A stretch of DNA of 63,417 bases, the filler included, from a bacterium (GTDB taxonomy: Bacteria > JADJOY01), in assembly GCA_046331705.1 (NCBI GenBank). It is 9 parts of 9 records of this genome, joined end to end, with 100 filler letters (N's around TTAATTAATTAA, not from the genome) between each part and the next. Parts side by side here need not be neighbours in the genome. Positions count along the whole stretch, not along the records: positions 23,424 to 32,012 come from JAXLQJ010000106.1; 8 more parts are not named here. The stretch is one strand, 5' to 3'. Below are positions 1 to 63,417 of this stretch, piece after piece. A model generated the notes under the pieces. The model saw nothing but the letters and a program-made list of their open reading frames with translations, was not told where the DNA came from and made no database searches. Every line of letters starts with the position of its first letter. Within the stretch, counting starts at the first letter, position 1. A program made the position numbers and the translations under genes.

Positions 1-2
1 TC

Positions 3-89
3 CTGTACCGCGTTGAAGCACAGCGGCTGGTCGTATTCGTCGTGCGCGTCGCGCACCGCCGCGAGGTGTACCGGAACCTCCCCGGATGA
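3..89 (+). CDS. RelE/ParE-family toxin, C-terminal fragment (truncated by window start)
   Basis: Frame from nt 3 reads LYRVEAQRLVVFVVRVAHRREVYRNLPG-stop, matching the typical RelE C-terminus (Y.I....L.VLVV.VGHRREVY). Not in the ORF track. Confidence 0.75.
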   Translation: MYRVEAQRLVVFVVRVAHRREVYRNLPG

Positions 90-171
90 GGCGCTGAGGT
101 TGCTCAGCACATCGAGGGAGCGTGACCGCGACGACGGTTCGCCTGCGTCTCGCGGGCTCGGAGAGATCAAA

Positions 172-546
172 GTGTCGGACAACGTGAAGCGCACCGACCC
201 GCTGACCCAGGACCAGGTCGAGGCCATCGCCGAAGGCGTCCGGCGTCTCCTCGGAGACGAGCTGCTCGACAAGGCAGGTCAGCACGGCATCGACCTTCAC
301 GACTCGATCGCGTTCGGGCCGGTCGCCGCGCAGGTCCAGCAGGCTCGTGAGGCCGAGGGCCTCTCGCTCGAGGACCTGGCGCGTGAGCTGCACGTCGCGC
401 AGTACCGCATCCGCGACGTCGAGGGCTCACGCATCAACCAGATCCAGCCTGACGTCCTGCGGCGCGTGATCGAGCGGCTCGGTCTCGGAGGGTGGTATGC
501 AACCTGGGCCGAGCAGAATGCCGAGCTCGCTCGCCGGCTCACGTAG
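172..546 (+). CDS. XRE-family helix-turn-helix protein
   Basis: QQAREAEGLSLEDLARELHVAQYRIRDVEG is an XRE-type HTH. GTG at 172 is preceded by GGAGAG. Confidence 0.65.
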   Translation: MSDNVKRTDPLTQDQVEAIAEGVRRLLGDELLDKAGQHGIDLHDSIAFGPVAAQVQQAREAEGLSLEDLARELHVAQYRIRDVEGSRINQIQPDVLRRVIERLGLGGWYATWAEQNAELARRLT

Positions 547-649
547 ATCCTGAACGAAGCAACGCTCGACGCCCGCGCCGACGACGGGCTGGTCGGCACC
601 GTCACCTCCAGCGCCCGCCACGACGGCGTGTGCGTCAACCGGGGCGAAT

Positions 650-723
650 GAGCCTGGGGCGCCCGCCGTTCGCGATCCCTCGCGGCGTGGCAGCTACGAA
701 GGTGGGCAATCCTTGGCATCCCC
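650..723. repeat. Copy 1 of imperfect direct repeat plus degenerate tRNA-Glu 3' end (att-like scar)
   Basis: 650-701 matches 4078-4129 at 46 of 52 positions. TGGCATCCCC (714-723) lies at the same offset as TGGTGTCCCC (tRNA 3' end, 4142-4151). Confidence 0.75.
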
Positions 724-1049
724 GGTCGCAAAGAAATTCGTACCGCGGCCGAGGTCCCGTTCGAGGTGGCGCTCGTTGAGACCGAGGGCGGCCGATCTAG
801 CGGTCTCGGAAGAGCGGAACCTCCGCCCATCATTCATGTCCAGGTCACAGCTTGTGAGATCGGCGGCGCGACCGGCGCCCCGGGTGAAGGGTGTACGATC
901 GACGCGGCGAGAAGGCAGTCCTCGACGCGGCCGGCGCGGTCACGCTCCCGCTGGTGACCCGCAACGCGTCGGTCGCTATCCACCTCGACGCGGCGTTGGG
1001 TGCGGTCGATAGTTCGATCTCGCTCGAACCCCGCCGGAGGTCCTCGCGT

Positions 1050-1599
1050 GTGTCCAAGCGCCCGACGTGGTCGATGGTGAAAGCGGCGCTCGAAGGCGCC
1101 GATGCACCGCAGTTGCTCGGCCTCGTGCACGAGCTCTACCAACTTGACGCACGGAACCGCGAGTTCCTTCATGCTCGTTTCGTCGATCGCGCTGCGAGTC
1201 TGGACCGGGCTCGGAAGGCCGTGAGCGACGCGCTCTTTCCCGACCCCTTCAGCAAGCGGGGCGTCCGCCTGAGAGAGGGACGGCAGGCAATCCGTGACTA
1301 CGTCGGCGCGACGGGCGACGCCGCGGGTGAGCTCGACCTGATGATCGGCTACATCGAAGCAGGCACGGCGTTCGCGATGGACGTGGGCTACGACGAGGAC
1401 GCGTTCTTTGCCTCACTCGCCGCCGTGCTTTCCGAGATCCGCGCTCGTGTCAGGCAGATGCGGCCCTACGAAGCGAAGCAGCACGTCACGCGCTTCGAGC
1501 AGCTCGCCGACCTCGGACGCGATCTTCGATGGGGATGGGGCGATGCACGCGTGTCAGCCGCGAAGGCGGTGGCGGACCGCAGCCTTGCGGGCGACTTAA
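1050..1599 (+). CDS. Hypothetical helical protein (DUF6155-like); 3' end approximate, frame runs on into IS remnant
   Basis: GTG at 1050 with GGAGG RBS. Protein-like sequence SKRPTWSMVKAAL...LYQLDARNREFLHARF...WGWGD, after which the frame turns into non-protein-like sequence up to the stop at 2423. Confidence 0.5.
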
Positions 1600-1799
1600 C
1601 CGGGTCGCGGCGGCCCGGCGCAAGGCTCGAACCGCGAGCGCCAACTCGTACCTCAAAGGGCGTTCCCTTCGTTCGCAGACTTCGCTCGCTTCGGTGCGGC
1701 GTACGTCGATCCCGGTGCCGACTACTACGAGGCGAGCTACCGGGAGCGGGTCCTCGCCAACCTCCGGAAGCGAGCGCGCTCGCTGGGATTCGACCTCAT

Positions 1800-2680
1800 C
1801 GAAGGAGAGCCCGCTGGAATCGGAGTTTCTTAGGAAGGCGGCAACCTTCTTCGCGAGGGAAAGCCGATGAGGTTTCACTTCATCGCTGCGGAAAAGGATC
1901 ACTTCCCGATACGCATGCTCTGCCGGGTCTTGCAGGTGACCGCCGCCGGCTTCTACGCGTGGCGACGTCGCGGTCCCAGCGAGCGGGCGACGGCGGATGC
2001 CCAGCTCGCCGTCGCGATCACCGCATCGCATCGTGCGAGCCGCTGCACCTACGGCAGCCCACGTGTGCATCGCGACCTGCGCGAGCAGGGACGGCGCCAC
2101 GGACGCAAGCGCGTCGCGCGCATCATGCGCGAGCGACAGCTCGTCGCTCGGCAGAAGCGCCGCTTCCGGCGGACGACCGACTCGCGGTACGCGTTCCCGA
2201 TCGCACCAAACTGGCTGAAGCGGCGGTTTGCACCGGCGAAACCGAATCAAGTCTGGGCGGCGGACGTCACGTACCTCGCGACGCTGCGGGCCGAGCTCGT
2301 CGACCACGAGCACTACGCGACACGGGAGGCCGCGATCGCGTCGATCGGGGGTTACATCGACGGCTTCTACAACGTTTGCCGCCGGCATTCGTTCCTCGGC
2401 TACGTGAGTCCGCTGGAGTTTGAAGTGCGGGCTCGTCGCTGGCGCGGCCCCTTCTCGACCCGCGATCCTCGACGATCTCCAGGCAACGCGGGGAAACCGA
2501 CCTCGCCAAATGGCTCCAGAGCGCTTCCGCGGAGAGGGGCCGCTACCTCGGTATCCCCCCGCAACGAGCGTGTGAAGCGGTCGCGGCCGCAGGGGAGTCG
2601 CGATCATCCGGGCGATCCACCGGAGGCGAACCCGAACTTTCACGCATAATCATGGTGTCAACGAAATCGGGACAAGATCA
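1800..2680 (+). mobile_element. Decayed IS3-family element: orfA tail plus internally deleted orfB
   Basis: OrfA tail EFLRKAATFFARESR overlaps (ATGA, 1867-1870) orfB MRFHFIAAEKDHFPIRMLCRVLQV...YGSPRV...PNQVWAADVTYL. OrfB then jumps straight to ATLRAELV...FYN..RRHS.LGYVSP, so the DDE core is missing. IS3-like right end GTGTCAACGAAATCGGGACAAGATCA at 2655-2680. Confidence 0.85.
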
Positions 2681-2932
2681 GAGCGTCTTGGCGCTCGTGC
2701 AAGAGCCCGTACGAGCAATGATGGGCTCGCGACTCGACGCAAGCCGCCGCCTCGATCGTCAGCGCGCTCTTGCAGCCTTAGCCTGGTCGACGAGCGCGCC
2801 GGTGCCGAGCTCGCGCAGGTGTTCGAGAGCGCCCACGGCGGTGCGCCGCACCGGCGGGTTGGGGTCGTCGAGCGCCTGGACGAGTACGGGGATCGCACCA
2901 TCGCCGGCACGTGTCACGTGGCGTCCGACCAG

Positions 2933-3088
2933 CTAGGGCCGCCGAGGTCGCTGGGTCGCCACTCGAACCTCTCGCTCGTCGGCGCTCAGCCGGGCTGCGT
3001 CCTTTGCCGACCACCGGATCTCACCGCCCGTCTTGTGGGGCTTGCAGAGTGGGCAGGACCGCCGCTTTCTCTTGAGTCGCTTTCTCAT
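2933..3088 (-). CDS. Small basic CxxC protein (51 aa)
   Basis: ATG at 3088 preceded by AGGAGACAGGAG; MRKRLKRKRRSCPLCKPHKTGG... Confidence 0.45.
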   Translation of the reverse strand: MRKRLKRKRRSCPLCKPHKTGGEIRWSAKDAARLSADEREVRVATQRPRRP

Positions 3089-3172
3089 CTCCTGTCTCCT
3101 GTAACTGCGCCAACCTGCGGAATCTCGCCCCAGACGGACTGCCGGCGAAGATCGCCGAAGTAGGTCCATGCG

Positions 3173-3490
3173 TCAGACCTCGAGCACCACTCGCTCCCCA
3201 TCGTCGAAGACGGCCGCGAGCTCGAGGTGACCTCCGAGCGCCTCGATGTACTCGCGCAGCGTCGAGAGCTGCGGGTCCGCGCTGCGCTCGGCGCGGGAGA
3301 CGCTGGTCTGCTCGACGCCGAGCGCTTCGGCGAGCTGCACCTGTGTGCGGCCGCGCTGCTTCCGCAGCTCGGCGAGCTCGAAGCGCGCATGCTCACGGAG
3401 CGCCGCCTTGCGAATGCGCTCGACGTTGGCCCGGCGCTTCGGATCGGCGAGCACCGGGCCGCTCAGGTCCTTGAAGTTCCGTGCCTTCAT
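3173..3490 (-). CDS. HigA-like XRE antitoxin
   Basis: LAELRKQRGRTQVQLAEALGVEQTSVSRAE...LSTLREYIEALGGHLELAAVF. ATGA overlap with the upstream toxin. Confidence 0.85.
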   Translation of the reverse strand: MKARNFKDLSGPVLADPKRRANVERIRKAALREHARFELAELRKQRGRTQVQLAEALGVEQTSVSRAERSADPQLSTLREYIEALGGHLELAAVFDDGERVVLEV

Positions 3491-3849
3491 GGGATCGAAC
3501 CCTCCTCGCGCAGCTCGGCGAGATACTGCGCGTAGATCGCTTCCGCGCGCGGGATCGCGTCGCGGTACCACTCGTTCCACTGGCCCGACTTGTTGCCCCC
3601 GATGAGGAGCACCGCCTGCCGGATCGGATCGAAGATGAAGAGCACGCGCAGGGCCCCGCCTTCGCTCGCGCGCAGTTCTTTCAGGTTCGGCAGGTTCGAG
3701 CCGATGATCGTGTCCACGGACGGCCGCCCCAGGTTCGGGCCGTGCTCTTCGAGGAGCTGCACGCGGCCCACGAGCGCGTCTTGCTGGTCGGCCGTGAGGG
3801 CGTCCCACCACTCCGCGAATTCGTCGGTGAACAGAACCTCCCAGGGCAT
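3487..3849 (-). CDS. HigB/Gp49-like RelE-superfamily toxin
   Basis: MPWEVLFTDEFAEWW...LLEEHGPNLGRPSVDTIIGS.LPNLKELR...RVLFIFDPIRQAVLLIGGNKSG. Toxin-first order as in higBA. Confidence 0.88.
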   Translation of the reverse strand: MPWEVLFTDEFAEWWDALTADQQDALVGRVQLLEEHGPNLGRPSVDTIIGSNLPNLKELRASEGGALRVLFIFDPIRQAVLLIGGNKSGQWNEWYRDAIPRAEAIYAQYLAELREEGSIP

Positions 3850-4077
3850 GACCGTAGAATGCGCTACAGCGCATACGCAGTCAAGCGCATGTGGGTCGGT
3901 CGACTGAGCGCCCGTACAACATCCTTGACGGTGGTCCGCCAGGCTGCCGATCCCGACTTCGCTGAGGGAAGGCTAGCGACGTCAGGAAGGCGTAGGAGGG
4001 GAATCACGTGAAGCGTCGCAAGCCCGCTCGACGGGTGGATCGACCATCGCGGAGCTCCTGCGCGACGCCGCGCGAGA

Positions 4078-4129
4078 GAGCCTGGGGCTCCCGCCGTTCA
4101 CGATCCCTCGTCGCGTGGCAGGCACGAAG
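4078..4129. repeat. Copy 2 of imperfect direct repeat, just downstream of tRNA-Glu
   Basis: Matches 650-701 at 46 of 52 positions. Confidence 0.75.
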
Positions 4130-4141
4130 CCGAACTATTCC

Positions 4142-4219
4142 TGGTGTCCCCAGGAGGATTTGAACCTCCGTCTCAGGACTGAGGATCCTGCGTCCTGGGC
4201 CGGGCTAGACGATGGGGAC
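4142..4219 (-). tRNA. tRNA-Glu (CTC)
   Basis: Reverse complement folds as a cloverleaf: acceptor GTCCCCA/TGGGGAC, anticodon stem CAGGA/TCCTG with loop TC-CTC-AG, T-loop GGTTCAAATCC, encoded CCA. Confidence 0.9.
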
Positions 4220-4505
4220 GGATGCGTGACGCGCGACTCGTGCGCGGGGCAAGGCTGGGAGAGGCGGGCTTGGGTGTCAACCCAGCGGACACGGCGGGAC
4301 GCCGGCGGCAGACTCAGCGGACGTCGGACCGATGTCGAGGCTCCTCACCACCGCACGCGTGCCGCAGGCGTCTGGTCCGACTCCGGCGTCCGGCGAGGGC
4401 GTGCGTCCCGGGATTGCCCGCCTTCGGTAAGGTCCCCGCGCTCGAATTCGCGACGCGGCTTTCCGGCGGGACTTTCCGCTGCGGCGCGGCGCGCGCTACG
4501 ACTCG

Positions 4506-5315
4506 ATGAGCGATCTCGGAGGCATTCTCGCAGGCGTTCTCGGAGGACTCTGCGTGGAAGCGTTGCGTTCTCGGCGCTGGCGATGGCTGGTGGGCCCGGC
4601 CATGGCTTTGGGCCTGGTGCTGACGGTGCTCGGGTGTGGTGAGTCGTCGCACGGCGGCGGTTCTTCCCGTAGCACGACCGCCCGCGGCGTCGCGTTCAAT
4701 TTCGGGCCGCAGGGCGGCGCGGTCGCCGACGGCGAGGTGTCGATCCTCGAGATGCCGGATCGGGTGACGCGCACCGATGAGGGCGGTGAGTTCGCGTTCG
4801 ACGATCTTCCGGTGGGTTCCCAGGCGTCGTTCGTGCTGCGTGCGCACGGTCGCCCGGAGATTCAGACGGCGACGTTTCTGCTCGGCGAGCCGCCGCTCGA
4901 GGGCGTCTCGTTCCAGTCGCCGGACGACACGATGGTGGCGCTCTTGGCGCTGCTGGTCGGCGCGGCACCGCGAGCGGATCGCTGCCAGCTCGCGGCGACC
5001 GTGACTCGCGCGAATCCCGAGCTGGTGGCGGGGAAGACGCACGGTGAGCCCGGCGCCACGGTGACCATCGATCCAACTCCCGCGGAGGCGGATGGTCCGA
5101 TCTACTTCAACCTGATCACCTGGAACGCGATCTGGCCGGATCGGCGCCTCTCTGCCACCACGGACGACGGTGGCGTGCTCTACGTGAACGTAACGCCGGG
5201 GACGTATCGGTTGCGCGCGCACAAGGCGGGCGTGATGTTCCGCGACGTCGCGGTCACGTGTCGCGCCGGGATCGTCGCGAACGCCGCGCCGCCATGGGGG
5301 CTTCAGGCGGAGTGA
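4506..5315 (+). CDS. Putative lipoprotein with carboxypeptidase-regulatory-like (beta-sandwich) domains; true start may be downstream
   Basis: Lipobox-like VLTVLGC; motifs TRTDEGGEFAFDDLPVG and GVLYVNVTPGTYRLRA. Confidence 0.6.
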   Translation: MSDLGGILAGVLGGLCVEALRSRRWRWLVGPAMALGLVLTVLGCGESSHGGGSSRSTTARGVAFNFGPQGGAVADGEVSILEMPDRVTRTDEGGEFAFDDLPVGSQASFVLRAHGRPEIQTATFLLGEPPLEGVSFQSPDDTMVALLALLVGAAPRADRCQLAATVTRANPELVAGKTHGEPGATVTIDPTPAEADGPIYFNLITWNAIWPDRRLSATTDDGGVLYVNVTPGTYRLRAHKAGVMFRDVAVTCRAGIVANAAPPWGLQAE

Positions 5316-5603
5316 GCCGGAAATCGCGTCGTCGGCGCGGCGTCGTGGACGTCCGAAGCGTGCCCTCGCTGCGCCGGGATCGACAGATCGCCGCGCGTTG
5401 CGAACGGATCCCCGCCCGTTGCGTGCGGTGCCTTCCCAGCAGCCCCTCCGCTGGCGGCGCCGCACGGCGCCGCTGGGCTGGTACGCGAGGGGGCGGATCG
5501 GCCAGGCGAGCGAGTGCGTGCCAAGCGCTTGTTGGCCGTTGGCTCACGCCGCCGCGGGGATCGCCGCGGCACGCGACGTGATGGCCGGCAGCGCCGCCGT
5601 GCG

Positions 5604-5930
5604 CTACGGCTCGAACGAGCAGACGTACTCGGCGATGCCGGACGCGACCGTGATGTCGAAACCCGAACGCGCCGGCACGCGGAAGCTGGTGCCCGCGCCG
5701 TGGTCGCGCCATTCGCTGGTGCCGTCGAGGCGAACGCGGCAATGCCCGGCGACGATCTCCATCACTTCGGCGGCGTCGGTGCCGAAGTGGAACTCGCCCG
5801 GGTAGATGAGCCCGAGCGTCTTCCGGCTGCCGTCGGCGAAACGGATGGTGTGGCTCACGACCTTGCCGTCGAAATAGACGTTGGCTTTCGCGACGGCGGT
5901 GACGTTCGAGAATTCGCGGGTGTCGTTCAT
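5604..5930 (-). CDS. ppnP: Pyrimidine/purine nucleoside phosphorylase (YaiE/DUF1255)
   Basis: KANVYFDGKVVSHTI.FADGSRKTLGLIYPGEFHFGT.AAEVMEIVAG...YVCSF. Confidence 0.9.
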   Translation of the reverse strand: MNDTREFSNVTAVAKANVYFDGKVVSHTIRFADGSRKTLGLIYPGEFHFGTDAAEVMEIVAGHCRVRLDGTSEWRDHGAGTSFRVPARSGFDITVASGIAEYVCSFEP

Positions 5931-6123
5931 GGCGGCCGAGTTTGGCACGGACGAAGGGGCGACGTGCTCGGGAGCGATTCGCCGCGGTGCGCGGCGCGTC
6001 GGGCCGGATTTCGCGAAGCGCTCGCCGTGGCGTGCGCGCGAGCGGTCGAGCTGATCTCGAGTTGCGGGGTGAGTTGAGGGTTGCGGCGGATGACGCGCGC
6101 ATCTAGCATGGCGCGCGCCGATC

Positions 6124-7107
6124 GTGACCCCCGCCATGCCTCGTCGCGGAGCATCTTCCCGTCGCCGTTGCCGCTCGCCGCACCTGGCGGAGCTCGCGCG
6201 GCTCGTGCTCCTGGTGTTGCTCGTCGGCGGAGCCGCGTGCGGCGGCGACGCGGCGCACGATCCCGCGCTGCGCGAGGGTTTCACGGCGACGCGCTACCCG
6301 ATCGTCCTCACGCCGGGCTTTCTGGGCTTCGACTCGATCCTCGACGCGATCGACTATTGGAACGGGATTCCCGAGGCGCTCGCCGCCGACGGCGCCGACG
6401 TCTTCGTCACGCGCGTGAGCCAGGTCAACTCGAGCGAGGTGCGCGGCGAGCAGCTGATCCGCGACATCGAGGAGGTGCTGGCGGTCACCGGCGCCGAGCG
6501 CGTGAATCTGATCGGCCACAGTCAGGGAACCCTCGACGCGCGCTACGTGCTGGGCGTCCGGCCGGACCTGCTCGCCTCCGTGACCTCGGTTGCGGGGCCG
6601 CACCGGGTGGAGGCGTTCGATGCGATCGAACCGAATGCCCTCACCAACCTGGGCTTCGCGCTCCTCGGAACCCTCGGTGACCTGATCGGGCTGCTGTCGC
6701 CGGGCGACGACCCCAACGATCCCGCGGCGGCCGCTTTCCTCATCGGCGGCGGGCTGAGCGATTTCAACGCCCGCTTTCCGGCGGGCTTGCCTTCCGACGC
6801 CTGCGGCGAAGGCCCAGCGAGGTACCGCGGAATCCCGCTCTACTCGTGGTCCGGCGTTGGTCAAGGCACGGTGGCGGGCGATCCCCTCGACTGGCTCTTC
6901 ATCGCCACGGGACCGTTCTTCGACGAGCCCAACGACGGGCTGGTGCCGCGGTGCTCGTCGCATTTCGGGCGAGTGATCCGCGACGACTACCTGCACAACC
7001 ACCTCGACGAGATCAACTGGACCTTCGGTCTGGTTCCGGAATACGAGACCCACCCGGTCGAGGTGTTTCGAAATCACGCGAATCGGCTGCGCAATCAGGG
7101 GCTCTAG
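6124..7107 (+). CDS. Triacylglycerol lipase, family I (possibly lipoprotein)
   Basis: TRYPIVL.PGFLGF, nucleophile GHSQG, NDGLVPRCSSHFG, NHLDEIN; followed by a foldase gene. Confidence 0.92.
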   Translation: MTPAMPRRGASSRRRCRSPHLAELARLVLLVLLVGGAACGGDAAHDPALREGFTATRYPIVLTPGFLGFDSILDAIDYWNGIPEALAADGADVFVTRVSQVNSSEVRGEQLIRDIEEVLAVTGAERVNLIGHSQGTLDARYVLGVRPDLLASVTSVAGPHRVEAFDAIEPNALTNLGFALLGTLGDLIGLLSPGDDPNDPAAAAFLIGGGLSDFNARFPAGLPSDACGEGPARYRGIPLYSWSGVGQGTVAGDPLDWLFIATGPFFDEPNDGLVPRCSSHFGRVIRDDYLHNHLDEINWTFGLVPEYETHPVEVFRNHANRLRNQGL

Positions 7108-8253
7108 ATGCCCGGAGCCGGGCTCGACCGGCGCGCAGCCGCCGGCGGAGGCGCGGCGGATCGTGCCGCGGCTCGAGCGGTAGTCGCGCGCGGTCTGGTG
7201 CTGGTTTCGTTCGCGATGGGGGCGGTGGGCTACGTCCTGGCGGTGCGGGCTCGCCACGGCGCCGCGATCGCTCCCCGCGACCCGCCGCGCGTGACTCGCC
7301 CCGCGCCGGTCACCGAGTCGCGTCGGCCGATCGGTGACGCACCGCCGATCTCCACCGCGCCCCCGCCCGCCCCAGCGCCGGGCGACTCGCTCGCCAACGC
7401 CGCTTCGCGAGCGCTCGAAGGCACCAGCGTCGACGGCGAGTTGGTGGTCGGGCTCGACGGACATTTTCGTCCCACCGCCGCGGCGATCCGCTTGTTTCGC
7501 CATTTCATGACGGCCAACGGCGAATGGAGCCGTGATCAGGTCCGCCGCCGCATCGAGAGTGAGATCGACGCAAGGCTGGCTCCGCCCGCGTCCGCCGAGG
7601 CGCGCGCGTTCCTGGATCAGTACGTCCGTTATCTGGATGCGAGCCGGAGTCTCGATCCCGCCGGGCTCGACGCCCGCGACCTCGCGGGGCGGCTTTCCCA
7701 GGTTCGCGACCTGCAGCGATCCATCTTCGGCGCCGCGCTCGCCGAAGCGCTCTTCGGCTCCGAGAACGCTCTCGCGGAGGCGGCGCTCGATCGGCTGATG
7801 GCACGCCTCCACGCGACCTCGACCGCCGAGACTCCCGCGCCGCGCGATGGAGAGAGCGAGCGTGACGGCGGTGCCGAAGACCGCCTCCCCCCCGAGGTGC
7901 GCGCGATCCGCGAGCGTGCCGCCGCGCCCATCGAGAGCGCTCGGCAGGTCGAGTCGCTCCGTCGAGGCGGCGCCGATCCGGAAGAGGTGCGTGCCGAGCG
8001 GGTGGCGCGCTTCGGCGCGGACGCCGCCGCGCGACTCGAAGACCTCGACCGCCAGCGAGCGCAGTGGGAAGCGCGCCTCGCCGCCTACCGGGTGGCGCGC
8101 GACGCCGTGTTGCGCAACCCCGCGCTCGACACGGCGCAGCGCACCGCGGCCCTGGAGCGAGTGCGCGAAGAGCGATTTTCGGGCGACGAGATCCGCCACG
8201 TCGCCGAGCTCGACCGGCTCGACGCGAGTGCGGCAGCGATGAACGCACACTGA
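7108..8253 (+). CDS. Lipase-specific foldase (Lif/LipB chaperone)
   Basis: N-terminal TM anchor, SRALEGTSVDGEL, RLFRHFMTANGE (R..FDYFL-type motif), RFGADAAARLEDLDRQRAQWEARLAAY; directly after the lipase. Confidence 0.9.
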   Translation: MPGAGLDRRAAAGGGAADRAAARAVVARGLVLVSFAMGAVGYVLAVRARHGAAIAPRDPPRVTRPAPVTESRRPIGDAPPISTAPPPAPAPGDSLANAASRALEGTSVDGELVVGLDGHFRPTAAAIRLFRHFMTANGEWSRDQVRRRIESEIDARLAPPASAEARAFLDQYVRYLDASRSLDPAGLDARDLAGRLSQVRDLQRSIFGAALAEALFGSENALAEAALDRLMARLHATSTAETPAPRDGESERDGGAEDRLPPEVRAIRERAAAPIESARQVESLRRGGADPEEVRAERVARFGADAAARLEDLDRQRAQWEARLAAYRVARDAVLRNPALDTAQRTAALERVREERFSGDEIRHVAELDRLDASAAAMNAH

Positions 8254-8339
8254 GCGATCGCGCCTCGGGCCCCGAGCAGCGTCCGCGCAGCCGCGCCACC
8301 CTGGGACCACCGGAATCCCGGGTGATCTCGGCCGACTCC

Positions 8340-8415
<76 letters not shown>

Positions 8416-8708
8416 GTAGCTGCCACCTACTTTGATCGATGGCGTCTTGCTCGTGGAGTCAGCGGCGTGCGCTCGCGACGGCGACGTTGTCGCTCGACCG
8501 TTCGCTCCGGCACCGCGCCGACTGCCCGATCATCCCCTGTGTTGTAGCGCCCAACGGCAGCGATTGTCTTGTCCTCGGCCGCCCGCCCCGTGGGCCGAGA
8601 GCCGCGGGCCTCGAAGCCGCTCGTGAGCGCCGCCGCACCGAGGGTCGCCGCCACTCATCCGGGAGCCCGGACCTCAAGCCCGTGGGCGAGCCAGCCGAAG
8701 AGATGCCC

Positions 8709-9143
8709 ATGAGCCTCATCGGCGGCATCCGGGCCGGTCCGAGTCGGCGTCTGTTCGCGTACTTTCTTCCGCTCGATCTCGTCTTCAAGGTACTCACGTT
8801 CGTTCCGTTCGTTGCCGGGCTCCGGATCGCAGCCGCCGGGGAGCGCGCGTCGGTTTACGCCTTTCTGGCCATCCTGGCGGGCGTCGGGCTCGCGGTTTGG
8901 ATGGCGTGGGCCGTTCGGTATCTCCGTCCCGTCGACCGCTGGGAAAGGCAGCACCTGGAGGATGCGTCGTCGGCCGAGGCGCTCGCGCGGGCCGCGAAAG
9001 CCATCGCCTGGGCGCCTTCGAATATTGCTGATGCTCTTGTCAGAAGTTCGCCGCGAGCGTTCGTTTCGAGGACGGCTCGTTCGCCGATTGAACGGAGAAT
9101 CCTGGCGCGCATGGTTCATGCACGCGCCTCGGCCGCGGTGTGA
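8709..9143 (+). pseudogene. Two-TM membrane protein fragment, possibly the truncated N-terminus of a sensor
   Basis: Two hydrophobic segments followed by LRPVDRW..; the frame then degenerates. Confidence 0.3.
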
Positions 9144-9250
9144 GCCAGGAGTGGCGCCGACGCGTCGCGCGGCGTCCCGCGCCGTGCGCTCGCAGGCGCG
9201 AGCGGCCAACCGTCGAAAGGCTTCGCGGGCCGCAGGATCCCAGCGCCGTC

Positions 9251-10975
<1,725 letters not shown>

Positions 10976-11109
10976 GGGGCGTGTGGCGCGGGCGTGGGCA
11001 ACGGCCGCGTCCTGTGCGCGTGTCGTCGATGATACCGATTCAATTCGCGCGCCGAAACGGCGCCACGCCATCGTTCGAGCGCGCCGACGCTAGCGGTGCG
11101 CGTATCCGG

Positions 11110-11230
11110 TGAGCTTTCTCAGACCGAGTGCGAGTGCGCTCGGGTATCGGTGCCTCGAGCCGCGTTGAGATACGGCTGTGCTCGCGTGAGGGCGAGCAAC
11201 TCAGCGCTTCGTGCAGGTGACTCAACGCGG
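11110..11230. promoter_or_regulatory. Candidate upstream activator sequences
   Basis: TGAG-N4-CTCA (11110-11121), TGAG-N9-CTCA (11187-11203), and a perfect 10-bp inverted repeat CCGCGTTGAG (11160-11169) / CTCAACGCGG (11221-11230), about 80-200 bp upstream of the -24/-12 element. Confidence 0.4.
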
Positions 11231-11311
11231 ACCGATCGCGGCGAGCGCCGGGCTCGCTCTCGCCTCGCGGAAAACGCCAACGATCTCCGCGATCGTTCGC
11301 GACGTGCCCGG

Positions 11312-11327
11312 CGGCACGTCTCTCGCA
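11312..11327 (+). promoter_or_regulatory. Sigma54 (-24/-12) promoter for the RING-E1-E2 operon
   Basis: cGGCACGtctcTCGCa: GG (11313-14) and GC (11325-26) separated by exactly 10 nt, against consensus TGGCACG-N4-TTGCW. Confidence 0.65.
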
Positions 11328-11541
11328 TTCGCAGTGCAGCGTGCGCGTGATGTGACGCGCGCCGTGCCGCACGCGAGGCCGGTGGTCTCGATCGCCGGTG
11401 CCTCCGTCCTCCGCGTCCCATGGCAGCCGAAGCTGGGCGTGGTGCGCACTGCGCGCGAGGCGTGGTGCGCGCTGGTGGCGATCGCAGTCGTGTTGCATGT
11501 TCAAGCCGATCGTGAATCGAAATGCAGAAGGAGCGAACGGC

Positions 11542-12096
11542 ATGGCTCAGCTCTTACTCAAGCCGTCGAGCCAGGAAGGTGAGTGGACGGTCCGTCCGAT
11601 CGACACGGACGCCGCGCTGGCGCTCGACGAGCGCGGTGCCGCGCGCTCGCTGCGGCGCTGCGACGTGCTCGACGTGTTGCTGCGCGCGCCCGATGGCGCG
11701 GTGCTGCTGGGTGTCGGCGGAGCAGGAGAGCGCTGGCTGCTCGTGGCACGTGCCGGCGTCGATCTTCACGTCAACGACCGGCCAGTCTCGGCGGGTACGC
11801 GCGTGCTGCGCGACAAGGACGAGATCCGCCTGGGCGCCGGCGCGGTGCCGATCTTCTTCTCGACGGAGCGCGTGGCGCGGATCGAGCCGTTCGAGGGCAG
11901 CGGCGTCGCGGCGAGCTGCCCCCGTTGCCGACTGCCGCTCGAGGCCGGCGCGCCGGCGGTGCGCTGCCCGAGTTGCGGCGTCGCGCACCATCAGCGTGAG
12001 GGGCTGCTGTGCTGGACCTACGCCGAGTCCTGCGCCGTGTGCGGTCATCCGACGCCGCTCGAAGCGGATCTTCAGTGGGTCCCGGAGGCGGTGTGA
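11542..12096 (+). CDS. FHA-like domain plus prokaryotic RING finger (candidate E3 ligase)
   Basis: AAGGAG RBS. LHVNDRPVSAGTRVLRDKDEIRLG resembles the FHA C-terminal strands. C-x2-C-x12-C-x2-C-x3-HH-x6-CW-x5-C-x2-C RING-type pattern. Confidence 0.75.
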   Translation: MAQLLLKPSSQEGEWTVRPIDTDAALALDERGAARSLRRCDVLDVLLRAPDGAVLLGVGGAGERWLLVARAGVDLHVNDRPVSAGTRVLRDKDEIRLGAGAVPIFFSTERVARIEPFEGSGVAASCPRCRLPLEAGAPAVRCPSCGVAHHQREGLLCWTYAESCAVCGHPTPLEADLQWVPEAV

Positions 12097-12172
12097 AGCG
12101 GCGCGGCCCGCGCGGAAGCCGCGTGGGCGCGCGTGCGTCGATCGAGCCAACGATGAGGAGCGAGGGAAAGCC

Positions 12173-13309
12173 GTGGTGACCGTGACGTTGATCGGGCTTG
12201 GGGTGGTTGGGTCCCACGCCGTGGGACTGCTCATCCGGATGGGGCTCATCGACCGGCTGATCCTGGTCGACCCCGACGTCTACGACGAGTCCAACCTCAC
12301 GAGCCAGTGCATCGAGCCGCGGGACGTGGGGCGGCCGAAGGTGCTGGCGCAGAAGCGACGGGTGCGCGCGATCGCGCCCGGCATCGACGTCACGGCGATC
12401 CAGAGCCGCCTCGAGGACCTTCCGCCTGGACGACTGCGGGCGGACGTGATCGTTACGTGCCTGGATTCAGCCGCGGCGCGGATCGACGCGAACGAGATCG
12501 CGGGAATGCTGGGCGTGCCGCTCATCGATACCGGTGTGCGCGGCGCGGATCTGCTGGGTCGCGTGGATGTCTACCTGCCCAGCCCGAGATGCGCGTGCTT
12601 CGAGTGCCTGCTCGCGGCCCACGACTACCAGCAGGCCGAGGTCGTTCACTCGTGCGAGGAAGGTCGCGATCCGCGCCGCGCGCGGCCGACACCGGCGCCA
12701 AGCGCGACGTCGGCCGCCCTCGGCTCGTTGGTCGCCTCCGCGACGGTCGTCGTGCTCGAGGAGCTCCTGCGCTCGCGCGATCCGGGCGCGCTCGCCGGCC
12801 GCCGCATTCTGTTCGAGCTCCGAAACCATCGGCACGCCGTCAGCCGGCTACCGTTCAATCCCGCGTGCCGGCGCTCGCCGCACGAGCCGTGGGCGATTCG
12901 ATCGTTCGGCGAGCACGCCTCGCGCCTCACGTTCACCGAGCTTCACGCGCAGGTGGGCGCCGCCACGAGCGACGCCGCCATCCGGATCTTCGGCACGCGC
13001 TTCGTGACCGAGGTCGTGTGCGTGCGCTGTGGGCGAAAGCGCCGAGTGGTGCGCGTCGAGCGCGGCCTCGGTGGCGCGCGGGGTTGGTGCGGTGCATGTC
13101 ATCGCCCGATGGAAGTGACGAGCCTCGGTCTCGTGGAGTGGCTGCCGCTCGCGGCGCTCACGTCGCGTGAGCTGGATCGCGCTCTCGAGAGCTTCGGCCT
13201 CGCGCGCGGCGACGTCGTCACGATTCGCTCACGCGGGACCGAGCGACACGTCGAGCTCAAGTTGCCGCGCGGCGCGGGCGGCGCCGCGCAGGCGAGGGAG
13301 GAGTCATGA
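12173..13309 (+). CDS. ThiF/MoeB-family E1-like activating enzyme with C-terminal Zn ribbon
   Basis: LIGLGVVGS (GxGxxG), VDPDVYDESNLTSQ, GRPKV, CLDS.AAR, CFEC, candidate catalytic HSC, C-terminal CVRC...CGAC. GTG start inferred. Confidence 0.88.
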   Translation: MVTVTLIGLGVVGSHAVGLLIRMGLIDRLILVDPDVYDESNLTSQCIEPRDVGRPKVLAQKRRVRAIAPGIDVTAIQSRLEDLPPGRLRADVIVTCLDSAAARIDANEIAGMLGVPLIDTGVRGADLLGRVDVYLPSPRCACFECLLAAHDYQQAEVVHSCEEGRDPRRARPTPAPSATSAALGSLVASATVVVLEELLRSRDPGALAGRRILFELRNHRHAVSRLPFNPACRRSPHEPWAIRSFGEHASRLTFTELHAQVGAATSDAAIRIFGTRFVTEVVCVRCGRKRRVVRVERGLGGARGWCGACHRPMEVTSLGLVEWLPLAALTSRELDRALESFGLARGDVVTIRSRGTERHVELKLPRGAGGAAQAREES

Positions 13310-13685
13310 ACGATCCGCAGTTGCAGGGCTTCCTGCGCGAGCAGCAAAAGGCCGCGCACGCGCTCAACGCCGCCAGCGATGTGGTGACGCTGGTTCCGTT
13401 GCCGCGCGGCTTCCACGCGCTCGACACGCTGGGCGGGCTGCTTCAGCTCCTCGGTGCCCCGGTGGCGCTCGACGCGGAGCCGGGGCTCGGTCCGGAGACC
13501 GAAGAGCCCCCGACCCACTACCTGGCCCGGTTCTCGTGCGGAGGGTTGGTCCGGAACCCGGACGGGAGCGTGCGCACGGCCAGCGACTGGCTCGTGGGGA
13601 TTCGCTTTTCCGACGACTACCTACGCCGCGTACGACCGTTCGAGGTGGTGACGTTCATCGGTCCCGAGAGCGTGTGGCACCCCAA
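13306..13685 (+). CDS. E2 (UBC-like) conjugating enzyme, 5' part; continues at 31991-31751 on the minus strand
   Basis: GGAGGAG RBS, ATGA overlap with E1. Ends ...VGIRFSDDY...GPESVWHP at the contig end; the last 21 nt overlap the contig 3 end. Confidence 0.85.
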
Positions 13686-13785
13686 NNNNNNNNNNNNNNN
13701 NNNNNNNNNNNNNNNNNNNNNNNNNNNNNTTAATTAATTAANNNNNNNNNNNNNNNNNNNNNNNNNNNNNNNNNNNNNNNNNNNN
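13686..13785. other. Artificial contig linker (also 23324-23423, 32013-32112, 38885-38984, 45642-45741, 51190-51289, 54587-54686, 60160-60259)
   Basis: N-run, TTAATTAATTAA (stops in all frames), N-run; 100 nt each. Confidence 0.99.
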
Positions 13786-14334
13786 CAGGCGTCCGCGATC
13801 GAGGGAGACAAGATCCCCGGTCTCGCCGTCGCCCTCGAGCCCGGCCAGACGATCCACGTGAACGATTTCGCGATTCGCGTCCTGCGCCTGCCGGGCCACA
13901 CCGACGGCCACGTCGGCTACCTCTTCGACCGCGACCTCTTCTGCGGCGACGTGCTCTTCGTCGCCGGCTGCGGGCGGATCTTCGAAGGCACGCCGGCGCA
14001 GATGTACGAGAGCCTCAACGCGACGATCGGCAGCCTCTCGGACGAGACCCGGATCTGGTGCGGTCACGAGTACACGGTGAAGAACCTGCAATTCGCCGCG
14101 ACGCTGGAGCCGACGAATGCGGCCGTCGCGGCGCGCCTCGCCCGAGCGGAGGCGGAGCGCGCGGCCGGCAGGCCCACGATTCCGAGCACGATCGGCGAGG
14201 AGCGGACGTTCAACCCGTTCCTCAGGGTCGATTCACCCGAGCTCATCGCCACGCTGAAACGACGCAACCCGGCGCAGCCGACCGATCCCGTGTCGGTCTT
14301 CGCCGCCGTGCGCGAGCTCAAGAACGAGTTCTGA
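13786..14334 (+). CDS. gloB: Hydroxyacylglutathione hydrolase (glyoxalase II), 5'-truncated
   Basis: PGHTDGH, LFCGDVLFVAGCGRIFEGTPAQM, WCGHEYTVKNL, PTIPSTIGEE..FNPFLR. Confidence 0.92.
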   Translation, partial: QASAIEGDKIPGLAVALEPGQTIHVNDFAIRVLRLPGHTDGHVGYLFDRDLFCGDVLFVAGCGRIFEGTPAQMYESLNATIGSLSDETRIWCGHEYTVKNLQFAATLEPTNAAVAARLARAEAERAAGRPTIPSTIGEERTFNPFLRVDSPELIATLKRRNPAQPTDPVSVFAAVRELKNEF

Positions 14335-14477
14335 GCGCACGAAACGACCGGAGCCCCGGCACGCGAACGACGCGCGTCGGCGACCCACGAACCCGCGATC
14401 CGTGAACCGACGACCAGCTTGAGGGGTACACCCCTCGATGCTAGCGTCCCCACCGCTCACCGACGGAGACGAAATCC

Positions 14478-14876
14478 ATGGCCGCGACGATTCCCGAAAG
14501 CCACCTCGACCTCTTCAAGAAGCGTGCGTTCGCGCACCTCGCCACCTTGATGCCCGACGGCAGCCCGCAGGTGAACCCGGTGTGGGTCGACTTCGACGGA
14601 ACGCACGTGATCTTCAACACCGCGCGCGGACGCTGGAAGGACAAGAACCTGCAGCGCGACGCGCGGGTCGCCATCGAGGTCCTCGATCCCGACAATCCGT
14701 ACCGCTACCTCCAGGTGCGCGGCGTGATCGTGGAGATCACCGAGGTCGGCGCCGACGCGGTCATCGACAAGCTCGCCAAGAAGTACCTGGATGCCGACAA
14801 GTACCCGTTCCGGCAGCCGGGCGAGGTGCGGGTCACCTACAAGATCGAGCCGCGCAGCGTGAACGCGCACGGCTGA
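14478..14876 (+). CDS. PPOX-class F420-dependent oxidoreductase (split beta-barrel)
   Basis: FAHLATLMPDGSPQVNPVWVD..NTARGR.K.KNL.RDARVAI...DPDNPYRYLQVRG. Confidence 0.9.
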   Translation: MAATIPESHLDLFKKRAFAHLATLMPDGSPQVNPVWVDFDGTHVIFNTARGRWKDKNLQRDARVAIEVLDPDNPYRYLQVRGVIVEITEVGADAVIDKLAKKYLDADKYPFRQPGEVRVTYKIEPRSVNAHG

Positions 14877-14965
14877 GGAAACGGCGCGCGCGTCCCACCT
14901 GCGCGAACCGAGAGCAGCTCCGAAACGAAATCGAACGAGGGGTCGGGAACCCGGGGGATTCGAAG

Positions 14966-15349
14966 ATGCCAGACACGATGTCCACGCGATACGTCCGCCG
15001 CGAGTTTCTGACGACCTCGATGGGGAAGCTGGCGCTGCTGATGCCCGCCGCCGCGGTGCTGAGCCACTGCGGGAACGCGAGCACCACGAACGACGGCAGC
15101 GACGAGGGCTTCACCATCACGTCGAGTCTCGCGAGCGGCCACACGCACGCGATCTTCCTGCTCTTGAGCGACGTCGCGTCGCCGCCCTCGACCGGGCTCA
15201 CGTACCAGAGCACGACCTCGAGCAACCACTTCCATCTGGTGGTCGTCACGCAGGCGCAGCTCACCAGCATCGACGAAGGTGCGGTCGTCACCGTGACCAG
15301 CTCCGTCTCCGACGGCCACCAGCACGCGTTCAGCATCCAGAAGCCCTGA
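14966..15349 (+). CDS. Tat-exported small lipoprotein with repeated HxH motifs
   Basis: VRREFL twin-arginine motif, LSHC lipobox-like, GHTH / NHFH / GHQH. Confidence 0.65.
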   Translation: MPDTMSTRYVRREFLTTSMGKLALLMPAAAVLSHCGNASTTNDGSDEGFTITSSLASGHTHAIFLLLSDVASPPSTGLTYQSTTSSNHFHLVVVTQAQLTSIDEGAVVTVTSSVSDGHQHAFSIQKP

Positions 15350-15358
15350 TCGAGTCCC

Positions 15359-16723
15359 GTGAGGCGCAGCAGGAACGTGCGCCGTCGCTGGCTCGTGTCC
15401 TGCGCCCTCGCCTCGGCGATCGCCGGATGCGGCGACGGGTCGGGCTCGGCGGGCACGCCCGTCGAGCCTGGCCCGTTGGCGCGCAAGGCGGCGGGCTACG
15501 ACGCCAATCACGTCGCCTGGCATCAGAGCGCCGAGCTCGGAAGCCGGATCGAGACCCGTTTCGCGGCGCCTGATTCGACCGAGGTCGTCCTCTACGACGA
15601 CCTCGGCGCCTCCACCTTCTGGACCGGCCAGTACGCGGCCAGCCAGGCCTTCCGGTTCGCCGTCACCGGCGCCGCGGACGCGCGCACGAACGCGCTGCGA
15701 GCCGCGAGCGCGCTGCACCATCACTACGCCGCCACCGGCAAGCGTGGATTCGTGGGCCGCTTCGTCGGCTCGGTGGACGAGCCGGCGCTGTGGGCGTACG
15801 CCCAGCCCTGCACCGACGAGAACTGTCATCTCGTCACCGAAGGCCCGTACGCCGGGCATTTCTGGCTCGGCAACACCAGCCGGGATCAGTACACGGGCTG
15901 GTTCTACGGGCTCAGCCTGGTGCACGACCTGGTGGCCGATCCCGAGACCAACGCCGTCATCGAGAGCGACATGCGCGAGGTGATCGCGCGTCTCGAGGAC
16001 GACGCCTGGCGGATCGTCGACGTCGACGGCGTCGCCACCACCGCCGGGCCTGGCGTGCTGCCGCTTCAGCAGCTCATGTTCACCATCGCCGCGCGCGACG
16101 CGACCGGCGATGCCGCGCTCGCCGAGCTCTACGAACGAACGGCCGCGTTTCTCACGGTGCTCGAACCGCTCTCGACGATCACCTGGCCCAACACCTACAC
16201 CGAGTACTTCGGAATCAGCCTCGGTTACCTGGCGTCCTACAACCTCGTGCGACTGGAAGCGGACGCCGAGCGCCGCGCGGCGCACGTCGCGACGCTCGAC
16301 ACCCAGCAGTACCCGCCGGTCGCCAACACCCACCAAGTCTTCTTCGATTACGTGTGGATGGCCGAGACCGGCCAGCGACCGGAAGCGCTGCTCGAGGACG
16401 CGCGCGCCTCACTCCTCGAGTTCCCGGACGCGCCCAAGCGCCGCATCCATCCGTATCACCCGCCGATGCCGAAGGATCCGCTCTCGGTGATCGCCGGCCC
16501 GCTGCTCGACGCGCTGGGTCTGGGCGAGGTGATCGACATCGAGCCGCGCGCGAAGGATCCGTATCCGATGAGTCAGCGCTGCGTCGCGGGCGATTACTGG
16601 CAGGCGAGCCCGTGGGCGCTCGACTGCGGGCCGGACGATCCCGCGTTCGAGTACGCCGGCGAGGACTACCTGCACGCGTACTGGATGGGCCGCTACCACG
16701 GCTTCCTGAACGACGGCGACTGA
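15359..16723 (+). CDS. Hypothetical lipoprotein, probable alpha/alpha-toroid fold
   Basis: AIAGC lipobox; D...WTG.Y and W.GNTSRDQY.G motifs. Confidence 0.6.
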   Translation: MRRSRNVRRRWLVSCALASAIAGCGDGSGSAGTPVEPGPLARKAAGYDANHVAWHQSAELGSRIETRFAAPDSTEVVLYDDLGASTFWTGQYAASQAFRFAVTGAADARTNALRAASALHHHYAATGKRGFVGRFVGSVDEPALWAYAQPCTDENCHLVTEGPYAGHFWLGNTSRDQYTGWFYGLSLVHDLVADPETNAVIESDMREVIARLEDDAWRIVDVDGVATTAGPGVLPLQQLMFTIAARDATGDAALAELYERTAAFLTVLEPLSTITWPNTYTEYFGISLGYLASYNLVRLEADAERRAAHVATLDTQQYPPVANTHQVFFDYVWMAETGQRPEALLEDARASLLEFPDAPKRRIHPYHPPMPKDPLSVIAGPLLDALGLGEVIDIEPRAKDPYPMSQRCVAGDYWQASPWALDCGPDDPAFEYAGEDYLHAYWMGRYHGFLNDGD

Positions 16724-16774
16724 GGTGCCGCGTCGGGGGGCGGTGGCCGCCTCCGCGCGGCGCGGGTCTCGCGA

Positions 16775-17437
16775 TCAGCCGCCGGGCGGGAGCAGCGGGA
16801 CGTCGACGATCACGTCGGCTCGCGCAGCGATGAGGTTGGTGAGCACGTCGACGATCAAGCCGCCCCGCGGCACGTCCGGCACCGGAACCCGCGGCGGGTA
16901 GCTCAGGATCGCGACGAAGACCGTGTCCCCTGGCGCCAGGTCGGTCGCGAACTCCCCGACGAGCGTCGCGGGATCGCTTGCGGACGGCTCGAAGAGCGTG
17001 GTGGACGTCTGCCACGGCTTTGCGAAATCGGCGCGACGCACCGCACCCAGGAACTCGCTGCCTTCGCCGTATCCCTCGGGGTGGATCGCCAGCGAGAACG
17101 CACAGCCGCCGGTCGCGGCGAGACACCGGATCCCGGACGAGATCGGGGCGCCGGTGTCGGAGAGCGGCTCTCCCGGCCCCGGCGAGTCGGTGGGCAGCGA
17201 GGGCGGCGCGTCCACTCCGCACAACAGGAAATCGTCCGGCACCAAGGCGCAGGTGCCGTGCTCCACGGCATCGCGGATGGCGCCCTGCTCGCTTTGCGCC
17301 GCCGCCGAAACCTCGGGATCGAAGCCGCTCGAGCCGCTTCCGCAACCACTCGCCCACGCCAGGCTCGCGATCGCGAAGACGAGCCGAACGAGCGCAGCGC
17401 GGCAGCGCGCGGACCGAGGTGGCTTGCGCACGATCAT
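16775..17437 (-). CDS. Hypothetical lipoprotein
   Basis: WASGC lipobox after a hydrophobic stretch; directly downstream of the regulator. Confidence 0.55.
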   Translation of the reverse strand: MIVRKPPRSARCRAALVRLVFAIASLAWASGCGSGSSGFDPEVSAAAQSEQGAIRDAVEHGTCALVPDDFLLCGVDAPPSLPTDSPGPGEPLSDTGAPISSGIRCLAATGGCAFSLAIHPEGYGEGSEFLGAVRRADFAKPWQTSTTLFEPSASDPATLVGEFATDLAPGDTVFVAILSYPPRVPVPDVPRGGLIVDVLTNLIAARADVIVDVPLLPPGG

Positions 17438-17440
17438 CGC

Positions 17441-18289
17441 TCACTCCTTTTGCGTACCGGCCACGAGAATGCGCACGAACTGCTGCTGCCCCGGGCCGCG
17501 CGCGCTGCTCGCCGCGGCGTCGCGGGTCGCGTCCTCGGACGCGGCGAACTCTCGCACGACCTCTTTCACGGCCGCGTCGAGTCGCTTGCGGAGCTCGTCG
17601 GCGCGCTCGGGTGCGACGAGCAGGAAGTGGTTCTTGAGATACGTCGCACGCTGATCGCGAACCAGCTTGTCGGTGAGGCTCTTGGCGAAGATCGCCGCCA
17701 GCTCGAGCGCCAGGTCCAGCCGTTCGTCTCGATCGACGGCGTGGATGTGGTGCGCCTTCTTCCGCACGGTGCGGGCGTCGACCTCGATCAGGCCCTTGTC
17801 GCAGAGCGCGGCCTCGATGCGCTTGGCGTCGGCACGGTTCGCCTTGCCGAACGCGTCCACCAGCGCGTCGTCGACGGCCTTGCGGAACGCACGCAGCGAG
17901 ACTGGCGAGCCATCGTCGGGCAGCGCCGCGAGCGCCTGCGAGAGCGCCACCGAGAACGAGACCGGCGGCGCGGCCTCGTCACCGTCGTCGCGGTCGTCGG
18001 CGGCCGCGCCTGCCATCGCGCGGCGGATCTCGCGAGCGAGGGCCCGCACCATCCGGTCGCGATAGAGCACCGCCAGCAGCTCGTTCGGTTGCTCGCCGCG
18101 CAGTCGGGCCAACTTCCGCACCAGCTCTTCGTTCGGGTAGCGCTCGCCCTTCTCGATGTATCCGAGCAGCACGGGATCGATGCCGAGCTCGGCGGCGAAG
18201 CGGCGCAGCGTCCACTCGCGTCCGCGCAGCACGCGGGTCTCGTAGAAGACCTCGCGGATCCCCTTGAAGGTCGAGGGCAAGCGATTCAT
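17441..18289 (-). CDS. XRE-family HTH transcriptional regulator with extended C-terminal domain
   Basis: WTLRRFAAELGIDPVLLGYIEKGERYPNEELVRKLA. Confidence 0.8.
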   Translation of the reverse strand: MNRLPSTFKGIREVFYETRVLRGREWTLRRFAAELGIDPVLLGYIEKGERYPNEELVRKLARLRGEQPNELLAVLYRDRMVRALAREIRRAMAGAAADDRDDGDEAAPPVSFSVALSQALAALPDDGSPVSLRAFRKAVDDALVDAFGKANRADAKRIEAALCDKGLIEVDARTVRKKAHHIHAVDRDERLDLALELAAIFAKSLTDKLVRDQRATYLKNHFLLVAPERADELRKRLDAAVKEVVREFAASEDATRDAAASSARGPGQQQFVRILVAGTQKE

Positions 18290-18335
18290 CGGGTTCGAGG
18301 ATAGCGTGGCGTCCACGGTCGCTCAAACATCGAAA

Positions 18336-18382
18336 GTTGTTGACAACAACATATCATGATTTGTAGACTAACATTTGTTGTT
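18336..18382 (+). promoter_or_regulatory. Sigma70-type promoter overlapped by palindromic operator(s)
   Basis: AT-rich patch; TTGACA (18340-45) N18 TAGACT (18364-69). Palindrome GTTGTTG-A-CAACAAC (18336-50), plus AACAACA (18345-51) / TGTTGTT (18376-82). Confidence 0.65.
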
Positions 18383-18544
18383 AATGCTCGTGACTCACCC
18401 GATCTCGCGCGAGGCCTCGCGAAACAGCGAATTCCGTCATCGAACCAGGCGCGGGCGGCTCTCGGTGACTGACGGGAGACAGGAGCCGCGGGCTCCCGCG
18501 CCTGGGCTTTTCTCGCGAGCCCACACCTCGACGGAGGATTCCGG

Positions 18545-21142
18545 ATGCGACGCACGGCAATGCACACGTCGAACGCGCTTCGCCCGCCACTCAGCCGGTG
18601 GTCGCTGGCCATCGTGCTCGCGCTGGTCGGCGCCCTCGGTTGCGGATCGAGCGGCAGCGGCGAGAGCGCGAGCCTCACGTTGCCACCCAGCGGCGCGCTG
18701 CGCGGCTTGGTGACGGCATCCTCCGACCTCTCGACCTGGGACGCCGCCCGCGGCTCCGCACCAGCGGCGGCGAGCGCCGCACTCGCCGAGAGCGGGCTCG
18801 CACCCAGCAGCCGATTCACCACCGCCGTGCCCGAAGCGACCGTCGGGATCGACGGCACCAGCGGGCGCGTCGCCACGGCGCGTGACGGCACCTTCTTCCT
18901 GAGCGGCCTGGCCGCCGGCGACTACGCGCTGCTGCTGCAGAAGACCGTGGACGGCAACCTCCTCGACGCCAGCGTGCCCGTCCATCTGGCCGCCGAGAGC
19001 GGCACGGCACTCTTGGTCGAGATGAGCAGCGCGGGCTACCGCGTGACCCAACGCTACCGACAGAACGGGCGAGTGATCGAGAAGGTGCTCACGCCCAACG
19101 GCTCGATGCGGCAGTCGAGCGACGACGTGCTCACGGCGTACGCCCTCCCCGGCGGCGCCACCTACAGCGACGGCAACGGCGACGGGAACGTCGACGGCTG
19201 CACGGTCACCGGCTCGGAAGCGGCCCCACCGCCGCCCACGGCCGTGCCCGACGAGCCTTCGCCGAGACCGGAACCGCCGCCGACCGAGCCGCCTGGGCCG
19301 CCCTGCACGATCGGGCCCATCGAGCGAATCGAGATCCAGAGCTATTTCGCGGGCACACCGCTGGTGGTGGGGCAGATCGGCTACCTCGCGGCGATCGGGT
19401 TCGATCGCGACGGAAACGCCCAGGACGTCACCCAGATCGTCGCGTGGGAATCGACGAGCGCGGGTGTCGCCAGCGTCGACGGCTGGGGCGCCATCACGGG
19501 CCGCTCGCCGGGCAAGACACGCATTCGCGCGACACTCGGCGACGTACGCAGCGAGAGCCTGGACGTCGAGGTGATCGCGCGCCCCGCGCTCACGGCGCTC
19601 AGCGTCCAGAACGTCGACTGCTTCATCTACCCGCTCGACAAGCCGGTCGCTGGCGGCGGCATCGATGCTCCGCCTCCGGGTAGCGGCGAAGGAAGCGGCG
19701 GATCGGGCGGCAGCGACGGAGGTGGCTCGGGCGCCGTCCCGCTGCCCCCTGCGGGCGATCTCTTCCTGCCCTACTCGTGCGGCGACGTCGTCGAGATCGG
19801 CGCCGTACGGCATTACCGCGCCACCGGCCAGTTCGGCGCGAGCTACTACGAGGACGTCACGGACGAAGTGGCGTGGGCGATCCAGCCCGCCGCGGTGGGC
19901 ACGCTCGACGCGGACGGCACGTTTCACGCTGTCGCCGCGGGCGACGCCGACATCGTCGCGCGGCTCGCGGGAGTGACGAGCGAGCCCTCGCCCATTCGCG
20001 TCGTCACCGAGCCGACGCTGGTCGCGGTGGACGTCTACACGGACTACGGAGTGCCGGTGCCGCTCGCGACACCCGCGCCCGACGACACGAAGCCTGAATT
20101 TGGGGGAGGCTCGGTACCGGGTGGTTCAACCACCCCGACCCCTCCACTGCCCGGATCTGCCGAGCCTTCCCCCGTTCCTTCCAGCGACGTCGCCTGCATC
20201 GGCGAGGAGTGTCTACCGGTCGCGCAGACGATCCTCATCGGCGACACCATCCAGTTCCACGCACTGGCGCGCTACGACACCGGCGCCACCCGCGACGTCA
20301 CCACCGAGGTGCGCTGGAGCTCGTCGGCTCCGCTCGTCGGATTGGTCGGGCCCGCCGGGAAGCTCACGGCGCTCGTACCAGGTACCACGGAGATCCGCGC
20401 CTCGCTCGCCGGCGTGACTAGCACGGCCTATGCGGTGGAGGTCGTGAAGGAAGCGACCGCGCAAGCGCTCTACGTGTACGGCGAGAACCCGTCGGCGATC
20501 GCCAAGAAGGGCGAGCGCACGTACTTCCACGCGACCGCGTACTACGACGTGGCGTCGCTCTCGCGCGAGGTCACCGGCACGGTCACCTGGATCTCGTCCG
20601 ACCCGAGCATCGCGCGCTTCGACTCCGCGGGCGTGCTGGTGGGTCGCGCGCCCGGCTTCGTGGAGGTGTGGGCGCGGCTCGGCTCGCTCGAGAGCACCAA
20701 GACGAAGATCGAGGTCTGGGAAACGTCGAACCTCGAATACTGCGATCCGGACCACGTCAACCGCGCCGAGTGGAGTGACGACCTGAACCGCGTGACGCTC
20801 GAGACCGACTGCGCGAGCTACGACCGCGGCAACACCGTGACCATGCGCTACACGATCGACGAGGTCCGGCCCAACCCGGCGCCGCTCATCGATCCGTGCT
20901 TGGACCTCTTCGTGTACAGCGGCGATCGGCTCGTGCGTACCGTGCGCGAGGAAGGCTGCGGCGTTGCCCTGGCGCCCGAGCCAGGCGCCGCCGCCGCGGA
21001 CGCGGCGCTCTACCAGACGCTCGCCTTCTGGGATCAGCGCGACGCCAGCGGCGCCCTGGTGGAGCCCGGCGAGTACCGGATCGTCGGCGTCTTCTACATC
21101 TACTACGACCCCGTCATCGAGCTTTCCGTCGAGGTGCGGTGA
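18545..21142 (+). CDS. Large lipoprotein with multiple Ig-like (Big_2) domains and Pro/Gly-rich linkers
   Basis: GGAGG RBS, ALGC lipobox, four DVT..V.W.S...A.V...G-type repeats. Confidence 0.8.
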   Translation: MRRTAMHTSNALRPPLSRWSLAIVLALVGALGCGSSGSGESASLTLPPSGALRGLVTASSDLSTWDAARGSAPAAASAALAESGLAPSSRFTTAVPEATVGIDGTSGRVATARDGTFFLSGLAAGDYALLLQKTVDGNLLDASVPVHLAAESGTALLVEMSSAGYRVTQRYRQNGRVIEKVLTPNGSMRQSSDDVLTAYALPGGATYSDGNGDGNVDGCTVTGSEAAPPPPTAVPDEPSPRPEPPPTEPPGPPCTIGPIERIEIQSYFAGTPLVVGQIGYLAAIGFDRDGNAQDVTQIVAWESTSAGVASVDGWGAITGRSPGKTRIRATLGDVRSESLDVEVIARPALTALSVQNVDCFIYPLDKPVAGGGIDAPPPGSGEGSGGSGGSDGGGSGAVPLPPAGDLFLPYSCGDVVEIGAVRHYRATGQFGASYYEDVTDEVAWAIQPAAVGTLDADGTFHAVAAGDADIVARLAGVTSEPSPIRVVTEPTLVAVDVYTDYGVPVPLATPAPDDTKPEFGGGSVPGGSTTPTPPLPGSAEPSPVPSSDVACIGEECLPVAQTILIGDTIQFHALARYDTGATRDVTTEVRWSSSAPLVGLVGPAGKLTALVPGTTEIRASLAGVTSTAYAVEVVKEATAQALYVYGENPSAIAKKGERTYFHATAYYDVASLSREVTGTVTWISSDPSIARFDSAGVLVGRAPGFVEVWARLGSLESTKTKIEVWETSNLEYCDPDHVNRAEWSDDLNRVTLETDCASYDRGNTVTMRYTIDEVRPNPAPLIDPCLDLFVYSGDRLVRTVREEGCGVALAPEPGAAAADAALYQTLAFWDQRDASGALVEPGEYRIVGVFYIYYDPVIELSVEVR

Positions 21143-21144
21143 TC

Positions 21145-21636
21145 ATGCTCGTGCGCCGAACGGCAGGCGGCGGGTCGAGACGAGCGCGGCGCGCGCCGCG
21201 GCGCGCCGTGGTGGCGGTGATGCTCGCGGGTCTGGTCGCGATGGCGGTGGGCTGCGGCTCGAGCTCGGTGTCGATCGCGCTCGACCCGCCCCAAGCTGGC
21301 GACCCGGCGCACGGCGCGGCGGCGCAGATCCTCATCTCGAATCTCGGGATCGAGTTCTGGGTGGGAGTCGACTCGGCCGCCACCGTCGAGAAGCTCCGCA
21401 TGAACGAGCAGACCGGCAAGGAAGAGTGGCTGATCGCCGCGGTGGTGCCCGAGGCCGGGCACCGCTTCGGCTTCTACTTCGCGCCTGGAGACGTGGACTC
21501 TCAGGAAGTCACGATCGAAGCGATGCAAACCACCCTGAGCCAGATCCGCGCGGACCCCGCGTACTACGCAGTCGGCGGCGCGGGACACCTCCCCAAGTGG
21601 GCGGTGAGCGCCGAGGTGCTCACGAGCGCGCCGTGA
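21145..21636 (+). CDS. Hypothetical lipoprotein
   Basis: MAVGC lipobox; directly follows the Ig-domain gene. Confidence 0.55.
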   Translation: MLVRRTAGGGSRRARRAPRRAVVAVMLAGLVAMAVGCGSSSVSIALDPPQAGDPAHGAAAQILISNLGIEFWVGVDSAATVEKLRMNEQTGKEEWLIAAVVPEAGHRFGFYFAPGDVDSQEVTIEAMQTTLSQIRADPAYYAVGGAGHLPKWAVSAEVLTSAP

Positions 21637-21672
21637 AGCGGGTCCCGCGCGGCGCACCGCGCGCGGAACCGC

Positions 21673-22122
21673 TCAAGTCGCGTCGGTCCGTGGCTGGCGG
21701 CGAGACTCGATCCACGCGTCGGCCGACAACGGCCCTCCGCCGGCGAAGACCAGCGCCAACAACATCGCGAGCACCAACGCGGAGAGCTCGAGACCCTGAC
21801 CGCGGGTGAAGAGCCCCTCGCGCAGGTGGATGAACAGCAGCGCGCCCACCAACGCGGGGATCTGCACCGCGGCGGCGATGCGGGTCTCGAGGCCGAACGC
21901 CAGCAGCAATCCGCCGCCCAGGTGCGCCAGCGCGACGGCGTGCGCGATCACCATCGGCCAGAAGAAGCCGTGCTCCTCCACCAGCGTGGCCACCAAGCCT
22001 GGCTCCGAGACGAAGAGCACCCCGCGCACCAGCAGCGCGGCGCCGAGGTAGATCCGGAGAAGGTCGAGTGCCACGCGCTGGCGCTCGGCCTCGTTGCGCC
22101 ACATCCGTCGGAAGCGTTCCAT
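21673..22122 (-). CDS. DoxX-family membrane protein
   Basis: LDLLRIYLG..L..RG, HLGGGLLLAFGLETRIAA, GLELS, G.GPLSAD. Confidence 0.88.
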   Translation of the reverse strand: MERFRRMWRNEAERQRVALDLLRIYLGAALLVRGVLFVSEPGLVATLVEEHGFFWPMVIAHAVALAHLGGGLLLAFGLETRIAAAVQIPALVGALLFIHLREGLFTRGQGLELSALVLAMLLALVFAGGGPLSADAWIESRRQPRTDAT

Positions 22123-22365
22123 CGCGACCTCCAGGTCGCGCGAGCCCGACCGACCCCGACGAAACCCGCAGCATCTTCCTGTCGGTCGAAGCGACGCGAC
22201 CACGACCGGGCACCAGGTCCAGCCGTTGAGCGCTCAAGGTACGCCGCCGAAGCGCGGCTCCGCAAAGCCACGCGCGCCCAATTGGCCGAGAGGATCCAAG
22301 GCTCGAATCCCGGACCGTGCGCGCACGTCGAAAGAGTGACGTCGAGCGACGAGGAGGCTCACCCG

Positions 22366-22929
22366 ATGACGGCAACCAGACGACACGTGACGCTCGGCCT
22401 CCTGGCGGTATTCCTGTCGATCCGCGTCGGCGCCGCCGAACCGACGACCGACGCAGCGCCACCGCCCAACCCCGCGATCGACATGCGGGGATTCCTCGAA
22501 GTGGCGCAGGAAGCGGCGAGCTACCGCGAGACCCGGCGTGTGAGCGAGGACGAGTTCCTGCGGCTCAGCGCGCTGCCAGGCACGCTGATCCTCGACGCTC
22601 GCAGTGAGCGGAAATTCGACGAGCTCCACGTCCGCGGCGCCATGAACTTGAGCTTTCCGGACATCGCGGTGGCGAGCCTCGAGCGTGCCATCCCCGACAA
22701 GAACACGCGCATCCTCATCTACTGCAACAACAACTTCCGGAACGCCGAAGGACCGTTCCCGAGCAAGCTTCCGTCGGCGTCACTCAACCTCTCGACCTTC
22801 ATCGCGCTCTACGACTACGGCTACCGCAACGTGTACGAGCTCGGCCCACTCATCGACATCCACCGAACCAAGCTCCCGCTGGAATCCTCCGCGCCACGAA
22901 CGGCGCTGCCGACGCCTGGCGCGACCTGA
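22366..22929 (+). CDS. Exported rhodanese-like domain protein
   Basis: Signal peptide; LILDARS..FDELHVRGAMNL; ILIYCNNN; YGYRNVYEL. Confidence 0.85.
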   Translation: MTATRRHVTLGLLAVFLSIRVGAAEPTTDAAPPPNPAIDMRGFLEVAQEAASYRETRRVSEDEFLRLSALPGTLILDARSERKFDELHVRGAMNLSFPDIAVASLERAIPDKNTRILIYCNNNFRNAEGPFPSKLPSASLNLSTFIALYDYGYRNVYELGPLIDIHRTKLPLESSAPRTALPTPGAT

Positions 22930-22945
22930 GCCCCGGGTGGCCTGG

Positions 22946-23098
22946 CTCGGTGCGGTGCCACCGTCCCTCGACTCGGTGCCCTCGGTGCGGTGCCACCGTC
23001 CCTCGACTGCTCGGTGCGGTGCTCGGTGCGGTGCCACGCTGCTCAGTGCCCCTCGGTGCGGTGCCTCGGTGCGGTGCCACCCTCCCTCGACCGAGGGC
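22946..23098. repeat. Degenerate short tandem repeat
   Basis: Multiple copies of CTCGGTGCGGTGC(C), three of them followed by ACC(G/C)TCCCTCGAC; no unique spacers. Confidence 0.8.
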
Positions 23099-23423
23099 CA
23101 AGATCCCTACTGAGCGAGCCTGAGCGGGCCGCGCGTGCGCCCCGACGGGCGCACTCGTGCGAACGTCCGGGCGCAGCCTCGGATCCGCCCCCACGGAATT
23201 CACGAACGATCGAGCGATCGGCGGAGCGGCACGCCGCGTGCGTTCGGTTCGCCCACCATGGCGCGTCCGATCCGATGGCTTCAGCCCCACACGCGCTGGT
23301 TCGTCACATCCCGTGCGCTCGAGNNNNNNNNNNNNNNNNNNNNNNNNNNNNNNNNNNNNNNNNNNNNTTAATTAATTAANNNNNNNNNNNNNNNNNNNNN
23401 NNNNNNNNNNNNNNNNNNNNNNN

Positions 23424-25607
23424 CTCGCGAACGACGTCGCCGCCATGGGGCCGGATGCGCAGCTCCGCCGCGCGCGCCGCCGGCGTTCCGATCGCGATCG
23501 ATCCGTCGCTCGACGCGGACGCAAGCCGCTGACTGCCGTCGGGACACCAGGCCAGGCTGTAGACCACGTCCCGATGCGGGCGCGTCTCCACGTGGGCGCC
23601 GAACCGCGCGCCGCCCGCCTCGCCGCGCTCGACGGCCCAGATGCGCACGGTCCCGTCGCAATAGCCCACGGCGAGCTCGCCCCGATCGGACCACGCGAGC
23701 GATCGCGCGGAGCCCTCGGAGACGCGCGCGCTGTCGAGCGCGATCCCGTCGCGGCTCCAGAGCCGGACCTCGCCGTCCTTCGCGGCCGATGCCAAGAGCG
23801 CACCACGCCGATCCCAGCGCACCAGACGCACCCAGTCGGCGTGGCCTTCGAGCGTGGCGACCGCGCTTCCGGTGGCGTCGTCCCAGAGTCGGACGGTGCC
23901 ATCCGTGGACGAGCTCGCGAGCCTGAGCCCGTCGCACGACCACTCGAGCCAGCTCACCGGCTCCGCGTGACCGGAAAGCTCGCGGATCAGCCGCACGCCG
24001 TCGAGGCGTTCCCGGCCTCGCTGCCGAAGGCGCAGCATGCGCCCGATCGCGTCGTTCGGACCTCCGGCTGGCTCGGGTACCCAGCTCTCGACCGTCGTGA
24101 ACGGGTCCGTGAGATCGAGTCGCTCGAACCCGTCGCCCTGCGATGCGGGCCGCCAGACGGCGCGCCAATCGCAGAGCGCCTTCGGCTCGTGCGCCAGCTT
24201 CCGCACCCACTCGCCGCGCAACCGGGCGCGCCCTTCGGACGGCGGCTCGGTGAGCGCCGGCTCCACGTCCTCGGCGCCGCGCACCCGATGGGCGGCGAGC
24301 CCCACGGTCTCGAGCTGCGCGTGAAGTCCGTTGCGCCCGATCTCGGCGAAACGCCAGTCGATCTCGAAGAGCTCGGCGCGCAGCGCTCGCAGCCGTGCGA
24401 ACGCGTCGAAATCGGGTAACGCCGCATCGGGCGGCGCGAACGACCGGTACGCGCGCCGCGCCTCCCCAGCGTCTCCGATCACCAGGTCGAAAGGACGAAG
24501 CTGCGGGTTGCGGTCGTGGGCTGCTGGCCACTGCCGCCGCAACGCCACGAGCGCGGCGTTGAGCTGCTCGATCTGCTCGCGGGTGAATCCGCGCTGGGCG
24601 GCGTGCTGGGCGAAGAGCCGACGTTTGGCCGTCCAATCGAGCGAGAGCTCGGTCGCGTCGTCGAGAGCGTCGAGCCCGTCGAGAACCGCGCGCCACTCGC
24701 GGCACGCTTCGCGGGCCCAGCTCGGCAGATGCACCGCGCCGTCGCCGAGGGCGCCCTCGACGACCGCGAGGTACGCACGCTGGAGCTCGATGGCGCTCGC
24801 GAGCTCGCCGCCCGCCACTCGGGCGCGCTTCGTGAGGCCCGGATCGCGCGCGAAGCGCTGCATCGCCGCGAGCGGTCGCACGAGCTGCCCGCGCGCACCG
24901 AGCGCTCGGCCCTGCTCCGCGAGCGTGATCACCAGCGCCGTGGTGGCGAGCTTGAGCCAGAGCGCGCGATCGGACGCATTCGACTCGCCGCAGATCAGAT
25001 GGACGCGCTTCTGACCTGGCGGCGCGTGGGGCTCGTCCCGGGTGTGGAAGATCGGTCGCTCGGTCTGACTGTCGCCGCCGATGTCGCGGGTCAGATGATG
25101 GACCCGCGGCGAGAGCGAGAACGCGATCCCCGGCGACGACGCATCGAATCCGCCAGCGCCCGTGTACACGATGCGCGAGACCAGGTGCGGGATCAGCACC
25201 CGCGCCAGGCCCGCGATGTCGCCGCGGAAGAGATAGCTCTCGTGGGTGCCCCACGTGCACCCGGACACGTAGTCCACGTTGGTGCGAAAGAGCTTGCCGT
25301 CGACGGGGCCGCCCTCGCTCCGCAGCAGTCGTGCCAGGATCCGCTCGCCGGCGCGGACGTAGCGCACGGCGTCCGTGGGATCGACGACCTCGGCCGTAGC
25401 CACCTCGGGGTGCCAGCCCGCGTCGACGTAGAAGCAAGAGCCGTTGGTGAGCCAGAGCCGCCGCCCGCTGGCGTCGCGCAGATGAGGGAGCGTGGATTGG
25501 GCGGCGCGGAACAGCTCCTCGACGAGCGCTCCCGAAGGGCGCGTTCCCGAGACGAACGCGAACTCGGTCTCGACGCCGAAGAACGTCCGCGCCGCCGCTG
25601 CTGGCAT
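23424..25607 (-). CDS. PafA-like Pup ligase fused to C-terminal WD40 repeats (3'-truncated by contig end)
   Basis: FFGVETEFA, NGSCFYVDAGWHPEVATAE, TWGTHESYL, RPIFHTRDEPHA, RVHLICGESN, RARLRGEWV..CDW..LTDPF, then at least four GH...LAS.S.DG.VRLW repeats. ATG overlaps the Pup stop (TAATG). Confidence 0.9.
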
Positions 25608-25807
25608 TACTGGCCTCCCTCCTGGCGGCTCGCGGCCAGGAACTGCTCGCTGTTGCCCGAGAGCACGCGGCGCACGATGTCCTGGCCCGCCGCGAGCAGC
25701 CGATCTCCGGCCGCGCGCGCGGCATCGAGCGCACCCGCCCCATCGTCCGCGCCGCTCGGCGGCCCGCCCGTCCCCGAATGCTCCCGTCGTCGTTCGCGTT
25801 CCGACAT
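25607..25807 (-). CDS. Pup-like (prokaryotic ubiquitin-like) modifier, 66 aa, ending GGQ
   Basis: GGAGGTGAGG RBS; low-complexity N-terminus; C-terminus SEQFLAASRQEGGQ resembles Pup AEDFVRAYVQKGGQ; lies between the dop-like and pafA-like genes. Confidence 0.88.
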   Translation of the reverse strand: MSERERRREHSGTGGPPSGADDGAGALDAARAAGDRLLAAGQDIVRRVLSGNSEQFLAASRQEGGQ

Positions 25808-25813
25808 GACACC

Positions 25814-27583
25814 TCACCTCCCATACGTTCGGCTCGTGCCGTGGACCGGCAGGAGCGAGTTTCCCCATCCGCGATCGGGCACGTCCTCGGCGTGAAGCGC
25901 ATCGAGGAGCGCCGACAAGCTCTCGTTGGCCGCGAACGCCGCACCCGTTCGCGCCTCGCCGCGCTGCGCCGGCCGATCGAGCCGGACCACGCGCTCGCGC
26001 GAGCGGCCGTTCGATCCGCCGCCGCGCACGTGGACCCGATCCCAATCGACCTCCGTCACCCGCTCGCCGGCGCGCCGGAGCAACATCGCCCGCGTCCACG
26101 CGCGCGTGTCCGGTGGCGGCTCGCGGACGAAGCGATCGATCTCGTCGTCGCTGACGAGGCGGCGCGACAGCCCGGCGCGATCGAGCGCCCAGAAGATCCC
26201 GCCCTCGGGATCGAGGCTCGCGTAGACGAGATCGAGGTGCTTGATCGCCGGCGAGTCCCAACCGAGCCGAGGCTCGCTGCTCACCACCTCGTCGAGGAGC
26301 GCGCGCTTTTGGACCCAGTCCAGCTCCGAGCGCAGCGCGTCGAAGTCGCGGCGGCCGAGCTTGTCGAGGGTCTCGGACCAGATCTGGACGATCTCGCGGG
26401 CGCCCGGAACGATCTCCTCGATGACGTCGCAGCGCTCCACGAAGCGTCCGACATCCTCCAGGAATTGCAGCTGCAGCTCCACCGCCGTCACCGCGCCGCC
26501 CGACACCAGCCGCGCCCGCACACCGAGATCCGGATCGTGTGACCAGGACCGAAACGCCTCGACCGGATCCTCGAGAATCCGCTCGACCCGCACCGCCTCG
26601 GCTTCGATGAGCGCGGACACGAGCTGCATGAGGCCCACGCGCAACAGCATCGACACGTGGTTGAGCGTGGTGTCGAAGCTGATGACGTGCAGCCGCGCGA
26701 AGCGGTGGTCCTGACCGCGCGAATCGTCGCGCCATCGATCCCGCTCGCCACAGAGTGCTTCGTCGCGCGTGTTGACGATGGGACGGTGGTACGTGGTCTG
26801 TGGGCCGCTCAGCGTCTCGATGAAATCCGCGCGCTGCGAGATCTGGAACGGGACCGCGGGAGCATCGTTCTCGCTGCCGACCTTTCCCTGGCCGGTGAGG
26901 ACGATCGCCGAGGCCTGGAAGGAGGCCAAGAAGAGCGCGTAGTGGAGCTTGCGGTGGAAGAGGTTCTCCCACGCTTGGCGCGACACCAGCACGTTGAGAT
27001 GGCCGCCGTAGCTCTGCCCCTGGCCGTCCGAGTTGTTGGCGAGGACCTGGATGGGCTCGTCGCCTCCACGCTTGGCGTTGGCGTTCTCCTGCGCACGGCG
27101 CGCGATCCGGAACATCGCGTGAAGCGCGGCGACGTGATCACGCGCACAGCGAACCTCCGGGATGCAGAGCTCCAGATGGTCGAGATCGATGTACGCGCAG
27201 CCGCCGTTCGACGCGAGGTACTGGCGTCCGATGTCCTGCGGGTCCTCACGCCCGTATGCGCCGTACGCCGAGCCGTAGCCTGCGCCGTACCCCGAACCGT
27301 ACGTCGACCCGTACCAGCCGCCGTAGCGGCGGTCGCTCGCCGCCGGCCACGACGAGGCGAGCGGCGCCGCGCGTTTGGGAAGCCCCTCGATTTCCGCGAG
27401 CAGCGCCCGCGACGCCTCTCGACCGCTGCCGGCGCCGGTCGTGGAGCTCGCGGACGCACCCTCGGGCGGCGCACCTCCACGTCCGGTGACGAAGTTGCCG
27501 AGCTCCACGTCTGCCCCGGTGATCTTGGGCACGAGGAAACGAACGCGGCTGCTCGGCGCTCGTGCTCGATTCGGCTTGGCCAT
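25814..27583 (-). CDS. Dop-like Pup deamidase/depupylase (PafA/Dop family)
   Basis: KITGADVELG, long loop before NGGCAYIDLDHLE, NNSDGQGQSYGGH, GQGKVG, FQISQRADFIE, RPIVNTRDE, RLHVI, PPPDTRAWTR, VDWD. Confidence 0.88.
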   Translation of the reverse strand: MAKPNRARAPSSRVRFLVPKITGADVELGNFVTGRGGAPPEGASASSTTGAGSGREASRALLAEIEGLPKRAAPLASSWPAASDRRYGGWYGSTYGSGYGAGYGSAYGAYGREDPQDIGRQYLASNGGCAYIDLDHLELCIPEVRCARDHVAALHAMFRIARRAQENANAKRGGDEPIQVLANNSDGQGQSYGGHLNVLVSRQAWENLFHRKLHYALFLASFQASAIVLTGQGKVGSENDAPAVPFQISQRADFIETLSGPQTTYHRPIVNTRDEALCGERDRWRDDSRGQDHRFARLHVISFDTTLNHVSMLLRVGLMQLVSALIEAEAVRVERILEDPVEAFRSWSHDPDLGVRARLVSGGAVTAVELQLQFLEDVGRFVERCDVIEEIVPGAREIVQIWSETLDKLGRRDFDALRSELDWVQKRALLDEVVSSEPRLGWDSPAIKHLDLVYASLDPEGGIFWALDRAGLSRRLVSDDEIDRFVREPPPDTRAWTRAMLLRRAGERVTEVDWDRVHVRGGGSNGRSRERVVRLDRPAQRGEARTGAAFAANESLSALLDALHAEDVPDRGWGNSLLPVHGTSRTYGR

Positions 27584-27606
27584 GGCTCACCTCGCGCGCG
27601 CGGCGC

Positions 27607-29298
27607 TCACGCGGCGCGCAGAAATCGGTAGCTGCGCCGCGAGGGCTTGCGCACCGGATCGATGCGCACCACCTCGCGGTCGGTCGGGAAGTCGTCGAGG
27701 TGCTTGGCGCAGTTCAGGGGCGTGAGCACGCGCACTGCGCTCTCCATCTCGTCGGTGATGGCGTCGAGCACGTCGACGAGGCCAAGCCCCGCCCCGCGCC
27801 CGTCCGCCTCGCGAACACACGCCCGCTCACTCGCCACACGCGCGACGTTTCGAAGGTGCGCCCCGTTCACCAGGTGTGACGGCTCGACCGTCTGGGTGCG
27901 CCCGTCGCGGAACGTGAGTGTCGCGAGCGGCCCGAGCCCGTTGGGCGAGAAGATCCGCGCGACCGCCGCCGCCAGGATCTCCTCGCGCGCCTCGCGCGGG
28001 TTGCGTCCCGCGAGCGTCCACGGGAGGTCCTCCGCGAACACCTTGCGCAGGATCTGCGCCACCGCCGCGCGCCCCGGACGCGGCACCTCGATGATCTCGT
28101 CGCCGAGCCGACCGGGACGCAGCGCCGCCGGATCGATGGCGTCGCGGCGGTTGGTCGCCGCCATCACCAGCACGTTCGAGCGCGGGCTCAGCCCGTCGAG
28201 CTCGGCCAGGAGCGCCGCCATCACCCGGTCGTGAACGCGGTGGTGGCCCTGCCCGCGCACCTCGGCGATGGCGTCCACCTCGTCGAAGAAGATCGCGACG
28301 ATCTCGTCCGGGTTTTCGCGCGCGATCTGGTTCGCCAGCTCGAAGAGCTCGCGGATGTTCTTCTGCGACTGCCCGAACCACATGCTCTCGAGCTCGCCGG
28401 GCCGGACGTGGATGAAGCGCGCGCGCCCCGCCGGCGAGAGTGAGCCCAGGTAGTTGGTGAACGCGCGCACCAACATCGTCTTGCCGGTGCCGGGAGGGCC
28501 GACCAGCAGCACCGAGCCGCGAGCGCGCAGCCGATAGCGCGCCACCAGCTCGGGATGATGCGCTCGCAACCCGATCGAGCGCTTCATCGCGTCGATCTGC
28601 GCATCCAGCCCGGCGAGGTCGTCGAACGTCTCGGTGGGGATCTCCGCGCAGAACCGCGACCGTCCGTCCTCGCGCTCGATGCGCTCGAACGCGAGCCACA
28701 GGCTTCGATCCCAGCGCACCAGGTCGCCCGGATCGAGGGTCTGCTCGCGAAGCGCCGCGGTGGCGGTCGCGACCACTTGCTCGTCGCGCACCTCGAGCAG
28801 GAGATCGCCACCCTCGAGCCAGCGCACGAAGCTCCCGATCTCGCCGGCGCGCGACGCCCCGCCCGGCGCCGAGGACACGATGGTGTTGAGCCCGCCCGCG
28901 AGGAGCACCTCGTCGCCCCGACGCAGCGCGCTCGGGTCGACGCCGTCGCCGTACGTCACCACACGGCGCCCCGCGTTGGTGATCACCCACGCGCCGGGAC
29001 CGCGCGCGGTGCCGGCCGCGCCGAGATACGTGGCCGGCATCAGCGGCGGCGCCGTGAGCCGCGCGTGAAGGTCGCGCAGATCCTCGAGCATTCCCTCCAG
29101 CCGCTGCACGGCCGTCGCCCGCTTCTCGTACTCGGCGAGCAGGAACGTGCTCATCTCGAGCGAGATCGGCTCTCCGAGGCGCTGGATCATGGCCAGCAAG
29201 GCCTGCTTCTCGGCGGTATTGGGAGCGCCTTCGCCGACGGCGGCGAGCTGCGCCTTCCAGACCGCGATGTCGGGATCGGTGCGAGGGTTTCGAGGCAT
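27607..29298 (-). CDS. ARC/Mpa-type proteasome-associated AAA+ ATPase
   Basis: N-terminal coiled coil ending LTAPP, OB-like region (LRRGDEVLL; LDPGDLVRWD), GPPGTGKT, SMWFG pore loop, IFFDEVD, ATNRRDAIDPAALRPGRL, ARC-like LTFRDGRTQTV...NGAHLRNV. Confidence 0.9.
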   Translation of the reverse strand: MPRNPRTDPDIAVWKAQLAAVGEGAPNTAEKQALLAMIQRLGEPISLEMSTFLLAEYEKRATAVQRLEGMLEDLRDLHARLTAPPLMPATYLGAAGTARGPGAWVITNAGRRVVTYGDGVDPSALRRGDEVLLAGGLNTIVSSAPGGASRAGEIGSFVRWLEGGDLLLEVRDEQVVATATAALREQTLDPGDLVRWDRSLWLAFERIEREDGRSRFCAEIPTETFDDLAGLDAQIDAMKRSIGLRAHHPELVARYRLRARGSVLLVGPPGTGKTMLVRAFTNYLGSLSPAGRARFIHVRPGELESMWFGQSQKNIRELFELANQIARENPDEIVAIFFDEVDAIAEVRGQGHHRVHDRVMAALLAELDGLSPRSNVLVMAATNRRDAIDPAALRPGRLGDEIIEVPRPGRAAVAQILRKVFAEDLPWTLAGRNPREAREEILAAAVARIFSPNGLGPLATLTFRDGRTQTVEPSHLVNGAHLRNVARVASERACVREADGRGAGLGLVDVLDAITDEMESAVRVLTPLNCAKHLDDFPTDREVVRIDPVRKPSRRSYRFLRAA

Positions 29299-29359
29299 CG
29301 TTCTCCGTCCTTTCCGCCGCCAGCCGTGCGGCCAACGCATGCGCGCTTCCTTCCCTGCC

Positions 29360-30391
29360 TCACGGGCTCGGTGCCGCGAAGAACCCGCGCTTCGCCATGC
29401 GGCCGAGCCTCCAGCCGAAGAGCGCGTGGCGCAGCTCGTCGGCGGCCGTGTGGGTCACCACCAACGCGACGTTCCACGCGCGCGGAAACACCGTGCGGTG
29501 AAGCGCCACGTCGTGCTCGCTCAGGAAACCTCTCGCCAGCGAGCAATCGCGCTGGCGCTCCGGCGGGCAGTCCTTGCACCCCCACGCGTAGACCACGTGG
29601 GAATGCCACCAACCCACCATCATCTCGTTGCCGCCGCGCAGCGCGATCGCGGCGCGCACGTCGGTCCAGGTCTCGGGCTGGAACGTGAGACGGGTGGCGG
29701 TCGCGAGCGTGTGGCGCGCCGGGATCTGGGCCGTGACATCGGCGAAGACCTGCCTCGTCTCACAGTCGCGGCGGAGCGCGCCGATCAAGATCCCGCCGGT
29801 TTCCTGCCCGTGATTGCGCCGGGTCAGCTCCTCGCACTCGGCCCGGATCCGATCCGGCACGATGACCGGCATGTCCCCGTCGGTGCCCTCGCCCACGTGA
29901 GCGGCGTCGGCCGTGAACGTCGCGAGCCGACCGGGAACGAGCGAGAGGCTCGGCGGCGACTCGCTCACGACCACCGCCTCGCCCTCGCCCTCGCCCGACG
30001 GATGCGCGCGCTCGCGTGGGAACGCGCTCACGAAGAAGCGGTAGCGGTCGCCGGCCGCGAGCTTCCCATCGCGCACCAGCACTTCGGCGACCGCCCGGGT
30101 CGCGTCCTCGAAGTACGAGGTCGGGAAGCGGCGCTCGATCGCAGCACCGCCCGGTGCCACGACCACCACACGAAATCCTTCCAGATACGGCGCCCCCGCG
30201 CTCGGGTGCCAGAGCGGCTCGATGCGTGCGGCGCTCGCGGGCACGGCCGCGTCCAGCTCCCCGGCGCGAAACGCCGAGAACCAGGTGGACTCGAAGGCCG
30301 GGTCGAGGTCCACGTCGAGTGGACCCGACCCGAGCGGCGTGCCGTCCTCCCGGTAGATCGAGGCTACGAACAGAAGCTCATCGGTGTTCAT
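29360..30391 (-). CDS. JAB/MPN+ (JAMM) metalloprotease with N-terminal extra domain
   Basis: ETGGILIG, GWWHSH...FLSEHD.ALH; Cys-rich insert between HSH and SxxD. Confidence 0.9.
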   Translation of the reverse strand: MNTDELLFVASIYREDGTPLGSGPLDVDLDPAFESTWFSAFRAGELDAAVPASAARIEPLWHPSAGAPYLEGFRVVVVAPGGAAIERRFPTSYFEDATRAVAEVLVRDGKLAAGDRYRFFVSAFPRERAHPSGEGEGEAVVVSESPPSLSLVPGRLATFTADAAHVGEGTDGDMPVIVPDRIRAECEELTRRNHGQETGGILIGALRRDCETRQVFADVTAQIPARHTLATATRLTFQPETWTDVRAAIALRGGNEMMVGWWHSHVVYAWGCKDCPPERQRDCSLARGFLSEHDVALHRTVFPRAWNVALVVTHTAADELRHALFGWRLGRMAKRGFFAAPSP

Positions 30392-30440
30392 GGCACCCGT
30401 CCCGCGCACCGCTCACCCGGCACGAGTGCCGGGTCACGGT

Positions 30441-30728
30441 TCACGCACCCGCACCCGCATCGATCGACGGCTGGATCACCAGCTCGTCACCCGGCTGAAG
30501 CGCGTCGCCCACTCGCTCGGACGGCACCAGGTGCCGCCCCTCGCGATCGAGGCGCGGATGGTAGGCCTGCGGCCGGCCGTCCGCGTCCTTCGCTGGCAGA
30601 CCAAGCCCCTTCACGATGTCCTTGAGCAAGAGCTCGATCGTGCGGTCCGGCGGCGAGGCCATGTCCACCCGCTTCTGGCCCGTCACGTCCGTGGCGCGAA
30701 AGGCGATGGAAAGCTGTGAATCACCCAT
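30441..30728 (-). CDS. Ubiquitin-like (beta-grasp) protein, 95 aa
   Basis: GAGGAG RBS. Beta-grasp-like pattern (strand-strand, helix TIELLLKDIVKGLGLP, ...SERVGDALQPGDELVIQP), C-terminus IDAGAGA; adjacent to JAB. Confidence 0.8.
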   Translation of the reverse strand: MGDSQLSIAFRATDVTGQKRVDMASPPDRTIELLLKDIVKGLGLPAKDADGRPQAYHPRLDREGRHLVPSERVGDALQPGDELVIQPSIDAGAGA

Positions 30729-30800
30729 GACGTTCTCCTCTTCAGCGGTGTGCTGAATTGCGATCGGCTCGCCGCCGCCGGCGGTGGGCCGATCGTCGGT

Positions 30801-31754
30801 TCACTCCTCCACGTCCTCTGCCGCCTGGACCTCGTCCCCCCACACGTCGACACCGCGAGCGGCGAGAAACGCCCGTGCCGCAAGCTCGTCGGCGAGGCAG
30901 GCCACCTCCCGGTGCGACGCTTCGAACGCGGCGCTCATGGCGCCGAGCGCCAGATCGAGCGCGCGCGGTGTCGCCGGCGCCGGCAACCAGATCTCCCAAC
31001 CGAACGTGCGCTCCGGCTCGGGGCCGCAGATCGGGCGCGCGAGCCGCACGCTCGCCGCGACCTCGAGCAGCAACCGCGCGGCCGCTGCCCGACCGACCAC
31101 GCCGCACGGCGGCGACGTCGCGAGCGTGCCGCGAACCCAGATGCCATCGGGCTCATCGGTGACCCGCGCCTCGAGACTGACGTCGTCGGAATCGAGGTTC
31201 ACCTCGACGACGTCGCCCGGCGTGCGCATCGACACCCACTCCGTGTCCGCGAGCACGTGAAGCAAACCGTCCAGATCCGGCGCGTAATCCGGCGCGGCGT
31301 TCTCGCTCGACACCGCCGGCGCATCGTCGAGCGAGGTGTTCGCGTGAGCCCGGTGCAGCGCCGCAGGGACCTGGTCCAGCAGCACCGCGAGCCAGCGATC
31401 CGCGCCGAGCGTGAGCGGCACGTCGGCGAGCAGCGCGTGCGCCTTCGTCGCACGTGGGCGCGCGATCCTCACCCCGCCGCCCAGCTCGCGCGCGAGACGC
31501 AAGACGTCCAAGTCGCTCACCGGCGCGAGCGCGCCGTCGAGGGGCACCGTGAGCCCAAGCCAGGCGCCCTCGAGCTCGGCCCAGCCCTCGACGAGCCGGC
31601 CATTGCGATGCTCGAAGCGCATCTGGCGCGGATCGGCGGAATCGATCCGCGCACCGCTGCGCGCGAAGGCGCTTCGCACCTCGCGCGCCGCGCGACCGCT
31701 CTCGCACCACCCATCCATGTCCTGCATGCCAGCCACGCGATCGACGGCGTTCAT
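30801..31754 (-). CDS. Hypothetical 317-aa protein (possibly tandem YbjN/chaperone-like folds)
   Basis: ATGA overlap with the E2 stop; lies inside the operon; fold guess is from hydrophobic pattern only. Confidence 0.6.
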   Translation of the reverse strand: MNAVDRVAGMQDMDGWCESGRAAREVRSAFARSGARIDSADPRQMRFEHRNGRLVEGWAELEGAWLGLTVPLDGALAPVSDLDVLRLARELGGGVRIARPRATKAHALLADVPLTLGADRWLAVLLDQVPAALHRAHANTSLDDAPAVSSENAAPDYAPDLDGLLHVLADTEWVSMRTPGDVVEVNLDSDDVSLEARVTDEPDGIWVRGTLATSPPCGVVGRAAAARLLLEVAASVRLARPICGPEPERTFGWEIWLPAPATPRALDLALGAMSAAFEASHREVACLADELAARAFLAARGVDVWGDEVQAAEDVEE

Positions 31755-32012
31755 GCCGAGACCTCCGATGCTTGCGCCGGCGGCGCGCGACGCTTGAGCG
31801 GGCGCGTATCCACCGGAAAGCGCGAGCGGTTCGCGGGGTCGCGCGCCCACGCCGCGGCCGCGGGATCGAGGCAGTCGTCGAGCCGGAACCGGTTCCAGCT
31901 CACGATCTCCCAGACCTGGTAGACGAGATCGAGAAGCGCCGTTCCCGCGGTGACGTTCCCGATGCAGATCGCGTGCTTGCGACCGGCGATGTTGGGGTGC
32001 CACACGCTCTCG
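31751..32012 (-). CDS. E2 (UBC-like) conjugating enzyme, 3' part
   Basis: VWHPNIAGRKHAICIG (HPN...catalytic C), LLDLVYQVWEIVSW, DCLDPAAAAWAR (PLN.EAA-like), FPVD.RPL. Confidence 0.88.
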
Positions 32013-32112
32013 NNNNNNNNNNNNNNNNNNNNNNNNNNNNNNNNNNNNNNNNNNNNTTAATTAATTAANNNNNNNNNNNNNNNNNNNNNNNNNNNNNNNN
32101 NNNNNNNNNNNN

Positions 32113-32806
32113 CGGCCGCGCGCGGCTTGCGCGGTTGCTCGACTACGCTCACCAGCTCGATCGGATAGACGACTCCGCGCGCGGTCACGCAGTACGTCGT
32201 GGTGTCCGGGACGAATCCTCCGCCCTCGGTCGAAGCCTCGTGCAACAGGGCGACCACCGAGTCGTCGTCGATGCCTTCGAGCCGCGGCTCGTAATCGCGC
32301 AGCGCCTGGACGCGCGCCTGCCGCTCCGCGGTGGCTCGAATCTCTCCCAACGACAGGCGCGGGTCCGCGAGGCAGACCCGCTTCTGCACCGCCCGCGCCC
32401 GGAAGCGCGCAGCGTCGTCGTCGGTGATGAACCCCTCGAGGTGAACGCAGATCTCGCCGAACCCGGATCCATTGCGAAAGCTCGGGCTGCCTTGCACGCG
32501 CACGAATCCCGCGCTCCGGTCCTCGATGGCGTCCCGTGTGAGCGTGAAGTTCTCCATCTGCGTCAGGCTGCGGATGACGTCCCCGAACAGCTGGCTCACC
32601 GCCTGCCGCTTGGCGAGCATCACGAGGTGCGACTTGGCATCCTCGGCAGTCGCCCAGCCCATGCCGAATGCGGCGAGACACGCGTCCTGCGACGACGTCT
32701 GGGCGGCCGCTCGCGGTGCCCACGCGAGCAGGAGGAGGAGCACGACGCGCGCCGCGCAGGGCCGCGCGAGCCCGTTCGTCGCGGCGTGGCGGATCACCTC
32801 CCCCAT
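32113..32806 (-). CDS. Secreted hypothetical protein, 3'-truncated
   Basis: Signal-peptide-like LLLLLAWAPRAAAQ; AKRQAVSQLFG resembles FlgT-N/LPP20-type helices. Confidence 0.55.
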
Positions 32807-32843
32807 CCTCGTCTCCCGTGGGTGAAGTGCCGGCGCGTTCCGC

Positions 32844-34022
32844 TCACCAGTTGTATCGGCTCTGGAAGAAGTCCCGGACCTTTCGGACGGAGGCCAGCGC
32901 CTCGGCGCCAGAGACCGGATCCTTGAGCCCGAATTTCCCATCCGGACGCGCCGGGATGAATCCGCGCGAGGTCGCGAGCACCACCGCCGCGGCGCCGTAA
33001 TGGTCGGGCGGGACGTCGGAGAAGATCATGTCGCCGCCAAGCCCCTTGGTCGCGGACTCGCCGGTGACCTTGGTGATGATGCCGTCGAGGAGCATCGCCA
33101 TCTCGACCTTGGTGATCTTGTGCGCGGGATCGAACTTCCCGTCGACGGTCTCCATCACCTGGTAGGCCACCATCTTGTCGATCATCGGCTTGGCCCAATG
33201 GCCCTCGACGTCGGTCGCTCGATCTACGAACGGCTCGCGCCGAATCGTGCTCGCCGCTCGTCCTTCGGGGGCACGGAACGTGGCGTCCGGCTTGAAGCCC
33301 TGCTTGTCCAGCAATCGATCCAGCTTGAGCTCGGCGACGAAGATCGCCGCCACGTCCGCACGATCGATCTCGGGCTCGGTGGCCACGGCCAGGTACTGCT
33401 CCGGCATTCCGGCGAGGGCCTCACGAGCCAGATTCACGTCTCGCAGCGCCGCGCTCGCGGGAGGATAGTCCTTGTCGATTCCCAGGCCGGCTTCGAGCGT
33501 CCGGGTGGCCTTGTCGAGCTTGCCGGCGAGCAGGTAGGCGCGGCCCATCCAGGTGTGAAGCACCGCGAGCTTCGCCTCGCGCGCCGTCGACTCGTAGTCG
33601 TCGAAGGCGTCTTCCGCCTCCTCGAGCCAGTCCTCGCCTTTGAGCGCCGTCGCGACTCGGATCCGCGCCACGCCGACCCCGACCTCCTGGGTCGCCCCGT
33701 CCGAGTGGGCCTTCGCCGCGTCGAGCGCGGCGTGCGCGTCCTCGCCGCGCCCGAGTTGGGCCAGGGCAATGGCACGGCCGGCGTGGGCCGGGCCGTACTT
33801 CGCCTTGAGCGCGACCGCGCGGTCGTACTCGGCCAGGGCCTCGTCGTACCGCTTCTGCTCGAGAAGCTGATTGCCCGCCTGGGTGTGCACGACGGCCTGA
33901 TCCGCCGGACCTTCGGCGACGAGCGGCTGGGTCGCGCAGCCCGCCAGCGCGAGCACGGCGACGAGACCGAATCCGGCAAGCCTGGCGACCGCGCGACCCG
34001 CGTTGCTGCACGAAGTTTTCAT
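32844..34022 (-). CDS. TPR-repeat lipoprotein with C-terminal S-layer homology (SLH) domains
   Basis: LALAGC lipobox; TPR (GNQLLEQKRYDEALAEYDRAVAL); SLH motifs TDVEGHWA..GKFDP..ITKVEMA and FSDVPPDHY..GKFG.KDPVSGAEA. Confidence 0.85.
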   Translation of the reverse strand: MKTSCSNAGRAVARLAGFGLVAVLALAGCATQPLVAEGPADQAVVHTQAGNQLLEQKRYDEALAEYDRAVALKAKYGPAHAGRAIALAQLGRGEDAHAALDAAKAHSDGATQEVGVGVARIRVATALKGEDWLEEAEDAFDDYESTAREAKLAVLHTWMGRAYLLAGKLDKATRTLEAGLGIDKDYPPASAALRDVNLAREALAGMPEQYLAVATEPEIDRADVAAIFVAELKLDRLLDKQGFKPDATFRAPEGRAASTIRREPFVDRATDVEGHWAKPMIDKMVAYQVMETVDGKFDPAHKITKVEMAMLLDGIITKVTGESATKGLGGDMIFSDVPPDHYGAAAVVLATSRGFIPARPDGKFGLKDPVSGAEALASVRKVRDFFQSRYNW

Positions 34023-34066
34023 GCGTGTTGCTCCTCGGAGGGCAAGCGCGCCCTCCAGACGTCGGC

Positions 34067-35044
34067 TCAGTCGAGCACGATCATCACGCGTGCCTGAGCG
34101 AGAAAGCTCTGGCTCTGTGCAGCCGTCCGGAGCTTCAGCGCATCTTCCTTGGTCAGCACCAGATCCGCCTTGGCGCTGCCGGACGCGCTCGCGGCCTTGA
34201 CCGTGAGCGGGTTGTCGGTGACACGGGTGTTGCGCGTCGCCGCGTCCATGTTCTTCGAGTAACCGGCGAGGCCGTGCTCGATGGCGTAATCACGCGAAAC
34301 GAACGCGGATCCGTAGATGGGCTCACCCGCGTCGTCGAGCACCTTCGGGCTCATCGCCGGCCGCGCCGCGAGCCCGCGAGCGTCCACCACCACTCCCGTG
34401 TACACCGGACCGCCGGGGGAGGTCTTCGCGACCTCACCCACCGCACCGGTGGTCGGCGCAGGCGCGGCGGGCGGCGGGGCCGCGACCACCGCCGGCGGCG
34501 TCACCGCTGGCGTGATCGGCGCACTCGGCTTGGCGCCCACCACGGCGCCGCCCGGGGAAGGTGCGGACGGCACCGAGGGGAGCACGGCCTCGGCCAGGCT
34601 CGGCTTCCCCTTGGTCTCGTGAATGCCCAGCCGCACGTGGACGGTACAGGTGCCGTCGGCGTCGACGTGCTTCTCCATCGTGGTCGCCTGCACCATCCCC
34701 TGGATCTTGGTCCGGATGGTGTCGTTTTGCGTGACGTAGTTGATCACGGTGGTCTCGGAATCGATCTGCATTCCGTGGATCACCTCGAGCAGATTGCGCC
34801 GTGCCTCGACCTCTGCGGCACGACAGGCCATCAAGCGCCCCTGCGCCTCGGAGGTGTTCGCGGCGGGCACGCCGGCTCCCTCGGCGGTGATCTCCTGCTG
34901 GGTCCAGTCGATCTGACCGATCGTCTGGCCCTTCGCGCCCTTGGCGGGCACGACCACGTCGTTCGCGGCGTCTTGCGCCAGAGCCAATCGCGGCACCGCG
35001 ACCGCGGCGGCAATCAACAGCGCGACCCAACTCGTCCTCGTCAT
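34067..35044 (-). CDS. LPP20-like secreted protein
   Basis: IDWTQQEITAEGAG, ACRAAEVEARRNLLEVIHGMQIDSETTV, YTGVVVDARGL..PAMSPKV. Confidence 0.8.
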   Translation of the reverse strand: MTRTSWVALLIAAAVAVPRLALAQDAANDVVVPAKGAKGQTIGQIDWTQQEITAEGAGVPAANTSEAQGRLMACRAAEVEARRNLLEVIHGMQIDSETTVINYVTQNDTIRTKIQGMVQATTMEKHVDADGTCTVHVRLGIHETKGKPSLAEAVLPSVPSAPSPGGAVVGAKPSAPITPAVTPPAVVAAPPPAAPAPTTGAVGEVAKTSPGGPVYTGVVVDARGLAARPAMSPKVLDDAGEPIYGSAFVSRDYAIEHGLAGYSKNMDAATRNTRVTDNPLTVKAASASGSAKADLVLTKEDALKLRTAAQSQSFLAQARVMIVLD

Positions 35045-35183
35045 GGATTTCCCCCAATTCCTCGTCCCTCGAGCCACGCGTGTCTTGTCCCATCGCGTGA
35101 AAGGGGCGTCAAGAGCGAATCGTCCGGACATTTCGGCCCGACGTTGCTTGAGCGGGCGCGCGCACGCGTGGTATTCGTTGAAA

Positions 35184-36170
35184 ATGCTCGTAGTCACTGC
35201 GAATTCCTCACGGCCATGCAGGAGCCGATCTCGTCGTGCCGACGGTCCCGGAAACCCCGTAGGCGCCCACCCCGGCCGATGGTCCTTCGCCAGCGCGCGG
35301 ATCGCCGCTTGCGCCCTGCTGGCTCTCGCCGCGCAGCTCGGCGCCGCCGACTCGGCGTGGGCCGAGGCCGCGCCGGAAGCGAAACGCCTGGCGGTCTTCG
35401 ACATTCGCTACACCAGCGCCGATCGTGATTCCGGCACGCGAATGGGGCGCGCGCTCACCGACATGCTGACGACCGCCCTCATGAAGAGCGGCAAGTTCAC
35501 GGTGATCGAGCGCGACCGACTCGAACAGGTCGTTCGCGAGTCCACGGAGGTCCCCGCCGAGCACTTCATGGACGAGAGCACGACGGCGAAGATCGGCAAG
35601 CTGGTCGGCGCGACCCATTACCTCATCGGTAATGTCACCGAGTTCCACTACGGCGTCGGCAAGAAGAACCTCGACCTTCTCCAGGTGATCCAGTACAGCG
35701 CGAACGCCCGGCTCGGGGCCGATCTGCGCCTGGTGAGCACCGAGACCGGAGTGGTGGAGTTCGCCGACTCGATCCGCAAGGACTGGAGCAACACCTGGCA
35801 GACGGCCGATGCAAGCCGCGGCCCGGGCGGAAAGGCCGACGAGTACCGCACCTTCGAGAACCTCGCGCGGCAGCTCGCCGAGGACGCAGCCCAACGAATC
35901 GTCAAGGCCGTCTACCCGGTTCGAGTCGTGAAGGTCGACGGCACCACGGTGTTTCTGAATCGTGGCAGCTCTCAAGGCATGAAGGCCGGTGCCGTGTGCG
36001 AAGTGCAACGCGGCGGGGAAGCACTGGTCGATCCGGACACCGGCGCCACGCTCGGCACCACGGTGCGGAAAATCGGCCGTGCGAAGGTCTTCGAGGTGGC
36101 CGACAAGTTCAGCCAAGCCAAGGTCCTGGAGTCGATCGAGCCGATCGCCACGGGAGATACATGCAAATGA
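35184..36170 (+). CDS. CsgG/HfaB-like protein with FlgT-C-like domain (start uncertain)
   Basis: LAVFD, LTDMLTTALMKSGKFTVIERDRLE, AKIGKLVGA.HYLIGNVTEF, DLRLVSTETG; VFLNRGSSQGMKAG..DPDTG..LG. Confidence 0.8.
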   Translation: MLVVTANSSRPCRSRSRRADGPGNPVGAHPGRWSFASARIAACALLALAAQLGAADSAWAEAAPEAKRLAVFDIRYTSADRDSGTRMGRALTDMLTTALMKSGKFTVIERDRLEQVVRESTEVPAEHFMDESTTAKIGKLVGATHYLIGNVTEFHYGVGKKNLDLLQVIQYSANARLGADLRLVSTETGVVEFADSIRKDWSNTWQTADASRGPGGKADEYRTFENLARQLAEDAAQRIVKAVYPVRVVKVDGTTVFLNRGSSQGMKAGAVCEVQRGGEALVDPDTGATLGTTVRKIGRAKVFEVADKFSQAKVLESIEPIATGDTCK

Positions 36171-37336
36171 GCGGCCGCCAGCGTGTCGGCATCGGGGTGT
36201 TGCTCGTGAGCGCGGCGCTCTTCACCGGTTGCGCTGGAAGCCGGATCACCGTTCAGAAGTCGGTCCCCGCCGAGGTCGGGGCGATTCCCGGCGTCCTGGG
36301 CGTGGCGGGATTCGCTTCCGCTTCACCCGCCTACGGGTTCGTGGCGAGCACGGTCGCAGGGAAGCTCACCCAAGGCATCGCCAACAGCGGCCACCTCAAG
36401 ATGTTCACACGCGATCCCGCGGAGCTCGGACGCGTCGTCAAGGAACTCGAGCAGTTTCAGGGACGCGGGACGTTGTCCGCCGCCAGCCTGAACCGCCTCA
36501 TGAGCCAGGGTCTCGAGGGGATCATCTTCGGCGAAGTGACCATGGTCCAGGCCCAGGACACACGTCGCTGGGAAGACGTCCAAGTCTACGACGCGAACTA
36601 CAACGCGTATCGCCCCGCACGAAACGTTTACCTCACGCGCACCGGCGACCTCACGGTCAACTACAAGATCCTCGACGTCCACACCGGGCAGGTCTTGGTC
36701 GCCCAGAGCGACAACCAGCACGGTGTGTGGGAGATCCTGGAATCCGGGGTCGGGCCGCAGGCAGGCGGGACTCCCGCATTCAACGCGGGCTACGCGCTGG
36801 GCACGATGCTCGGGAGCGCCATCACCGGCAAGCCCGCGGCCGGTGCGCCACCGCCCGTCACCAGCACCGGCGCCAAGCTCGTGACGCAGCTCCCGGCGGA
36901 GACGGCGGTCGTGGACCAGCTCGCGACGCAATCCGTGGACGCGTTCCTCGCGAAGATTCAGCCGCATCTCGTGAGCGGAACCGTGCTTCTCAAGAAGAGC
37001 GGCAACGATCAGATGGAGCTCGGCGCGAAATACGCCTGTGCCTGCAACTGGGCGGCCGCCGAGCAGGTGATGGAAGCCGGGTTGCGAACGGGCACGAGCA
37101 TCGAAGGCGTCGACTTCTACAACCTGGCGGTGGTCAAGGAGCTGCGCGGCTGCCGACGCGAAGCGGTCGATCTGTTGGCCAAGGCCGTCGCCCGTGCCCC
37201 CGACGACGAAGAGATCGTGCGCGCGCACGCGCAGCTCCTGCAGAACGTCGATCTGCTCGCGGGATCGCCACCTCCCGATTCCAACTCCCCATGCTCACGC
37301 CCCTGCCAGATCGAGGCCTCGTGCGGCGTGCGGTGA
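36167..37336 (+). CDS. CsgG-like lipoprotein with C-terminal TPR
   Basis: LFTGC lipobox; VNYKILDVHTGQVL; FYNLAVVKE..G...A; ATGA overlap with the upstream gene. Confidence 0.7.
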   Translation: MSGRQRVGIGVLLVSAALFTGCAGSRITVQKSVPAEVGAIPGVLGVAGFASASPAYGFVASTVAGKLTQGIANSGHLKMFTRDPAELGRVVKELEQFQGRGTLSAASLNRLMSQGLEGIIFGEVTMVQAQDTRRWEDVQVYDANYNAYRPARNVYLTRTGDLTVNYKILDVHTGQVLVAQSDNQHGVWEILESGVGPQAGGTPAFNAGYALGTMLGSAITGKPAAGAPPPVTSTGAKLVTQLPAETAVVDQLATQSVDAFLAKIQPHLVSGTVLLKKSGNDQMELGAKYACACNWAAAEQVMEAGLRTGTSIEGVDFYNLAVVKELRGCRREAVDLLAKAVARAPDDEEIVRAHAQLLQNVDLLAGSPPPDSNSPCSRPCQIEASCGVR

Positions 37337-37577
37337 CGCCGTCCGCGAGCGCGGCCCAAGGGCCGCGCCGCGCTACGTTCGAGATCCAACTCGAGCTCGG
37401 TCCGGACGAACGGCGGGGGAGCCCCCTTCTCGTCGTGAAGCAACGCGCAGTGCGGCGGCCAGGCGACGTCCGCCGCACCGCCGTCCGTCGCTCGGAACCA
37501 TCCCGGCGCCACGCCGGCCTCGAACCCTTTCACCCCCCAGGATCCGCCCCCTTCGGGCTCGAAAAGGAGATGACTCG

Positions 37578-38753
37578 ATGATCGGCCGCGACTCTGCACC
37601 GTCGTTCGCACCCCACTTCCGAGCTCCGACGAGTTGGGTGCCGTTGTTCTTGTCGGCGGCGTTATTCGCGACCGGCTGCACCAAGCAGGTGAGCATCGAG
37701 TACCTGGAAACTCCCGGTGTCGATCTCAGCAAGCACCACACCATCGGTGTCGCCGGCTTCCAAGGTCAGAACGGACAAGACGTGAGTCGGTTGATCGAGA
37801 CCGCGCTCGGGCAAGCCAAGTCCGGCAAGCAGTCGTACTTCACGATCGTCGATCGCGATCGGCTCGAATCGGTGATGAAGGAGCAGCGGCTGAGCCTCAC
37901 CGGAGCGATCGATCCGAGTCGCTTGAAGGACGTCGGCAAGGTCCTCTCGTTGGACGCCCTCGTCACCGGCAACGTGGCCAGCTACGAGGTGAGAGACAGC
38001 TCGTACAGCGAGAACCGGAGCGAGTCCTACGAATGCGGGAAGAAGAAGACCTGCAGTCGCGACTACACCGTCGGTTGCACCAAGCGAGAAGCCTACGTTC
38101 AGCTCAACATCAGCGTGCTCGACACCGAGACGGCCCAGAACGATGCGCCGCTGTCGCCCGAGGGGCGCGCTTCCTCCGAGAAGTGCAGTGACCAATCCTC
38201 CACGCTGACGATGGGCGAGGAGTTGCTCCGCGCCGCGAGCCAGCAAGCGATCACCGAGTTCGTCAACCAGGTGACGCCTCACAAGGTGTCCGAACGCGTC
38301 ATGGTGAAGTCGGGCGACGACGACGCTCCGCTGCTCTTCGGCTCGGCGAGCGACTCCGTGTTGGCGAGCACCATGGGCAAAGGCGTGGACCTCGCGAACG
38401 CCGGCCTGTGGGCCGAGGCGGTCACGCAGTTCGAGGACGCCGTTCGTCAGAAGCCGACGTGCGCCGCGTGCCACTACGACCTGGGGCTCGCCATGGAGAC
38501 GTTGGCGACGGATCTCTCGGACCTGCAGACGGCGCGCGACCACTACCACCAGGCCGTCACGAGCCGACCGAGCGACACCTCCTATACGGGTGCGTTGAAG
38601 CGCATCGATCGCCGGATCTCCCAATGGGAAGAGCTCATTCGTCAGACCAAGGACCGCGAGGAGGCGGCTCAGCGAGCGCGCGAGGCCGAGCAGGCGAAGT
38701 CGACGAGCAAGACGACGAAGCCGGCCAAGAAAGGCACGAAGACCTCGAAGTGA
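37578..38753 (+). CDS. CsgG-like lipoprotein with C-terminal TPR
   Basis: FATGC lipobox; FTIVDRDRLESVMKEQRLSLTGAID..VGKVLSLDALVTGNV; HYDLGLAME. Confidence 0.78.
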   Translation: MIGRDSAPSFAPHFRAPTSWVPLFLSAALFATGCTKQVSIEYLETPGVDLSKHHTIGVAGFQGQNGQDVSRLIETALGQAKSGKQSYFTIVDRDRLESVMKEQRLSLTGAIDPSRLKDVGKVLSLDALVTGNVASYEVRDSSYSENRSESYECGKKKTCSRDYTVGCTKREAYVQLNISVLDTETAQNDAPLSPEGRASSEKCSDQSSTLTMGEELLRAASQQAITEFVNQVTPHKVSERVMVKSGDDDAPLLFGSASDSVLASTMGKGVDLANAGLWAEAVTQFEDAVRQKPTCAACHYDLGLAMETLATDLSDLQTARDHYHQAVTSRPSDTSYTGALKRIDRRISQWEELIRQTKDREEAAQRAREAEQAKSTSKTTKPAKKGTKTSK

Positions 38754-38984
38754 GCGCGCACGAGCACGTGCTCACGCCACTCCGATCGGCTCCGATCGGA
38801 CGAGGAGTCCCCGTGACCGCTACCACGCGTGGATGGGTGTTGCTGACGATTGTCGCGGCCGCGCTCTCGAGCGCCAGCGTCCTCNNNNNNNNNNNNNNNN
38901 NNNNNNNNNNNNNNNNNNNNNNNNNNNNTTAATTAATTAANNNNNNNNNNNNNNNNNNNNNNNNNNNNNNNNNNNNNNNNNNNN

Positions 38985-39644
<660 letters not shown>

Positions 39645-39845
39645 TCAGCCCCCTCCCACGAAGCGGATGATCTCCACCTGGTCGCCGTCGGCGAGCGTGC
39701 GCGCGGCGTGCTCGGACCGGGGCACGACCTCGCGGTTCACCTCGACCGCGCCGTAGCGCTGGTCCACGCCGAGGCGCGCGAGCAGCTCGGCCACGGTCAG
39801 CGGCCCCTCGAGCTCGCGGGCCTCGCCATTCACGATCAGCTTCAT
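39645..39845 (-). CDS. thiS: Sulfur carrier protein ThiS
   Basis: MKLIVNGE...[12 protein letters not shown]...[13 protein letters not shown]; directly upstream of thiG. Confidence 0.96.
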
Positions 39846-39918
39846 CGCGGAAGGCGTAGCACGCCCCACAACCCCTTGTCCCCTGGCCTCGCACGCCGCC
39901 GGGGACCCGAGGTCATCG

Positions 39919-39950
39919 TCGTAAACCGAGCTGCTCGGCATGGTTGACGA
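39919..39950. promoter_or_regulatory. BirA-type biotin operator
   Basis: tcGTAAACC-N14-GGTTGACga, against proteobacterial consensus TTGTAAACC-N14-16-GGTTTACAA, directly upstream of bioF. Confidence 0.8.
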
Positions 39951-39985
39951 TGGCGAATTTGCAAATTAGATCGCACGGTTTCGCC

Positions 39986-41182
39986 ATGTCATCGTCGTCC
40001 GCGGACCCCCTTGGCTTCGCTGCCGAAGCGCTCGCGGCATTGGATCGCGCCGAGCTCCGGCGCTCCCTGCGCACCGTCGAGAGCGCGCAGTCGCCGGAGA
40101 TCGTCGTCGACGGCCGGGCGGTGCTGTGCCTGTGCTCGAACAACTACCTCGGGCTCGCCAACGACCCCCGCCTCACGCGCGCCGCCGTCGCCGCCACGAC
40201 TCGCTTCGGCTGCGGCAGCGGGGCGAGCCGGCTCATCTCCGGCAACGTCACGATCCACGACGAGCTCGAGCGCGAGCTGGCACGCTGGAAGGGCACCGAA
40301 GCCGCGCTGCTCTTCAACTCGGGCTACCACGCCAACTGCGGCGCATTGCCGGCGCTCGCGGGACCGGGCGATCTGATCCTCTCCGACGAGCTCAATCACG
40401 CGAGCCTGATCGATGGGTGCCGCCTCAGTCGTGCCACGGTCCGCGTCTATCGCCACGGCGACGCCGGCGACGTCGCTCGTCTGCTCGACGATCGCGCGAG
40501 CTTCGGGCGCGCGCTCATCGTCACGGACACCGTGTTCTCGATGGACGGCGACCTGGCACCGCTTCCCGATCTGCTCGATCTCGCGAGCCGACGCGATGCG
40601 CTCCTCTACTGTGACGAGGCCCACGCCAGCGGGGTGCTGGGCGAGCACGGACGCGGCGCGGTCGAGCATCTCCATGTCGCCGATCGCCGCGTCGTGCAGA
40701 TGGGGACCCTCGGCAAGGCGCTGGGGAGCTTTGGTGCCTACGTCGCCACCAGTCGCGACGCCGCGGAGCTGTTGCTGAATCGCGCGCGCAGCTTCGTGTT
40801 CACCACCGGGCTGCCGCCGGCGGTGTGCGCGGCGAGCCTCGCGGCGGTGCGCGTCGTGCGCGAGGAGCCCGAGCGGCGGGAACGTGTGCGCTCGCTGGCG
40901 CGCCGGCTGCGCCAGTCGCTCGCGGCGCTGGGCTTCACCGTGGCCGGCGAGGTCGACGTGCCGATCGTGCCGGTGATCGTCGGCGACGCGTCCCCGACGA
41001 TGGCGCTCGCCCGAGAGCTCTTCGAGCGTGGCGTGCTGGCGAGCGGCATCCGACCGCCCACGGTTCCCGCGGGCACCTCACGAATCCGCGCCACGCTGAT
41101 GGCCACCATGACCGACGAGCACGTCGAGCGCGCGGTGGAGGCGTTCGCCGAGGCCGGTCGCGCCTGCCGAATCATCGGTTGA
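39986..41182 (+). CDS. bioF: 8-amino-7-oxononanoate synthase
   Basis: CSNNYLGLA, GSGASRLISG, LNHASLIDG, VFSMDGD, DEAHA.G, GTLGKALG. Confidence 0.96.
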   Translation: MSSSSADPLGFAAEALAALDRAELRRSLRTVESAQSPEIVVDGRAVLCLCSNNYLGLANDPRLTRAAVAATTRFGCGSGASRLISGNVTIHDELERELARWKGTEAALLFNSGYHANCGALPALAGPGDLILSDELNHASLIDGCRLSRATVRVYRHGDAGDVARLLDDRASFGRALIVTDTVFSMDGDLAPLPDLLDLASRRDALLYCDEAHASGVLGEHGRGAVEHLHVADRRVVQMGTLGKALGSFGAYVATSRDAAELLLNRARSFVFTTGLPPAVCAASLAAVRVVREEPERRERVRSLARRLRQSLAALGFTVAGEVDVPIVPVIVGDASPTMALARELFERGVLASGIRPPTVPAGTSRIRATLMATMTDEHVERAVEAFAEAGRACRIIG

Positions 41183-41193
41183 GGAGGACGCTC

Positions 41194-42561
41194 GTGGATC
41201 CGGAACGCATCCGTCAGCTCGAGGAGATCGACCGCAAGCACGTCTGGCACCCGTTCACCCAGATGAAGGGTTGGATCGAGGACAAACCGCTCATCGTCGA
41301 GCGCGCCGAGGGCAACTGGCTCGTCGACGTCGAAGGCCGTCGTTATCTCGACGCCATCTCGAGCCTGTGGGTGACGGTGCACGGGCACCGCGTTCCCGAG
41401 ATCGACGCGGCCGTCCGGGCGCAGCTCGATCGTGTCGCCCATTCCACGCTGCTCGGTCTCGCCAACGTGCCGTCGATCGAGCTGGCCGAGCGCCTGGTGC
41501 GGATCGCACCGCCAGGGCTCACGCGCGTCTTCTATTCCGACTCCGGCTCCACCGCCGTCGAGGTTGCGCTCAAGATCGCCTACCAGTTCTGGCAACAGCA
41601 GCCGGGCGGCAGCACCAAGAACCGCTTCGTCTGCTTCGAGAATGCCTACCACGGCGACACGCTCGGCTCGGTGAGTGTGGGCGGGATCGACCTCTTCCAT
41701 CAGGTCTACCGGCCGCTGCTCTTCGAGACGCTACGGGTGCCATCGCCGTACTGCTATCGCTGCCCGCTGGGGAAGAGCCATCCGAGCTGCGAGACCGCGT
41801 GCCTCGAACCGCTCGAATCGATGCTCCGCGAGCGCGCCGACGAGATCGTGGCGGTGGTGATCGAGCCCGCGGTGCAAGGCGCCGCCGGCATGCTGGTGCA
41901 GCCGCCGGGATTCCTGCGTCGCGTGCGCGAGCTCTGCGATCGCCACGCCGTGCTGCTCATCGCCGACGAGGTCGCGACCGGCTTCGGACGCACCGGCACG
42001 ATGTTCGCGTGCGAGCGCGAAGGCGTGGCGCCGGATCTGCTCTGCATCGCCAAGGGCATCACCGGCGGCTATCTGCCGCTGGCGGCGACGCTCGCGACCG
42101 AGAAAGTCTTCGCCGGCTTCTTGGCCGAGTTCCGCGAGAAGCGCACCTTCTTCCACGGTCACACGTACACGGGGAATCCGCTCGCGTGCGCGGCGGCGAT
42201 CGCCAACGTCGACCTGCTCGAGAAGACCGGGCTGATCGGCACGATCGACGAGAAGGCCGCGTTGCTCGGCGCGGCGCTGGCGTCACTCGCCGAGCACCCG
42301 TGCGTGGGCGAGATCCGGCAACGCGGGCTCATGGTGGGAATCGAGCTGGTGCGCGACCGCGCCACGCGTGCCGAGTTCGAGTACGGCGACCGCGTCGGCC
42401 ACCAGGTGATCCTCGCAGCGCGGCGGCGCGGCGTGATCCTGCGCCCGCTCGGCGACGTGCTGGTGCTCATGCCGCCGCTCGCCATCACGCCCGACGAGAT
42501 CGCGCTACTCGCGCGGGTGGTGCGCGAATCGATCGACGAAGTGCTTCCGGCGCCGACGTGA
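41194..42561 (+). CDS. bioA: Adenosylmethionine-8-amino-7-oxononanoate aminotransferase
   Basis: HVWHPFTQM, SDSGSTAVEVALK, AYHGDTLG, IADEVATGFGRTG, AKGITGGYLPL; GAGGAGG RBS. Confidence 0.96.
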   Translation: MDPERIRQLEEIDRKHVWHPFTQMKGWIEDKPLIVERAEGNWLVDVEGRRYLDAISSLWVTVHGHRVPEIDAAVRAQLDRVAHSTLLGLANVPSIELAERLVRIAPPGLTRVFYSDSGSTAVEVALKIAYQFWQQQPGGSTKNRFVCFENAYHGDTLGSVSVGGIDLFHQVYRPLLFETLRVPSPYCYRCPLGKSHPSCETACLEPLESMLRERADEIVAVVIEPAVQGAAGMLVQPPGFLRRVRELCDRHAVLLIADEVATGFGRTGTMFACEREGVAPDLLCIAKGITGGYLPLAATLATEKVFAGFLAEFREKRTFFHGHTYTGNPLACAAAIANVDLLEKTGLIGTIDEKAALLGAALASLAEHPCVGEIRQRGLMVGIELVRDRATRAEFEYGDRVGHQVILAARRRGVILRPLGDVLVLMPPLAITPDEIALLARVVRESIDEVLPAPT

Positions 42562-42589
42562 TCACCGGACGTCACGCGCGGAACGAAGC

Positions 42590-43765
42590 TCAGATCGGCG
42601 GCAACCCTGCGTCTCCGAGCGCGTCCGTCTTGATGACGAACATCCGGCTCGTGTAGCCCTCCTGGAACGAGCCTGGGACGACGAATCCGCCATCGGGCGT
42701 CTGCTGCACCTTGTAGCCCCAGTCTTGTCCGAGCCCGCCGTAGTGGTTCATCCACTGGGTGTTGCCGTCCCCGTCGGTCTCGAGCAGGAACACGTCGTGG
42801 ATCTGCCCGTCGTAGTCGGCCTTGCCCGCGCCGACGAAGACGTAGCCACCCGACGCCGTGAGGTTGCCGCTGAACCCGGCGAACTCCGTCACGGTCCGCG
42901 CCCACAGCTCGGCACCCGTGGCGTCGGTGCGCACGATGCGAAGGGTGTCGAAGTTCATCGGTCCCCAGGTCTGGCCGACCAACAGCGCGCCGCCGTCGTC
43001 GGTGAGTGAAACGCTTCCCACGATGTCCGAGCCGGCGTTCGGGTAGCTGTGCCGCGCGATCTCGTCGCCGTGAGCGTCGAGGTGAACGAGCTGCATGTCG
43101 TGCAGGGAGCAGCTCGCGCATTCCGGATTGCCCACGCCGACCACGAAGTGGCCGTCCGGGTGCTGCGCAATGGCACCATCACCGATTCCACCCAGCGAAC
43201 GCACCCACTCGAGATCGTGATCGGCATCGAGCTTGGCGACCACGATCGACGCCGAGGTCGTCCCGTATTCCGGACCCGCGAGAACGATTCCGCCGTCGAG
43301 CGTCGGCACCATTCCCAGGCAATGCCCGTGATGCCCCTGCGCGTCGCCGAACCCGGTGCGCCAGAGCTCGTCGCCGTTCGCGTCGATCCCGAGCACGACG
43401 ACCTGTGTGTCGGGTTGACCGGTGCCCGGCGAGCCTCCGCACGCGATGAAGCTGCCGTCGGACAATCGTCGAATGGCGGAGAGAACGCCACCCTCCACCG
43501 CCGGGTACGTGTGGATCCACTGCTGCGTTCCAGCGTGGTCGATCTTCACGACCTGCATCCGGCTCGGATCGCCGGGAGCCGCCGTGCCGCCGCCGGCCGC
43601 CAGGTAGCCCCCGTCACCACTTTCGTCGATGCCCTGCAGCACTCCGCTCGCCGATCCGGGCTCACCGAAAAGCCGCTGCCAGTGATCCGTGGTGCACGCG
43701 CCGGTGAACGAGCACACCAGCGCGCAAAGCAACTCGGGGGATACCCTTCGCCTCCGGTCGCGCAT
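42590..43765 (-). CDS. Putative lipoprotein with beta-propeller repeats
   Basis: FTGAC; repeated T.DGG.....G / KTD..G...W motifs. Confidence 0.7.
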   Translation of the reverse strand: MRDRRRRVSPELLCALVCSFTGACTTDHWQRLFGEPGSASGVLQGIDESGDGGYLAAGGGTAAPGDPSRMQVVKIDHAGTQQWIHTYPAVEGGVLSAIRRLSDGSFIACGGSPGTGQPDTQVVVLGIDANGDELWRTGFGDAQGHHGHCLGMVPTLDGGIVLAGPEYGTTSASIVVAKLDADHDLEWVRSLGGIGDGAIAQHPDGHFVVGVGNPECASCSLHDMQLVHLDAHGDEIARHSYPNAGSDIVGSVSLTDDGGALLVGQTWGPMNFDTLRIVRTDATGAELWARTVTEFAGFSGNLTASGGYVFVGAGKADYDGQIHDVFLLETDGDGNTQWMNHYGGLGQDWGYKVQQTPDGGFVVPGSFQEGYTSRMFVIKTDALGDAGLPPI

Positions 43766-43930
43766 CGCGTCCCTCCCGTCGTGGACCGTGCGTTGCATCG
43801 CGTCGCCGCGCTGCTGGTCGCACGCGATTCGTGAAGAGCGCGCCCATCATACGGCACGAGTAGGCCCACTCGCGTTTCCACCGGATGAGCTCCCGTTGCT
43901 GGCACGCGGCTGACGGGCTCGGCGCGCCGC

Positions 43931-44938
43931 TCACGCGGTGAGCTCGGGCTGTGCAGCAGCGAACACCGGCAGCTCGAAGCGCGCCCGCAAGCCGAGCACG
44001 CGCGGTCCCGACGAGACCTCGAGCGTCCACACGATCTGGTTCTGCCAGTCCGCCCAGTCGGACGGGAGCGCGCTGGCGGAAACGTCGATGTCGAGCGGGA
44101 GCTCGATGCCGTCGCCGCGCGCGAGCACCTCGCCGGGATCGAAGCGAAGATGCGTCGCCCAGACATCGACCTCCGTCATCTCCCAGTCCGAATCGCCGGC
44201 GTACCGGAACGTGCGCCGTCGGCAATGAAGCGATCCGTCGACGATGGCCGACCGCGACAATCCGCGCGTCACGACCACGCTGCCGAGCAGCTTGCCGCCG
44301 AGCCGCGGCGCCGGTCCCTCGAAGCGAAGCTCGGCAACACCAAAGCGCCAGCGGCGCAACGATTCGTAGAGCCCGGGGGCGAAGAGCACGATCGGAAGCA
44401 GGCCCACCCAAAGTGTGCCGCCCGAAAGTCGTTTGCTTGCAGCGGCCGGGTCACGGAGCATCTGCTCGCAGTTGACTGGCAGCGTCGAGATGATGATCGC
44501 CGCAAGCAGCAACCCCCACGCGTGGAGTCGGAAGCGCCGCTCGGCAGGGTCGACTGCGCGTACGTGCCGCCCAGCCCAGCTCTCCTCGAGTCGCCACGCC
44601 CACCGCGCTCGTCGTAGCCGGACGACTGCAGGCGCGTGCCGGGCGCGCAGCAGACCACCGACCGCGCTCGCCCACACGACCAGCAGGGCGCCGAGCAGGA
44701 AGAACCCGAGGTCTCGCGCGCGCTCTTCGGCGCCGGCAGCCTTTGGCTCAGCGGCCAAGATGGCGATCACGACCAGGAGCAGCAGCAGCCCGAACAGAGG
44801 CAGGGCTGTGCCGGTGTTGCGAGCGTCTTCGTGATTGGGTGGCGGTCCGTCGGTATTGCCGATCGGCCCTTCCGAATCGCACCCCGCGAGTGTCACTCGT
44901 CCTCGCTCGGCGCGTCTCGCCGGACGCTCACATCGCAA
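43931..44938 (-). CDS. Hypothetical membrane protein (start uncertain)
   Basis: Several TM segments, then RFGVAELRFEG..PRLG...IVWTLEV...GLRARFELPV. Confidence 0.55.
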   Translation of the reverse strand: MRCERPARRAERGRVTLAGCDSEGPIGNTDGPPPNHEDARNTGTALPLFGLLLLLVVIAILAAEPKAAGAEERARDLGFFLLGALLVVWASAVGGLLRARHAPAVVRLRRARWAWRLEESWAGRHVRAVDPAERRFRLHAWGLLLAAIIISTLPVNCEQMLRDPAAASKRLSGGTLWVGLLPIVLFAPGLYESLRRWRFGVAELRFEGPAPRLGGKLLGSVVVTRGLSRSAIVDGSLHCRRRTFRYAGDSDWEMTEVDVWATHLRFDPGEVLARGDGIELPLDIDVSASALPSDWADWQNQIVWTLEVSSGPRVLGLRARFELPVFAAAQPELTA

Positions 44939-45139
44939 CGCACTTGGAGATGAGCTCTTTCGTAATCTCGCTGGTGGCGGCGCCGAGAGCGCGGATGCTT
45001 CCGGGTCGAAGCGCAGTCGAGCGGCGATCGACCCGAGTCGGAGATCGGCTCGAGTCGATCACGCGTCTTGCTTCCTCCGATCCAGGGTTCGAGCAGCTCG
45101 CCAACAGGCCATGCGTGGCCCTCGCGTTGCTCGTCCAGC

Positions 45140-45641
45140 TCATGGCGAAACCGCAGGGTGAACCGGAATCTCGAACGAGGCTTTGAAGCCAAGCCCAGGC
45201 GCCCGCGCCGAAACCGAGTAGCGCCACACGATTTGGTCACGCCAATTGGAGCCGTCGGTGGGAGGCTGCTCACGCGGAAAGTGCAGCAACACGGGAAGCA
45301 CGGTCGCCTCGCCGTCGAGTCGAGCGGCGGAAGCGGCGATGGTCTCGCGATGCTCCCACATGGTCTGGTCGTCGGTGTCGGAAACGCCTCCGTCGGAGTA
45401 GGTGATACGGCGGCGTAGACATTCGAGCTGGGTGTGAAAAGCGGAAACGGTGGTCGCGCGTAGCGGAATGCGCAGCGAAAGGGCTATCTGGCGACCGATG
45501 CGCGGAGCGTCTCCTTCGAAGGCAAGCTCCGCCATGCCGAACTTCCGGATGCGCATTCGCTCCAGCGTTCCAGGTATCAGGGCGGCGATCGCGAGCGGCC
45601 AGAACACCCAGGCGCGCGGGCGGCGCCCATGCAGCAGGTCG
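45140..45641 (-). CDS. Paralog of the adjacent membrane protein, 5'-truncated
   Basis: KFGMAELAFEG.APRIG...IVWRYSV...GFKASFEIPV aligns with the C-terminal part of 43931-44938. Confidence 0.6.
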
Positions 45642-45741
45642 NNNNNNNNNNNNNNNNNNNNNNNNNNNNNNNNNNNNNNNNNNNNTTAATTAATTAANNN
45701 NNNNNNNNNNNNNNNNNNNNNNNNNNNNNNNNNNNNNNNNN

Positions 45742-46873
45742 CCATCGGCCCGCAGCCGCCGCGATGGATCTGCTCCTCGCGGGTCCCGGCCCGCGGCCCC
45801 CGTGGGCGCCCACGCTGCCGTGGATCCCCCTGCCGGCAGTCGGCGCCGAGCCGGGGGCGACGGTGCGCTGGTACCGCAACCTCGACCGCTGGCTCGACGC
45901 ACACGAGCCCGCGCTCGTGCACGTGCTCTCCGGGTTTCCGGTGCCCGGGATGCGGCGGCCGTACGTGATCACGCTGCACGACCTCGACGTGCTCGCGAGC
46001 CCGGCGCGCCATCCACTGGTGAAGCACGCCTACTTCCGCTTCTTCCTGCCGGCGAGCCTGCGACATGCCGCCTCGATCCACGCCGTCTCGCGCAGCACCG
46101 CCGCGGCGATCGCCCGCCGCTGGCCGATGCTCGCGCCGCGAACCACCACCGTGCGCAACGCCCTCGCGCCGAGCTTCACGCGCGTCCGCGACCGCGGGCT
46201 GCTCACCGAGCTGCGCGAGCGATGGGGACTGCCGGCGCGGTTCGCGCTGGTCTTCGCGTCACGCGGGCCGCGCCTGCGCGCCGATCTCGCGATCGAAGCG
46301 ATGACCGAGGTGCGGGCGCGACACGCCGATGTCGGGCTGGTGATCGCCGGCGGTTGCGACGCAGCGCGCCCGCGGGATCCGGGGCGCGGCGAGCGCCACC
46401 GCCCAGCCGTGGTGCGCATCGGCTCGGTCGAGGAGGGCGAGCTGCCGGCGTTGCTGAGCGCCGCCGCGGTGCTCGTCCATCCGACCTGGGACGACGGCTT
46501 CGGCTATCCGCCGCTCGAGGCCCTCGCCTGCGGCACGCCGGTGGTGGTCTCCGATCTCGCGATCACGCGCGAGCTGCTGGCGCCGCACGCGCTGCGGGTG
46601 GGATCGGACGATCCGCGCCGCTGGGCCGATGCGATCGACCACGCCCTCCACGACGCTGCGCACCGGGAAACCGTGGCGCGCGTGGCGCCCACCTGGACGT
46701 CACGCTTCGGCGTGGATCGTCTCGGCGCGCGCCTGGTCCATGCGTATCGCCGCACCCTCGCGCGCTCGGGCAGCGCCCCGCCGCCGCGCGCGCGGCGCCA
46801 GGCGTCGAGCCAGCACCACGTCGTAGACGAGGTCGGCCCACGCGGCGCCGATCGAGCTCAACCCCATGCGTGA
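45742..46873 (+). CDS. Glycosyltransferase family 4, 5'-truncated
   Basis: VITLHDL, HAVSRST, VHPTWDDGFGYPPLEALACGTPVVVSD. Confidence 0.85.
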
Positions 46874-47941
46874 CTGGAACTCGCGGAGCGCCGCCGCGCC
46901 CAGCTGGTGACGGAGCGAGGCGTCGCGCGCCAGCTCGCGCAGAGCATCGGCCAGCGCGTCGGCATCCCGCATCGGCACGAAGCGCGCGCAGCCGGATTCG
47001 CCGAGCTCGTCGCGCATCGCGCGGCTCGCACCGGTGACGAGCGCCTTGCCCATCGCGAACGCCTGATACGCCTTGTTCGGCAGCACCAGGTCGGCCTTGC
47101 GCGTGCCGCCGAAGATCCCCAGGCACACGTCCGCCGCGGCGATCAGCCGAGGCAGCTCTTCGTAGGGGACCCAATCGATCAGCCTCAGGTGCGGGATCGC
47201 GCTCGGCTCGCGGACGCCATAGACCGCGCACACGTCGTCGCGGAACTGGCCGGTGCCGACGAACGTGAACCTCACGGCGCCGCCCGCGAGCCGTTTCGAC
47301 GCCTCGAGCATCGTGCGTACGCCGTGCAGCGGTAGGTATTTGCCGTAGTAGAGAACGTGCAACGGTCCGGGGGCCCGAGGCCCCGTCCGTGGGCGAAAGA
47401 CTCGGTCGTCGGCTCCCGTGAGGACGGTCACGAGCTTGTGCTCCGCGACCGAGAAGCGATCCCGAAAGTACGCAGCGTGCGCATCGGTGTCCGCGACCAC
47501 CACGTCGGCGAGCGCGTAGAGCCGGCGCTCGATCCAGGCGAGCAACGCCGCGGCCCGCGAGCCCGCGGCGACGAAGCCCTTGTCCTCGACGAGCGTGTTG
47601 TAGACGGAAACCAGCGGATCGACGATGAGCGGCTTGCCGCGCCGACGGCTCAACCAGCGCGCCAGCGGCACGTCGAGGTGACCGTTGAAGCCCACGACCA
47701 TGACGTCGTAGTCGGCGATCCGCGAGTGGCGCCACGCGAGGCGCACCAGCGCGGCGAGGTAGCGAGCGACCACTCGCACCAGCGAGCGTCCGCGGAAGTA
47801 GTCGGCGAGCTTGATGCGCGTGAGCCCCCACACCTCGACGTGGCACTCGATCACCTCGACGTCGTGCCGCTTGAGACCGTCGATCGCGATGCGGTTGCGC
47901 GGATAGTCGCGCTCGTAGGTGCCGAACCAGCACACTTTCAT
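46700..47941 (-). CDS. Glycosyltransferase family 4
   Basis: MKVCWFGTYERDYPRN, LYYGKYLPLHGV, ADVCLGIFG...PNKAYQAFAMGKALVT. Confidence 0.85.
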   Translation of the reverse strand: MKVCWFGTYERDYPRNRIAIDGLKRHDVEVIECHVEVWGLTRIKLADYFRGRSLVRVVARYLAALVRLAWRHSRIADYDVMVVGFNGHLDVPLARWLSRRRGKPLIVDPLVSVYNTLVEDKGFVAAGSRAAALLAWIERRLYALADVVVADTDAHAAYFRDRFSVAEHKLVTVLTGADDRVFRPRTGPRAPGPLHVLYYGKYLPLHGVRTMLEASKRLAGGAVRFTFVGTGQFRDDVCAVYGVREPSAIPHLRLIDWVPYEELPRLIAAADVCLGIFGGTRKADLVLPNKAYQAFAMGKALVTGASRAMRDELGESGCARFVPMRDADALADALRELARDASLRHQLGAAALREFQSRMGLSSIGAAWADLVYDVVLARRLAPRARRRGAARAREGAAIRMDQARAETIHAEA

Positions 47942-48117
47942 CGGCGCGACTCCGGCGCCTGCCGGAACGCGCGCCCGCCACCAGCCGCGCGCGAGCGCGT
48001 GAGTGCCAACGAAAGTTGCGGGGCCGGCATCGCCGACCCATCCGTGCAAGCGGCGTTCCCCGGTCGCGACACGCGCGACACGCGCGACGCGGACGCGATC
48101 GATCCGCGGCGAGCCGC

Positions 48118-49752
48118 TCAGACGCGGGGAGCGGGCGCGCCGTCGACGAGGCCGTAGAACTTGAGCTTGTGGAAGAAGGTCGCACGGGCGATGCCGAGGA
48201 TGGCGATGGCGCGCTCCTTGTGGCCGCCCGTGTGCTCGAGGACGCGGCGGATGTGCTCGCGTTCCACGCGCTCCATCAGCTGCCTGAGCGATTCCGGGGC
48301 TCCATCGCTCGAGCAGGGCGCCGCGACCGCGCTGCCCGCGATCGCCGCCGGCAGGTCGCCGAGCCGGATCACGTCGCCACACGCGAGGATCCCCGCGATC
48401 TCGACGACGTTGCGCAGCTCTCGCACGTTGCCGCTCCAACGGTGCTGCCGCAGCGCGTCGAGCGCCGCCGGCTCGAACGATTTCCCGGGCGCCAGCCGCG
48501 CCTGGAAATGGTGCAGGAGCGGGTCGATGTCATCGCGCCGTGCGCGCAGCGGCGGGACGTCGATCCGCGCGACGCAGATCCGGTAATAGAGATCCTCGCG
48601 GAACCGACCCTCGCGCACCTCGCGCTCGATGTCGACGTTGCAGGCCGCGATGATCCGCACGTCCACCGGAACGTCACTCCGCGCACCGAGGGGGCGGACC
48701 ACGTCGGCCTCCAGCGCCCGCAGCAGCAGCACCTGAATCTCGGGCGTGGCCGTGGTGATCTCGTCGAGGAAGAGCACGCCGCCCTTCGCCTGGACGAAGA
48801 AGCCGTGATGCGGCGAGGTGGCGTCGGTGAAGGCGCCCTTCTCGTGACCGAAGAGCTGGGAGATCGCGGTCTCGCGCGAGAGCGTGCCCATGTGGACGGG
48901 AACGAAGGGTCCGGCGCGCCGCTCGGACTCCTGGTGGATCGCGCGGGCGATCACTTCCTTGCCGGTGCCCGACTCGCCGGTCACGAGCACCGACACCTGG
49001 GTGGGGGCGAAGCGCTTCACCAGCTCGTAGATCCGCTTCAGCTCGGAGCTTCGGCCGACCAGGTGGTGCCCCGCGCCGTACGCACGCTCGAGCGTTTCCT
49101 CGCGGGCCTTGGCGACCTCGCGCTCGGCTTCGATCCGCAGCAGATGCTGGATCGCGATGCAGGCGTAGCAGGCGAGCGCCTGCAGGAACGGCAGATCTCC
49201 CTCGTCGAACGCGCGGACCCGGACGTTGTTGTCGCAGTAGAGGATCCCGAGCGGCGAGGCGGGGTCGCCGAGCACGCAGCAGATGACCGAGCGGATGCCG
49301 TTGGCGACCACGCTGGCCGCCGCGCCGAAGCTCGAGTCCATCGCGGCGTCGATGGTGAGCAGGGGTTCGCCCGACTCGAGCACTTGCGCGACCATCGTGC
49401 TCGAGATCGGCAACGGTCCATCCGCGCTCCAGCTCAGCTCGTGCGCCGCGCGCGGCACAAGCGTGTTGCCGTCGACGGTCGCGAGCAGCACCCGCTCGGC
49501 GCCCAGGAGCTCGCAGGCGGCGGCCACGATCCGCTCGAAGAGCCCCGGCAGCGCCGCCTGGGAGAAGAGCTCGTGGCCCAGCTCGTAGAGCTTGGTCAAG
49601 CGCAAGTACGAGCGCCGCAGCTCCTCCGCGGGGATGGCCCCGGGATCGGGGGGAAACGGCATGCGCGCCCCCGCCCCAGCCGCTCGCTGGGGAGGCTCGG
49701 GGGACGGGCCGAGGGAATGGGAAACACCGAATGGTTCTTCCGAGAGTGACAT
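48118..49752 (-). CDS. GAF-domain sigma54-dependent Fis-family activator
   Basis: GAF (IRSVICC..GILYCDN), GESGTGKE, GAFTDA, LFLDEI, FREDLYYRI, W.GNVREL, C-terminal HTH. Confidence 0.92.
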   Translation of the reverse strand: MSLSEEPFGVSHSLGPSPEPPQRAAGAGARMPFPPDPGAIPAEELRRSYLRLTKLYELGHELFSQAALPGLFERIVAAACELLGAERVLLATVDGNTLVPRAAHELSWSADGPLPISSTMVAQVLESGEPLLTIDAAMDSSFGAAASVVANGIRSVICCVLGDPASPLGILYCDNNVRVRAFDEGDLPFLQALACYACIAIQHLLRIEAEREVAKAREETLERAYGAGHHLVGRSSELKRIYELVKRFAPTQVSVLVTGESGTGKEVIARAIHQESERRAGPFVPVHMGTLSRETAISQLFGHEKGAFTDATSPHHGFFVQAKGGVLFLDEITTATPEIQVLLLRALEADVVRPLGARSDVPVDVRIIAACNVDIEREVREGRFREDLYYRICVARIDVPPLRARRDDIDPLLHHFQARLAPGKSFEPAALDALRQHRWSGNVRELRNVVEIAGILACGDVIRLGDLPAAIAGSAVAAPCSSDGAPESLRQLMERVEREHIRRVLEHTGGHKERAIAILGIARATFFHKLKFYGLVDGAPAPRV

Positions 49753-49827
49753 TCCAGCTCTCCGTGCCGGGCGTTACTCCTCACCATAGGGAATTCCCGC
49801 CTCGAACGCTACCGGCGTGTGCGTGGG

Positions 49828-51189
49828 TGTAGGGAGCACATGATCTGTCCGCTCCGAAGAGCAAGTGAAGTGTCCGCTTTCGGCGTTCGGGAGGTAGAGG
49901 GCGGTCCCCAAGGGGGATGCTGCCGATGCTCTACGGTCCGACCGCGCTGGAGCGGGCGATGCGGATTCGTGAGGTGATGCTTCGAGCGATGAGCGGGGAG
50001 ATCAATTGGATCCAGGCGAGCGACATCCTGGGCATGGATCCACGGTCTCTGCGTCGGTGGAAGGCGCGCTTCGAGAGCCACGGTTACGACGGCTTGCTCG
50101 ACCGTCGCCGAGGTCGGCCCTCGGGCCGCCGCACACCCGCGGCGGAGCTCGAGCGCGTGCTGCGGCTGTACCGCGACACCTACACCGGCTTCAACGTCCG
50201 CCACTTTCACCAGATCGCGCAGCGAGAGCATGCGGTGACGCTTTCGTACACGACGGTGAAGACGGCGCTGCAGGCGGCTGGCCTGGTACGCCGACGGCGG
50301 TCGCGGGGGCGGCACCGTCGTCGCCGCGAGCCGAAGGCCTGCCGGGGCGAGATGCTGCACCTCGACGGCAGCCCCCACGCATGGCTGGCGCTGTGCCCCG
50401 ACGAGAAGCAGACCCTGATCGCCCTGGTCGACGATGCCACCAGCGAGCTGCTCTACGGTCGGATCGAGGAAAGCGAGAGCACGGACACGGTCATGGCGGG
50501 GTTAAAGGCGGTGTTTGAGCAAGAGGGTCTGCCGATGACGCTCTATACGGATCGCGCGAGCTGGGCGGCGATCACGCGTCGTGCCGGCGAGGCGCCCGAT
50601 CCGACGATGCGGACGCAGGTCGGCCGCGCGTTGGATCGCTTGGGGATCGAGCACATCCGGGCGCGCTCTCCCCAGGCGCGAGGCCGAAGTGAACGGGCGA
50701 ACCGGACGTTGCAGGACCGCCTGGTCAACGAGCTACGGGTGGCCGGGATCCGCACCGTGGTCGACGCCAACCGCTACCTCGAGGAGCGGTTTCGTCCGGA
50801 GTACAACCGATTGTTTGCGCGCCCGGCTCGGGACCCCGCGTCGGCCTTCGTGGGGCTGGGGGGCGTGGACCTGAATCAGGTGCTGTGTCACGAACACGAA
50901 CGGGTCGTGGGCAAGGACAACACCGTGGTCCTGGAGAAGGTGCGGCTGCAGATCGCCAAGCAGCGCGGGCGTCGCAGCTGCGAAGGGATGCGGGTCCTCG
51001 TGCGGCGGCACTTGGACGCCAGTCACACGGTGTGGCGAGCCGAGCAATGCCTCGGACGGTTCGACCGTGACGGCAACCCTCTACCCCTGCTTCGCGCACC
51101 GACCCCCTCGGGGGTCGGTGAGGCCGCCTGAGATCTGACCGGACAGATCACTTGTCAAAACCACCGGACACTTTCACTTGCTAACAACA
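49828..51189 (+). mobile_element. IS1202/ISNCY-like insertion sequence, apparently complete
   Basis: Ends TGT...ACA with tandem subterminal motifs (AGCACATGATCTGTCCG, AGCAAGTGAAGTGTCCG) mirrored at the right end; contig stops at the right end. Confidence 0.85.
49917..51131 (+). CDS. DDE transposase (ISNCY/IS1202-like)
   Basis: N-terminal HTH, GEMLHLDGSPHAW, LVDDATS, LYTDR, SPQARGRSERANRTLQDRL. Confidence 0.93.
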   Translation: MLPMLYGPTALERAMRIREVMLRAMSGEINWIQASDILGMDPRSLRRWKARFESHGYDGLLDRRRGRPSGRRTPAAELERVLRLYRDTYTGFNVRHFHQIAQREHAVTLSYTTVKTALQAAGLVRRRRSRGRHRRRREPKACRGEMLHLDGSPHAWLALCPDEKQTLIALVDDATSELLYGRIEESESTDTVMAGLKAVFEQEGLPMTLYTDRASWAAITRRAGEAPDPTMRTQVGRALDRLGIEHIRARSPQARGRSERANRTLQDRLVNELRVAGIRTVVDANRYLEERFRPEYNRLFARPARDPASAFVGLGGVDLNQVLCHEHERVVGKDNTVVLEKVRLQIAKQRGRRSCEGMRVLVRRHLDASHTVWRAEQCLGRFDRDGNPLPLLRAPTPSGVGEAA

Positions 51190-51289
51190 NNNNNNNNNNN
51201 NNNNNNNNNNNNNNNNNNNNNNNNNNNNNNNNNTTAATTAATTAANNNNNNNNNNNNNNNNNNNNNNNNNNNNNNNNNNNNNNNNNNNN

Positions 51290-52240
51290 GGCGCCATTCG
51301 CCGGGCGCCAGTTGGGATCCTTCGACAGCGTCCCCATCACCAGCCGCTCGAGCTCGCGACTCACGTCGAGGTCGGGCTTCACGGCGCGCATCGGCCGCGG
51401 CCGCTCCTCGATGTGCTTCATCAGCAGCGGGATGACCGAGTCCGACGTGGTGTCGAACGGCCGGTGACCGGTCAGCGCCTCGTACATCACGACGCCGAGC
51501 GAGTAGACGTCGCTGCGCGCGTCGAGCGGCTTTCCCTGGCACTGCTCGGGCGACATGTAGTACGGCGTGCCGATGAGCACGCCGGTGCGGGTATTGCTGT
51601 CGTTCGGCGATCCCCGCAGCTTCGCGATCCCGAAATCGAGCACCAGCACCCAGTCGGGAACGCCGTTGCGCTCCGGCTCGACCATGATGTTCTCGGGCTT
51701 GAGATCGCGGTGGACGATGCCCTGCCGGTGCGCGGTCCCGACCACGTCGGCCACCTGCTTCATCACCCGGATGGTGCGCAGCTCGGGCAGCGTTCCTTCC
51801 CGCCGCAGCAGCTCGGAGAGGTTCTGGCCACGCACCAGCTCCATCACCATGAAGAGCGTGCCGTCGGTCATCTGCCCGAAGTCGAGGATCTGGGCGGCGT
51901 GCGGATGGCGGATGTCGCGCGCCTTGGCGACCTCGTCGCGAAACCGCGCGACCGCGTGGGGATCGCGCATGCGATCCGAGTCGAGGATCTTGACGGCCAC
52001 GTGGCGGGAGGTGGCGAGCTCCTCCGCGCGGTACACGACGCTGGTGCCGCCGCGGCCGATCTCGCGCTCCAGCCGGTAGCGCCCGCCCAGCTCGAGCCCC
52101 TCGCGCGGATCCGGCAGCCGCAGCGAGACGCCGCAATGTGGGCAGGTCTCGTCGCCGGGCACGAGCGGCCCGTCGCAGCTCGGGCACGATCGCCCTTCCG
52201 CGTGGATCGCGCGGGCGTCGAGGTGGATCGTGGTGGACAC
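51290..52240 (-). CDS. Hanks-type Ser/Thr protein kinase with N-terminal Zn ribbon, 3'-truncated
   Basis: CPSC..CPHC, IGRGGTSVVY, VAVK, HRDLKPEN, DFGIAK, GTPYYMSPEQ. Confidence 0.95.
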
Positions 52241-52306
52241 GGAATCGGCGGCGAGTCTACTGCGTTTTGCAGCCCGACGACGATCTCGGCCCGCTGGGGC
52301 GCGCGG

Positions 52307-52867
52307 CTACGCGGCGGCGCCGGCGCCGTGGCCGCGGGCCGCGAGCCTCGTCACCAGAAACGCCAAGCTCAGCGCGAAAAGCGCGCCGACGCTCACCAGC
52401 AGCGGCGCGAGCGGGTCTTGCCACAGCGCCGGCGCCGTTCCCTCGCGGAACTGGAGGAAGCTACCCACCCGCATGAGGCGCGCCGCGCCGCCCAGCGAGA
52501 GCGCGGTCTCCGCCACCAGCACCACCACGAAGAGAGCCCACGCCCGCGTGGTGTGCCCCGCCCGCACGTCGCGGTGCGCGAGCGCGTAACCCGCGACGCA
52601 CGCCGCGAGATAGATCCAGGGCACGACCCACTTGAGCCGCTGCGCCTGCTCCGCCGTCATCTGCCACGCGTACATGACACTCCAGTCCGGATAGGCCCAA
52701 AACAGAAAGAGCCCGAGCGGCGCGAAGCACGCCGCCGCGAACCCGAACGCCATGCCGAAGCTCTCGCACAAGAGCCCCGATTGCCGGGCGCGGATGTCGT
52801 GTGCCGCCGCGAGCGCCATTCCCTGACCGATGGCGAAGTTGATGAGCGTGTCGATGGGTACGGTCAC
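52307..52867 (-). CDS. Hypothetical membrane protein
   Basis: GGGGAGG RBS then GTG; about five hydrophobic segments; YPDWSVMY motif. Confidence 0.65.
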   Translation of the reverse strand: MTVPIDTLINFAIGQGMALAAAHDIRARQSGLLCESFGMAFGFAAACFAPLGLFLFWAYPDWSVMYAWQMTAEQAQRLKWVVPWIYLAACVAGYALAHRDVRAGHTTRAWALFVVVLVAETALSLGGAARLMRVGSFLQFREGTAPALWQDPLAPLLVSVGALFALSLAFLVTRLAARGHGAGAAA

Positions 52868-52960
52868 GAGCGCCTCCCCAGTAGCGCACGGCGATGCGAG
52901 ACTCGGGCGATTGCAGCACGCCACCGCGACCCGCGGCAACGGCGTTCGCTCGCCCGTTCG

Positions 52961-53557
52961 ATGACCCCGCTCGAGCTCCGACGCGTGTGTGTCTTCTGCG
53001 GCTCGAGCCGCGGCCGTCCCAGCTCGTTCGCCAGCCAGGCGCGAGCCCTGGGTCACACCCTCGCCGCCGCGGGCCTCGAGCTCGTCTACGGCGGCGGCAA
53101 CGTGGGCCTCATGGGCATCCTCGCCGATGCCGTGCTGGAGCACGGCGGGCGGGCGATCGGCGTGATCCCGCGCTCGCTGGTCGAGCGCGAGGTCGCCCAT
53201 TTCGGCCTGAGCGAGCTACGGGTCGTCGACTCGATGCACGAACGCAAGCAGCTCATGCACGATCTCTCGGATGCGTTCGTGGCGTTGCCGGGCGGCATCG
53301 GCACCTTCGAGGAGCTCTTCGAAACGCTCACCTGGAGCCAGCTCGGGCTGCACGCCAAGCCATGCGGGATCCTGGACGTCGACGGCTATTTCCGGCCGCT
53401 CGTCGAGCTCCTCGACCACGCGGTGGCGAGCGAGCTGCTCGCCGCCGAGCATCGCGACGCGCTGCTGGTGGACACCGACGCCGCCCGACTGATCGCGCGG
53501 CTGCGCACCCATCGCCCGCCGGCGGTGGAGAAATGGCTCGATCGCGACGGGACGTGA
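52961..53557 (+). CDS. LOG-family nucleotide phosphoribohydrolase (TIGR00730-like)
   Basis: VCVFCGSS, LVYGGGNVGLMG, SMHERK, LPGGIGTFEEL. Confidence 0.95.
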   Translation: MTPLELRRVCVFCGSSRGRPSSFASQARALGHTLAAAGLELVYGGGNVGLMGILADAVLEHGGRAIGVIPRSLVEREVAHFGLSELRVVDSMHERKQLMHDLSDAFVALPGGIGTFEELFETLTWSQLGLHAKPCGILDVDGYFRPLVELLDHAVASELLAAEHRDALLVDTDAARLIARLRTHRPPAVEKWLDRDGT

Positions 53558-53573
53558 GGCCCGCGCCGAACCG

Positions 53574-54586
53574 TCAGCCTCGGCGGCGGCGCGGGAGGGC
53601 CAGACCCGCGATCGCGACGAGCCCCACCAGGCTCAGCGCCGCGGACCACCCCACGATCGGCGGGCGAAACTCGAGCCGTACCCGACGCGTCCCCTCGACG
53701 AGCGGCACCGCGCGCAACCCCAGGTCGGCGCGCACCACCGGCGCGGGGCGCCCGTCGCGCGTCGCGCGCCAACCGCTCGCGTAGCTTTCCGCGAGCACCA
53801 GCCACGTGCCGGCGCGCGCGGCACCTTCCGGGATCGCGACCTCGAGCGCGTTCCACCCCTTCTCGCTCACGGCGCATCGTCGCGGCGAGAGCCCCGCCGC
53901 CGCGCCGCCGGCACCAGCGGCGGCGCCGGGCGCGTCGTCGCCTCGAATCACGACCTCGCGCCCGGGATCGAACGTGGGCGCGCCGAGCGCTGCGCGCGCC
54001 GCCGCGGCATCGGGAACCACGCGGGCCACCGGCACGATCCACGCGCGTCCCAGCGGATTCGGCCGCTCGCTCACGCGAGCTCCTCCGGCGGCATCGGTTG
54101 CGCGCGCCACCACGACGTCGATGTCGAGGGCATCCCAGAGCGGCGAATCGAGCGACTCGATGCGGAAGCTGCGCGGGTCGGGCCGCGCTTCGCCCAGCGG
54201 CCGCCCGGTGGCCACCTCCATCAGGTCCGCGAAGCCCGCGGCCATCCAGCGGCTGTTGCCCACCAACGTGCGGAGGCCGCGCGCGCGCGCCGTCGGTCCG
54301 GAGACGGGCGCCGCGCTGTCCTCGCCGTGAGTCGCGAGCGGCACGACCCGCCCCGCCACGTCGAGCCCCGGCGGGCCCGGTTCGCGTTCGGTCAGGCGGT
54401 CCCAGTACACGCGGCGAAAGTCGTAGTGCGAGAGCGCCAGGTCGACGGAGGTCGCCAGCAGCACCAAGCCGAGCGCGCCCCTGCGCAAGCCCCGTCGCTC
54501 GCCGAGCAGCCGCCACGCCGCGAACGACCCGCCCCACGCGAGCAGCACCAGCGCGGCACAAGCCAGACGGCGCGGGGGCACCTGGA
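53574..54586 (-). CDS. YfhO-like membrane protein, 5'-truncated
   Basis: WLVLAESYASGWRATRDG..APVVRAD.GLRAVPL..G...V.LEFRP followed by a TM helix. Confidence 0.75.
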
Positions 54587-54686
54587 NNNNNNNNNNNNNN
54601 NNNNNNNNNNNNNNNNNNNNNNNNNNNNNNTTAATTAATTAANNNNNNNNNNNNNNNNNNNNNNNNNNNNNNNNNNNNNNNNNNNN

Positions 54687-55549
54687 TCCTGCCGCTGGAG
54701 CTCATCGAAGGCGGCCTGCACGCCCACCGCCAGCTCGGCCGTCTGCTGGACGACGCGCGCGTACTCGTCGGCCTCGCTGTGCACGCGGACGGTCTCGAGG
54801 GGGACGAGCTCTACGCTTGCCCCTCCGACGTCGTCGAGCAGGGCGCGGTTCTCGCGGAGGATGCGCTCCACCTTGAGCGTGCGAACCACGTTCTCGCGCG
54901 CTGTCGTCAGACTGGCGACGACGTTCGCGCGTGCAGCGGTATCGACGCATGCGCCTTGCGCGGCGAGCAGGCGATCCTTCACGTCGAGGCTGGTCAGGAG
55001 CTTGTTGAACTGACTCGCGTTCGTGTGGAGGCGGGCGAGCACGTCGAGCCCGCGCTTGCGCCTGCGGCGTGCTCTCACGGCGCGGGCGATTCGGTAGGAC
55101 ACGGCGCCGGCGAACACGAACACTGCGCCGGACAGCGAGAGCGCGCCGCCGTGCGCGGTCACGACGACGTGGAGGAGGACCGCGAAGATCGCGAGGGCAG
55201 CGAGCCCGAAGAGAAGAACGACCCCAACGGCTTCGGCTGCCGCAGCAATGACGGAGCAGATGAGAAGGGTGACGAGCGCCGCGCTTAAGTACCCGGCCTT
55301 AGGAACGAGCACGCCGCAGGTCGCCATGCCGGCGGCCAGGCCTATGGCGAGGGAGATGATTGCGTGGAGCGACCGTCCCCCCCGCGCGTCGAGGAGCTCC
55401 ACGTCGTCGTAGGAGACCGCGCTGAGCTCCCGTACGAAGTGCTCGGGCAACCGCAACGATTCGAGGTCGGAGGTGACCTGAGAAGGTGCTTGCGCGAGCG
55501 CGACACCAGGTGTCGCGGTGATGGTGGTCGCGAGGCTCTGGGCGGTCAT
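54687..55549 (-). CDS. Hypothetical membrane protein with C-terminal coiled coil, 3'-truncated
   Basis: Four hydrophobic segments followed by LTTARENVVRTLKVERILRENR. Confidence 0.6.
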
Positions 55550-55660
55550 TGCTTGTTCAGCCGCACGGAAGAGGTGCCATTCCAGCGGTAGATGTCGACC
55601 TTCTTGTCCATGGCGTATTCACCACCTCGAGAAAGACGCTATCCGACGTCGCGAGTAACC

Positions 55661-56407
55661 CTAACCAGACGCTCGACGTTTGTCGGGATGAGCGTGCTCA
55701 ATCCCCGTCATCACAGCGAGTGCCTCGGTGGCCGCCCCGCGCACACGGTGCTGGTAGAGGTGGCTCACGGGCGTGTCCTCGCGGTTGATCTCGACGGTGA
55801 CCGCGCCCGCGGCCATCGCGATCTTCGGCAATTCGGCGGCCGGATGCACGACACCGGAGGTGCCGATCGTCACGAGGAGATCGCAGCCCGCGAGCGCCTC
55901 GAAGGCGCGGCGGAGGGTGCGCAAATCGAGCCGGTCCTCGAACCACACGATGTCGGGACGGAGGTACGCGCCGCACGAGCACCGGCGCGTCGTGATCGGG
56001 ACTGTCTGGTCCGGGCGGACGGTCTTCTCCGCGTCACACCGCACGCGCCAAAGGGCCCCGTGCAGCTCGATGACCTCCGTGGCGCCGGCGCGCTGGTGGA
56101 GGCCGTCGATGTTCTGCGTGATGATCGTGGTCCTGGGCTTGTTCCTCTGCGTCGAGGCGATGATCGCGTGCGCGAGGTTCGGCTCGCACCCTGCGACGGC
56201 GGCTCGGCGCTTGTCGTGGAAGTCCCAGACCTTCTCCGGATCGCGATCGAACGCCCGCTGGCAGGCGTAGTTCTCGTAGTCGTACTCGGCCCAGACGCCG
56301 CCCGCACCGCGGTACGTCGGGACGCCGCTCTCGGCGGAGAGGCCGGCGCCGGTGAAGAAGACGATGCGCTCGAAGTCATCGAGGCGAACGACGTCCACGA
56401 CGCGCAC
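55661..56407 (-). CDS. cobB: NAD-dependent protein deacylase (sirtuin, CobB-like)
   Basis: FTGAGLSAESGVPTYRG, ITQNIDGLHQRAG, ELHG, LRPDIVWF, IGTSGVVHPAA. Confidence 0.92.
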   Translation of the reverse strand: MRVVDVVRLDDFERIVFFTGAGLSAESGVPTYRGAGGVWAEYDYENYACQRAFDRDPEKVWDFHDKRRAAVAGCEPNLAHAIIASTQRNKPRTTIITQNIDGLHQRAGATEVIELHGALWRVRCDAEKTVRPDQTVPITTRRCSCGAYLRPDIVWFEDRLDLRTLRRAFEALAGCDLLVTIGTSGVVHPAAELPKIAMAAGAVTVEINREDTPVSHLYQHRVRGAATEALAVMTGIEHAHPDKRRASG

Positions 56408-56411
56408 CGCC

Positions 56412-56573
56412 CTACTTCCTCACCCCGACGACTTGTCCGTTCTGGATCCGGATCTTGAAGTTCTTGTGACACTGGTGGCACTGCCCCCAGCCCTCTCCGG
56501 AGCCGCTCCCGATTCCGTGGTTCTGCGGCCCCGTGCTTCCACAGTGCGGGCACACGACGACGACGATGGGCAT
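56412..56573 (-). CDS. 53-aa Zn-ribbon microprotein (below ORF-track cutoff)
   Basis: GGAGG RBS; MPIVVVVCPHCGSTGPQNHGIGSGSGEGWGQCHQCHKNFKIRIQNGQVVGVRK-stop; ends 4 nt before the sirtuin start. Confidence 0.7.
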   Translation of the reverse strand: MPIVVVVCPHCGSTGPQNHGIGSGSGEGWGQCHQCHKNFKIRIQNGQVVGVRK

Positions 56574-57195
56574 CGCTTCCTCCTTCTGGTGGGTTGTCGC
56601 GTTGTCTCGATATCAAGACGGGCGCGAGATACCTGCTCTGGATAACTCGATTTCGGAGCAAACCGAACCAGGTGCCATGACGATTTCGGCGAGCGAGAAT
56701 TCCAGTTGGCTCGGTTCAGATCGCGAGAGATCCGAGATAGGGCTTGGTCACGACAGCGCCGCGAGGACTCGCGTCGGAGGACCCACGTGCACCAACGTTC
56801 CGAATCGATCGAAGAGCTCACGAAGACTGCCGATTTTCTCGTCGCCCATGCGCGCCGTGAGGACGCGATCTCGCTCGTCGCCGCCTCTGTCGCATCAACA
56901 GGCGGTCAACGCGGCGTCCTGCTCCTCGCAAGACTTCAGCTGGAGGCCGGCACGCAGGAAGGCGCGGCCTGCGCCGCTGGTGCGCTGGAGCGCTGGCGCC
57001 GCAGGCATCCCTGGGACCTCGAGGCCATCGTTCTCTTGCGCGACGCCTTGACGGTCCTCGGGCGAGAGCGTGCGGTGTCGAAGCTCGATCGCGACGTGCG
57101 CTGGTCCGCCCTCGGCGGCGCGCCGTTTCCGAGGAGCATGCGCCGCGCCCGGCGCGAGCATCACTGAGCCACGTCCCTACGGGCTGGCGTCGTCG

Positions 57196-58092
57196 ATGGT
57201 CGACGCGCTCTGGAACGCCGTGGCGTTGGTTCAGATCTCGCCGGCTCCGCTGTATCAAGAAACCATGGCGGACTACTGCGGGGAGTATGGCCGAGGCATC
57301 AGGTCACCATTCGACGAGAGGGGGCAGATCCTGGGGGACTTCCTCGAGGACTTCGAGATGCTCGAAGCCGAGCTCGGCCCTTTCATGCTTGCTCGCCTCG
57401 GGACCTGCGAAGGTCACGGCACCGGCGTGCAAGTGAGGTGCGATCCGGAGGGCCGGCTCTGGTTCGAGCACGTCCCACTCGGACGTCGCAAGCGGAAGGG
57501 CACGCCGGAACCCGTCGAGATCCCGCGTACGGATCCCGAGCACCACGTCCTTCCCGTGAAAGGCGCGCTCGAGGCGCTCGTTCTTGGCTTCGTGGAACAC
57601 ATGCTGCCGGCGCTCGCCGAGCTGCCTCGCGAGGACAACTTCTGGAAGCATTACTACACGTCGATTGAGCGCTCCGCGTTCTCCTTGGGACGGTTGCGCG
57701 ACAAGGTCGAATCTCGGGCGAGATCTTCGGGCGTGCCGGTGGTCGAGACCGCGGTTGTCGCGGCTGCTCCGCCGGCGACGGCCGCGGAGTTGGCCGAGGT
57801 ACTCCAGCGCGTCGAGCGTGCCGTCCTCCGGAGGTTCCGAACGCTCGAGCCCACGTCTCTCGCGGAGATCGCGAGCGCGCTCCGCTTCGTCGTTCCAAAG
57901 CTCGAAGCTCTGAAATCCGCGGCCTCGAAGAGGGCCGCGGTGTTCCACGCGGAGGACTACCGGAAGATCAACGCGGAGCGACAAGCCGAGAACGCCGCGA
58001 TTCGCGAGGCGGACGAAGCCTGGCGCCACGAATACCTCGCCGAGCAGCGCGAGAAGCGCCTGGTGGCGCTCGGGCGGAAGCCGAAGCGGTGA
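57196..58092 (+). CDS. Hypothetical protein (start uncertain)
   Basis: Long protein-like ORF; no recognised motif. Confidence 0.5.
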   Translation: MVDALWNAVALVQISPAPLYQETMADYCGEYGRGIRSPFDERGQILGDFLEDFEMLEAELGPFMLARLGTCEGHGTGVQVRCDPEGRLWFEHVPLGRRKRKGTPEPVEIPRTDPEHHVLPVKGALEALVLGFVEHMLPALAELPREDNFWKHYYTSIERSAFSLGRLRDKVESRARSSGVPVVETAVVAAAPPATAAELAEVLQRVERAVLRRFRTLEPTSLAEIASALRFVVPKLEALKSAASKRAAVFHAEDYRKINAERQAENAAIREADEAWRHEYLAEQREKRLVALGRKPKR

Positions 58093-58207
58093 GCGCGTGT
58101 CGAACGAGCAACGCAAGATCGCGCGTGAACGCGATCGCTCATTCGTGCGACGCTCGTGTCACCCCGACGCTCGCACTGCATGCTCATCCTGAAAACGTGA
58201 GGCTACG

Positions 58208-59431
58208 ATGACAGGCTCCGATCCTTCGTTCATCAGCTCGGTTCCACCCACCTTCGACGGCACATTCAGCGAGTTCTACTCCAAACACATCGAACCCAAT
58301 TTGCCATCGCCAAGCTCGGTGCTTGCCATTCACAACCTTCTCGAAGCGTACGTGATGGATCCCCGCAACAACGACTTCATTGCTCGCCACTTCGGCCGTT
58401 TCAAACAGGCAGGGTTCCCGTTCCCCATCGGAGACTCCGTCGAAGAAAAGTATACGCTCTTCTGTGGCGACAACGAGCCAGCACTATGGTTTTACGCCAG
58501 AGCCCGACTCGGCGACTATCCATCGCGCTTGCCGTCCGTTCGGCACGCCATCGACAATCGCTCGTTTCCCGTGAGTATGGTGCCCGACACACGCCGCTCC
58601 GAGAACAAGAACGACTGGAAGAACTGGCGCAAGGAAGACTGGGAGCGCAAAGAGTTCAGCGGGCACGGTTGGTATCATGCCCATCTTTTCGATGCCGCCA
58701 AGTCACTGGACCCTCTTGCCCTTCGTAGAGAAGATCTGGTGATGAGAATGATTCGCTTTCTTCATCCTGCGAACCATTTCCCGATGCCCACCCATACTGG
58801 AAAGAGGCGTCGCTTCGCCTCGACGGCGGCGGGGCCTCGCGACATGTCCGAGGGGATGGGGATCAAGGCGTTCATCCTGAGCAAGTACAAGGAAAGATAC
58901 CGAGAGTGCTTTTCTCGCTTTCTCGAGCTTGCGCGCGGAACCGAGCACGATTTCGGTTCGACGACTGGCGGCGCAGAGTTCGCCTATACGGAAGTCAGGA
59001 GAGCGCCGAATCCATCCGCGTCTGCGATGGGACAGGGAGCGCACGCAGAGTTGAATGACGGTCGTGACGCATCGTCGAGCACGGAGGTCGAGTTCAAGCC
59101 AGAGAGCGGGGATCTCGTCCTTCGTGCGTACGCCGACTCCGGCCAGGGCTACCTGAATGTCTGGAACGAGGGGCGGCTCGAGATCCTCAATACTCACCAG
59201 ACGATTCGAAATGTCATCAGGACGTACAGCGACCGCTCCGCGAGACCTGTGTTCGTCATTAATATGAGCCGACCGGACAAATCGATCGTCTCGTACGGGT
59301 GGCTAGACGAAATCGTTGAATGCGTGCATCCGGATGGCATGACCTTGTTCGACGTCTACTTCAGGGATCTCGTCAGCTGTTCGTTTTGCGGCAGCGCCAA
59401 GCAGCCTCCTGGGTACTATTACGTCGACTAG
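58208..59431 (+). CDS. Hypothetical protein, lower GC, possible HNH-like nuclease
   Basis: 407-aa ORF with visibly more A/T; GWYHAHLFD...RFLHPANHFPMP motif. Confidence 0.6.
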   Translation: MTGSDPSFISSVPPTFDGTFSEFYSKHIEPNLPSPSSVLAIHNLLEAYVMDPRNNDFIARHFGRFKQAGFPFPIGDSVEEKYTLFCGDNEPALWFYARARLGDYPSRLPSVRHAIDNRSFPVSMVPDTRRSENKNDWKNWRKEDWERKEFSGHGWYHAHLFDAAKSLDPLALRREDLVMRMIRFLHPANHFPMPTHTGKRRRFASTAAGPRDMSEGMGIKAFILSKYKERYRECFSRFLELARGTEHDFGSTTGGAEFAYTEVRRAPNPSASAMGQGAHAELNDGRDASSSTEVEFKPESGDLVLRAYADSGQGYLNVWNEGRLEILNTHQTIRNVIRTYSDRSARPVFVINMSRPDKSIVSYGWLDEIVECVHPDGMTLFDVYFRDLVSCSFCGSAKQPPGYYYVD

Positions 59432-59488
59432 GATCTCGGCGCTTCGAGCATGAACACGAGCTCAGGCGGCGCTCAGCCGTGACTGCGT

Positions 59489-60100
59489 TCAGCGGCGCAC
59501 GCGTAGCGGCGCCTCTGCGGCGGCGAGCGCCTTCGCCACCTTGCGAACGTACTCCAGTTGTTCGCGCGCCTCTCGTGGGAGCCGCGGCAGCTTCGTGATG
59601 TCCGACGCGCGATCGATCGGGATGACGTCGAGCCCCTCGTGGCTGACCACGCGCGCCACGTCGTCGCCCGGCATGTCGATCTCGAAGCTGCAGGCCCAGG
59701 CGAGAGAGTCCTGATGCTTCGCCTCGAGCGCTGCGATCGCGCTCGCGTTGACGCGGCGGCGCATCGGGACGCGCACGAGGGCGCGCGCGTCAATCGTCGG
59801 AAACGAATATCCGCGCTCGAAGGAAATGCGGTCGATCCAGAGGCGATGCGCATGAACCTGCGTCAATCGCGCTGGAAAGAGCGCACGGAGCTCCGGTCTC
59901 AGGTTGTTCGGGATGACGACGAGTCGGAGGTGGCGCCGAAGCCGGCGTCGGACCACGTCGCGTGCGTTGGGCACGCGCGGCTTGCCGTGCAAGAGATCGC
60001 GCAGGCGGCGAAGGTGCACGGGGGCCTCTCCGCCGAGGATGCTCTCGAGAACGCCGCCACCGACGGTCACGTAGAAGAGTTGCTCATGGGCGCTGCCCAT
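59489..60100 (-). CDS. Hypothetical protein
   Basis: GGAGG RBS before MGSAHEQLF; no recognised motif. Confidence 0.45.
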   Translation of the reverse strand: MGSAHEQLFYVTVGGGVLESILGGEAPVHLRRLRDLLHGKPRVPNARDVVRRRLRRHLRLVVIPNNLRPELRALFPARLTQVHAHRLWIDRISFERGYSFPTIDARALVRVPMRRRVNASAIAALEAKHQDSLAWACSFEIDMPGDDVARVVSHEGLDVIPIDRASDITKLPRLPREAREQLEYVRKVAKALAAAEAPLRVRR

Positions 60101-60259
60101 TTCCTCCATCTTCTTGGAGCTGTCTCCACGTGATGGAGTCGACGACACGCGCCCAGGATNNNNNNNNNNNNNNNNNNNNNNNNNNNNNNNNNNNNNNNNN
60201 NNNTTAATTAATTAANNNNNNNNNNNNNNNNNNNNNNNNNNNNNNNNNNNNNNNNNNNN

Positions 60260-60670
60260 GACCCAGCCGACGAGTGCGCGCCAGAGGTGCAAGGGCTCGG
60301 CAAGGAGCTGCGGGCGGTCGAAGAGCGTCGCTCCGGTCGTCGTCAGGCACGACAGCATCTCGAAGTAGCCGCCGCCAAGCCCGAGGCCAGGCACCAGCGC
60401 CACGAGCGGCGCCGCCAGCACCAGCGGCAAGAGCAGATAGGCGAGGAGCAGAGTCAGCAGGTGGTAGCGGGCGGGGACGCGCGGGACCCGGTTCATGGTG
60501 GCGAGCCCGAGCATCGTCGCGATGACGGAGAAGAAGATCGCGCCCTCGAGGAACGTGCGTGCGATGCGCCAGTTCTCGAGGCCGGCGGCATGCAGAGCCG
60601 GCAAGAGCATCATGAGCGCGGCAAGCAGCAGCAGGATAACCAGCGCAGGGAACTGGCGCAGCAGGCCCAT
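60260..60670 (-). CDS. trkH: Trk potassium uptake membrane subunit, 3'-truncated
   Basis: YFEMLSCLTTTGAT pore motif, LHLWRALVGW; downstream of trkA. Confidence 0.88.
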
Positions 60671-60809
60671 CAGCCGGTGAGGCCTGCCCGCGATCCCGCC
60701 CCGTAACTCTGGAGCATCGACGCAGGAAAGGTGCGCTCAATAATCAAGCCATTGACATATCTTGATTCCATCGCCGGCGAGTTACTTCTCGTTAACGGCT
60801 TCCGCCCGA

Positions 60810-62192
60810 TCAGAAGAAATCCAGGCCCACCTGGAACAGGCGCTCGACCTCGGCCACCGCCTCACGCTTGGCGAAGATCGTCAGCACGTCGCCCTCGCCG
60901 AGCTGCATGTCGCCGCGCGGGACGACGACCCGGTCGCCCTTCTGGATCAGCCCGATCAGCGCCCCGTCCGGCAGCTCCGCGTCGCGCACCGCCTTGCCCG
61001 CCACCGCCGAGGTTCCGAGCACCTGCGCCTCGATCAGCTCCGCCTCGCCGTCGCCGATCGAATAGACCGCGCGGATTCGCCCGTGTCGCACGTAGCGCAG
61101 AATCGAGCTCACCGTCGTCGAGCGCGGATTGACGTAGGCGTCGATCCCCATCGGCGCGATCAGTCCGATCAGCGAGGCGTCGTTGACGAGCGCCACCACC
61201 AGCTTCGCTCCCTCGGTCTTCGCCCGCACGCAAGCGAGGATGTTGGTCTTGTCGTCCTCGGTCAACGCGAGCACCGCGTCCATGGCGCCGACGTTCGCCT
61301 CCTCGAGCAGGTCCGGGTCGAGCCCGTCGCCGTTGAGCACGATCGTGTGCGACAGGGCGTCCGCCGCGACCTCCGCCCGCGCCCGGCTCCGCTCTATGAT
61401 CTTCATCCGCAGCTTGCGCCCCGACTCCTCGAGCGACTTCGCGACGTGCAGCCCGATGTTGCCGGCACCGATCAGCAGCAGCCGCTCCACTGCCAGGTGC
61501 CGCTTGCCGAAGACCTCCATGACCCGTGCCAGATCTTCGGCGACCGTGACCAGGTAGACCTGGTCGTCGGCGGTCAGCCGGTCGTCCGCCGCGGGAACGA
61601 CGAGCCGCTCGCGCCGACGGATGCCGACCACGACTGCGCGCAGGGTGGAGAAGAGCTCGGAGAGCTGTCGCAGCGGCGTGTCGAGCACCGGGCAGGCCGC
61701 GTCGAGGCTGATGCCGACGAGCTGCACCCGCCCGTCCATGAACGCCTCGATGTCGAAGGCCGATGGCGCCGACAGCCGTTGCATTACCGCGTCCGCGACC
61801 GCGTACTCGGGCGAGATGACGACATCGATCGGCAGATGGTCCTGGCGGTAGAGGTCGGAATAGATCGCGTTGAGGTACGCGGGCGCCCGCAGCCGCGCGA
61901 TCTTGCGCGGTACCGAGAAGATCGAGTTCGCCACCTGGCAGACGACCATGTTCACCTCGTCGGACTGGGTCGCCGCGATCACCATGTCCGCGTCGCGCGC
62001 GCCGGCCTTCTCGAGCACGTCTGGATGCGACGCGAACCCGGTGACGCCCCCGACGTCGTAGGCGTCGGTGATCCGCCGGACCAGCCCCGCATCCCTGTCG
62101 ACGATCGTGACGTGGTTCGCGCCGGACTCGCGGGCGAGATGGCGCGCGATCTGCCCGCCTACCTGCCCCGCCCCGCAGATGATGATCTTCAT
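60810..62192 (-). CDS. trkA: Trk potassium uptake regulatory subunit
   Basis: MKIIICGAGQVG, two RCK-N/RCK-C pairs, C-terminus LFQVGLDFF. Confidence 0.96.
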   Translation of the reverse strand: MKIIICGAGQVGGQIARHLARESGANHVTIVDRDAGLVRRITDAYDVGGVTGFASHPDVLEKAGARDADMVIAATQSDEVNMVVCQVANSIFSVPRKIARLRAPAYLNAIYSDLYRQDHLPIDVVISPEYAVADAVMQRLSAPSAFDIEAFMDGRVQLVGISLDAACPVLDTPLRQLSELFSTLRAVVVGIRRRERLVVPAADDRLTADDQVYLVTVAEDLARVMEVFGKRHLAVERLLLIGAGNIGLHVAKSLEESGRKLRMKIIERSRARAEVAADALSHTIVLNGDGLDPDLLEEANVGAMDAVLALTEDDKTNILACVRAKTEGAKLVVALVNDASLIGLIAPMGIDAYVNPRSTTVSSILRYVRHGRIRAVYSIGDGEAELIEAQVLGTSAVAGKAVRDAELPDGALIGLIQKGDRVVVPRGDMQLGEGDVLTIFAKREAVAEVERLFQVGLDFF

Positions 62193-62225
62193 CGCGCGTG
62201 CCCCGCGCCCCGCCGGACCGACGGC

Positions 62226-63416
62226 TCAGGCGTGCGCTTCCTCCTCGGCCCGCTCGCTGCGGCCGGCGGCGATCACGTTGAGTGACTTGAGCTTGCGGTG
62301 AAGGGCGGAGCGCTCCATGCCGACGAAGTTCGCCGTCCGGGAGACGTTGCCGCCGAACCGGTTAATCTGCGCCACCAGGTACTCGCGCTCGAACATCTCG
62401 CGCGCCTCGCGAAGGGCCAGGCCGGCGAAGGCGGCTCCGAGCATGCCGTTGGTGGCGCTGCCATTCGTCGTCGCCTCAAGCACCAGCTCCTCGGGCTCGA
62501 TCGGGCCGTGGTCCGGCCCGAGGATCACCGCCCGCTCGAGCGCGTTCCGGAGCTGCCGGACGTTGCCCGGCCAGCGCATGGTCTGCAGCTGCGCCTCCGC
62601 CTCGGGCGAGAGGCTGCGGAGCGGCAGCCCGTGCCCGCCGTTCAGCTCCTCGAGGAAGTGCCGCGCGAGCTCGGGGATGTCCTCGCGCCGCGCCTCGAGC
62701 CCCGGCACGCTGATCGGCACCACGTTCAGCCGGTGGAAGAGCTCGGTGCGGAAGCGGCCCGCCTGAACCTCGCGCGCAAGGTCGCGGGTCGTCGCCGAAA
62801 TCACCCGCACGTCGACACGCACCGTGTTCGCCCCCCCCACACGCTGGAACGACTGGTCGACGAGCACCCGCAGGATCTTCGACTGGGTCCCCGGCGGCAT
62901 GTCCGAGACCTCGTCGAAGAAGAGGATGCCGGTGTGCGCCTTCTCGAACAGTCCGGGCTCCACCCCACGCTCGGCGCTCTCGCGCCCAAAGAGCACCTCC
63001 TCCATCTGCTCGGCGCCGATCGAGGCCGAGTTGACGATGACGAACGGCCCCTTGGCGCGGTCGGAATGACGATGCAGATAGCGCGCCGCCACCTCCTTGC
63101 CCGAACCCGCGGGGCCGGAGAGCATCACGCGGCTGTTGGTCCGCGCAACCTTGTCGAGCTGCTGCTTCATGTGCCGGAACGCCGAGCTCGTGCCGATCAT
63201 CGACTGGCTCGTGCCCTCCTTGCCCTTCAGGGCCGCGTTCTCGCGCCGGAGCCGCGAGGTCTCGAGCGCGCGCCCGATCACTACCATCAGCTGGTCGATG
63301 TTGAACGGCTTCTCGATGAAGTCGTAGGCGCCCTGCTTGATCGCGGCCACCGCGATCTCGATGTTGCCGTGCCCCGAGATGATCACGACCGGGATTGCCG
63401 GGTTGTCCCGCCGCAC
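62226..63416 (-). CDS. ntrX: Response regulator NtrX, 5'-truncated
   Basis: IISGHGNIEIAVAAIKQGAYDFIEKPF, GPAGSGKE, no GAFTGA, C-terminal LREAREMFEREYL..QINRFGGNVSRTANFVGMERSALHRKLK. Confidence 0.93.
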   Translation of the reverse strand: MRRDNPAIPVVIISGHGNIEIAVAAIKQGAYDFIEKPFNIDQLMVVIGRALETSRLRRENAALKGKEGTSQSMIGTSSAFRHMKQQLDKVARTNSRVMLSGPAGSGKEVAARYLHRHSDRAKGPFVIVNSASIGAEQMEEVLFGRESAERGVEPGLFEKAHTGILFFDEVSDMPPGTQSKILRVLVDQSFQRVGGANTVRVDVRVISATTRDLAREVQAGRFRTELFHRLNVVPISVPGLEARREDIPELARHFLEELNGGHGLPLRSLSPEAEAQLQTMRWPGNVRQLRNALERAVILGPDHGPIEPEELVLEATTNGSATNGMLGAAFAGLALREAREMFEREYLVAQINRFGGNVSRTANFVGMERSALHRKLKSLNVIAAGRSERAEEEAHA

Positions 63417-63417
63417 C

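Follow-up and report, generated by a model that had tools for sequence, protein, structure and literature searches.

A bacterial FHA-like/RING finger protein at the head of a joint Ubl and Pup operon, and its candidate role as an E3-like adaptor

The window, that is, the whole stretch of DNA analysed here (63,417 nucleotides, filler included), consists of nine contigs of one metagenome-assembled genome with N...TTAATTAATTAA...N spacers between them. The gene under study lies on contig C102 (positions 1..13685 of the window), 1.6 kb from the end of that contig, and the operon that it heads continues on the minus strand of a second contig, C106 (23424..32012). The genes and elements are given below in the order of the operon, together with the evidence for each assignment.

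9251..11071, minus strand: sigma-54-dependent activator, 606 aa, divergent, with an N-terminal domain of no recognised kind (Sigma54_activat, E 3e-38).
11312..11327, plus strand: candidate sigma-54 −24/−12 promoter element, CGGCACGTCTCTCGCA (two mismatches to TGGCAC-N5-TTGCA, GG and GC kept).
11542..12096, plus strand: FHA-like/RING gene, 184 aa, with an FHA-like fold at about residues 1–115 and a C4HC3 RING finger at about residues 120–184 (ORF, start, Pfam, model, and ligand conservation).
12173..13309, plus strand: E1-like adenylating enzyme, 378 aa (ThiF, E 1.6e-28).
13306..13685, plus strand: E2, N-terminal 126 codons, ending ..WHP(N) at the end of C102 (the start overlaps the E1 stop, ATGA).
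31751..32011, minus strand: E2, C-terminal part (..HPNIAGRKHAIC..), on C106 (21-nt overlap, tblastn).
30801..31754, minus strand: conserved protein, 317 aa (no Pfam match; in 19 of 21 related loci).
30441..30728, minus strand: YukD-like Ubl, 95 aa (YukD, E 0.0021, below cut-off).
29360..30409, minus strand: JAB/JAMM peptidase, 349 aa, with about 190 N-terminal residues of no recognised kind (Prok-JAB, E 8.8e-5).
27607..29340, minus strand: Mpa/ARC-like AAA+ ATPase, 577 aa, ending ..FLRAA (AAA and proteasomal OB domains).
25814..27583, minus strand: Dop-like member of the Pup-ligase family, 589 aa (Pup_ligase, E 8.3e-92).
25607..25807, minus strand: Pup-like peptide, 66 aa, ending GGQ (ORF translation).
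23424..25607, minus strand: PafA-like protein running into WD40 repeats and off the end of C106 (tblastn with Pup-ligase homologues, translation).

The 184-codon ORF of the FHA-like/RING gene is intact, running from an ATG at 11542 to a TGA that ends at 12096, with AGGAG located 9 nt upstream of the ATG. A longer ORF from a GTG at 11398, given by the ORF finder, is an over-extension; this start is not used by the relatives, and it was rejected because their N-termini (MAHLW) align with the MAQLL of the 11542 ORF. The copy in the window is somewhat divergent, having Q3, L5, D79, and A148 at the positions where the family has H, W, G, and W, respectively. No model in NCBIfam matches the FHA-RING protein, and PADLOC contains no matching model for the RING, the E2 fragment, or the complete system; the E1-E2 models of PADLOC match the E1 over its adenylation part only. 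Two metatranscriptome runs, of a kind of library that can contain DNA, gave short contigs on the E1 (12575..12786) and the E2 (13328..13615) and none on the FHA-like/RING gene.

The E2 gene is divided between two contig ends. The end of C102 and the reverse-complemented end of C106 share 21 identical bases, across which the reading frame continues into HPNIAGRKHAIC.., and the joined E2 reads HPN-x8-Cys over the junction. Searches by tblastn with full-length E2s gave matches to both pieces. The operon is therefore split over two overlapping contigs, and its remaining genes are found at 32011..23424 on the minus strand. Independent public DNA contigs continue unbroken past the end of C102 for about 1.0 kb (X1) and about 3.5 kb (X3). 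An E2 profile, built from 18 full-length relatives and not from the E2 piece in the window, matched UBC-type E2 enzymes in 52 of its 53 PDB matches at E ≤ 1, the best of them (E 0.0047) over the HPN...Cys region. Thus joined, the locus is a ten-gene Ubl-plus-Pup cassette on one strand, in which the RING, E1, E2, Ubl, JAB, Mpa-like, Dop-like, Pup-like, and PafA-like genes are all present. An earlier note on this DNA had placed the gene at the head of an operon and in the context of a Ubl cascade. Both claims hold: the E1 lies directly downstream and is accompanied by an E2 with HPN...Cys, a Ubl, and a JAB peptidase, and the order of these genes is kept in the related loci. The operon is also larger than that note described, since it continues into the Mpa-like ATPase and the Dop/Pup/PafA module. 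For the 317-aa protein, the atlas search gave a lead only, to a YbjN/CesT-type chaperone (scores 0.84–0.87).

The proteins of the Ubl family end in ..LQPN(I/V)DAG followed by zero to six more residues, as seen in the 13 relatives listed and in the window gene. To judge from these sequences, the ..DAG end with its variable tail fits trimming by the JAB peptidase. The JAB homologue in one related locus (L017) scores 28 bits with Prok-JAB, above the cut-off. The Mpa-like ATPase scores 245.8 bits with TIGR03689, below the cut-off of 504.75, and the Dop-like protein scores 267 bits with the Dop model versus 212 bits with the PafA model, both under the respective cut-offs. In a search of the genome (95.7% complete) for a 20S proteasome, the sole match to PF00227 was HslV (268 bits). 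Docking to the 20S particle requires a penultimate Tyr on the ATPase, and here the ATPase ends ..FLRAA; neither of the marks of a Pup-proteasome system that were looked for in this genome, 20S subunits and a docking tail on the ATPase, was found. Because only HslV was detected and the ATPase has this C terminus, tagged proteins are probably not delivered to a 20S proteasome.

Upstream of the operon, the candidate −24/−12 element was accepted with at most two mismatches, GG and GC kept, within 231 nt of the gene. The element is present in all five loci that bear the activator, namely the window and L006, L007, L008, and L013, where homologues of the activator also lie upstream; at the same limit of two mismatches, it was found in none of the 17 loci without the activator. 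The genome also contains rpoN. In the host organism, a sigma-54 activator dedicated to the operon probably turns on its transcription. The adjoining activator gene and promoter element in 5 of the 22 loci may alternatively be taken to mean that the protein is itself a transcriptional or signalling regulator, an FHA and zinc-finger protein working with the sigma-54 activator. We consider this highly improbable, since 17 of the 22 loci have no such activator and yet the E1 is kept in all, and since no DNA-binding family was matched in Pfam.

The conservation of the gene order was examined in 21 related loci obtained from a scan of one genome per species. The loci come from Acidobacteriota, Gemmatimonadales, Planctomycetes, an Eisenbacteria MAG, and others. 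The E1 gene directly follows the RING gene in every one of them, and an E2 gene is found in 19. The Ubl, JAB, AAA ATPase, and Pup-ligase families each occur in 15 loci (n = 21); four of the six loci without these families (L007, L016, L018, and L019) stop at a contig end before that point. The two exceptions are the Blastocatellia loci L003 and L005, which have the gene and the E1 with no recognisable E2. Downstream of the E1, L005 has in turn a 99-aa ORF, a DUF4062-NACHT STAND NTPase, an uncharacterised protein, and a WD40 protein, and L003 has a NUDIX gene and then the contig end.

In a library clustered at 50% identity, the family has 1641 representatives at E ≤ 0.001, 1117 at 1e-10, and 683 at 1e-30. 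Almost all of the best 150 of the 1641 are 150–250 aa long and match the whole profile, and therefore the two-domain form is considered to be fixed. Longer fused forms were absent among 8000 candidates, though this is weak evidence, and an apparent RING-E1 fusion in L020 is an artefact of a reading that runs through a masked stretch. The family is sporadic, being present in none of five other genomes of the host's small phylum. It was detected in 4 of 301 sampled Gemmatimonadota genomes, in all four of which the E2 lies 1.1–1.7 kb downstream on the same strand, and of six Gemmatimonadota genomes with a related E2, two, in which the E2 is more distant, gave no FHA-RING match at E ≤ 1e-10. A pattern scan of viral contigs found no relative.

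The zinc finger has eight ligands in four pairs, C126, C129, C142, C145, H150, C157, C164, and C167, in the order C4HC3 and with the spacing C-x2-C-x12-C-x2-C-x4-H-x6-C-x6-C-x2-C. Each ligand is 98–100% conserved in an alignment of 173 sequences, which consists of the window protein, relatives from a separate search, and the best 150 of the 1641 family matches. R128, V140, P143, W158, Y160, W179, and P181 are also highly conserved in these sequences. The classical RING order is C3HC4, with the H and C of the corresponding pair x2 apart. The earlier note had described eight zinc ligands in RING-type spacing; the ligands are all there, but the description of their spacing is only approximately right, because the order is C4HC3 and the H-x6-C gap is wider. 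On the protein, Prok-RING_1 (PF14446) scores 27.7 bits (E 2.6e-6) against a gathering cut-off of 29.1 bits, and in a six-frame search of the genome it scores 29.9 bits as the sole match, so that the Prok-RING HMM search suggested in the earlier note yields a match at the threshold. PF14446 is present in the precomputed annotation of 15 of 31 relatives.

The first five ligands, C-x2-C-x12-C-x2-C-x4-H, have what we take to be exactly the PHD-type spacing, on a reading against the general PHD pattern, and the pattern of the sequence is not enough by itself to distinguish RING from PHD. The finger might accordingly be a PHD-like or other treble-clef reader, which reads a peptide or a modified tail and recruits no E2, although the H-x6-C and C-x6-C spacings do not fit PHD. 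When the profile of the finger was compared with PDB sequences, the PHD fingers of TAF3 and Pygopus appeared (E 0.016–0.06) beside the RING-H2 protein EL5 (E 0.049), all RING and PHD matches in this search being non-significant. The sole matches at E ≤ 0.001 were C2H2 finger repeats over a 26-residue stretch, which were taken as spurious. Since the first five ligands fit PHD as well, the fold itself was tested.

The AF2 model of the whole protein, based on 27 sequences, has a pLDDT of 90.5 and a pTM of 0.80. It was compared with 48,161 PDB representatives by a VIA-align structural search. The sole zinc-finger entries among the 50 matches listed for the whole model are two RING-H2 E3s, Ark2C (7r70_A; Z 6.4, rmsd 2.5 Å, 61 residues aligned, 25% identity, model residues 110–179) and RNF165 (5d0i_A; Z 6.2). 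The finger modelled alone reaches a pLDDT of only 70, and this lower confidence suggests that the finger depends on the N-terminal domain for support. In the search with the finger alone, RING E3 entries account for 12 of the 20 best matches (Ark2C, RNF165, HRD1, ZNRF1, APIP6, RNF12, RNF38, EL5, RNF146, RNF126, RNF13, and AO7; Z 3.8–4.8). The first rank is taken by the RING-like domain of alpha-COP (Z 4.9), four PARP-1 fingers lie at Z 4.0–4.2, and the PHD entry PHF7 lies at Z 3.8; as the RING matches are all below Z 5, the margin is narrow. With Foldseek, the finger alone gave Ark2C and then RNF165 as the best matches with non-significant E-values, and TAF3 with a probability of 0.15–0.33. 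The modelled fold of the finger is thus a RING, firmly so for the whole model and with narrow margins for the isolated finger. The earlier note had set PHD, LIM, and zinc-ribbon folds against its RING reading, and the fold searches put RING E3s ahead of the PHD entries. With RING E3s ranking first by fold, a PHD-like reader seems distinctly improbable to us.

The N-terminal domain was recognised by its fold. All of the top matches listed by Foldseek for the whole model are FHA domains, including GarA (7rj3_B; E 2.2e-3, probability 1.00). VIA-align gave 29 chains at Z ≥ 8, and every one of the 29 matches listed above Z 8 is an FHA domain; 3gqs_B ranks first, with 89 of 101 residues aligned at Z 10.4 and rmsd 2.4, and the FHA domain of RNF8 (2pie_A) is aligned at Z 7.4. 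The AF2 model has the eleven-stranded β-sandwich of FHA domains, as reflected in the match to 3gqs_B. A language-model atlas places residues 1–118 nearest to FHA clusters (score 0.86), as a lead only. The Pfam FHA model (PF00498), in contrast, does not match the protein at E ≤ 1, while it finds 18 other FHA domains in the genome at E ≤ 1e-8. A single hhalign comparison with 17 canonical FHA domains of the same genome gave a probability of 44% and an E-value of 3.7e-5. The alignment covers the C-terminal half only, where VNG...L.D.DEI of the family is aligned with NG...L..GD.I. The conserved N78-G79 of the family is aligned to the second NG turn of FHA domains; the window protein has N-D at these positions. 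Conserved residues in the FHA-like part of the 173 sequences are W15, W65, N78, G79, G85, L89, D91, D93, E94, F106, S107, and E109.

The residues that bind phosphothreonine in FHA domains are the Arg of GR, the Ser and His of SxxH, and the Asn of the β6–β7 loop, and no counterparts of them were found here. In the hhalign comparison with the 17 FHA domains of the genome, nothing is conserved opposite GR and SR.H, and in the β3–4, β4–5, and β6–7 loops, which bind phosphopeptides in FHA domains, no residue is conserved in more than 40% of the 173 sequences. Judging from the model and the alignments, the domain is one in which the FHA fold has been kept and phosphothreonine recognition has been lost. 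The FHA-like β region that the earlier note had described, and its remark that the GR and SxxH motifs could not be seen, are therefore both borne out by the fold searches and by the loop conservation, whereas the FHA HMM search that it suggested came out negative. In the model, the FHA-like domain and the finger adjoin each other directly and appear to form one unit, as indicated by the pTM of the whole protein (0.80) and the lower pLDDT of the finger alone (70).

We favor the reading that the FHA-RING protein is a RING-type E3-like adaptor of a bacterial Ubl conjugation cascade, which the gene order and the modelled folds make moderately probable. In the earlier note, a three-enzyme cascade with a degenerate FHA as the substrate receptor had been proposed, and this interpretation is partly supported, in its domain architecture, its operon position, and its cascade context. 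The analysis shows how the two domains fold in the model, that the zinc ligands are conserved, and in what order the genes lie; from there on we infer how the E2 is docked, how a target is bound, and what becomes of tagged proteins, as follows. The JAB peptidase would trim the Ubl precursor to its ..DAG end, and the E1 would adenylate the Ubl and load it onto the catalytic Cys of the HPN-type E2. Once charged, the E2 would be docked by the C4HC3 RING finger, while the FHA-like sandwich, to all appearance rigidly joined to the finger, would hold a target or a partner via a phospho-independent surface, and the Ubl would be transferred to a lysine. For the tagged proteins, the Mpa-like unfoldase and the Dop/Pup/PafA module would be supplied by the same operon, and on account of these genes the tag probably sends them to be unfolded or turned over with no 20S proteasome involved.

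The positions of the residues for E2 contact bear on this reading. In classical RINGs, E2 is contacted by a hydrophobic residue two positions after Cys1, a Pro after Cys7, and a basic linchpin after Cys8. In a by-eye alignment to RNF165, the corresponding positions are occupied by the invariant R128, A165, and G168/H169, respectively, and the partner E2 is itself non-classical. The unkept contact residues, the borderline Pfam score, and the two loci without E2 count against a textbook RING. The adaptor reading is further weakened by the low confidence of the finger modelled alone, whose RING matches are close in Z to the PARP-type fingers, and by the two Gemmatimonadota genomes with a related E2 and no FHA-RING match. 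When the FHA-RING protein of L006 was co-folded with its cognate E2, with alignments and with no controls, the ipSAE values were 0.02 and 0.00, a result that speaks neither for nor against docking.

In another reading, the protein is a non-catalytic scaffold or sensor. Such a protein would gate the cascade without E2 docking and have as its binding partner the E1, the Ubl, the Mpa-like ATPase, or an invader or stress signal; alternatively, it would be the first target of the cascade. The strictest neighbour of the gene is indeed the E1 (21/21, with stop and start often overlapping) and not the E2 (19/21), and two loci keep the gene and the E1 without an E2 match, one of them (L005) with a STAND NTPase and a WD40 protein. 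On the by-eye reading, the residues for E2 contact in classical RINGs have not been retained, and no part of the family varies more than the loops on the face by which canonical FHA domains bind. However, among solved structures the folds nearest to that of the finger belong to RING-H2 domains that bind E2s, the matching Pfam family was defined for RINGs, and an E2 is present wherever the DNA extends far enough, except in the two Blastocatellia loci. We therefore regard a scaffold or sensor as unlikely and retain the E3-like adaptor as the preferred reading.

A more specific form of the E3-like adaptor may be conceived, though we think it rather doubtful. The phosphate-blind FHA-like domain might select proteins that carry Pup or are engaged by Mpa, or else invader proteins bound by its hypervariable loops, and the RING would add the ..DAG Ubl to the proteins so selected. 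If so, a single unfoldase would be served by two tags of unrelated chemistry, one after the other, in a bacterium that has no proteasome. Bacteria would then have an equivalent of the SUMO-targeted ubiquitin ligases, and the protein would be the first RING E3 native to bacteria whose choice of substrates follows a defined logic.

We know of no biochemical characterisation of a RING-type E3 that belongs to a bacterium's own Ubl cascade, and the bacterial E1/E2 systems investigated to date work, as far as we know, without a RING-type E3. Because the family is large and compact (about 180 aa), has a fixed architecture, and is encoded always beside an E1 and nearly always beside an E2, it offers a practical way into two questions, at what time E3s first appeared and what role a RING plays alongside an HPN-type E2 of prokaryotes. 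The FHA-like domain, with its fold kept and its phosphate recognition lost, is a defined candidate for a substrate-selection module. Since the operon unites a Ubl cascade and a Pup module with an unfoldase, and no 20S proteasome was found in the genome, the question arises of where the tagged proteins are taken.

The prokaryotic RING fingers of Ubl operons (Prok-RING_1, PF14446) were reportedly defined by Burroughs, Iyer and Aravind in 2011. The present finger resembles them in being C4HC3, in its match to the model (E 2.6e-6), and in being encoded beside E1, E2, Ubl, and JAB genes. It differs in that the score on the protein is below the cut-off (27.7 versus 29.1 bits) and in that the N-terminal 115 residues, which carry no Pfam annotation, have an FHA fold here. 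In the available text of a 2024 review, C4HC3 is given as the prokaryotic RING pattern.

Among solved structures, RNF165/Ark2C (5d0i, 7r70) are the closest in fold to residues 110–179 of the protein (Z 6.2–6.4, 55–61 residues aligned, 25–26% identity). Their fingers are C3H2C3, whereas the finger here is C4HC3 with a shorter central helix (six residues between ligands 6 and 7), and the classical E2-contact residues are not kept here according to the by-eye alignment. With RNF8 and CHFR, the protein shares the domain order, FHA and then RING, and the structural match to the RNF8 FHA domain (2pie_A, Z 7.4). The FHA domains of RNF8 and CHFR bind phosphothreonine; unlike these, the FHA-like domain here has no such binding residues and adjoins the finger directly. 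The likeness to RNF8 and CHFR is probably convergent, because no sequence relationship was found.

BilABCD, Bub, and CBASS-Cap2 have the same E1, E2, Ubl, and JAB chemistry, and the E1 here matches the E1-E2 models of PADLOC. The present system differs from them in that the E1 and the E2 are separate genes, and we know of no RING component in systems of those types. The Ub cascade encoded by an operon of Caldiarchaeum subterraneum has reportedly been biochemically reconstituted. In the available text of the 2024 review, that operon comprises Ub, E1, E2, a small RING-H2 (C3H2C3), and the JAMM peptidase Rpn11, and it is thus similar to the operon here in combining an E1, an E2, a small RING, and a JAMM peptidase. 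As described there, however, its RING is a stand-alone C3H2C3 finger without an FHA-like domain, and the operon is without a Pup module.

A Ubl-conjugation system coupled to a Pup-conjugation system is described in one sentence of the accessible text of Kaur et al. 2020 (eLife, PMC7159879), where the coupling is cited as support for a link between Ubl tagging and degradation. Genes for the two conjugation systems are coupled in the present operon too. The accessible text of Kaur et al. (PMC7159879) names only Thermofonsia and Planctomycetes and mentions no FHA-like domain, whereas the loci reported here come from Acidobacteriota, Gemmatimonadales, Planctomycetes, Eisenbacteria, and the host's small phylum. 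A full-text literature search, whose reach did not extend to Burroughs 2011, found no description of a bacterial FHA-RING protein. The gene combines a Prok-RING-type finger with a previously unannotated, phosphate-blind FHA-like head and stands at the start of an operon that has been little described.

The operon headed by the FHA-RING gene is split across two of the nine contigs that make up the window. The nine contigs are joined by spacers (N...TTAATTAATTAA...N) at 13686..13785 and at seven more places. The ends of the contigs at window 1..13685 and 23424..32012 overlap by 21 nt in opposite orientation, and these two contigs are true neighbours. The following features lie upstream of the FHA-RING gene.

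8340..8415 (−), tRNA-Lys(UUU) gene, 0.8 kb past the activator gene
9251..11071 (−), sigma-54 activator gene
11312..11327 (+), candidate −24/−12-like element

The activator gene and the −24/−12-like element accompany the operon at five of the 22 loci (the window and the related loci L006, L007, L008, and L013, each with counterparts of both). Counted at two mismatches or fewer, the element is found at all five activator-bearing loci versus none of the 17 loci without the activator. The genome of the window encodes rpoN.

The operon cassette may be a genomic island, given the nearby tRNA-Lys gene, an even GC content (~0.70), and the absence of the FHA-RING gene from all five remaining genomes of this phylum. 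In a second strain, represented by a 6859-nt contig from a public sequencing run (X3), the gene carries nine differences and no indels (window 11592..11746). All but one of the nine map to the variable portion of the FHA-like domain; five of the nine change the first or second base of a codon.

Both Blastocatellia loci, L005 (8001..16210) and L003 (2157..4283), retain the FHA-RING gene and E1, and a recognisable E2 is absent from both. L005 continues with a 99-aa ORF, a DUF4062-NACHT STAND NTPase, a 362-aa protein, and a WD40 protein. An ORF at the related locus L020 (8001..8700) that appears to fuse RING and E1 was rejected, because the apparent fusion is created by a masked (X/N) stretch.

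The part of the operon beyond E2 comprises the following features.

30801..31754 (−), 317-aa conserved protein between E2 and Ubl
30441..30728 (−), Ubl
29360..30409 (−), JAB protein
27607..29340 (−), Mpa-like ATPase with the C-terminus ..FLRAA
25607..25807 (−), 66-aa ORF ending in GGQ, flanked by the Dop-like and PafA-like genes
23424..25607 (−), PafA-like protein

The Ubl of the window and 13 listed relatives end in a conserved ..DAG followed by zero to six variable residues, indicating that the Ubl terminus is Ala-Gly, not Gly-Gly. Cleavage by the JAB peptidase presumably exposes this Ala-Gly end. About 190 aa at the N-terminus of the JAB protein form a region of unassigned type, and in the protein's JAMM motif a cysteine-bearing insert (..GCKDCPPERQRDC..) separates H-x-H from Asp. 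The 317-aa protein gave no match in Pfam; its resemblance to YbjN/CesT-type peptide-binding chaperones (atlas scores 0.84–0.87) is a lead only.

HslV (G000:C11:167338-167850, 268 bits) is the sole proteasome-family gene of the window's genome (95.7% complete), and thus no 20S proteasome was found there. The PafA-like protein extends in-frame into WD40 repeats and leaves the contig. WD40 is common to this extension and L005, where a STAND NTPase is also encoded. The GGQ-ending ORF occupies the Pup position and is a Pup-like candidate.

Follow-up and report, generated by a model that had tools for sequence, protein, structure and literature searches.

Two contigs of the bacterial assembly GCA_046331705.1 share an exact 21-nt overlap at their tips. 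This overlap very probably marks an assembly break within a single gene, with contigs 1 and 3 contiguous, the restored protein a divergent UBC-type E2, and the joined locus one ten-gene, two-module cassette. As a break in an assembly this is nothing unusual; what deserves notice is the combination of a ubiquitin-like and a Pup-like module.

A unique overlap between two contig ends

The window, which is the whole stretch of 63,417 nucleotides that was analysed, consists of nine contigs joined by spacers, and all 18 contig ends were compared. The sequence CGAGAGCGTGTGGCACCCCAA at 13665-13685 (+) recurs as an identical 21-mer on the minus strand at 31992-32012. This 21-mer is found exactly twice in the window, against an expectation of 0 (100 shuffles). 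Spacers of 100 bases (N/TTAATTAATTAA) adjoin both copies, which are therefore the 3' ends, in the orientation of the window, of contig 1 (1-13685) and of contig 3 (23424-32012). This is the only pair among the 18 contig ends with an end-to-end overlap of at least 10 nt, and shared terminal words of 15, 17 or 21 nt are likewise confined to this pair in the window. The exact overlap of contig 1 with reverse-complemented contig 3 reported in a preliminary description of this DNA is thus confirmed at both tips and is unique. Contig 1 stops after the second base of the Asn127 codon, within the HPN motif and nine residues ahead of Cys136. An exact overlap ending at both contig tips fits a k-mer break, which may be the cause of the split. 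A repeat shared across species was also considered as an explanation; in distant loci just 10-14 of the 21 bases are kept, which does not support such a repeat.

One E2 gene spans the junction

Merging 380 nt of contig 1 (13306-13685) with 241 nt of contig 3 gives 621 nt, or 206 codons and a stop, as had been proposed. The 206-aa ORF computed from the window sequence is identical to database protein P0001, in which the peptide quoted for the merged E2 (...FIGPESVWHPNIAGRKHAICIG...) is also found. P0001 (206 aa) derives from independent public Logan assemblies, on four contigs, and is 100% identical to both halves. Intact strain variants of the E2 are also on record, with one substitution in P0005 (from another NCBI assembly) and five in P0006, and intact versions range from 97.6 to 100% identity. 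Contigs in four of four runs, from four different studies, extend 156 to 3,515 nt beyond base 13685; one of these overrunning contigs measures 6,859 bp, the same size as the longest contig recorded for P0001. In addition, both halves lie on one uninterrupted ORF in 12/12 related loci from three phyla, and in each of the 10 loci of sufficient length this ORF is preceded by contig-1 genes and followed by contig-3 genes. The earlier claim that both contig ends belong to one gene is borne out by the identity to P0001, the intact variants, the overrunning contigs and the related loci, and comparison of the merged protein with full-length homologs, suggested at the time as a check, gave the full-length match to P0001 and the single ORF in each of the 12 loci. 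These observations establish the join; at the DNA level the case for it is the P0001 protein identity and the 6,859-bp size match, and ...GAGAGCGTGTGGCACCCCAA would be followed directly by the reverse complement of the bases from 31991 down. The expectation that annotators see two fragments also holds, as separate NCBI entries of 126 aa and 86 aa, on contigs of 13,685 and 8,589 bp, are on record without family assignment.

The two contig ends could instead come from different strains or from paralogous E2 cassettes, in which case the joined haplotype would be artificial and the gene-level picture unchanged. The population is micro-diverse, with one contig (X4) differing from the window at 27 sites in 2,286 bases and contigs of four runs differing from it at many sites; E2 strain variants exist, and bins are population composites. 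We nevertheless consider such a mixture very unlikely, given that a protein identical to both halves is found on four contigs in other assemblies, that the window contains no second E2-like sequence (next tblastn match E 0.24), and that related loci have one E2 per cassette. The tetranucleotide correlation of contigs 1 and 3 (0.99) points the same way, weakly, because all contig pairs score 0.91-0.99. It is scarcely credible that the gene is truly interrupted, its halves being a pseudogene produced by an inversion or rearrangement whose breakpoints carry a 21-bp inverted repeat. The two 21-mer copies are indeed inverted relative to each other as laid in the window, but orientation within a concatenated bin is arbitrary and each copy forms the very tip of its contig; moreover, intact E2 at 97.6-100% identity exists elsewhere, and other samples' contigs pass straight through base 13685. 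With an assembly break as the preferred explanation, the joined fragments form a complete E2 that links two half-operons into one system, and exact k-mer overlap at contig tips offers a cheap, checkable rescue for fragmented bins.

The restored protein is a divergent UBC-type E2

The E2 family comprises 495 representatives at E <= 0.001. Across an alignment of 72 relatives C136 never varies, and conservation is at least 90% for each of H125, P126 and N127. When the family profile was compared with the PDB, 59 of 60 listed chains were UBC E2s (best E 4.9e-4), and the HPN motif and Cys aligned with the HPN...C of 4gpr and 4x57; eukaryotic UBC enzymes are thus matched with their active site aligned. 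An AlphaFold2 model of the full 206-aa E2 (pLDDT 90.5, pTM 0.86) gave the same picture, in that all Foldseek PDB matches listed for it are UBC E2s or E2 complexes (best 4gpr, E 5.8e-4), with TM scores normalised to the target of ~0.5-0.66. The HPN motif at 125-127, Cys136, the family profile and the UBC fold agree with the original description of an E2 with a UBC HPN motif and catalytic Cys. P0001 matched 0 Pfam families even at E <= 1, the UQ_con gathering score not being reached, and a UQ_con match at E <= 0.1 was obtained for only 12 of 72 E2 relatives (best 1.5e-6). The protein belongs to a divergent UBC branch that profile and fold recognise and the Pfam model misses. The E2 start codon and the E1 stop codon share an ATGA at 13306-13309; this overlap and the presence of a Ubl gene in the cassette are the context for a putative E2~Ubl thioester role.

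A ten-gene cassette with ubiquitin-like and Pup-like modules

The joined locus consists of ten tightly packed genes on one strand, with a largest gap of 76 nt and four start/stop overlaps (Table 1). The gene order is RING-like, E1, E2, X, Ubl, JAB, Mpa-like AAA ATPase, Dop-like, Pup-like and PafA-like, and all-versus-all ORF clustering established that it is kept in all related loci long enough to show the full set. The system envisaged in the preliminary description was too small, as a complete Pup-like module is also present. All 12 related loci were retrieved via one E2 relative, P0198, so the sample covers one E2 subfamily; the related-locus search with P0001 itself returned none in genome contigs or metagenome contigs. 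The cassette has a patchy distribution over Acidobacteriota, Gemmatimonadota and Planctomycetota, and a sigma-54-type activator-like gene adjoins it in the window and in five loci.

Table 1. Coordinates of the cassette genes and of the contig overlap in the window, in the order of the joined locus.
Feature	Position	Strand	Description
RING-like putative E3, 184 aa	11542..12096	+	Pfam Prok-RING_1 E 2.6e-6, 27.7 bits vs 29.1 cutoff
E1-like adenylating enzyme, ThiF family	12173..13309	+	Pfam ThiF E 1.6e-28; start uncertain, GTG 12173 chosen
E2 gene, 5' part	13306..13685	+	Residues 1-126, matching P0001 residues 1-126 at 100%, and two bases of codon 127
21-nt overlap, contig 1 copy at 3' end	13665..13685	+	Encodes E121-P126 and first two bases of N127 codon
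21-nt overlap, reverse-complement copy at contig 3 end	31992..32012	-	Exact terminal 21-mer match
E2 gene, 3' part	31751..32012	-	Residues 121-206 and stop; N127, catalytic Cys136, C-terminal helices; 100% identical to P0001 residues 121-206
X, 317 aa	30801..31754	-	No Pfam family; predicted two tandem YbjN/T3SS-chaperone-like domains
Ubl, 95 aa	30441..30728	-	Weak beta-grasp signal: Pfam YukD E 0.0021, 19.2 bits vs cutoff 27
JAB/JAMM metallopeptidase, 349 aa	29360..30409	-	N-terminal extension; Pfam Prok-JAB E 8.8e-5, 22.8 bits vs cutoff 25; padloc JAB 8.1e-5
AAA ATPase, proteasomal/Mpa type, 577 aa	27607..29340	-	OB domain; Pfam AAA 7.9e-32, Prot_ATP_ID_OB_C 8.8e-7
Pup-ligase-family protein 1, 589 aa	25814..27583	-	Pfam Pup_ligase 8.3e-92; more Dop-like than PafA-like
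Pup-like small protein, 66 aa	25607..25807	-	...RQEGGQ end; between two ligase genes
Pup-ligase-family protein 2 (PafA/Dop-like)	23424..25607	-	Pfam Pup_ligase 2.3e-78; C-terminal WD40 repeats (Pfam WD40); open at contig-3 start

The ubiquitin-like module would comprise five part types at the family level. The E1 is clear from its ThiF match and the E2 from profile and fold, and RING, JAB and Ubl fall just under their Pfam cutoffs; the E1/E2/RING/JAB/Ubl set is kept in order in every locus long enough. The RING-like protein combines a C-terminal Cys/His-rich treble-clef region with an N-terminal domain without known family. An FHA domain in this protein is at most a lead, with a sub-threshold atlas match (0.85-0.87) and no Pfam match. 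The RING-like gene is directly upstream of the E1 gene in 11 of 12 loci, the remaining locus (L008) beginning inside E1, and E1 is upstream of E2 in 12/12. Protein X is present in 11 of 12 loci, and a 4-nt overlap between the E2 stop and the X start recurs in all 11. Complex prediction for E2 with X gave a score of 0.01 against a mark of 0.32, which speaks neither for nor against their contact. An ARPC2-like (Arp2/3 subunit) identity for X was discarded, the whole-chain Foldseek match (E ~2e-4) having a TM of ~0.25 and an rmsd of ~17 Å.

The YukD signal of the Ubl is found in 6 of 12 homologs, and comparison of the Ubl profile with PDB sequences gave no informative match (best eL19, E 1). Its C-terminus reads ...IDAG(92), which is conserved, followed in the window by the tail AGA. 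Across 12 aligned sequences G92 is at least 90% conserved within ...QPNIDAG, and the tails beyond it vary from 1 to >50 residues, which implies processing. The JAB translation carries an HSH...S..D motif, and the protein is predicted to be the enzyme that processes the Ubl tail and deconjugates the Ubl.

The second module begins with the AAA ATPase, which matches NCBIfam pup_AAA at 8.7e-73 (246 bits), below the equivalog cutoff of 505. Both ligase-family proteins have Pup_ligase matches far above the 25-bit Pfam cutoff and fall below the equivalog cutoffs for Dop (492) and PafA (551); ligase 1 scores 267 bits for Dop and 212 for PafA, and ligase 2 scores 199 and 200 bits, respectively. Ligase 1 is present in 10/10 long loci at 48-56% identity. 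The ATG of ligase 2 overlaps the Pup-like stop by 1 nt, and its WD40 repeats are found in the window only. Judged by their scores, the Dop-, PafA- and Mpa-like proteins are distant homologs and not orthologs by NCBI equivalog criteria.

Pup-like ORFs of 64-73 aa, ending in GGQ (SGQ in L009), are found in the window and in 8/8 loci examined. The Pup-like ORF has the features used as criteria in PMC2588565, namely a length of 50-90 aa, a G[EQ] end and an adjoining ligase gene. The Pfam Pup model matched 0 of 8 Pup-like small ORFs at E <= 1, and NCBIfam pupylate_cterm matched one of nine (E 0.053). The best PDB match of the Pup-like family profile is Pup itself (7px9_G), at a weak E of 0.026; Pup chains account for five of seven matches, and the alignment to Pup reaches the C-terminal GGQ.

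The flanks of the related loci contain no conserved proteasome family. A PF00227 search of five carrier genomes found single matches of ~171 aa in four genomes and none in the fifth; the three strong matches tested were all HslV equivalogs, and one further match was weak and without a name. A 20S proteasome was therefore not detected in the five carrier genomes, in which HslV is the only proteasome-family protein identified; as all five are MAGs, its absence is not proven.

Proposed functions of the two modules

From the gene content we infer the following biochemical steps, and likewise any cross-talk between the modules. Module A would be a eukaryote-like ubiquitination set, in which JAB would remove the Ubl residues beyond the conserved Gly92, the ThiF-type E1 would adenylate the Ubl and then pass it to Cys136 of the E2, and the RING-like protein would serve as E3; X, translationally coupled to E2, may be an adaptor. 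Module B would be a pupylation-like set. Here the Dop-like enzyme would deamidate the terminal Gln of the Pup-like protein, the PafA-like enzyme would ligate the Pup-like protein to lysines, and the Mpa-like AAA ATPase would engage tagged proteins.

It is possible, though less likely than not, that the cassette is a single dual-tag pathway of bacteria without a 20S proteasome. A beta-grasp Ubl, attached through E1, E2 and RING, and a Pup-like tag, attached through the Dop/PafA-like enzymes, would then have their targets in common or modify one another, with one Mpa-like unfoldase serving both. It is quite possible, if short of probable, that the two modules work independently of each other and co-travel on one mobile island. 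Each has the parts known to suffice alone, E1/E2/RING/Ubl/JAB as in the reconstituted archaeal system (PMC5654768) and ATPase/Dop/Pup/PafA as in actinobacteria, and no fusion protein bridges them in the loci clustered. Independence is harder to reconcile with an order and tight spacing kept in 10/10 long loci from three phyla (module-boundary gaps of 19-31 nt in the window), or with the single ATPase of the cassette. In addition, no retrieved locus has one module alone, among 12 loci biased to one E2 subfamily.

An anti-phage defence role, like that of the Bil and CBASS Cap2/Cap3 operons, appears unlikely. Its appeal lies in the patchy spread over Acidobacteriota, Gemmatimonadota and Planctomycetota and in the prediction of PMC10557695 that uncharacterised bacterial Ubl/E1/E2/RING E3/DUB operons are antiviral. 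PADLOC, however, returned generic matches only, to the E1 adenylation domain (E1-E2 models, best 1.4e-12), to JAB and, for the AAA ATPase, to TRIP13/IetA, and had no match for E2, RING, X, Ubl or either ligase-family protein; the neighbouring sigma-54-type activator-like gene suits regulated housekeeping or stress use equally well.

An E1/E2/RING/JAB/Ubl set is kept across at least three phyla and joined to an Mpa-like ATPase and a Pup-like module, with HslV alone detected in the carrier genomes searched. If the modules cooperate, the cassette bears on how ubiquitin-type tagging became coupled to ATP-dependent unfolding. Should the dual-tag pathway be real, it would be a bacterial union of two tagging chemistries that have so far been met in separate lineages only, and a tractable model for coupling between tagging and an unfoldase before, or without, the proteasome. 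The ten-gene cassette could be reconstituted in E. coli.

Comparison with known systems

Our literature search, which stopped short of the full text of Burroughs 2011, returned no paper with E1/E2/RING and Pup/Dop/PafA/Mpa in one cassette. The cassette resembles BilABCD and Type II CBASS Cap2/Cap3 (PMC10557695 and PMC10097602), which act in phage defence, in combining bacterial E1, E2, JAB and Ubl machinery and in having a Ubl whose conserved Gly precedes a short tail that can be removed. In contrast to BilB and Cap2, the E2 is of the UBC/HPN type nearest to eukaryotic E2s and is accompanied by a RING protein; the cassette E2, Ubl and RING are missed by PADLOC models.

The ubiquitin operon of Caldiarchaeum subterraneum encodes Ub, E1, E2, a small RING E3 and an Rpn11-type JAB and has been reconstituted in vitro (PMC5654768, PMC6043591, PMC4197634). 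The present cassette would have five part types in a compact operon in common with it, namely a ThiF-type E1, a UBC-type HPN/Cys E2 and a putative RING-type E3, JAB and Ubl, and the C-terminal Gly of its Ubl, too, would need exposure by processing. It differs in being bacterial, in a Ubl with at best a YukD-like signal and with an end of ...DAG and a tail rather than GG, in having X as a further conserved protein coupled to E2, in the joined Mpa-like ATPase and Pup/Dop/PafA-like module, and in carrier genomes (five MAGs) without a detected 20S proteasome.

The 2011 article of Burroughs, Iyer and Aravind, Mol Biosyst 7:2261, is said to propose that YukD-like Ubls are conjugated by operons of this kind, and the YukD signal of the cassette Ubl fits that proposal. 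Bacterial E1/E2/RING/JAB/Ubl operons are termed "uncharacterized" and "rare" in PMC4197634 and PMC10557695, the former of which names Planctomycetes, Acidobacteria and Actinobacteria for the operons of Burroughs, Iyer and Aravind 2011. The cassette is similar to those operons in that Planctomycetes and Acidobacteria overlap the phyla found here and in the Prok-RING_1 match of the RING protein.

The actinobacterial Pup-proteasome gene order is mpa, dop, pup, prcB, prcA, pafA. The Pup literature describes a pup gene adjoining a ligase-family gene (Iyer 2008; background in PMC2588565 and PMC7947786), and Pup systems without adjacent proteasome genes were already noted there for Rhodopirellula and Plesiocystis (Iyer 2008). 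The second module is like the actinobacterial system in its succession of an OB-domain AAA ATPase, a Dop-like protein, a small GGQ protein and a PafA-like protein. Unlike that system, it has all four parts under the equivalog or Pfam-Pup thresholds and no prcBA in the neighbourhood, none being detected in the five carrier genomes (MAGs); it carries WD40 repeats on the second ligase, in the window only, and it is joined to a ubiquitin-like module.

Two contig ends form one E2 gene

The nine contigs are separated by 100-base spacers (runs of N around TTAATTAATTAA). The end of contig 1 (1-13685) overlaps that of contig 3 (23424-32012), as the preliminary description had noted: the 21 nt at 13665-13685 are the reverse complement of 31992-32012. 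This is the single recurrence of the terminal 21-mer of contig 1, against an expectation of zero from 100 shuffles. Among all 18 contig ends, no other pair overlaps end to end by 10 nt or more, and these ends are the only pair to have a terminal 15-, 17- or 21-mer in common anywhere in the window. The overlap is correct and not due to chance.

The terminal ORF of contig 1, from 13306, runs without a stop for 126 codons and two bases; contig 3, on its minus strand, opens within a reading frame that reaches a stop at 31751. When the 126-aa half was used as query in a word-indexed search of 5.8 billion proteins, it retrieved P0001, a 206-aa protein from Logan assemblies. Both halves match this protein at 100% identity, the contig-1 half over residues 1-126 and the contig-3 half over residues 121-206. 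A scripted join of the window sequence reproduced the proposed 621-nt merge, with a 206-aa product identical to P0001. The 90%-identity cluster of P0001 includes separate NCBI proteins of 126 aa (13,685-bp contig) and 86 aa (8,589-bp contig), the two fragments that annotation had been expected to see. Also in the cluster are two uninterrupted proteins of 206 aa, P0005 from a different NCBI assembly (one substitution) and P0006 (five substitutions), indicating that the collinear gene is real in related strains and is not mere re-assembly of identical sequence.

The 1-kb end of contig 1 is present in runs of 12 activated sludge or wastewater studies. Logan contigs from four runs of four studies, compared over 11400-13685, all overrun base 13685 (by 515, 3,515, 157 and 156 nt), and the contig of run X4 is 6,859 bp, exactly as long as the largest one recorded for P0001. 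Protein identity and this match in contig size together make it probable that the join holds at the DNA level. Full-length relatives, to which alignment of the merged protein had been suggested, mostly align as one stretch across the junction. Twelve related loci with an intact E2 homolog (L001-L012) were taken from Acidobacteriota/Terriglobia, Gemmatimonadota and Planctomycetota reference genomes; in every one the E2 halves fall on a single ORF and a single strand and overlap where the contigs join. In the 10 loci of sufficient length, E2 is preceded by the contig-1 genes (RING, E1) and followed by the contig-3 genes (Ubl, JAB, AAA); the short contigs of L005 and L008 are collinear with the cassette in content. 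No second E2-like sequence was found in the window by tblastn (next match E 0.24). Five lines of evidence agree that the two ends are almost certainly one gene, with a residual doubt that the join could be a strain-composite haplotype. The original observation is confirmed and the reading given to it is supported. What separated the contigs is an ordinary break in assembly, and undoing it is useful for annotation.

As the k-mer break inferred at the outset would predict, the tips share exactly 21 nt, which is consistent with a de Bruijn graph having been cut at or near k = 21; population micro-diversity can be a source of assembly branch points. A cross-species repeat behind the break is unsupported, because the 21-mer is not common to distant relatives, which match it at 10-14 of 21 bases. 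The sludge and wastewater population is micro-diverse; over 11400-13685 the window and contigs from elsewhere disagree at numerous positions (27 of 2,286 bases in run X4), with A>G at 13623 in three of four runs.

The restored protein has the features of a UBC-type E2

Relatives of the E2 numbered 495 at E <= 0.001 and 257 at E <= 1e-10 (phmmer, 1.84 billion representatives); most are 165-190 aa long and align to query residues of about 67-200, spanning the junction. The HPN motif and catalytic Cys recognized at the outset hold across an alignment of 72 relatives, in which Cys136 is invariant and His125, Pro126 and Asn127 each reach 90% conservation or more. The contigs part within this family signature, in the codon for Asn127. 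Against an E2 identity, the Pfam model UQ_con does not match P0001, and matches only 12 of the 72 relatives at E <= 0.1. When the family profile was compared with the PDB, eukaryotic UBC enzymes accounted for 59 of the 60 chains listed; the best match was 4gpr (E 4.9e-4), and HPN and the Cys fall on the active site in the alignment. AlphaFold2 gave a confident model of the whole E2 (pLDDT 90.5, pTM 0.86), and all Foldseek matches listed are UBC E2s or E2 complexes. Profile and predicted fold thus identify the 206-aa protein as a divergent UBC-type E2.

The E2 gene belongs to a conserved ten-gene cassette

The preliminary description had spoken of a full system around the E2; the E2 and the system are borne out, but its extent was underestimated. 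The cassette, which runs on the plus strand of contig 1 and the minus strand of contig 3, combines a ubiquitin-like set (module A) with a Pup-like set (module B). Neighbouring genes are at most 76 nt apart; a 4-nt overlap (ATGA) links E1 to E2 and E2 to X, and the Pup-like stop overlaps the ATG of Pup-ligase-family protein 2 by 1 nt. All-versus-all ORF clustering of the 12 loci gave one and the same plus-strand order throughout: RING, E1, E2, X, Ubl, JAB, AAA, ligase, ligase.

Genes of the cassette in the window, and Pup-like ORFs of the related loci
Locus	Feature	Position	Strand	Basis
Window	RING-like protein	11542-12096	+	Prok-RING_1 E 2.6e-6, just under cutoff
Window	E1	12173-13309	+	ThiF 1.6e-28
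Window	E2	13306-13685 plus 32012-31751	+ then -	joined ORF
Window	X	31754-30801	-	no Pfam family
Window	Ubl	30728-30441	-	YukD E 0.0021
Window	JAB	30409-29360	-	Prok-JAB 8.8e-5
Window	AAA ATPase	29340-27607	-	AAA 7.9e-32; proteasomal OB domain
Window	Pup-ligase-family protein 1	27583-25814	-	Pup_ligase 8.3e-92
Window	66-aa Pup-like ORF	25807-25607	-	size, GGQ end, position
Window	Pup-ligase-family protein 2 + C-terminal WD40 repeats	25607 to open contig start 23424	-	Pup_ligase 2.3e-78
L001	Pup-like ORF	16109-16306		
L003	Pup-like ORF	16743-16964		
L004	Pup-like ORF	15719-15925		
L006	Pup-like ORF	16326-16520		
L007	Pup-like ORF	14148-14348		
L009	Pup-like ORF	9260-9463		
L011	Pup-like ORF	16471-16680		
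L012	Pup-like ORF	16152-16355		

A 606-aa ORF with a GESGTGK Walker-A motif (9251-11071, minus strand) adjoins the cassette in divergent orientation and by eye looks like a sigma-54-type activator. In L002, L005, L006 and L007 a homolog sits immediately upstream of the RING gene and is read in the same direction as the cassette, whereas in L011 it is downstream and reads the opposite way; the protein may be a regulator dedicated to the cassette. Long antisense 'shadow' ORFs overlap every cassette gene (e.g. 9725-11032 and 26657-27631, both plus strand) and cluster as conserved 'families' across loci (F2, F6, F10-F15). They are a high-GC artefact that could mislead ORF-based annotation.

Ubl, protein X and the RING protein

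The beta-grasp signal of the Ubl is weak: YukD matches six of 12 homologs (best E 0.0021), and UBX-L, a ZFAND1-type UBL domain and ThiS are matched by single homologs, all four being beta-grasp families. The Ubl homologs have ...QPNIDAG in common, after which come tails ranging from 1 to >50 residues (the window's tail is AGA), and a peptidase would therefore have to expose the reactive Gly. By analogy with tail removal in CsRpn11/CsUb (PMC6043591) and BilC/BilA (PMC10557695), this is presumably the adjacent JAB.

Protein X, of 317 aa, occurs in 11 of 12 loci; the contig of L005 ends before its position. A 4-nt overlap ties the start of X to the stop of E2 in all 11 of these loci as well as in the window, a constancy that implies probable translational coupling. 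The window copy has no Pfam family and one of 12 homologs matches YbjN; atlas annotation suggests two tandem YbjN/CesT-like domains. The model of X (pLDDT 81, pTM 0.82) aligns to single T3SS-chaperone domains with target-normalised TM of 0.55-0.66, but at E 0.02-0.1, and a tandem chaperone-fold adaptor is a reasonable, unproven reading of it. An FHA-like N-terminus of the RING protein is only a lead.

A Pup-like module without a detected 20S proteasome

Of the NCBIfam models, that for the proteasome ATPase of the pupylation pathway fits the ATPase best (8.7e-73). For ligase 1 the Dop score (267-274 bits) exceeds the PafA score (190-216), and ligase 2 scores about equally as either; all three proteins score under the equivalog cutoffs and are thus distant homologs. 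The ligase 2 homologs of the eight loci with this gene are 506-600 aa long, too short for a WD40 fusion such as that of the window version, which runs off the contig-3 start, so the fusion seems specific to the window's lineage.

A small ORF of 64-73 aa lies between the ligases in the window and in all eight loci reaching that far. It ends in GGQ (SGQ once, in L009), with a conserved tail ...LSG.SE.F...RQ.GGQ. The Pfam Pup model matched none of eight small ORFs and the NCBIfam model one of nine (E 0.053). Searched against all PDB sequences, the small-ORF profile had Pup as top match (7px9_G, E 0.026); five of seven matches were Pup chains, with the alignment reaching the C-terminal GGQ. In actinobacteria the order is mpa-dop-pup...pafA, which the cassette order of ATPase, Dop-like, Pup-like and PafA-like resembles, without prcBA. 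Size, terminus and position of the ORF agree with the Pup criteria of Iyer et al. (2008; PMC2588565), and it is a predicted Pup-like protein overlooked by the standard Pfam and NCBIfam models.

ORF clustering found no proteasome family conserved in the flanks of the 12 loci. Five carrier genomes were searched with PF00227: four yielded a single match each, of ~171 aa, and one yielded none; all three matches tested are HslV equivalogs, and G002 has one further weak match, an unnamed 174-aa protein (L016). A 20S alpha/beta pair was not detected in G001-G005 (the genomes behind L001, L003, L006, L011 and L012), which are MAGs, so that absence is unproven.

Proposed mechanism and relation to known systems

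The genes of the cassette, their order and their conservation are established; we infer the biochemical steps. In module A, the Ubl would be trimmed by JAB, adenylated by E1 with formation of a thioester, and passed to Cys136 of E2; the RING protein would direct its transfer onto target lysines, and X may aid E2 or substrate choice. In module B, a Dop-like enzyme would turn the Gln at the end of the Pup-like protein into Glu for ligation by the PafA-like enzyme, whose WD40 repeats in this lineage are a possible substrate-binding part. The Mpa-like ATPase would engage tagged proteins and, without 20S, might unfold or extract them or pass them to another protease. The two modules may form one pathway or may simply travel together, the two readings being about equally likely. 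A role in defence, suggested only by analogy, is unlikely; PADLOC recognizes nothing specific in the cassette.

Complete E1/E2/RING/JAB/Ub operons are known from Caldiarchaeum and have been reconstituted (PMC5654768), and "related", "uncharacterized" operons are reported in Actinobacteria, Planctomycetes and Acidobacteria (PMC4197634). Chambers et al. (PMC10557695) call bacterial RING E3s "rare examples"; both of the latter papers cite Burroughs et al. (2011). Pup systems outside actinobacteria, without adjacent proteasome genes, were noted by Iyer et al. (PMC2588565), and single PafA/Dop homologs in Planctomycetes in PMC7947786. The literature searched contained no description of both modules in one cassette, and earlier notice is possible. 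The E2 and module A are further members of a known but uncharacterized kind of operon; the conserved fusion that adds protein X and a Pup-like module to module A is, so far as could be checked, a novel variant.

Follow-up and report, generated by a model that had tools for sequence, protein, structure and literature searches.

A Pup-ligase-family enzyme joined to WD40 repeats at the end of a bacterial operon with predicted ubiquitin-like and Pup-like cascades

The window analysed here is a 63,417-nucleotide stretch of bacterial DNA made of nine contigs chained by N44-TTAATTAATTAA-N44 spacers. Within it lies the 5´ part (2184 bases) of a gene that encodes a Pup-ligase-family core followed by WD40 repeats; the 3´ end of this gene is missing at a contig end. 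The product is probably a Pup ligase connected by a flexible linker to a seven-blade-type propeller and acting within an operon of two cascades, a reading that we hold at about 60%. A scan of 24 other ORFs yielded no marker gene that would place the window taxonomically.

Results

One open frame encodes the ligase core and the WD40 repeats

Translation of positions 23424 to 25607 on the minus strand gives a single open frame of 728 codons without a stop. The preliminary description had proposed that the ligase domain continues in frame into WD40 repeats, and the Pfam matches agree: PF03136 (Pup_ligase) reaches 265 bits against a cut-off of 25, over residues 45–349 and a second stretch, and PF00400 (WD40) reaches 94.9 bits against a cut-off of 27, with three stretches above threshold. 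The first of these stretches covers residues 540–576, near window position 23990. The motifs named in that description, GVETEF (residues 11–16), RDEPHA (190–195) and DPF (501–503), are all present in the translation. It had also counted at least four repeats cut by the contig end; by eye, the WD40 part comprises four complete blades and the beginning of a fifth, and the frame stops at 23424 because the contig ends there. The 21-mer at this position is absent from every other contig end in the window, and a near-identical public contig (L004) reaches only ligase residue 318. Against WD40 proteins in the PDB, the repeat part gives E 7.5e-71. The Cdc20/Fizzy and APC4 WD40 models also match the window repeats, with scores under their cut-offs.

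The fold of the complete protein can be viewed in a fused relative (P0275, 39% identical to the window protein), whose AF2 model has a pLDDT of 89.6. In Foldseek comparisons, the N-terminal part of this model, with the C-terminal helical domain included, matches Dop at TMt 0.77–0.90 and PafA at TMt 0.73–0.76. The C-terminal part matches seven-blade WD40 structures at TMt 0.8–0.9. The model closes a seven-blade propeller; the window copy itself is cut in blade 5. The counterpart of the linker (residues 516–525) has a pLDDT below 50, and a fixed geometry between ligase and propeller therefore cannot be read from the model.

Table 1. Features of the fused gene and of the surrounding operon, in window coordinates.
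Feature	Coordinates	Strand	Details
Prokaryotic RING-finger protein, E3 candidate	11398..12096	+	Prok-RING_1 E 3.5e-6, 27.3 bits, cut-off 29.1
ThiF-type E1-like enzyme, start not fixed	12101..13309	+	PF00899 98.9 bits; L011 E1, E 5e-63
E2-like enzyme, N-terminal part, start not fixed	13318..13685	+	L011 E2 residues 12-100; other contig
Pup-ligase/deamidase-family core	24078..25607	-	residues 1-510; start ATG 25607-25605; PF03136
Linker from ligase core to propeller	24003..24077	-	residues 511-535 (25 residues); without family match
WD40 repeats	23424..24002	-	residues 536-728; PF00400
Pup-like tag gene, 66 aa, end RQEGGQ	25607..25807	-	small ORF directly upstream of ligase
Dop-like paralogue, 589 aa	25814..27583	-	PF03136 308.9 bits
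Mpa/ARC-like AAA+ ATPase, 577 aa	27607..29340	-	AAA and proteasomal-ATPase OB domain
JAB/MPN-type peptidase, 349 aa	29360..30409	-	Prok-JAB E 8.8e-5, JAB E 0.0036, both below cut-off
Small ubiquitin-like (beta-grasp) candidate, 95 aa, end IDAG-AGA	30441..30728	-	weak YukD match, E 0.0021
Conserved 317-aa protein without family	30801..31754	-	possibly two YbjN/CesT chaperone-like halves, a lead
E2-like enzyme, C-terminal part (HPN...C)	31751..32012	-	L011 E2 residues 94-169, E 1e-20; meets contig end

The fused gene ends a conserved operon

The fused gene is the final tagging gene of a conserved operon. Its order is RING, E1, E2, a protein of unknown family, Ubl, JAB, Mpa-like AAA+, Dop-like, Pup-like and PafA-like (Table 1). 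The front half of the operon lies on a separate contig of the window and connects to the rear half through an overlap of exactly 21 bases between the two contig termini (13685 and 32012), across which the E2 frame stays open. Conservation was counted in 72 metagenome loci, whose PafA-like genes are all without WD40. All eight rear genes are found in 11 of these loci, the trio of Dop-like, Pup and PafA-like genes in 54, and the JAB gene alongside the AAA, Dop-like and PafA-like genes in 25.

The Dop-like paralogue scores 267 bits with TIGR03688 and 212 bits with TIGR03686. It aligns to Dop without a gap near the catalytic Asp (no insertion), has the Dop-type Pro and carries a Gly/Tyr/Ser-rich insertion at the position of the Dop-loop. 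The Mpa-like ATPase matches TIGR03689 (pup_AAA) over model positions 15–481 of 512, at 245.8 bits against a cut-off of 504.75. The JAB/MPN-type peptidase is also matched by the JAB model of PADLOC (E 8.1e-5). Homologues of the Ubl candidate in the loci terminate at, or two to three residues past, a conserved (D/E/N)AG. The E2 proteins of L011 and L031 match UQ_con weakly, and the HPN and Cys are kept across loci; the RING protein matches its L011 homologue at E 1e-36. The 317-aa protein has no match in Pfam, NCBIfam or PADLOC. Its AF2 model has a pLDDT of 71.6, and the halves resemble T3SS chaperone folds at TMt 0.6–0.66 with E 0.02 or worse, no Foldseek match reaching E ≤0.001.

The housekeeping pupylation that had been assumed as the background of this enzyme does not describe its setting. 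The fused gene ends an operon that encodes RING, E1, E2, Ubl and JAB, and no proteasome genes lie among the flanking genes scanned in the loci of five relatives. PF00227 has one match in G001 and none in G002, two genomes whose completeness is not established. The Pup/PafA loci of Plesiocystis and Rhodopirellula (Iyer et al.; PMC2588565, PMC7947786) are likewise non-actinobacterial and free of proteasome-gene linkage, and their tags of 50–90 residues with a G[EQ] end also sit beside PafA homologues. In the available portions of these papers, however, the ligases are described with a four-helix membrane insertion and without a WD40 or TPR tail, and an E1/E2/RING/JAB module such as that of the window operon is not mentioned. 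The operon was also compared with known anti-phage systems, and this assignment was rejected: PADLOC has no model for the ligase, the tag, the Ubl, the RING or the 317-aa protein and returns generic E1, JAB and AAA matches only.

C-terminal tails vary across the ligase family

The C-terminal domains of homologous ligases vary, as the preliminary description anticipated: most members have none, many have TPR and few have WD40. Among 46 long homologues, one has a WD40 match, and a TPR-type match occurs in five at E ≤1e-5 and in a further 17 at E ≤0.01. This pattern is consistent with an added recognition or docking module. The TPR-tailed proteins of the 'PafA2 family' resemble the window protein in that their cores fall in the same ligase clade, with an identity of 40–45%, and carry the repeat domain at the same place, after about residue 510–540. 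Their tail is an α-solenoid, whereas that of the window protein is a β-propeller; they are far commoner than the WD40 form and known from automatic annotation alone. The majority of the family functions with no tail at all.

WD40 and TPR domains are general interaction scaffolds. The propeller might accordingly serve as a dock or regulator rather than a substrate receptor, anchoring the ligase at the Mpa-like ring, on Ubl-modified proteins or at the RING/E2 module, or keeping it inactive until a signal arrives. The operon supplies many candidate partners and two tagging chemistries that would need coordination, and the low pLDDT in the P0275 model indicates a flexible linker. In addition, four loci (L017, L029, L031 and L037) encode further TPR-tailed PafA-like copies beside the untailed operon copy, as though tails specialise copies. 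Against a dock, the propeller is incomplete in the window, and tails are absent from most operons, which argues that the core machine does not need one. We place this alternative on the unlikely side. That the propeller recruits targets or partners to the ligase has, we infer, an even chance of being correct.

A conserved Pup-like tag is predicted to enter the ligase active site

The stop codon of the tag gene and the ATG of the ligase overlap by one base. The tag has no match among the families of Pfam (PF05639 included) or NCBIfam, even with an E limit of 10; in the PDB, both of its top matches are Pup entries, which align at the C-terminus (E 0.19 and 0.31). A homologous ORF is present in 63 of the 72 metagenome loci, with a C-terminus of GGQ in 36 and of GGE in 27. 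The available text of PMC2588565 characterises Pup by a length of 50–90 residues, a G[EQ] C-terminus and a gene adjacent to a PafA homologue, and the 66-aa tag agrees with this in its length, its GGQ end and its adjoining PafA homologue.

In a complex model of the ligase core with the tag, residues 55–65 of the tag contact ligase residues 15, 17 and 62–66. The model scores 0.83, and the best of three controls 0.01; among 80 solved complexes, 58 attain the mark applied to this score, and among 110 mismatched pairs, 2 do so, counts that apply only approximately because the model was built on alignments made here. At least 92% of contacts are common to the runs, and the partner pLDDT is 65 or higher. 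A similar complex (4BJR) is already solved, and the pass may therefore mirror likeness alone.

The ligase core departs from both canonical PafA and canonical Dop

The description of the core as a complete PafA-like domain holds for the family and fails for PafA proper. The core has the PF03136 match given above, but it scores only 200 bits with TIGR03686 (PafA; cut-off 551.3) and 198.6 bits with TIGR03688 (Dop; cut-off 492.3), and both canonical enzymes are ruled out by these cut-offs. Aligned to structures, it scores 160.6 bits with Dop (4b0r) and 108.7 bits with PafA (4b0t). Judged by sequence, the fused enzyme is a member of a separate non-actinobacterial clade. In the work of Hecht et al. 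(available portion of PMC7947786), the homologues from Planctomycetes stand as an outgroup to PafA and Dop alike.

Residues 11–15 (GVETE) form the GhExE (GxExE) motif as defined in the accessible part of PMC7947786, and Asp62 in YVDAG aligns with the catalytic Asp of the Dop and PafA chains. Compared with table 1 of that paper, the stretch beside this residue, D-A-G-W-HPE-V-A-T-A-E, shows the PafA-type one-residue insertion, the Gly and the A-T-A, with a Trp in place of the PafA-type Ser. At the nine α-loop positions of the same table, one residue is PafA-type (His) and one is Dop-type (Gly). The structure-chain alignment shows no Dop-loop insertion in the window protein. The triad consensus of the wider family is S-T-P, the Dop type, and the relative P0209 is also S-T-P; the A-T-A of the window protein is therefore exceptional.

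Actinobacterial PafA (TIGR03686; PDB 4B0T, 4BJR) thus shares with the window enzyme the family, the fold, the GxExE motif, the catalytic Asp and the PafA-type residues next to it (insertion, Gly, A-T-A), and the absence of a Dop-loop. The likeness extends to the adjoining small tag gene with its GGQ end and to the predicted position of the tag C-terminus in the active site. PafA structures are about 25% identical to the model of the fused relative, and the window enzyme differs from PafA in the C-terminal WD40 propeller, the non-PafA α-loop and the E1/E2/RING/Ubl/JAB operon. Dop (TIGR03688; PDB 4B0R, 5LRT) belongs to the same family, outscores PafA as a structural match to the window core and has the S-T-P triad of the wider family. 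In contrast to Dop, the window enzyme has no Dop-loop, has one additional residue after the Asp and is accompanied by a separate Dop-like paralogue encoded two genes upstream.

These features bear on whether the fused enzyme could be a hydrolase (depupylase/deamidase) or catalytically altered, with ligation left to the Dop-like paralogue or another protein and the propeller directing tag removal. The core is closer to Dop than to PafA structures, S-T-P is the family consensus, and the Planctomycetes outgroup also leaves room for such an enzyme. The window protein itself, however, resembles PafA in its insertion, its Gly, its A-T-A and its lack of a Dop-loop, its neighbouring paralogue bears the Dop-type features, and two paralogues around a GGQ/GGE tag match the division of labour described for Actinobacteria in the available text of PMC2588565. 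A hydrolase is very unlikely on this evidence, and the fused enzyme is fairly probably a ligase.

The ligase/WD40 fusion recurs in independent clusters

The ligase/WD40 fusion is natural and recurrent. PF03136 and PF00400 occur together in at least nine clusters among the 120 proteins listed, one of them a fragment. Eight of the nine fused clusters (788–838 aa) are colinear with residues 6–725 of the window protein at 33.7–39.3% identity, and the full-length relatives are about 90–110 residues longer than the window protein. An assembly or sequencing artefact, by a lost stop that merged neighbours or by a chimeric contig, is barely credible: the contig is short (8.6 kb), the assembly is fragmented and the break falls inside repeats, but the eight independent clusters come from several sources (JGI, ENA, Logan and NCBI) with the fusion colinear and the linker of similar length, and codon bias is uniform over the junction (third-position GC 0.88 for the ligase and 0.89 for the WD40 stretch).

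A whole-protein search of representatives returned mostly large WD40 proteins, with P0209 as the sole fusion, and a scan of genome contigs with P0001 gave three loci: one unfused, one with a split ligase frame and one with an unrelated WD40 protein. The WD40 form was found in none of the 72 metagenome loci and in none of 401 genomes in the phylum of G001, 12 of which had a Pup-ligase-family match that in no case reached the WD40 part. The AU test does not reject a tree in which six WD40-fused rows are forced into a single clade (p-AU 0.635), on a set of 39 hand-picked rows of the 77-row tree under a simpler model (six of nine WD40-fused rows, 30 of 63 others and three of five outgroup rows). 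The log-likelihood of this constrained tree is 11.47 above that of the free quick tree. The free family tree does not resolve the placement of P0001 and P0275. A search of the accessible literature found no publication on a Pup-ligase/WD40 fusion, and the available parts of the reviews PMC12288473 and PMC7203096 contain no passage bearing on the topic.

Discussion

This analysis establishes that ligase and propeller are fused, that the fusion recurs, that the gene belongs to an operon and that the tag is conserved; beyond this, a working scheme for the system can be outlined. The Dop-like paralogue would deamidate the C-terminal Gln of the 66-residue GGQ tag and would also strip tags. The fused enzyme would bind the C-terminal half of the tag, activate its terminal Glu with ATP and couple the tag to a lysine. 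As with the TPR tails found in relatives, the propeller would be an accessory through which the ligase acquires one specific target or a partner from within the system. The Mpa-like ATPase would afterwards engage the tagged proteins.

WD40 receptors such as Cdc20/Fizzy, F-box-WD40 and DCAF proteins serve eukaryotic ubiquitin ligases. There, as in the window protein, a propeller is coupled to a protein-tagging machine, and the likeness is one of analogy only. The eukaryotic receptors are separate adaptors of RING/cullin E3 enzymes that use thioester chemistry, whereas the propeller of the window protein lies in one chain with a probable ligase of glutamine-synthetase fold and acyl-phosphate chemistry. 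A broader proposal is that a Ubl and Pup machine independent of the proteasome uses the variable repeat tail to recognise targets or to sense signals, so that the ligase would have evolved an E3-like receptor logic independently, perhaps with a role in conflict (anti-phage, for example) where specific foreign or damaged proteins would be Pup-tagged and then unfolded by the Mpa-like ATPase. Gene neighbourhoods in relatives include TIR, NACHT-TPR, TIR-PFK and RtcR/PspF-like genes, which are consistent with a conflict role without demonstrating it. We consider this proposal unlikely as a whole.

In the available portions of the pupylation literature (PMC10465538; bioRxiv 10.64898/2026.04.10.717840), PafA is portrayed as acting alone on hundreds of target proteins, without a dedicated receptor. 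A Pup-family ligase with a built-in propeller, together with its TPR-tailed cousins, would be the first sign that Pup chemistry can be aimed by modular receptors. That one operon combines an unfoldase with both ubiquitin-like and Pup-like cascades, apparently without a proteasome, bears on the origin and cooperation of bacterial protein-tagging systems.

The Pup-ligase-family core and the WD40 propeller form a natural fusion

The window is built from nine contigs, each joined to the next by a spacer that consists of 44 N, TTAATTAATTAA and a further 44 N; therefore, neighbours across a spacer are not to be read as genomic neighbours. The fused gene is located on the contig at 23424-32012, whose genes all lie on the minus strand. 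Translation from the ATG at 25607 gives 728 open codons that reach the contig end at 23424. The first 350 residues match Pup_ligase PF03136 (265 bits against a cut-off of 25), and WD40 PF00400 matches from residue 540 (94.9 bits against 27). By our own count, the propeller comprises four complete blades and a fifth that has begun. The preliminary description of a PafA-like core running in frame into WD40 repeats, with the repeats cut by the contig end, is thus borne out, and all of the motifs that it quoted are present in the protein. The ligase part has a third-position GC of 0.88, and the WD40 part one of 0.89. A public metagenome contig of 2268 bases (L004) is near-identical to the window from the 3´ half of the Dop-like gene, via the tag gene, into the ligase gene as far as residue 318, where it stops before the WD40 part. 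The two differ at few places (for example, His to Asp at ligase residue 292), and L004 independently supports this region.

The whole window protein was searched against 1.84 billion representatives. Large WD40 proteins dominated the output, and a 796-aa protein cluster (P0209) was recovered, in which Pfam identifies the Pup_ligase core and a full propeller. A search with P0209 returned PF03136 and PF00400 together in nine clusters among the 120 matches listed (P0209, P0268-P0273, the fragment P0274, and P0275), which derive from JGI, ENA, Logan and NCBI records. Eight of the nine (788-838 aa) are colinear with the window protein over its residues 6-725 (33.7-39.3% identity), a span that crosses the linker and enters the repeats; the window copy is therefore short of about 90-110 residues. 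The AlphaFold2 model of P0275 (60-row alignment) has a mean pLDDT of 89.6 and a pTM of 0.73, with low confidence at linker residues 516-525. For its C-terminal part, Foldseek finds seven-blade propellers, among them WDR5 and PkwA (TMt 0.8-0.9). Because nine clusters carry both domains, eight align colinearly and the predicted structure contains both folds, a chimeric assembly appears very unlikely to lie behind the fusion, which is natural. The architecture is present in public databases under automatic labels, e.g. 'Pup-ligase protein/WD domain, G-beta repeat'. No published description was found in the papers searched, and an earlier mention of the operon may exist.

The tail is the variable part of the protein

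The survey of C-terminal domains proposed in the preliminary description identifies the tail as variable: absent, TPR-type or, rarely, WD40. In a precomputed annotation column, the best 120 homologues of the window protein include none with WD40 and seven with TPR families. A scan of 46 long homologues (636-1028 aa) with E 1e-5 as the upper limit gave five with TPR, one with WD40 and 40 with the core alone. Rescanning 38 of these 40 at E 0.01 or better detects TPR-type repeats in 17 more and an ARM/TPR-type repeat in one, with none in 20. Long forms encoded in the loci that hold relatives of the window genes have TPR matches in 4/7 cases. Several of these are additional PafA-like copies next to an operon copy that has no tail: in L017, L029, L031 and L037 the additional copy is long, at about 700-940 aa, and part of these copies have TPR matches. 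The WD40 form occurs in 0/72 metagenome loci. In the phylum of the genome G001, 12 of the 401 genomes searched have a family match, and no match reaches the WD40 part.

A tree of the ligase core unites seven WD40-fused proteins in a single clade (99%), with an ambiguous placement of P0275 and the window protein. Constraining six fused rows together in a reduced set of 39 rows gives a log-likelihood 11.47 above that of the free quick tree (p-AU 0.635). Because of this clade and this p-AU, a single origin of the fusion would be compatible with the data.

The sequence signature of the core leans towards a ligase

Canonical PafA was rejected, as the core scores 200 bits on the NCBIfam PafA model against a cut-off of 551. 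The Dop model gives 198.6 bits against 492. The chief alternative to a ligase is that the core acts as a hydrolase. In comparisons with solved structures, it scores higher for Dop than for PafA (160.6 versus 108.7 bits). The N-terminal part of the P0275 model aligns in Foldseek with Dop at TMt 0.77-0.90 and with PafA at 0.73-0.76. The nearest relatives, which number in the hundreds, are 510-565 residues long, share 40-45% identity and are auto-annotated as 'PafA2 family' in records named Acidobacteriota, Planctomycetota, Verrucomicrobiota, Gemmatimonadales and others. They group with the window protein in one clade (SH-aLRT 100%) when the tree is rooted on Dop-like paralogues. Hecht et al. (2020; PMC7947786) take Planctomycetes homologues of 'both Dop and PafA' as an outgroup. 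At the discriminating positions in table 1 of that paper, the window protein resembles PafA in a one-residue insertion and Gly after the catalytic Asp and in an Ala-Thr-Ala triad, and it differs from Dop in having no Dop-loop. Of nine alpha-loop positions, one agrees with PafA and a different one with Dop. The family consensus triad is of the Dop type, Ser-Thr-Pro, as in P0209. The signature of the window copy thus appears to lean towards a ligase; we put the probability that the fused enzyme acts as a ligase at roughly two in three.

The Pup-like tag, the Dop-like paralogue and the conserved operon

The tag has no match among Pfam and NCBIfam models. Its two best PDB matches (E 0.19 and 0.31) are both Pup, and the alignments extend as far as the C-terminus. 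A tag ORF is present in 63/72 metagenome loci, ending in GGQ (36) or GGE (27) and never otherwise, and a conserved helix-forming stretch precedes this end. A complex model of ligase core and tag scores 0.83 (best of three controls, 0.01), a mark reached by 58/80 solved complexes and 2/110 mismatched pairs; these counts apply only in rough terms because the alignments here were our own. Contacts agree by at least 92% between runs, with a partner pLDDT of at least 65. The model supports binding of the tag to the core, the final tag residues lying in the active site; the PafA-Pup complex 4BJR is already solved, however, so the score may reflect likeness alone. The Dop-like paralogue scores 267 bits for Dop and 212 bits for PafA (NCBIfam). 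Near the catalytic Asp its alignment to Dop is gapless, and the Dop-type Pro is retained; an ~80-residue Gly/Tyr/Ser-rich insertion occupies the site of Dop's loop. It reads RDEALC followed by a 12-residue insertion, whereas Dop and PafA have RDEPHA.

Features of the window and of relatives' loci (L numbers)
Feature	Position	Strand	Remarks
Spacers	13686-13785, 23324-23423, 32013-32112 and five more places		N44-TTAATTAATTAA-N44
Sigma-54-interaction-domain ATPase, RtcR/PspF-like	9251-11071	-	PADLOC E 8.7e-53; divergent from RING gene
RING, E1, E2 N-terminal part homologues	11398-13685	+	First contig
E2-like C-terminal part	Furthest upstream on fused gene's contig, off its end		HPN...Cys motif
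Conserved 317-residue protein	30801-31754	-	Between E2 and Ubl
Beta-grasp (Ubl) candidate	30441-30728	-	95 residues
JAB-type peptidase	Upstream of AAA+ ATPase, fused gene's contig		
AAA+ ATPase	Upstream of Dop-like gene		Pup-system ATPase model positions 15-481/512; 245.8 bits, cut-off 504.75
Dop-like paralogue	25814-27583	-	589 residues; next upstream of tag gene
Tag gene	Directly upstream of fused ligase		66 codons, end RQEGGQ; stop codon and ligase ATG share one base
Extra long PafA-like copies	L017 2247-5078; L029 17230-19365 (-); L031 19308-21419 (-); L037 2292-4421		
ClpB-lid AAA	L025 13326-14468; L054 11811-12953; L035 11585-12784		
NACHT-TPR-DUF4062, TIR, TIR-phosphofructokinase, RyR-AAA genes	L011 154-3357; L031 426-3307, 17018-19102; L035 2-1768, 13725-21235		
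Gp49-like (DUF891) protein	3487-3972	-	Other window contig
SIR2-family protein	55661-56419	-	Other window contig
ThiS-family protein	39645-39965	-	Other window contig; adjoins an aminotransferase

The contig ends at 13665-13685 (+) and 31992-32012 (-) share an overlap of exactly 21 bases, across which the E2 frame continues. The assembly could be joined here, which would place RING, E1 and E2 directly before the contig of the fused gene; the organism therefore has the whole operon, in the order RING, E1, E2, unknown, Ubl, JAB, AAA, Dop-like, Pup and PafA-like with WD40. A metagenome contig scan yielded 72 loci, and genes were counted in these and L001-L003 using phmmer, with window proteins against six-frame ORFs. 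Dop-like, Pup-like and PafA-like genes occur together in 54 loci; AAA, Dop-like and PafA-like in 37, with JAB as well in 25, and with JAB, E2 and Ubl in 18. All eight rear genes are found in 11, and loci with genes missing are mostly short contigs. Gene order is identical across loci; ORF starts seem swapped by 13-172 bases in three because stop-to-stop frames begin upstream of true starts. In five long loci, a ThiF-type E1 precedes E2 in 5/5 scanned, a prokaryotic RING-finger protein does so in 3/3 scanned, and in 3/5 the gene after the PafA-like one encodes a 380-400-aa AAA protein whose lid is of the ClpB type (AAA_lid_9).

The Ubl candidates of the window and the loci end at a conserved (D/E/N)AG, at the stop or two to three residues earlier (AGA in the window), which suggests that the JAB peptidase may trim them and expose the terminal Gly. 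The 317-residue protein appears to comprise two YbjN/CesT chaperone-like halves (atlas scores 0.84-0.91), which resemble T3SS chaperone folds at TMt about 0.6 with weak E-values. The protein may serve the Ubl module as an adaptor.

Proteasome and flanking genes

In the loci of five relatives, no flanking gene that was scanned encodes a proteasome subunit. PF00227 has one match in the genome of L002 and none in that of L001, genomes whose completeness is not established. Iyer et al. (2008; PMC2588565) describe Pup/PafA loci of Plesiocystis and Rhodopirellula without linked proteasome genes. Because TIR, NACHT-TPR-DUF4062, TIR-phosphofructokinase, RyR-AAA and RtcR/PspF-like sigma-54-type ATPase genes flank the operon in relatives, a conflict, defence or stress island is suggested; flanking genes alone prove nothing. 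Genes like the RtcR/PspF-like ATPase of the window lie near the operon in three loci (L011, L031 and L035), and this ATPase may regulate the operon. No PADLOC model covers the ligase, the tag, the Ubl, the RING protein or the 317-residue protein.

Proposed mechanism

The system combines a Pup-family enzyme carrying a propeller on a flexible linker with a conserved Pup-like tag, a Dop-like paralogue and an Mpa-like ATPase. From these we infer four steps. The Dop-like enzyme would deamidate GGQ to GGE and remove the tag; the fused enzyme would join the tag to lysines; the propeller would recruit a target or partner, as would the TPR tails of its cousins; and the ATPase would engage tagged proteins without a 20S core. 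For recruitment by the propeller we see an even chance, the main rival being a tail that docks or regulates within the system. The propeller is real and rare: a receptor-like tail carried by a Pup-family ligase whose gene lies in an unusual two-tag operon.

Follow-up and report, generated by a model that had tools for sequence, protein, structure and literature searches.

The DNA analysed here, a stretch of 63,417 nucleotides (hereafter the window) in which nine parts of one bacterial genome assembly are joined, carries a gene for a putative Pup-like tag on the minus strand at 25607..25807. Pup is a bacterial "ubiquitin-like" protein tag. The gene encodes 66 residues, with an ATG start, a TAA stop and the C-terminal end FLAASRQEGGQ; an M-S-E-R-E-R motif stands at the N-terminus, the first ~30 residues are rich in Gly, Pro, Arg and Glu, and a disordered middle is followed by a C-terminal helix region and the GGQ end. 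The sequence GGGAGG occurs 9-14 nt 5' of the ATG, within the last codons of the upstream Dop-like gene, whose TGA stop lies 6 nt from the ATG of the tag gene, and the TAA of the tag gene overlaps the ATG of the next, PafA-like gene as TAATG. The genes around the tag, with stops and starts that overlap or lie 6 nt apart, are thus operon-like in their arrangement. An earlier note on this DNA had described a 66-residue ORF with a ribosome binding site, a low-complexity N-terminus and this C-terminal end in the dop-pup position, and both the ORF and its position were found as described, on the minus strand.

Then, is such a short ORF a gene? The DNA has 71% G+C, and 113 ORFs of at least 50 residues occur within 16 kb here, so that the size of the tag ORF alone is compatible with chance. 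The ORF is counted as real because it is conserved after the Dop-like gene in relatives. That is, a tag-size ORF (62-69 residues, mostly with a GG(Q/E) end) follows the Dop-like gene in 70 of the 78 non-self related metagenome loci; the other eight lack room for it, since four Dop-like genes run off the contig and four have at most 200 nt left. By this conservation and by the profile matches described below, a spurious ORF is excluded, and, judged from sequence, the tag gene is real. In addition, two contigs of 151 nt from a metatranscriptomic library span the tag ORF with one difference each (25628 G>A and 25706 T>C), both at third codon positions and synonymous in the tag frame. It should be noted that such libraries can contain DNA, and that this coverage does not demonstrate transcription. 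Between 5 and 6% of the sampled words of the stretch are present in two metatranscriptome runs of one study, as short contigs over scattered parts, and the parts without contigs carry no meaning.

The gene upstream of the tag (25814..27583, minus) encodes a Dop-like enzyme of 589 residues that belongs to the Pup-ligase family (PF03136, 308.9 bits) and is predicted to be a deamidase/depupylase. Its scores of 267 bits on the Dop model (TIGR03688, cut-off 492.3) and 212 bits on the PafA model are both below the equivalog cut-offs; against PDB sequences it scores 181 bits with Dop and 110 bits with PafA, with its residue 116 aligned to Dop residue 76. The Dop-loop is what sets Dop apart from PafA, according to the part of PMC7947786 consulted. 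In the Dop-like protein, ~85 residues separate the first strand motif from the next conserved block, compared with ~31 in the PafA-like protein, and this ~85-residue insertion lies at the position of the Dop-loop, with a Gly/Tyr-rich sequence unlike that of the loop in Dop.

On the other side of the tag, a loop-less PafA-like Pup-ligase domain joined to a WD40 propeller is encoded at 23424..25607 on the minus strand (Pup_ligase 265.1 bits, plus WD40), with the 5' part of the listed feature cut by the contig end. The assembly break splits this gene inside its WD40 repeats, and the gene continues on contig C29 of genome G000 (L015:11375-11803, minus), the two contig ends sharing an exact overlap of 55 nt. 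A second PafA-like/WD40 gene of 838 residues comes next, with an ATGA overlap. Two PafA-like ligases with WD40 propellers are present here; TPR fusions occur in relatives. The PafA-like protein scores 200.1 bits on the PafA model (TIGR03686, cut-off 551.3), level with the 198.7 bits on the Dop model, and both PafA-like proteins are loop-less, in that they align to PafA from residues 3-6 and to Dop only from residue ~50. In phmmer searches, both score higher with Dop than with PafA (159 versus 107 and 209 versus 145 bits), and so does the loop-less paralogue from a canonical Pup system (387 versus 330). Such a ranking against PDB Dop and PafA thus does not discriminate, and the assignment of the Dop-like and PafA-like roles rests on the loop. 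The PafA-like pair groups with the loop-less paralogue of the canonical Pup system (SH-aLRT 92) in a quick tree, 8 of whose 22 inner branches are open and whose set holds no actinobacterial sequences.

The complex of the Dop-like protein with the tag was also modelled. The ipSAE value was 0.89 in all three runs, the best of three controls giving 0.00; at least 89% of contacts are shared between the runs, with a partner pLDDT of 68 or more. In the model, tag residues 53-66 contact residues 27-37, 133-136 and 186-195 of the Dop-like protein, among which E27, D133, L134, H136, D186, G187, Y192, G193 and H195 are invariant in alignment A1, and tag residues 29-49 contact residues 415-472; the C-terminus of the tag is thereby predicted to lie in the active site. 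The mark used for such models is reached by 116 of 157 solved complexes and by 2 of 215 mismatched pairs, and since the model may pass it by resembling the Dop-Pup and PafA-Pup structures already solved, what it shows is likeness and not binding.

These genes are part of a larger cassette, in the order E1, E2, a conserved protein, beta-grasp Ubl, JAB, Mpa-like ATPase, Dop-like enzyme, tag and PafA-like ligase. Next to the Dop-like gene lies the gene for an Mpa/ARC-like AAA+ ATPase (27607..29340, minus) with a coiled coil, OB domains and an AAA domain (AAA 110.9 bits, Prot_ATP_ID_OB_C 29.1 bits, OB_N weak), which scores 245.8 bits on TIGR03689 (cut-off 504.75). It is followed by a JAB/MPN-domain protein of 349 residues, a predicted Ubl peptidase (29360..30409, minus; Prok-JAB E 8.8e-5; 42% identity to the JAB gene of the related locus L025), and by a beta-grasp ubiquitin-like protein of 95 residues (30441..30728, minus) ending in IDAG plus a 3-residue tail. 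The AF2 model of the latter has a pLDDT of 86.5, and its top Foldseek matches are ubiquitin, SUMO, NEDD8 and bacterial and Caldiarchaeum Ubl proteins. Between the Ubl and E2 genes, a conserved protein of ~317 residues (30801..31754, minus) has no Pfam match and is of unknown family; a YbjN domain is found in one of its relatives. The UBC-type E2 gene is itself split, its C-terminal part (beginning ...WHPNIAGRKHAIC...) lying at 31751..32012 on the minus strand, which continues the ORF that ends contig C102, and its N-terminal part at 13306..13685 on the plus strand, at the end of that contig. In the E2 alignment A6, the H-P-N motif does not vary and the Cys is almost invariant, and the model of the relatives' E2 (pLDDT 91.1) has almost only E2 enzymes among the top Foldseek matches listed. 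The E1-like (ThiF) gene (11522..13309, plus; ThiF 98.9 bits) has an ATGA overlap onto the E2 gene and 35% identity to the ThiF genes of related cassettes.

The cassette is conserved. Among relatives with enough flank, the ATPase is present in 53 of 54, JAB in 42 of 43, Ubl in 40 of 41, E2 in 29 of 29, E1 in 25 of 29 and the PafA-like gene in 47 of 50, and the ~317-residue protein is found in 31 of the 32 related loci with room for it. PADLOC matched none of the tag, Dop-like, PafA-like, E2 and Ubl proteins; its only matches, weak and generic, were to the E1 domain of E1-E2 models (best 46.6 bits), to JAB (20.2 bits) and to TRIP13/IetA for the AAA domain, so that a known anti-phage system is unsupported. 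In the literature searched, neither the tag family nor WD40-fused Pup ligases nor a cassette combining E1/E2/Ubl/JAB with Pup-type genes was found described, and an earlier mention of each is possible.

The GTDB phylum of the host assembly has only six species genomes, and the host is therefore non-actinobacterial, as the earlier note had supposed; a sigma-54 activator on a linked contig agrees with this. Searching genome contigs with the Dop-like protein, only one distant Nocardia locus was matched, and the source names for the partner enzymes of the tag family include Acidobacteriota, Verrucomicrobia, Eisenbacteria and Margulisiibacteriota. Searches of the other five genomes of the phylum did not find the cassette, and it may thus be a recent, possibly idle acquisition. 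No 20S proteasome was found when the genome was searched for one, the only match being HslV, and the 84 neighbouring ORFs include no proteasome genes. Both the E1/E2/Ubl/JAB context of the tag and the lack of 20S are points beyond the earlier reading.

How does this arrangement compare with known systems? As in C. glutamicum, control genomes carry Pup-type enzymes and an ARC-type ATPase without 20S subunits. According to the part of PMC13696103 consulted, Corynebacterium glutamicum pupylates without proteasomal subunits, a condition similar to that found here; however, C. glutamicum is an actinobacterium with canonical Pup, and has neither ubiquitin-type genes alongside nor WD40-fused ligases. 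In the part consulted of Iyer, Burroughs and Aravind (2008, PMC2588565), Plesiocystis and Rhodopirellula are given Pup together with a membrane-inserted Pup ligase. This resembles the window in having a non-actinobacterial tag with a G-(E/Q) end by a PafA-family gene and unlinked to proteasome genes, but those ligases contain four transmembrane segments, and a membrane protein is linked to them, whereas the ligases here are soluble with C-terminal WD40 and the neighbours are E1, E2, Ubl, JAB and the ATPase. The other half of the cassette is similar to the bacterial ubiquitination-like operons with E1, E2, Ubl and JAB/peptidase (PDB 8tyx; bioRxiv 10.1101/2024.11.21.623966), which share the ThiF E1, the UBC-fold E2 with H-P-N and Cys, the Ubl ending in A-G plus a tail, and JAB; the terms Pup, PafA, AAA+ and proteasom- are absent from that preprint.

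The tag family itself was characterised with a profile. At E<=0.001 it matches 936 cluster representatives, and at E<=1e-10 it still matches 458. The representatives stand for clusters at 50% identity, and the former count is a lower bound. All of the best 150 matches are 62-91 residues long, and these 150 representatives end in GGQ (115), GGE (29), SGQ (4), MGE (1) or GGK (1). Loss of the conserved C-terminus in syntenic ORFs had been named in advance as an argument against the tag; since 144 of the best 150 end in GGQ or GGE, that argument fails. The features specific to the family are an M-x-x-R-E-R motif at the N-terminus, an A-I-x-R-A-L-S-G-x-S core and an invariant R/K-Q before GG. The suggestion that the sequence defines a separate family is thus borne out by the profile, and the question is how that family relates to Pup and to UBact.

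That the tag is an ordinary Pup missed by current HMMs, so that no separate family is warranted, appears unlikely. The length class, the GGQ end and the position after a Dop-type gene are all alike, and the tag (66 residues, GGQ) fits the Pup signature of 50-90 residues with a C-terminal G-(E/Q), as given in the part of Iyer et al. (2008, PMC2588565) consulted. Actinobacterial Pup (PF05639, TIGR03687; PDB 7px9_G and 3m9d_G), which works with Dop, PafA and Mpa/ARC, is likewise small and mostly disordered, aligns with the tag at the C-terminus, is preceded by an Mpa-like ATPase gene, and docks with its terminus in the enzyme active site, which for the tag is a prediction of the model. Weak Pfam Pup matches are found in 7 of 65 family members (best E 3.2e-4), and weak TIGR03687 matches in two (best 0.0078). 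However, the other 58, the tag of the window included, have no Pup match at E<=10, although a control Pup scores 79.2 and 54.7 bits on the two models; hmmscan of the tag against Pfam and NCBIfam gives no match even at E<=10, and PF05639 finds nothing at E<=10 across the whole genome. The tag, below all Pup model thresholds, has its own N-terminal, core and R/K-Q motifs, the PafA-type gene follows it immediately with no prcBA between, and the ligases are WD40-fused within an E1/E2/Ubl/JAB cassette, with no 20S in the genome. A remote relationship is nevertheless seen: the six best matches of the family profile in PDB are all Pup (E 0.0011-0.1; 22.7 bits, which is weak in absolute terms), and hhalign aligns the family end-to-end with Pup over the C-terminal 25 columns at 68.6% probability (E 4.6e-5), the Pup profile being built from only two tool-derived sequences. 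Homology of the C-terminal region to Pup thus appears weak but specific, which agrees with the earlier description of the sequence as only loosely Pup-like. UBact, which Lehmann and colleagues reportedly described in BBRC in 2017 (as cited in PMC5751360) as a tag of Nitrospirota-type Gram-negative bacteria, is also a small tag outside Actinobacteria that adjoins two Pup-ligase paralogues, with a common Arg/Glu-rich N-terminal motif, a terminal G-(Q/E) and R/K-Q two to three residues before it. Membership in that family is nonetheless extremely improbable and is rejected here, in line with the earlier remark that the tag lacks the UBact-type end: none of the 65 members matches PF20513 or NF033388 at E<=10, whereas true UBact ORFs score 71.8-77.1 bits; hhalign gives 0.5% with UBact, the same as for the control pair of UBact and Pup; and all 23 UBact ORFs collected end in R-(T/S)-G-Q, while the tag ends in Q-E-G-G-Q and its family in GGQ or GGE.

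Two further readings concern what the small protein does. It could be a regulator or chaperone-like peptide that binds the Dop-like and PafA-like proteins without ever being joined covalently to targets; only the binding step has support, from the model, and no conjugates were observed. We consider this quite improbable, because a ligated carboxylate would require the strict conservation of the last residue and a groove-binding peptide would not, and because the modelled terminus reaches active-site residues. The other reading deserves more weight, although we hold it as a possibility and not as the expected case: the tag would be one arm of an integrated machine and not of independent pupylation, in which Ubl (through E1/E2) and the Pup-like tag (through the PafA-like ligases) feed one AAA+ unfoldase, JAB and Dop recycle the two tags, and components of either system might be modified by the other. 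Where relatives have enough flank, the two gene sets nearly always lie contiguously, genes across both halves are tightly spaced or overlapping in the window, and a single ATPase gene lies between the halves. However, adjacency does not demonstrate a shared pathway, and 23 of 40 relatives have a second ATPase-like gene (AAA_lid_9) after the PafA-like gene, so that "one motor" is not strict.

The reading that we prefer, with good though not full confidence, takes the ORF to encode the tag in a conjugation system of the Pup type, as a member of a large Pup subfamily for which no model exists so far. In the mechanism proposed, the 66-residue tag would be mostly disordered, and its C-terminal half (residues ~29-66) would dock in helical form in the groove of the enzymes of the Pup-ligase family. 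Of these, the Dop-like enzyme would deamidate the terminal Gln66 to Glu and later remove the tag, while the two loop-less PafA-like paralogues would phosphorylate the terminal Glu and join the tag to target lysines, the fused WD40 propellers probably choosing or holding the targets. Unfolding of the target would then fall to the Mpa-like AAA+ ATPase, once it has engaged the tag. As the search gave no 20S proteasome, the target would probably be unfolded, disassembled or handed over to another protease rather than degraded by a proteasome.

A bolder proposal, put forward tentatively, joins the Pup-like tag with the beta-grasp Ubl as the two arms of one machine that tags and unfolds without a proteasome and would correspond, in bacteria, to the regulatory particle of the proteasome. 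If this is true, an AAA+ ring would be served by a JAB peptidase acting on one tag and a Dop-type hydrolase acting on the second, PafA-type ligases would have gained substrate-receptor domains (WD40 here, TPR in relatives) like eukaryotic E3 ligases, and the tag family, with features of both Pup and UBact, would form a third major Pup-like branch.

Pupylation is essentially an actinobacterial and Nitrospirae trait, sporadic elsewhere, according to the parts of PMC7947786 and PMC2588565 consulted. The tag family is present in many uncultured non-actinobacterial bacteria, where it shares a cassette with a ubiquitin-type system and an unfolding motor, and with no proteasome. As current annotation models do not name these tags, they will probably go unnamed when genomes are annotated. 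What emerges points to a third, large family of Pup-like tags with at least 936 clusters at 50% identity. Its fixed position beside a complete set of E1, E2, Ubl and JAB genes and an Mpa-like ATPase gene, with no proteasome, provides a case in which the parallel working of two tagging systems of unrelated chemistry can be tested. The fusions to WD40 and TPR would give a first hint that Pup ligases can have substrate receptors built in.

The 66-aa ORF ending in GGQ at window positions 25607-25807, which the earlier note had described, is present as stated, and we add that it is encoded on the minus strand. It is carried by contig C106 (window 23424-32012; 8,589 b; 71.4% G+C) and runs from an ATG at 25807 to the end ...FLAASRQEGGQ, followed by TAA. 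Its Shine-Dalgarno sequence, GGGAGG, falls within the last codons of the upstream Dop-like gene (25814-27583, minus strand; PF03136, 308.9 bits), whose stop codon is separated from the tag ATG by 6 nt. At the other end, the tag stop shares bases (TAATG) with the ATG of a gene fusing a PafA-like enzyme of the Pup-ligase family to WD40 repeats (23424-25607, minus strand), which is cut at the contig end. The Dop-like enzyme scores higher on the Dop model (267 bits) than on the PafA model (212 bits), both far under the NCBI equivalog cut-offs. Further upstream is an AAA+ ATPase of the Mpa/ARC-like type that contains OB domains (27607-29340, minus strand; TIGR03689, 245.8 bits versus a cut-off of 504.75).

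An ORF of this size is unremarkable in such G+C-rich DNA, where 113 ORFs of at least 50 aa were counted in 16 kb, and the case for the tag gene is therefore built on conservation. In two metatranscriptomic runs from one study, small shares of the window sequence are present. Two 151-nt contigs from them (25532-25682 and 25673-25822) together span the tag gene, which is not proof of transcription; each has one difference, by our own reading in a third codon position and synonymous in the tag frame.

Among 8,000 scored candidates, 1,641 relatives of the Dop-like protein were found at E<=1e-20, the closest non-self ones being about 47-54% identical. Where the source is named, they are annotated as PafA2-family, dop or Pup amidohydrolase and come from metagenome-assembled genomes of Acidobacteriota or Blastocatellia. 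Based on an alignment of 25 of these relatives, 80 metagenome loci were retrieved, of which two are 100% identical to the window. An ORF of 62-69 aa lies directly 3' of the Dop-like gene in 70 of the 78 non-self loci, and all but a few of these ORFs end in GG(Q/E); the other eight have no room for it, since the contig ends within the Dop-like gene in four and at most 200 nt remain in four. A profile was then built from 63 distinct tag sequences, the window's own tag and a single relative from a database. Its consensus begins with M-x-x-R-E-R (M-S-E-R-E-R in the window's tag), continues through a variable Gly/Pro-rich middle and closes with the conserved L-L-A-A-G-D-x-A-I-x-R-A-L-S-G-x-S-x-x-F-L-x-A-x-R-Q-x-G-G-Q. 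Of 1.84 billion cluster representatives searched with this profile, 936 reached E<=0.001, among them 458 with E<=1e-10. Every one of the top 150 is 62-91 aa long and covers essentially the whole profile; they end in GGQ (115), GGE (29), SGQ (4), MGE (1) or GGK (1), and 92 of them contain no lysine. The collection of syntenic small ORFs that the earlier note had called for thus shows the terminal GG(Q/E) to be conserved, not lost.

Could this family belong to Pup, or to UBact, reportedly described in 2017? The window's tag matched no Pfam or NCBIfam family even at E<=10, and the Pfam Pup model had no match at E<=10 in the whole genome. Positive controls were recovered: UBact ORFs of two unrelated genomes scored 71.8-77.1 bits on PF20513 and NF033388, and a canonical Pup ORF reached 79.2 bits with PF05639 and 54.7 bits with TIGR03687. 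Among the 65 aligned members, weak matches were obtained with the Pfam Pup model for seven (best E 3.2e-4), with TIGR03687 for two and with the UBact models for none. Against the PDB, the top two matches of the window's tag alone are Mycobacterium tuberculosis Pup (E 0.19 and 0.3, with the alignment reaching the last residue), and the top six of the family profile are Pup chains (E 0.0011 to 0.1). Profile-profile comparison with Pup, whose profile consists of two sequences, aligned the last 25 columns with 68.6% probability (E 4.6e-5); comparison with UBact (23 sequences) gave 0.5%, as did the yardstick of UBact versus Pup. Taken together, the profile comparisons and model scores identify the family as a remote relative of Pup, closer to Pup than UBact is and outside the coverage of current models. 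The earlier description of the tag as only loosely Pup-like, not of the UBact type and perhaps defining a separate family is borne out on these points. An Arg/Glu-rich N-terminal motif occurs in both families (M-x-x-R-E-R... in the tag, ...P-L-R-R-E-E-K-K in UBact), whose profiles do not match, and R/K-Q is found shortly upstream of the C-terminus in the tag family and in the collected UBact ORFs.

According to the available text of PMC7947786, Dop and PafA are discriminated by a Dop-loop of about 40 residues, which Dop has and PafA lacks, together with an alpha-loop. In the upstream enzyme, about 85 residues separate the first strand motif, G-A-D-V-E-L-G-N-F (residues 23-31), from the next conserved block, which begins at residue 116, a residue aligned to Dop residue 76; in the downstream PafA-like enzyme, the same interval spans about 31 residues. 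Moreover, alignments of the two downstream enzymes start at PafA residues 3-6, but at Dop only from about residue 50. Based on the loop spacing and alignment starts, the upstream enzyme is called putatively Dop-type and the two downstream ones putatively PafA-type. In phmmer searches, PDB Dop outscores PDB PafA for the loop-less cassette proteins; because this is equally true of a loop-less paralogue taken from a canonical Pup system, the raw ranking is unhelpful for assigning roles. In a quick tree of 25 sequences, none of them actinobacterial and with no completed careful search, loop-bearing and loop-less cassette proteins form two clades (support 100 each), the latter beside the canonical loop-less paralogue (SH-aLRT 92). 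The Dop-loop position of the window's Dop-like protein carries a Gly/Tyr-rich low-complexity run (residues ~85-112; window ~27250-27330, minus strand). In relatives the insertion there has a C-x-C-x-x-C motif, which might bind metal.

Complex models of the Dop-like enzyme and the tag, each supplied with its family alignment, gave an ipSAE of 0.89 in three of three runs (contact agreement at least 89%, partner pLDDT at least 68), and the best value among three controls was 0.00. For the mark used, the pass rate was 116 of 157 among solved complexes and 2 of 215 among mismatched pairs. Tag residues 29-49 are placed on Dop-like residues 415-472, and residues 53-66 at residues 27-37, 133-136 and 186-195, segments that include nine invariant alignment columns (E27, D133, L134, H136, D186, G187, Y192, G193 and H195). 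As modelled, the tag would dock in the known binding mode of Pup; because Dop-Pup and PafA-Pup complexes have already been solved, such a pass indicates likeness and not binding.

The nine window contigs are joined by N44-TTAATTAATTAA-N44 linkers (13686-13785, 23324-23423, 32013-32112 and five more), and three contigs can be chained by their ends, with genes split at 13685/32012 and 23424. Over 55 nt, the start of C106 matches exactly the terminal sequence of contig C29 (91.8 kb), so the first PafA-like/WD40 gene runs on into C29, where a second one, of 838 aa, overlaps it by ATGA (minus strand; L015:8865-11378, an extracted locus of C29). The other end of C106 continues the ORF that closes contig C102 (window 1-13685). 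Directly upstream of the ATPase, Dop, tag and PafA genes is a complete ubiquitin-type gene set (window 11522-13685, plus, and 29360-32012, minus). It comprises E1 (11522-13309, plus; ThiF, 98.9 bits), a UBC-fold E2 (13306-13685, plus, then 32012-31751, minus, split across C102 and C106), a protein of unknown family of about 317 aa, a 95-aa beta-grasp Ubl and a JAB protein; genes 6-10 are the ATPase, the Dop-like enzyme, the tag and the two PafA-like/WD40 fusions. The E2 reads W-H-P-N-I-A-G-R-K-H-A-I-C across the contig junction, and in relatives H-P-N is invariant and the Cys nearly so; among the top Foldseek matches listed for an AF2 model of the relatives' E2 (pLDDT 91.1) are almost only E2 enzymes. 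The C-terminus of the Ubl, like that of its relatives, consists of ...I-D-A-G and a short tail (0-22 residues in the relatives). Structures matched by the Ubl model (pLDDT 86.5) are those of ubiquitin, SUMO, NEDD8, a bacterial Ubl (8tyx) and Caldiarchaeum ubiquitin.

This gene order is conserved among relatives. Counting only loci with enough flank, we found the ATPase in 53 of 54, JAB in 42 of 43, Ubl in 40 of 41, the unknown protein in 31 of 32, E2 in 29 of 29, E1 in 25 of 29 and the PafA-like gene in 47 of 50. Downstream, an AAA_lid_9 ATPase-like gene is present in 23 of 40; its product, of about 390 aa with a weak AAA match, follows the PafA-like gene (e.g., L025:9585-10757 and L081:9425-10621, two of the loci), and the homologues in the present assembly are only about 30% identical and lie elsewhere, on contigs C2 and C81. 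A sigma-54 enhancer-binding activator (window 9251-11071, minus strand; 131.6 bits) is located divergently upstream of the E1 gene, and sigma-54 activators flank the cassette in loci L040 and L071 too, which suggests sigma-54 control.

A WD40 propeller is located at the C-terminus of each tandem ligase. In a set of the second ligase's 120 best relatives, WD40 occurs in the query only and C-terminal TPR repeats in six; others, of 688-939 aa, lack any recognised extra domain, and several have long unassigned C-terminal extensions. Protein-interaction domains thus recur on Pup ligases of this clade, and they may act as substrate receptors.

The assembly (8.17 Mb, 95.7% complete) belongs to a GTDB phylum with six species genomes in all. 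The host is therefore not an actinobacterium, in agreement with the earlier impression and with the sigma-54 activator on a linked contig. Contigs from each of the five phylum relatives match the interior of C29 at 76-88% identity, so the cassette resides on a genuine contig of the host lineage. The last 12 kb of C29 have no counterpart in these relatives (74-100% complete), in which the Dop-like protein also has no match. Consequently, the cassette appears acquired and looks like an island, with its nearest enzyme relatives named as Acidobacteriota. A repeat of about 300 b (L125:9400-9745, at ~39.4-39.7 kb of C29) has many copies, partly tandem, in contigs of this assembly and two same-genus relatives, with 74-88% identity. 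The sole PF00227 match in the genome is HslV (210 bits); by this search a 20S proteasome was not found, and domain checks of 84 ORFs in 10 related loci revealed no proteasome subunit.

Pup-like tags beyond Actinobacteria have been known since 2008, as the available text of PMC2588565 indicates. Sporadic Dop/PafA homologues are noted in the accessible part of PMC7947786 for NC10, Armatimonadetes, Verrucomicrobia, Nitrospinae, Firmicutes, Proteobacteria and Planctomycetes, and 'Acidobacteria' is absent from its main text. Pup, PafA and AAA+ go unmentioned in the available portion of a preprint from 2024 that deals with Ubl operons of bacteria (bioRxiv 10.1101/2024.11.21.623966). The tag family, WD40-fused Pup ligases and the combined cassette are all undescribed in the literature searched, which excluded preprint supplements and the UBact paper. 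The main interest lies in how large this unnamed tag family is and in how constantly a ubiquitin-type system accompanies it.
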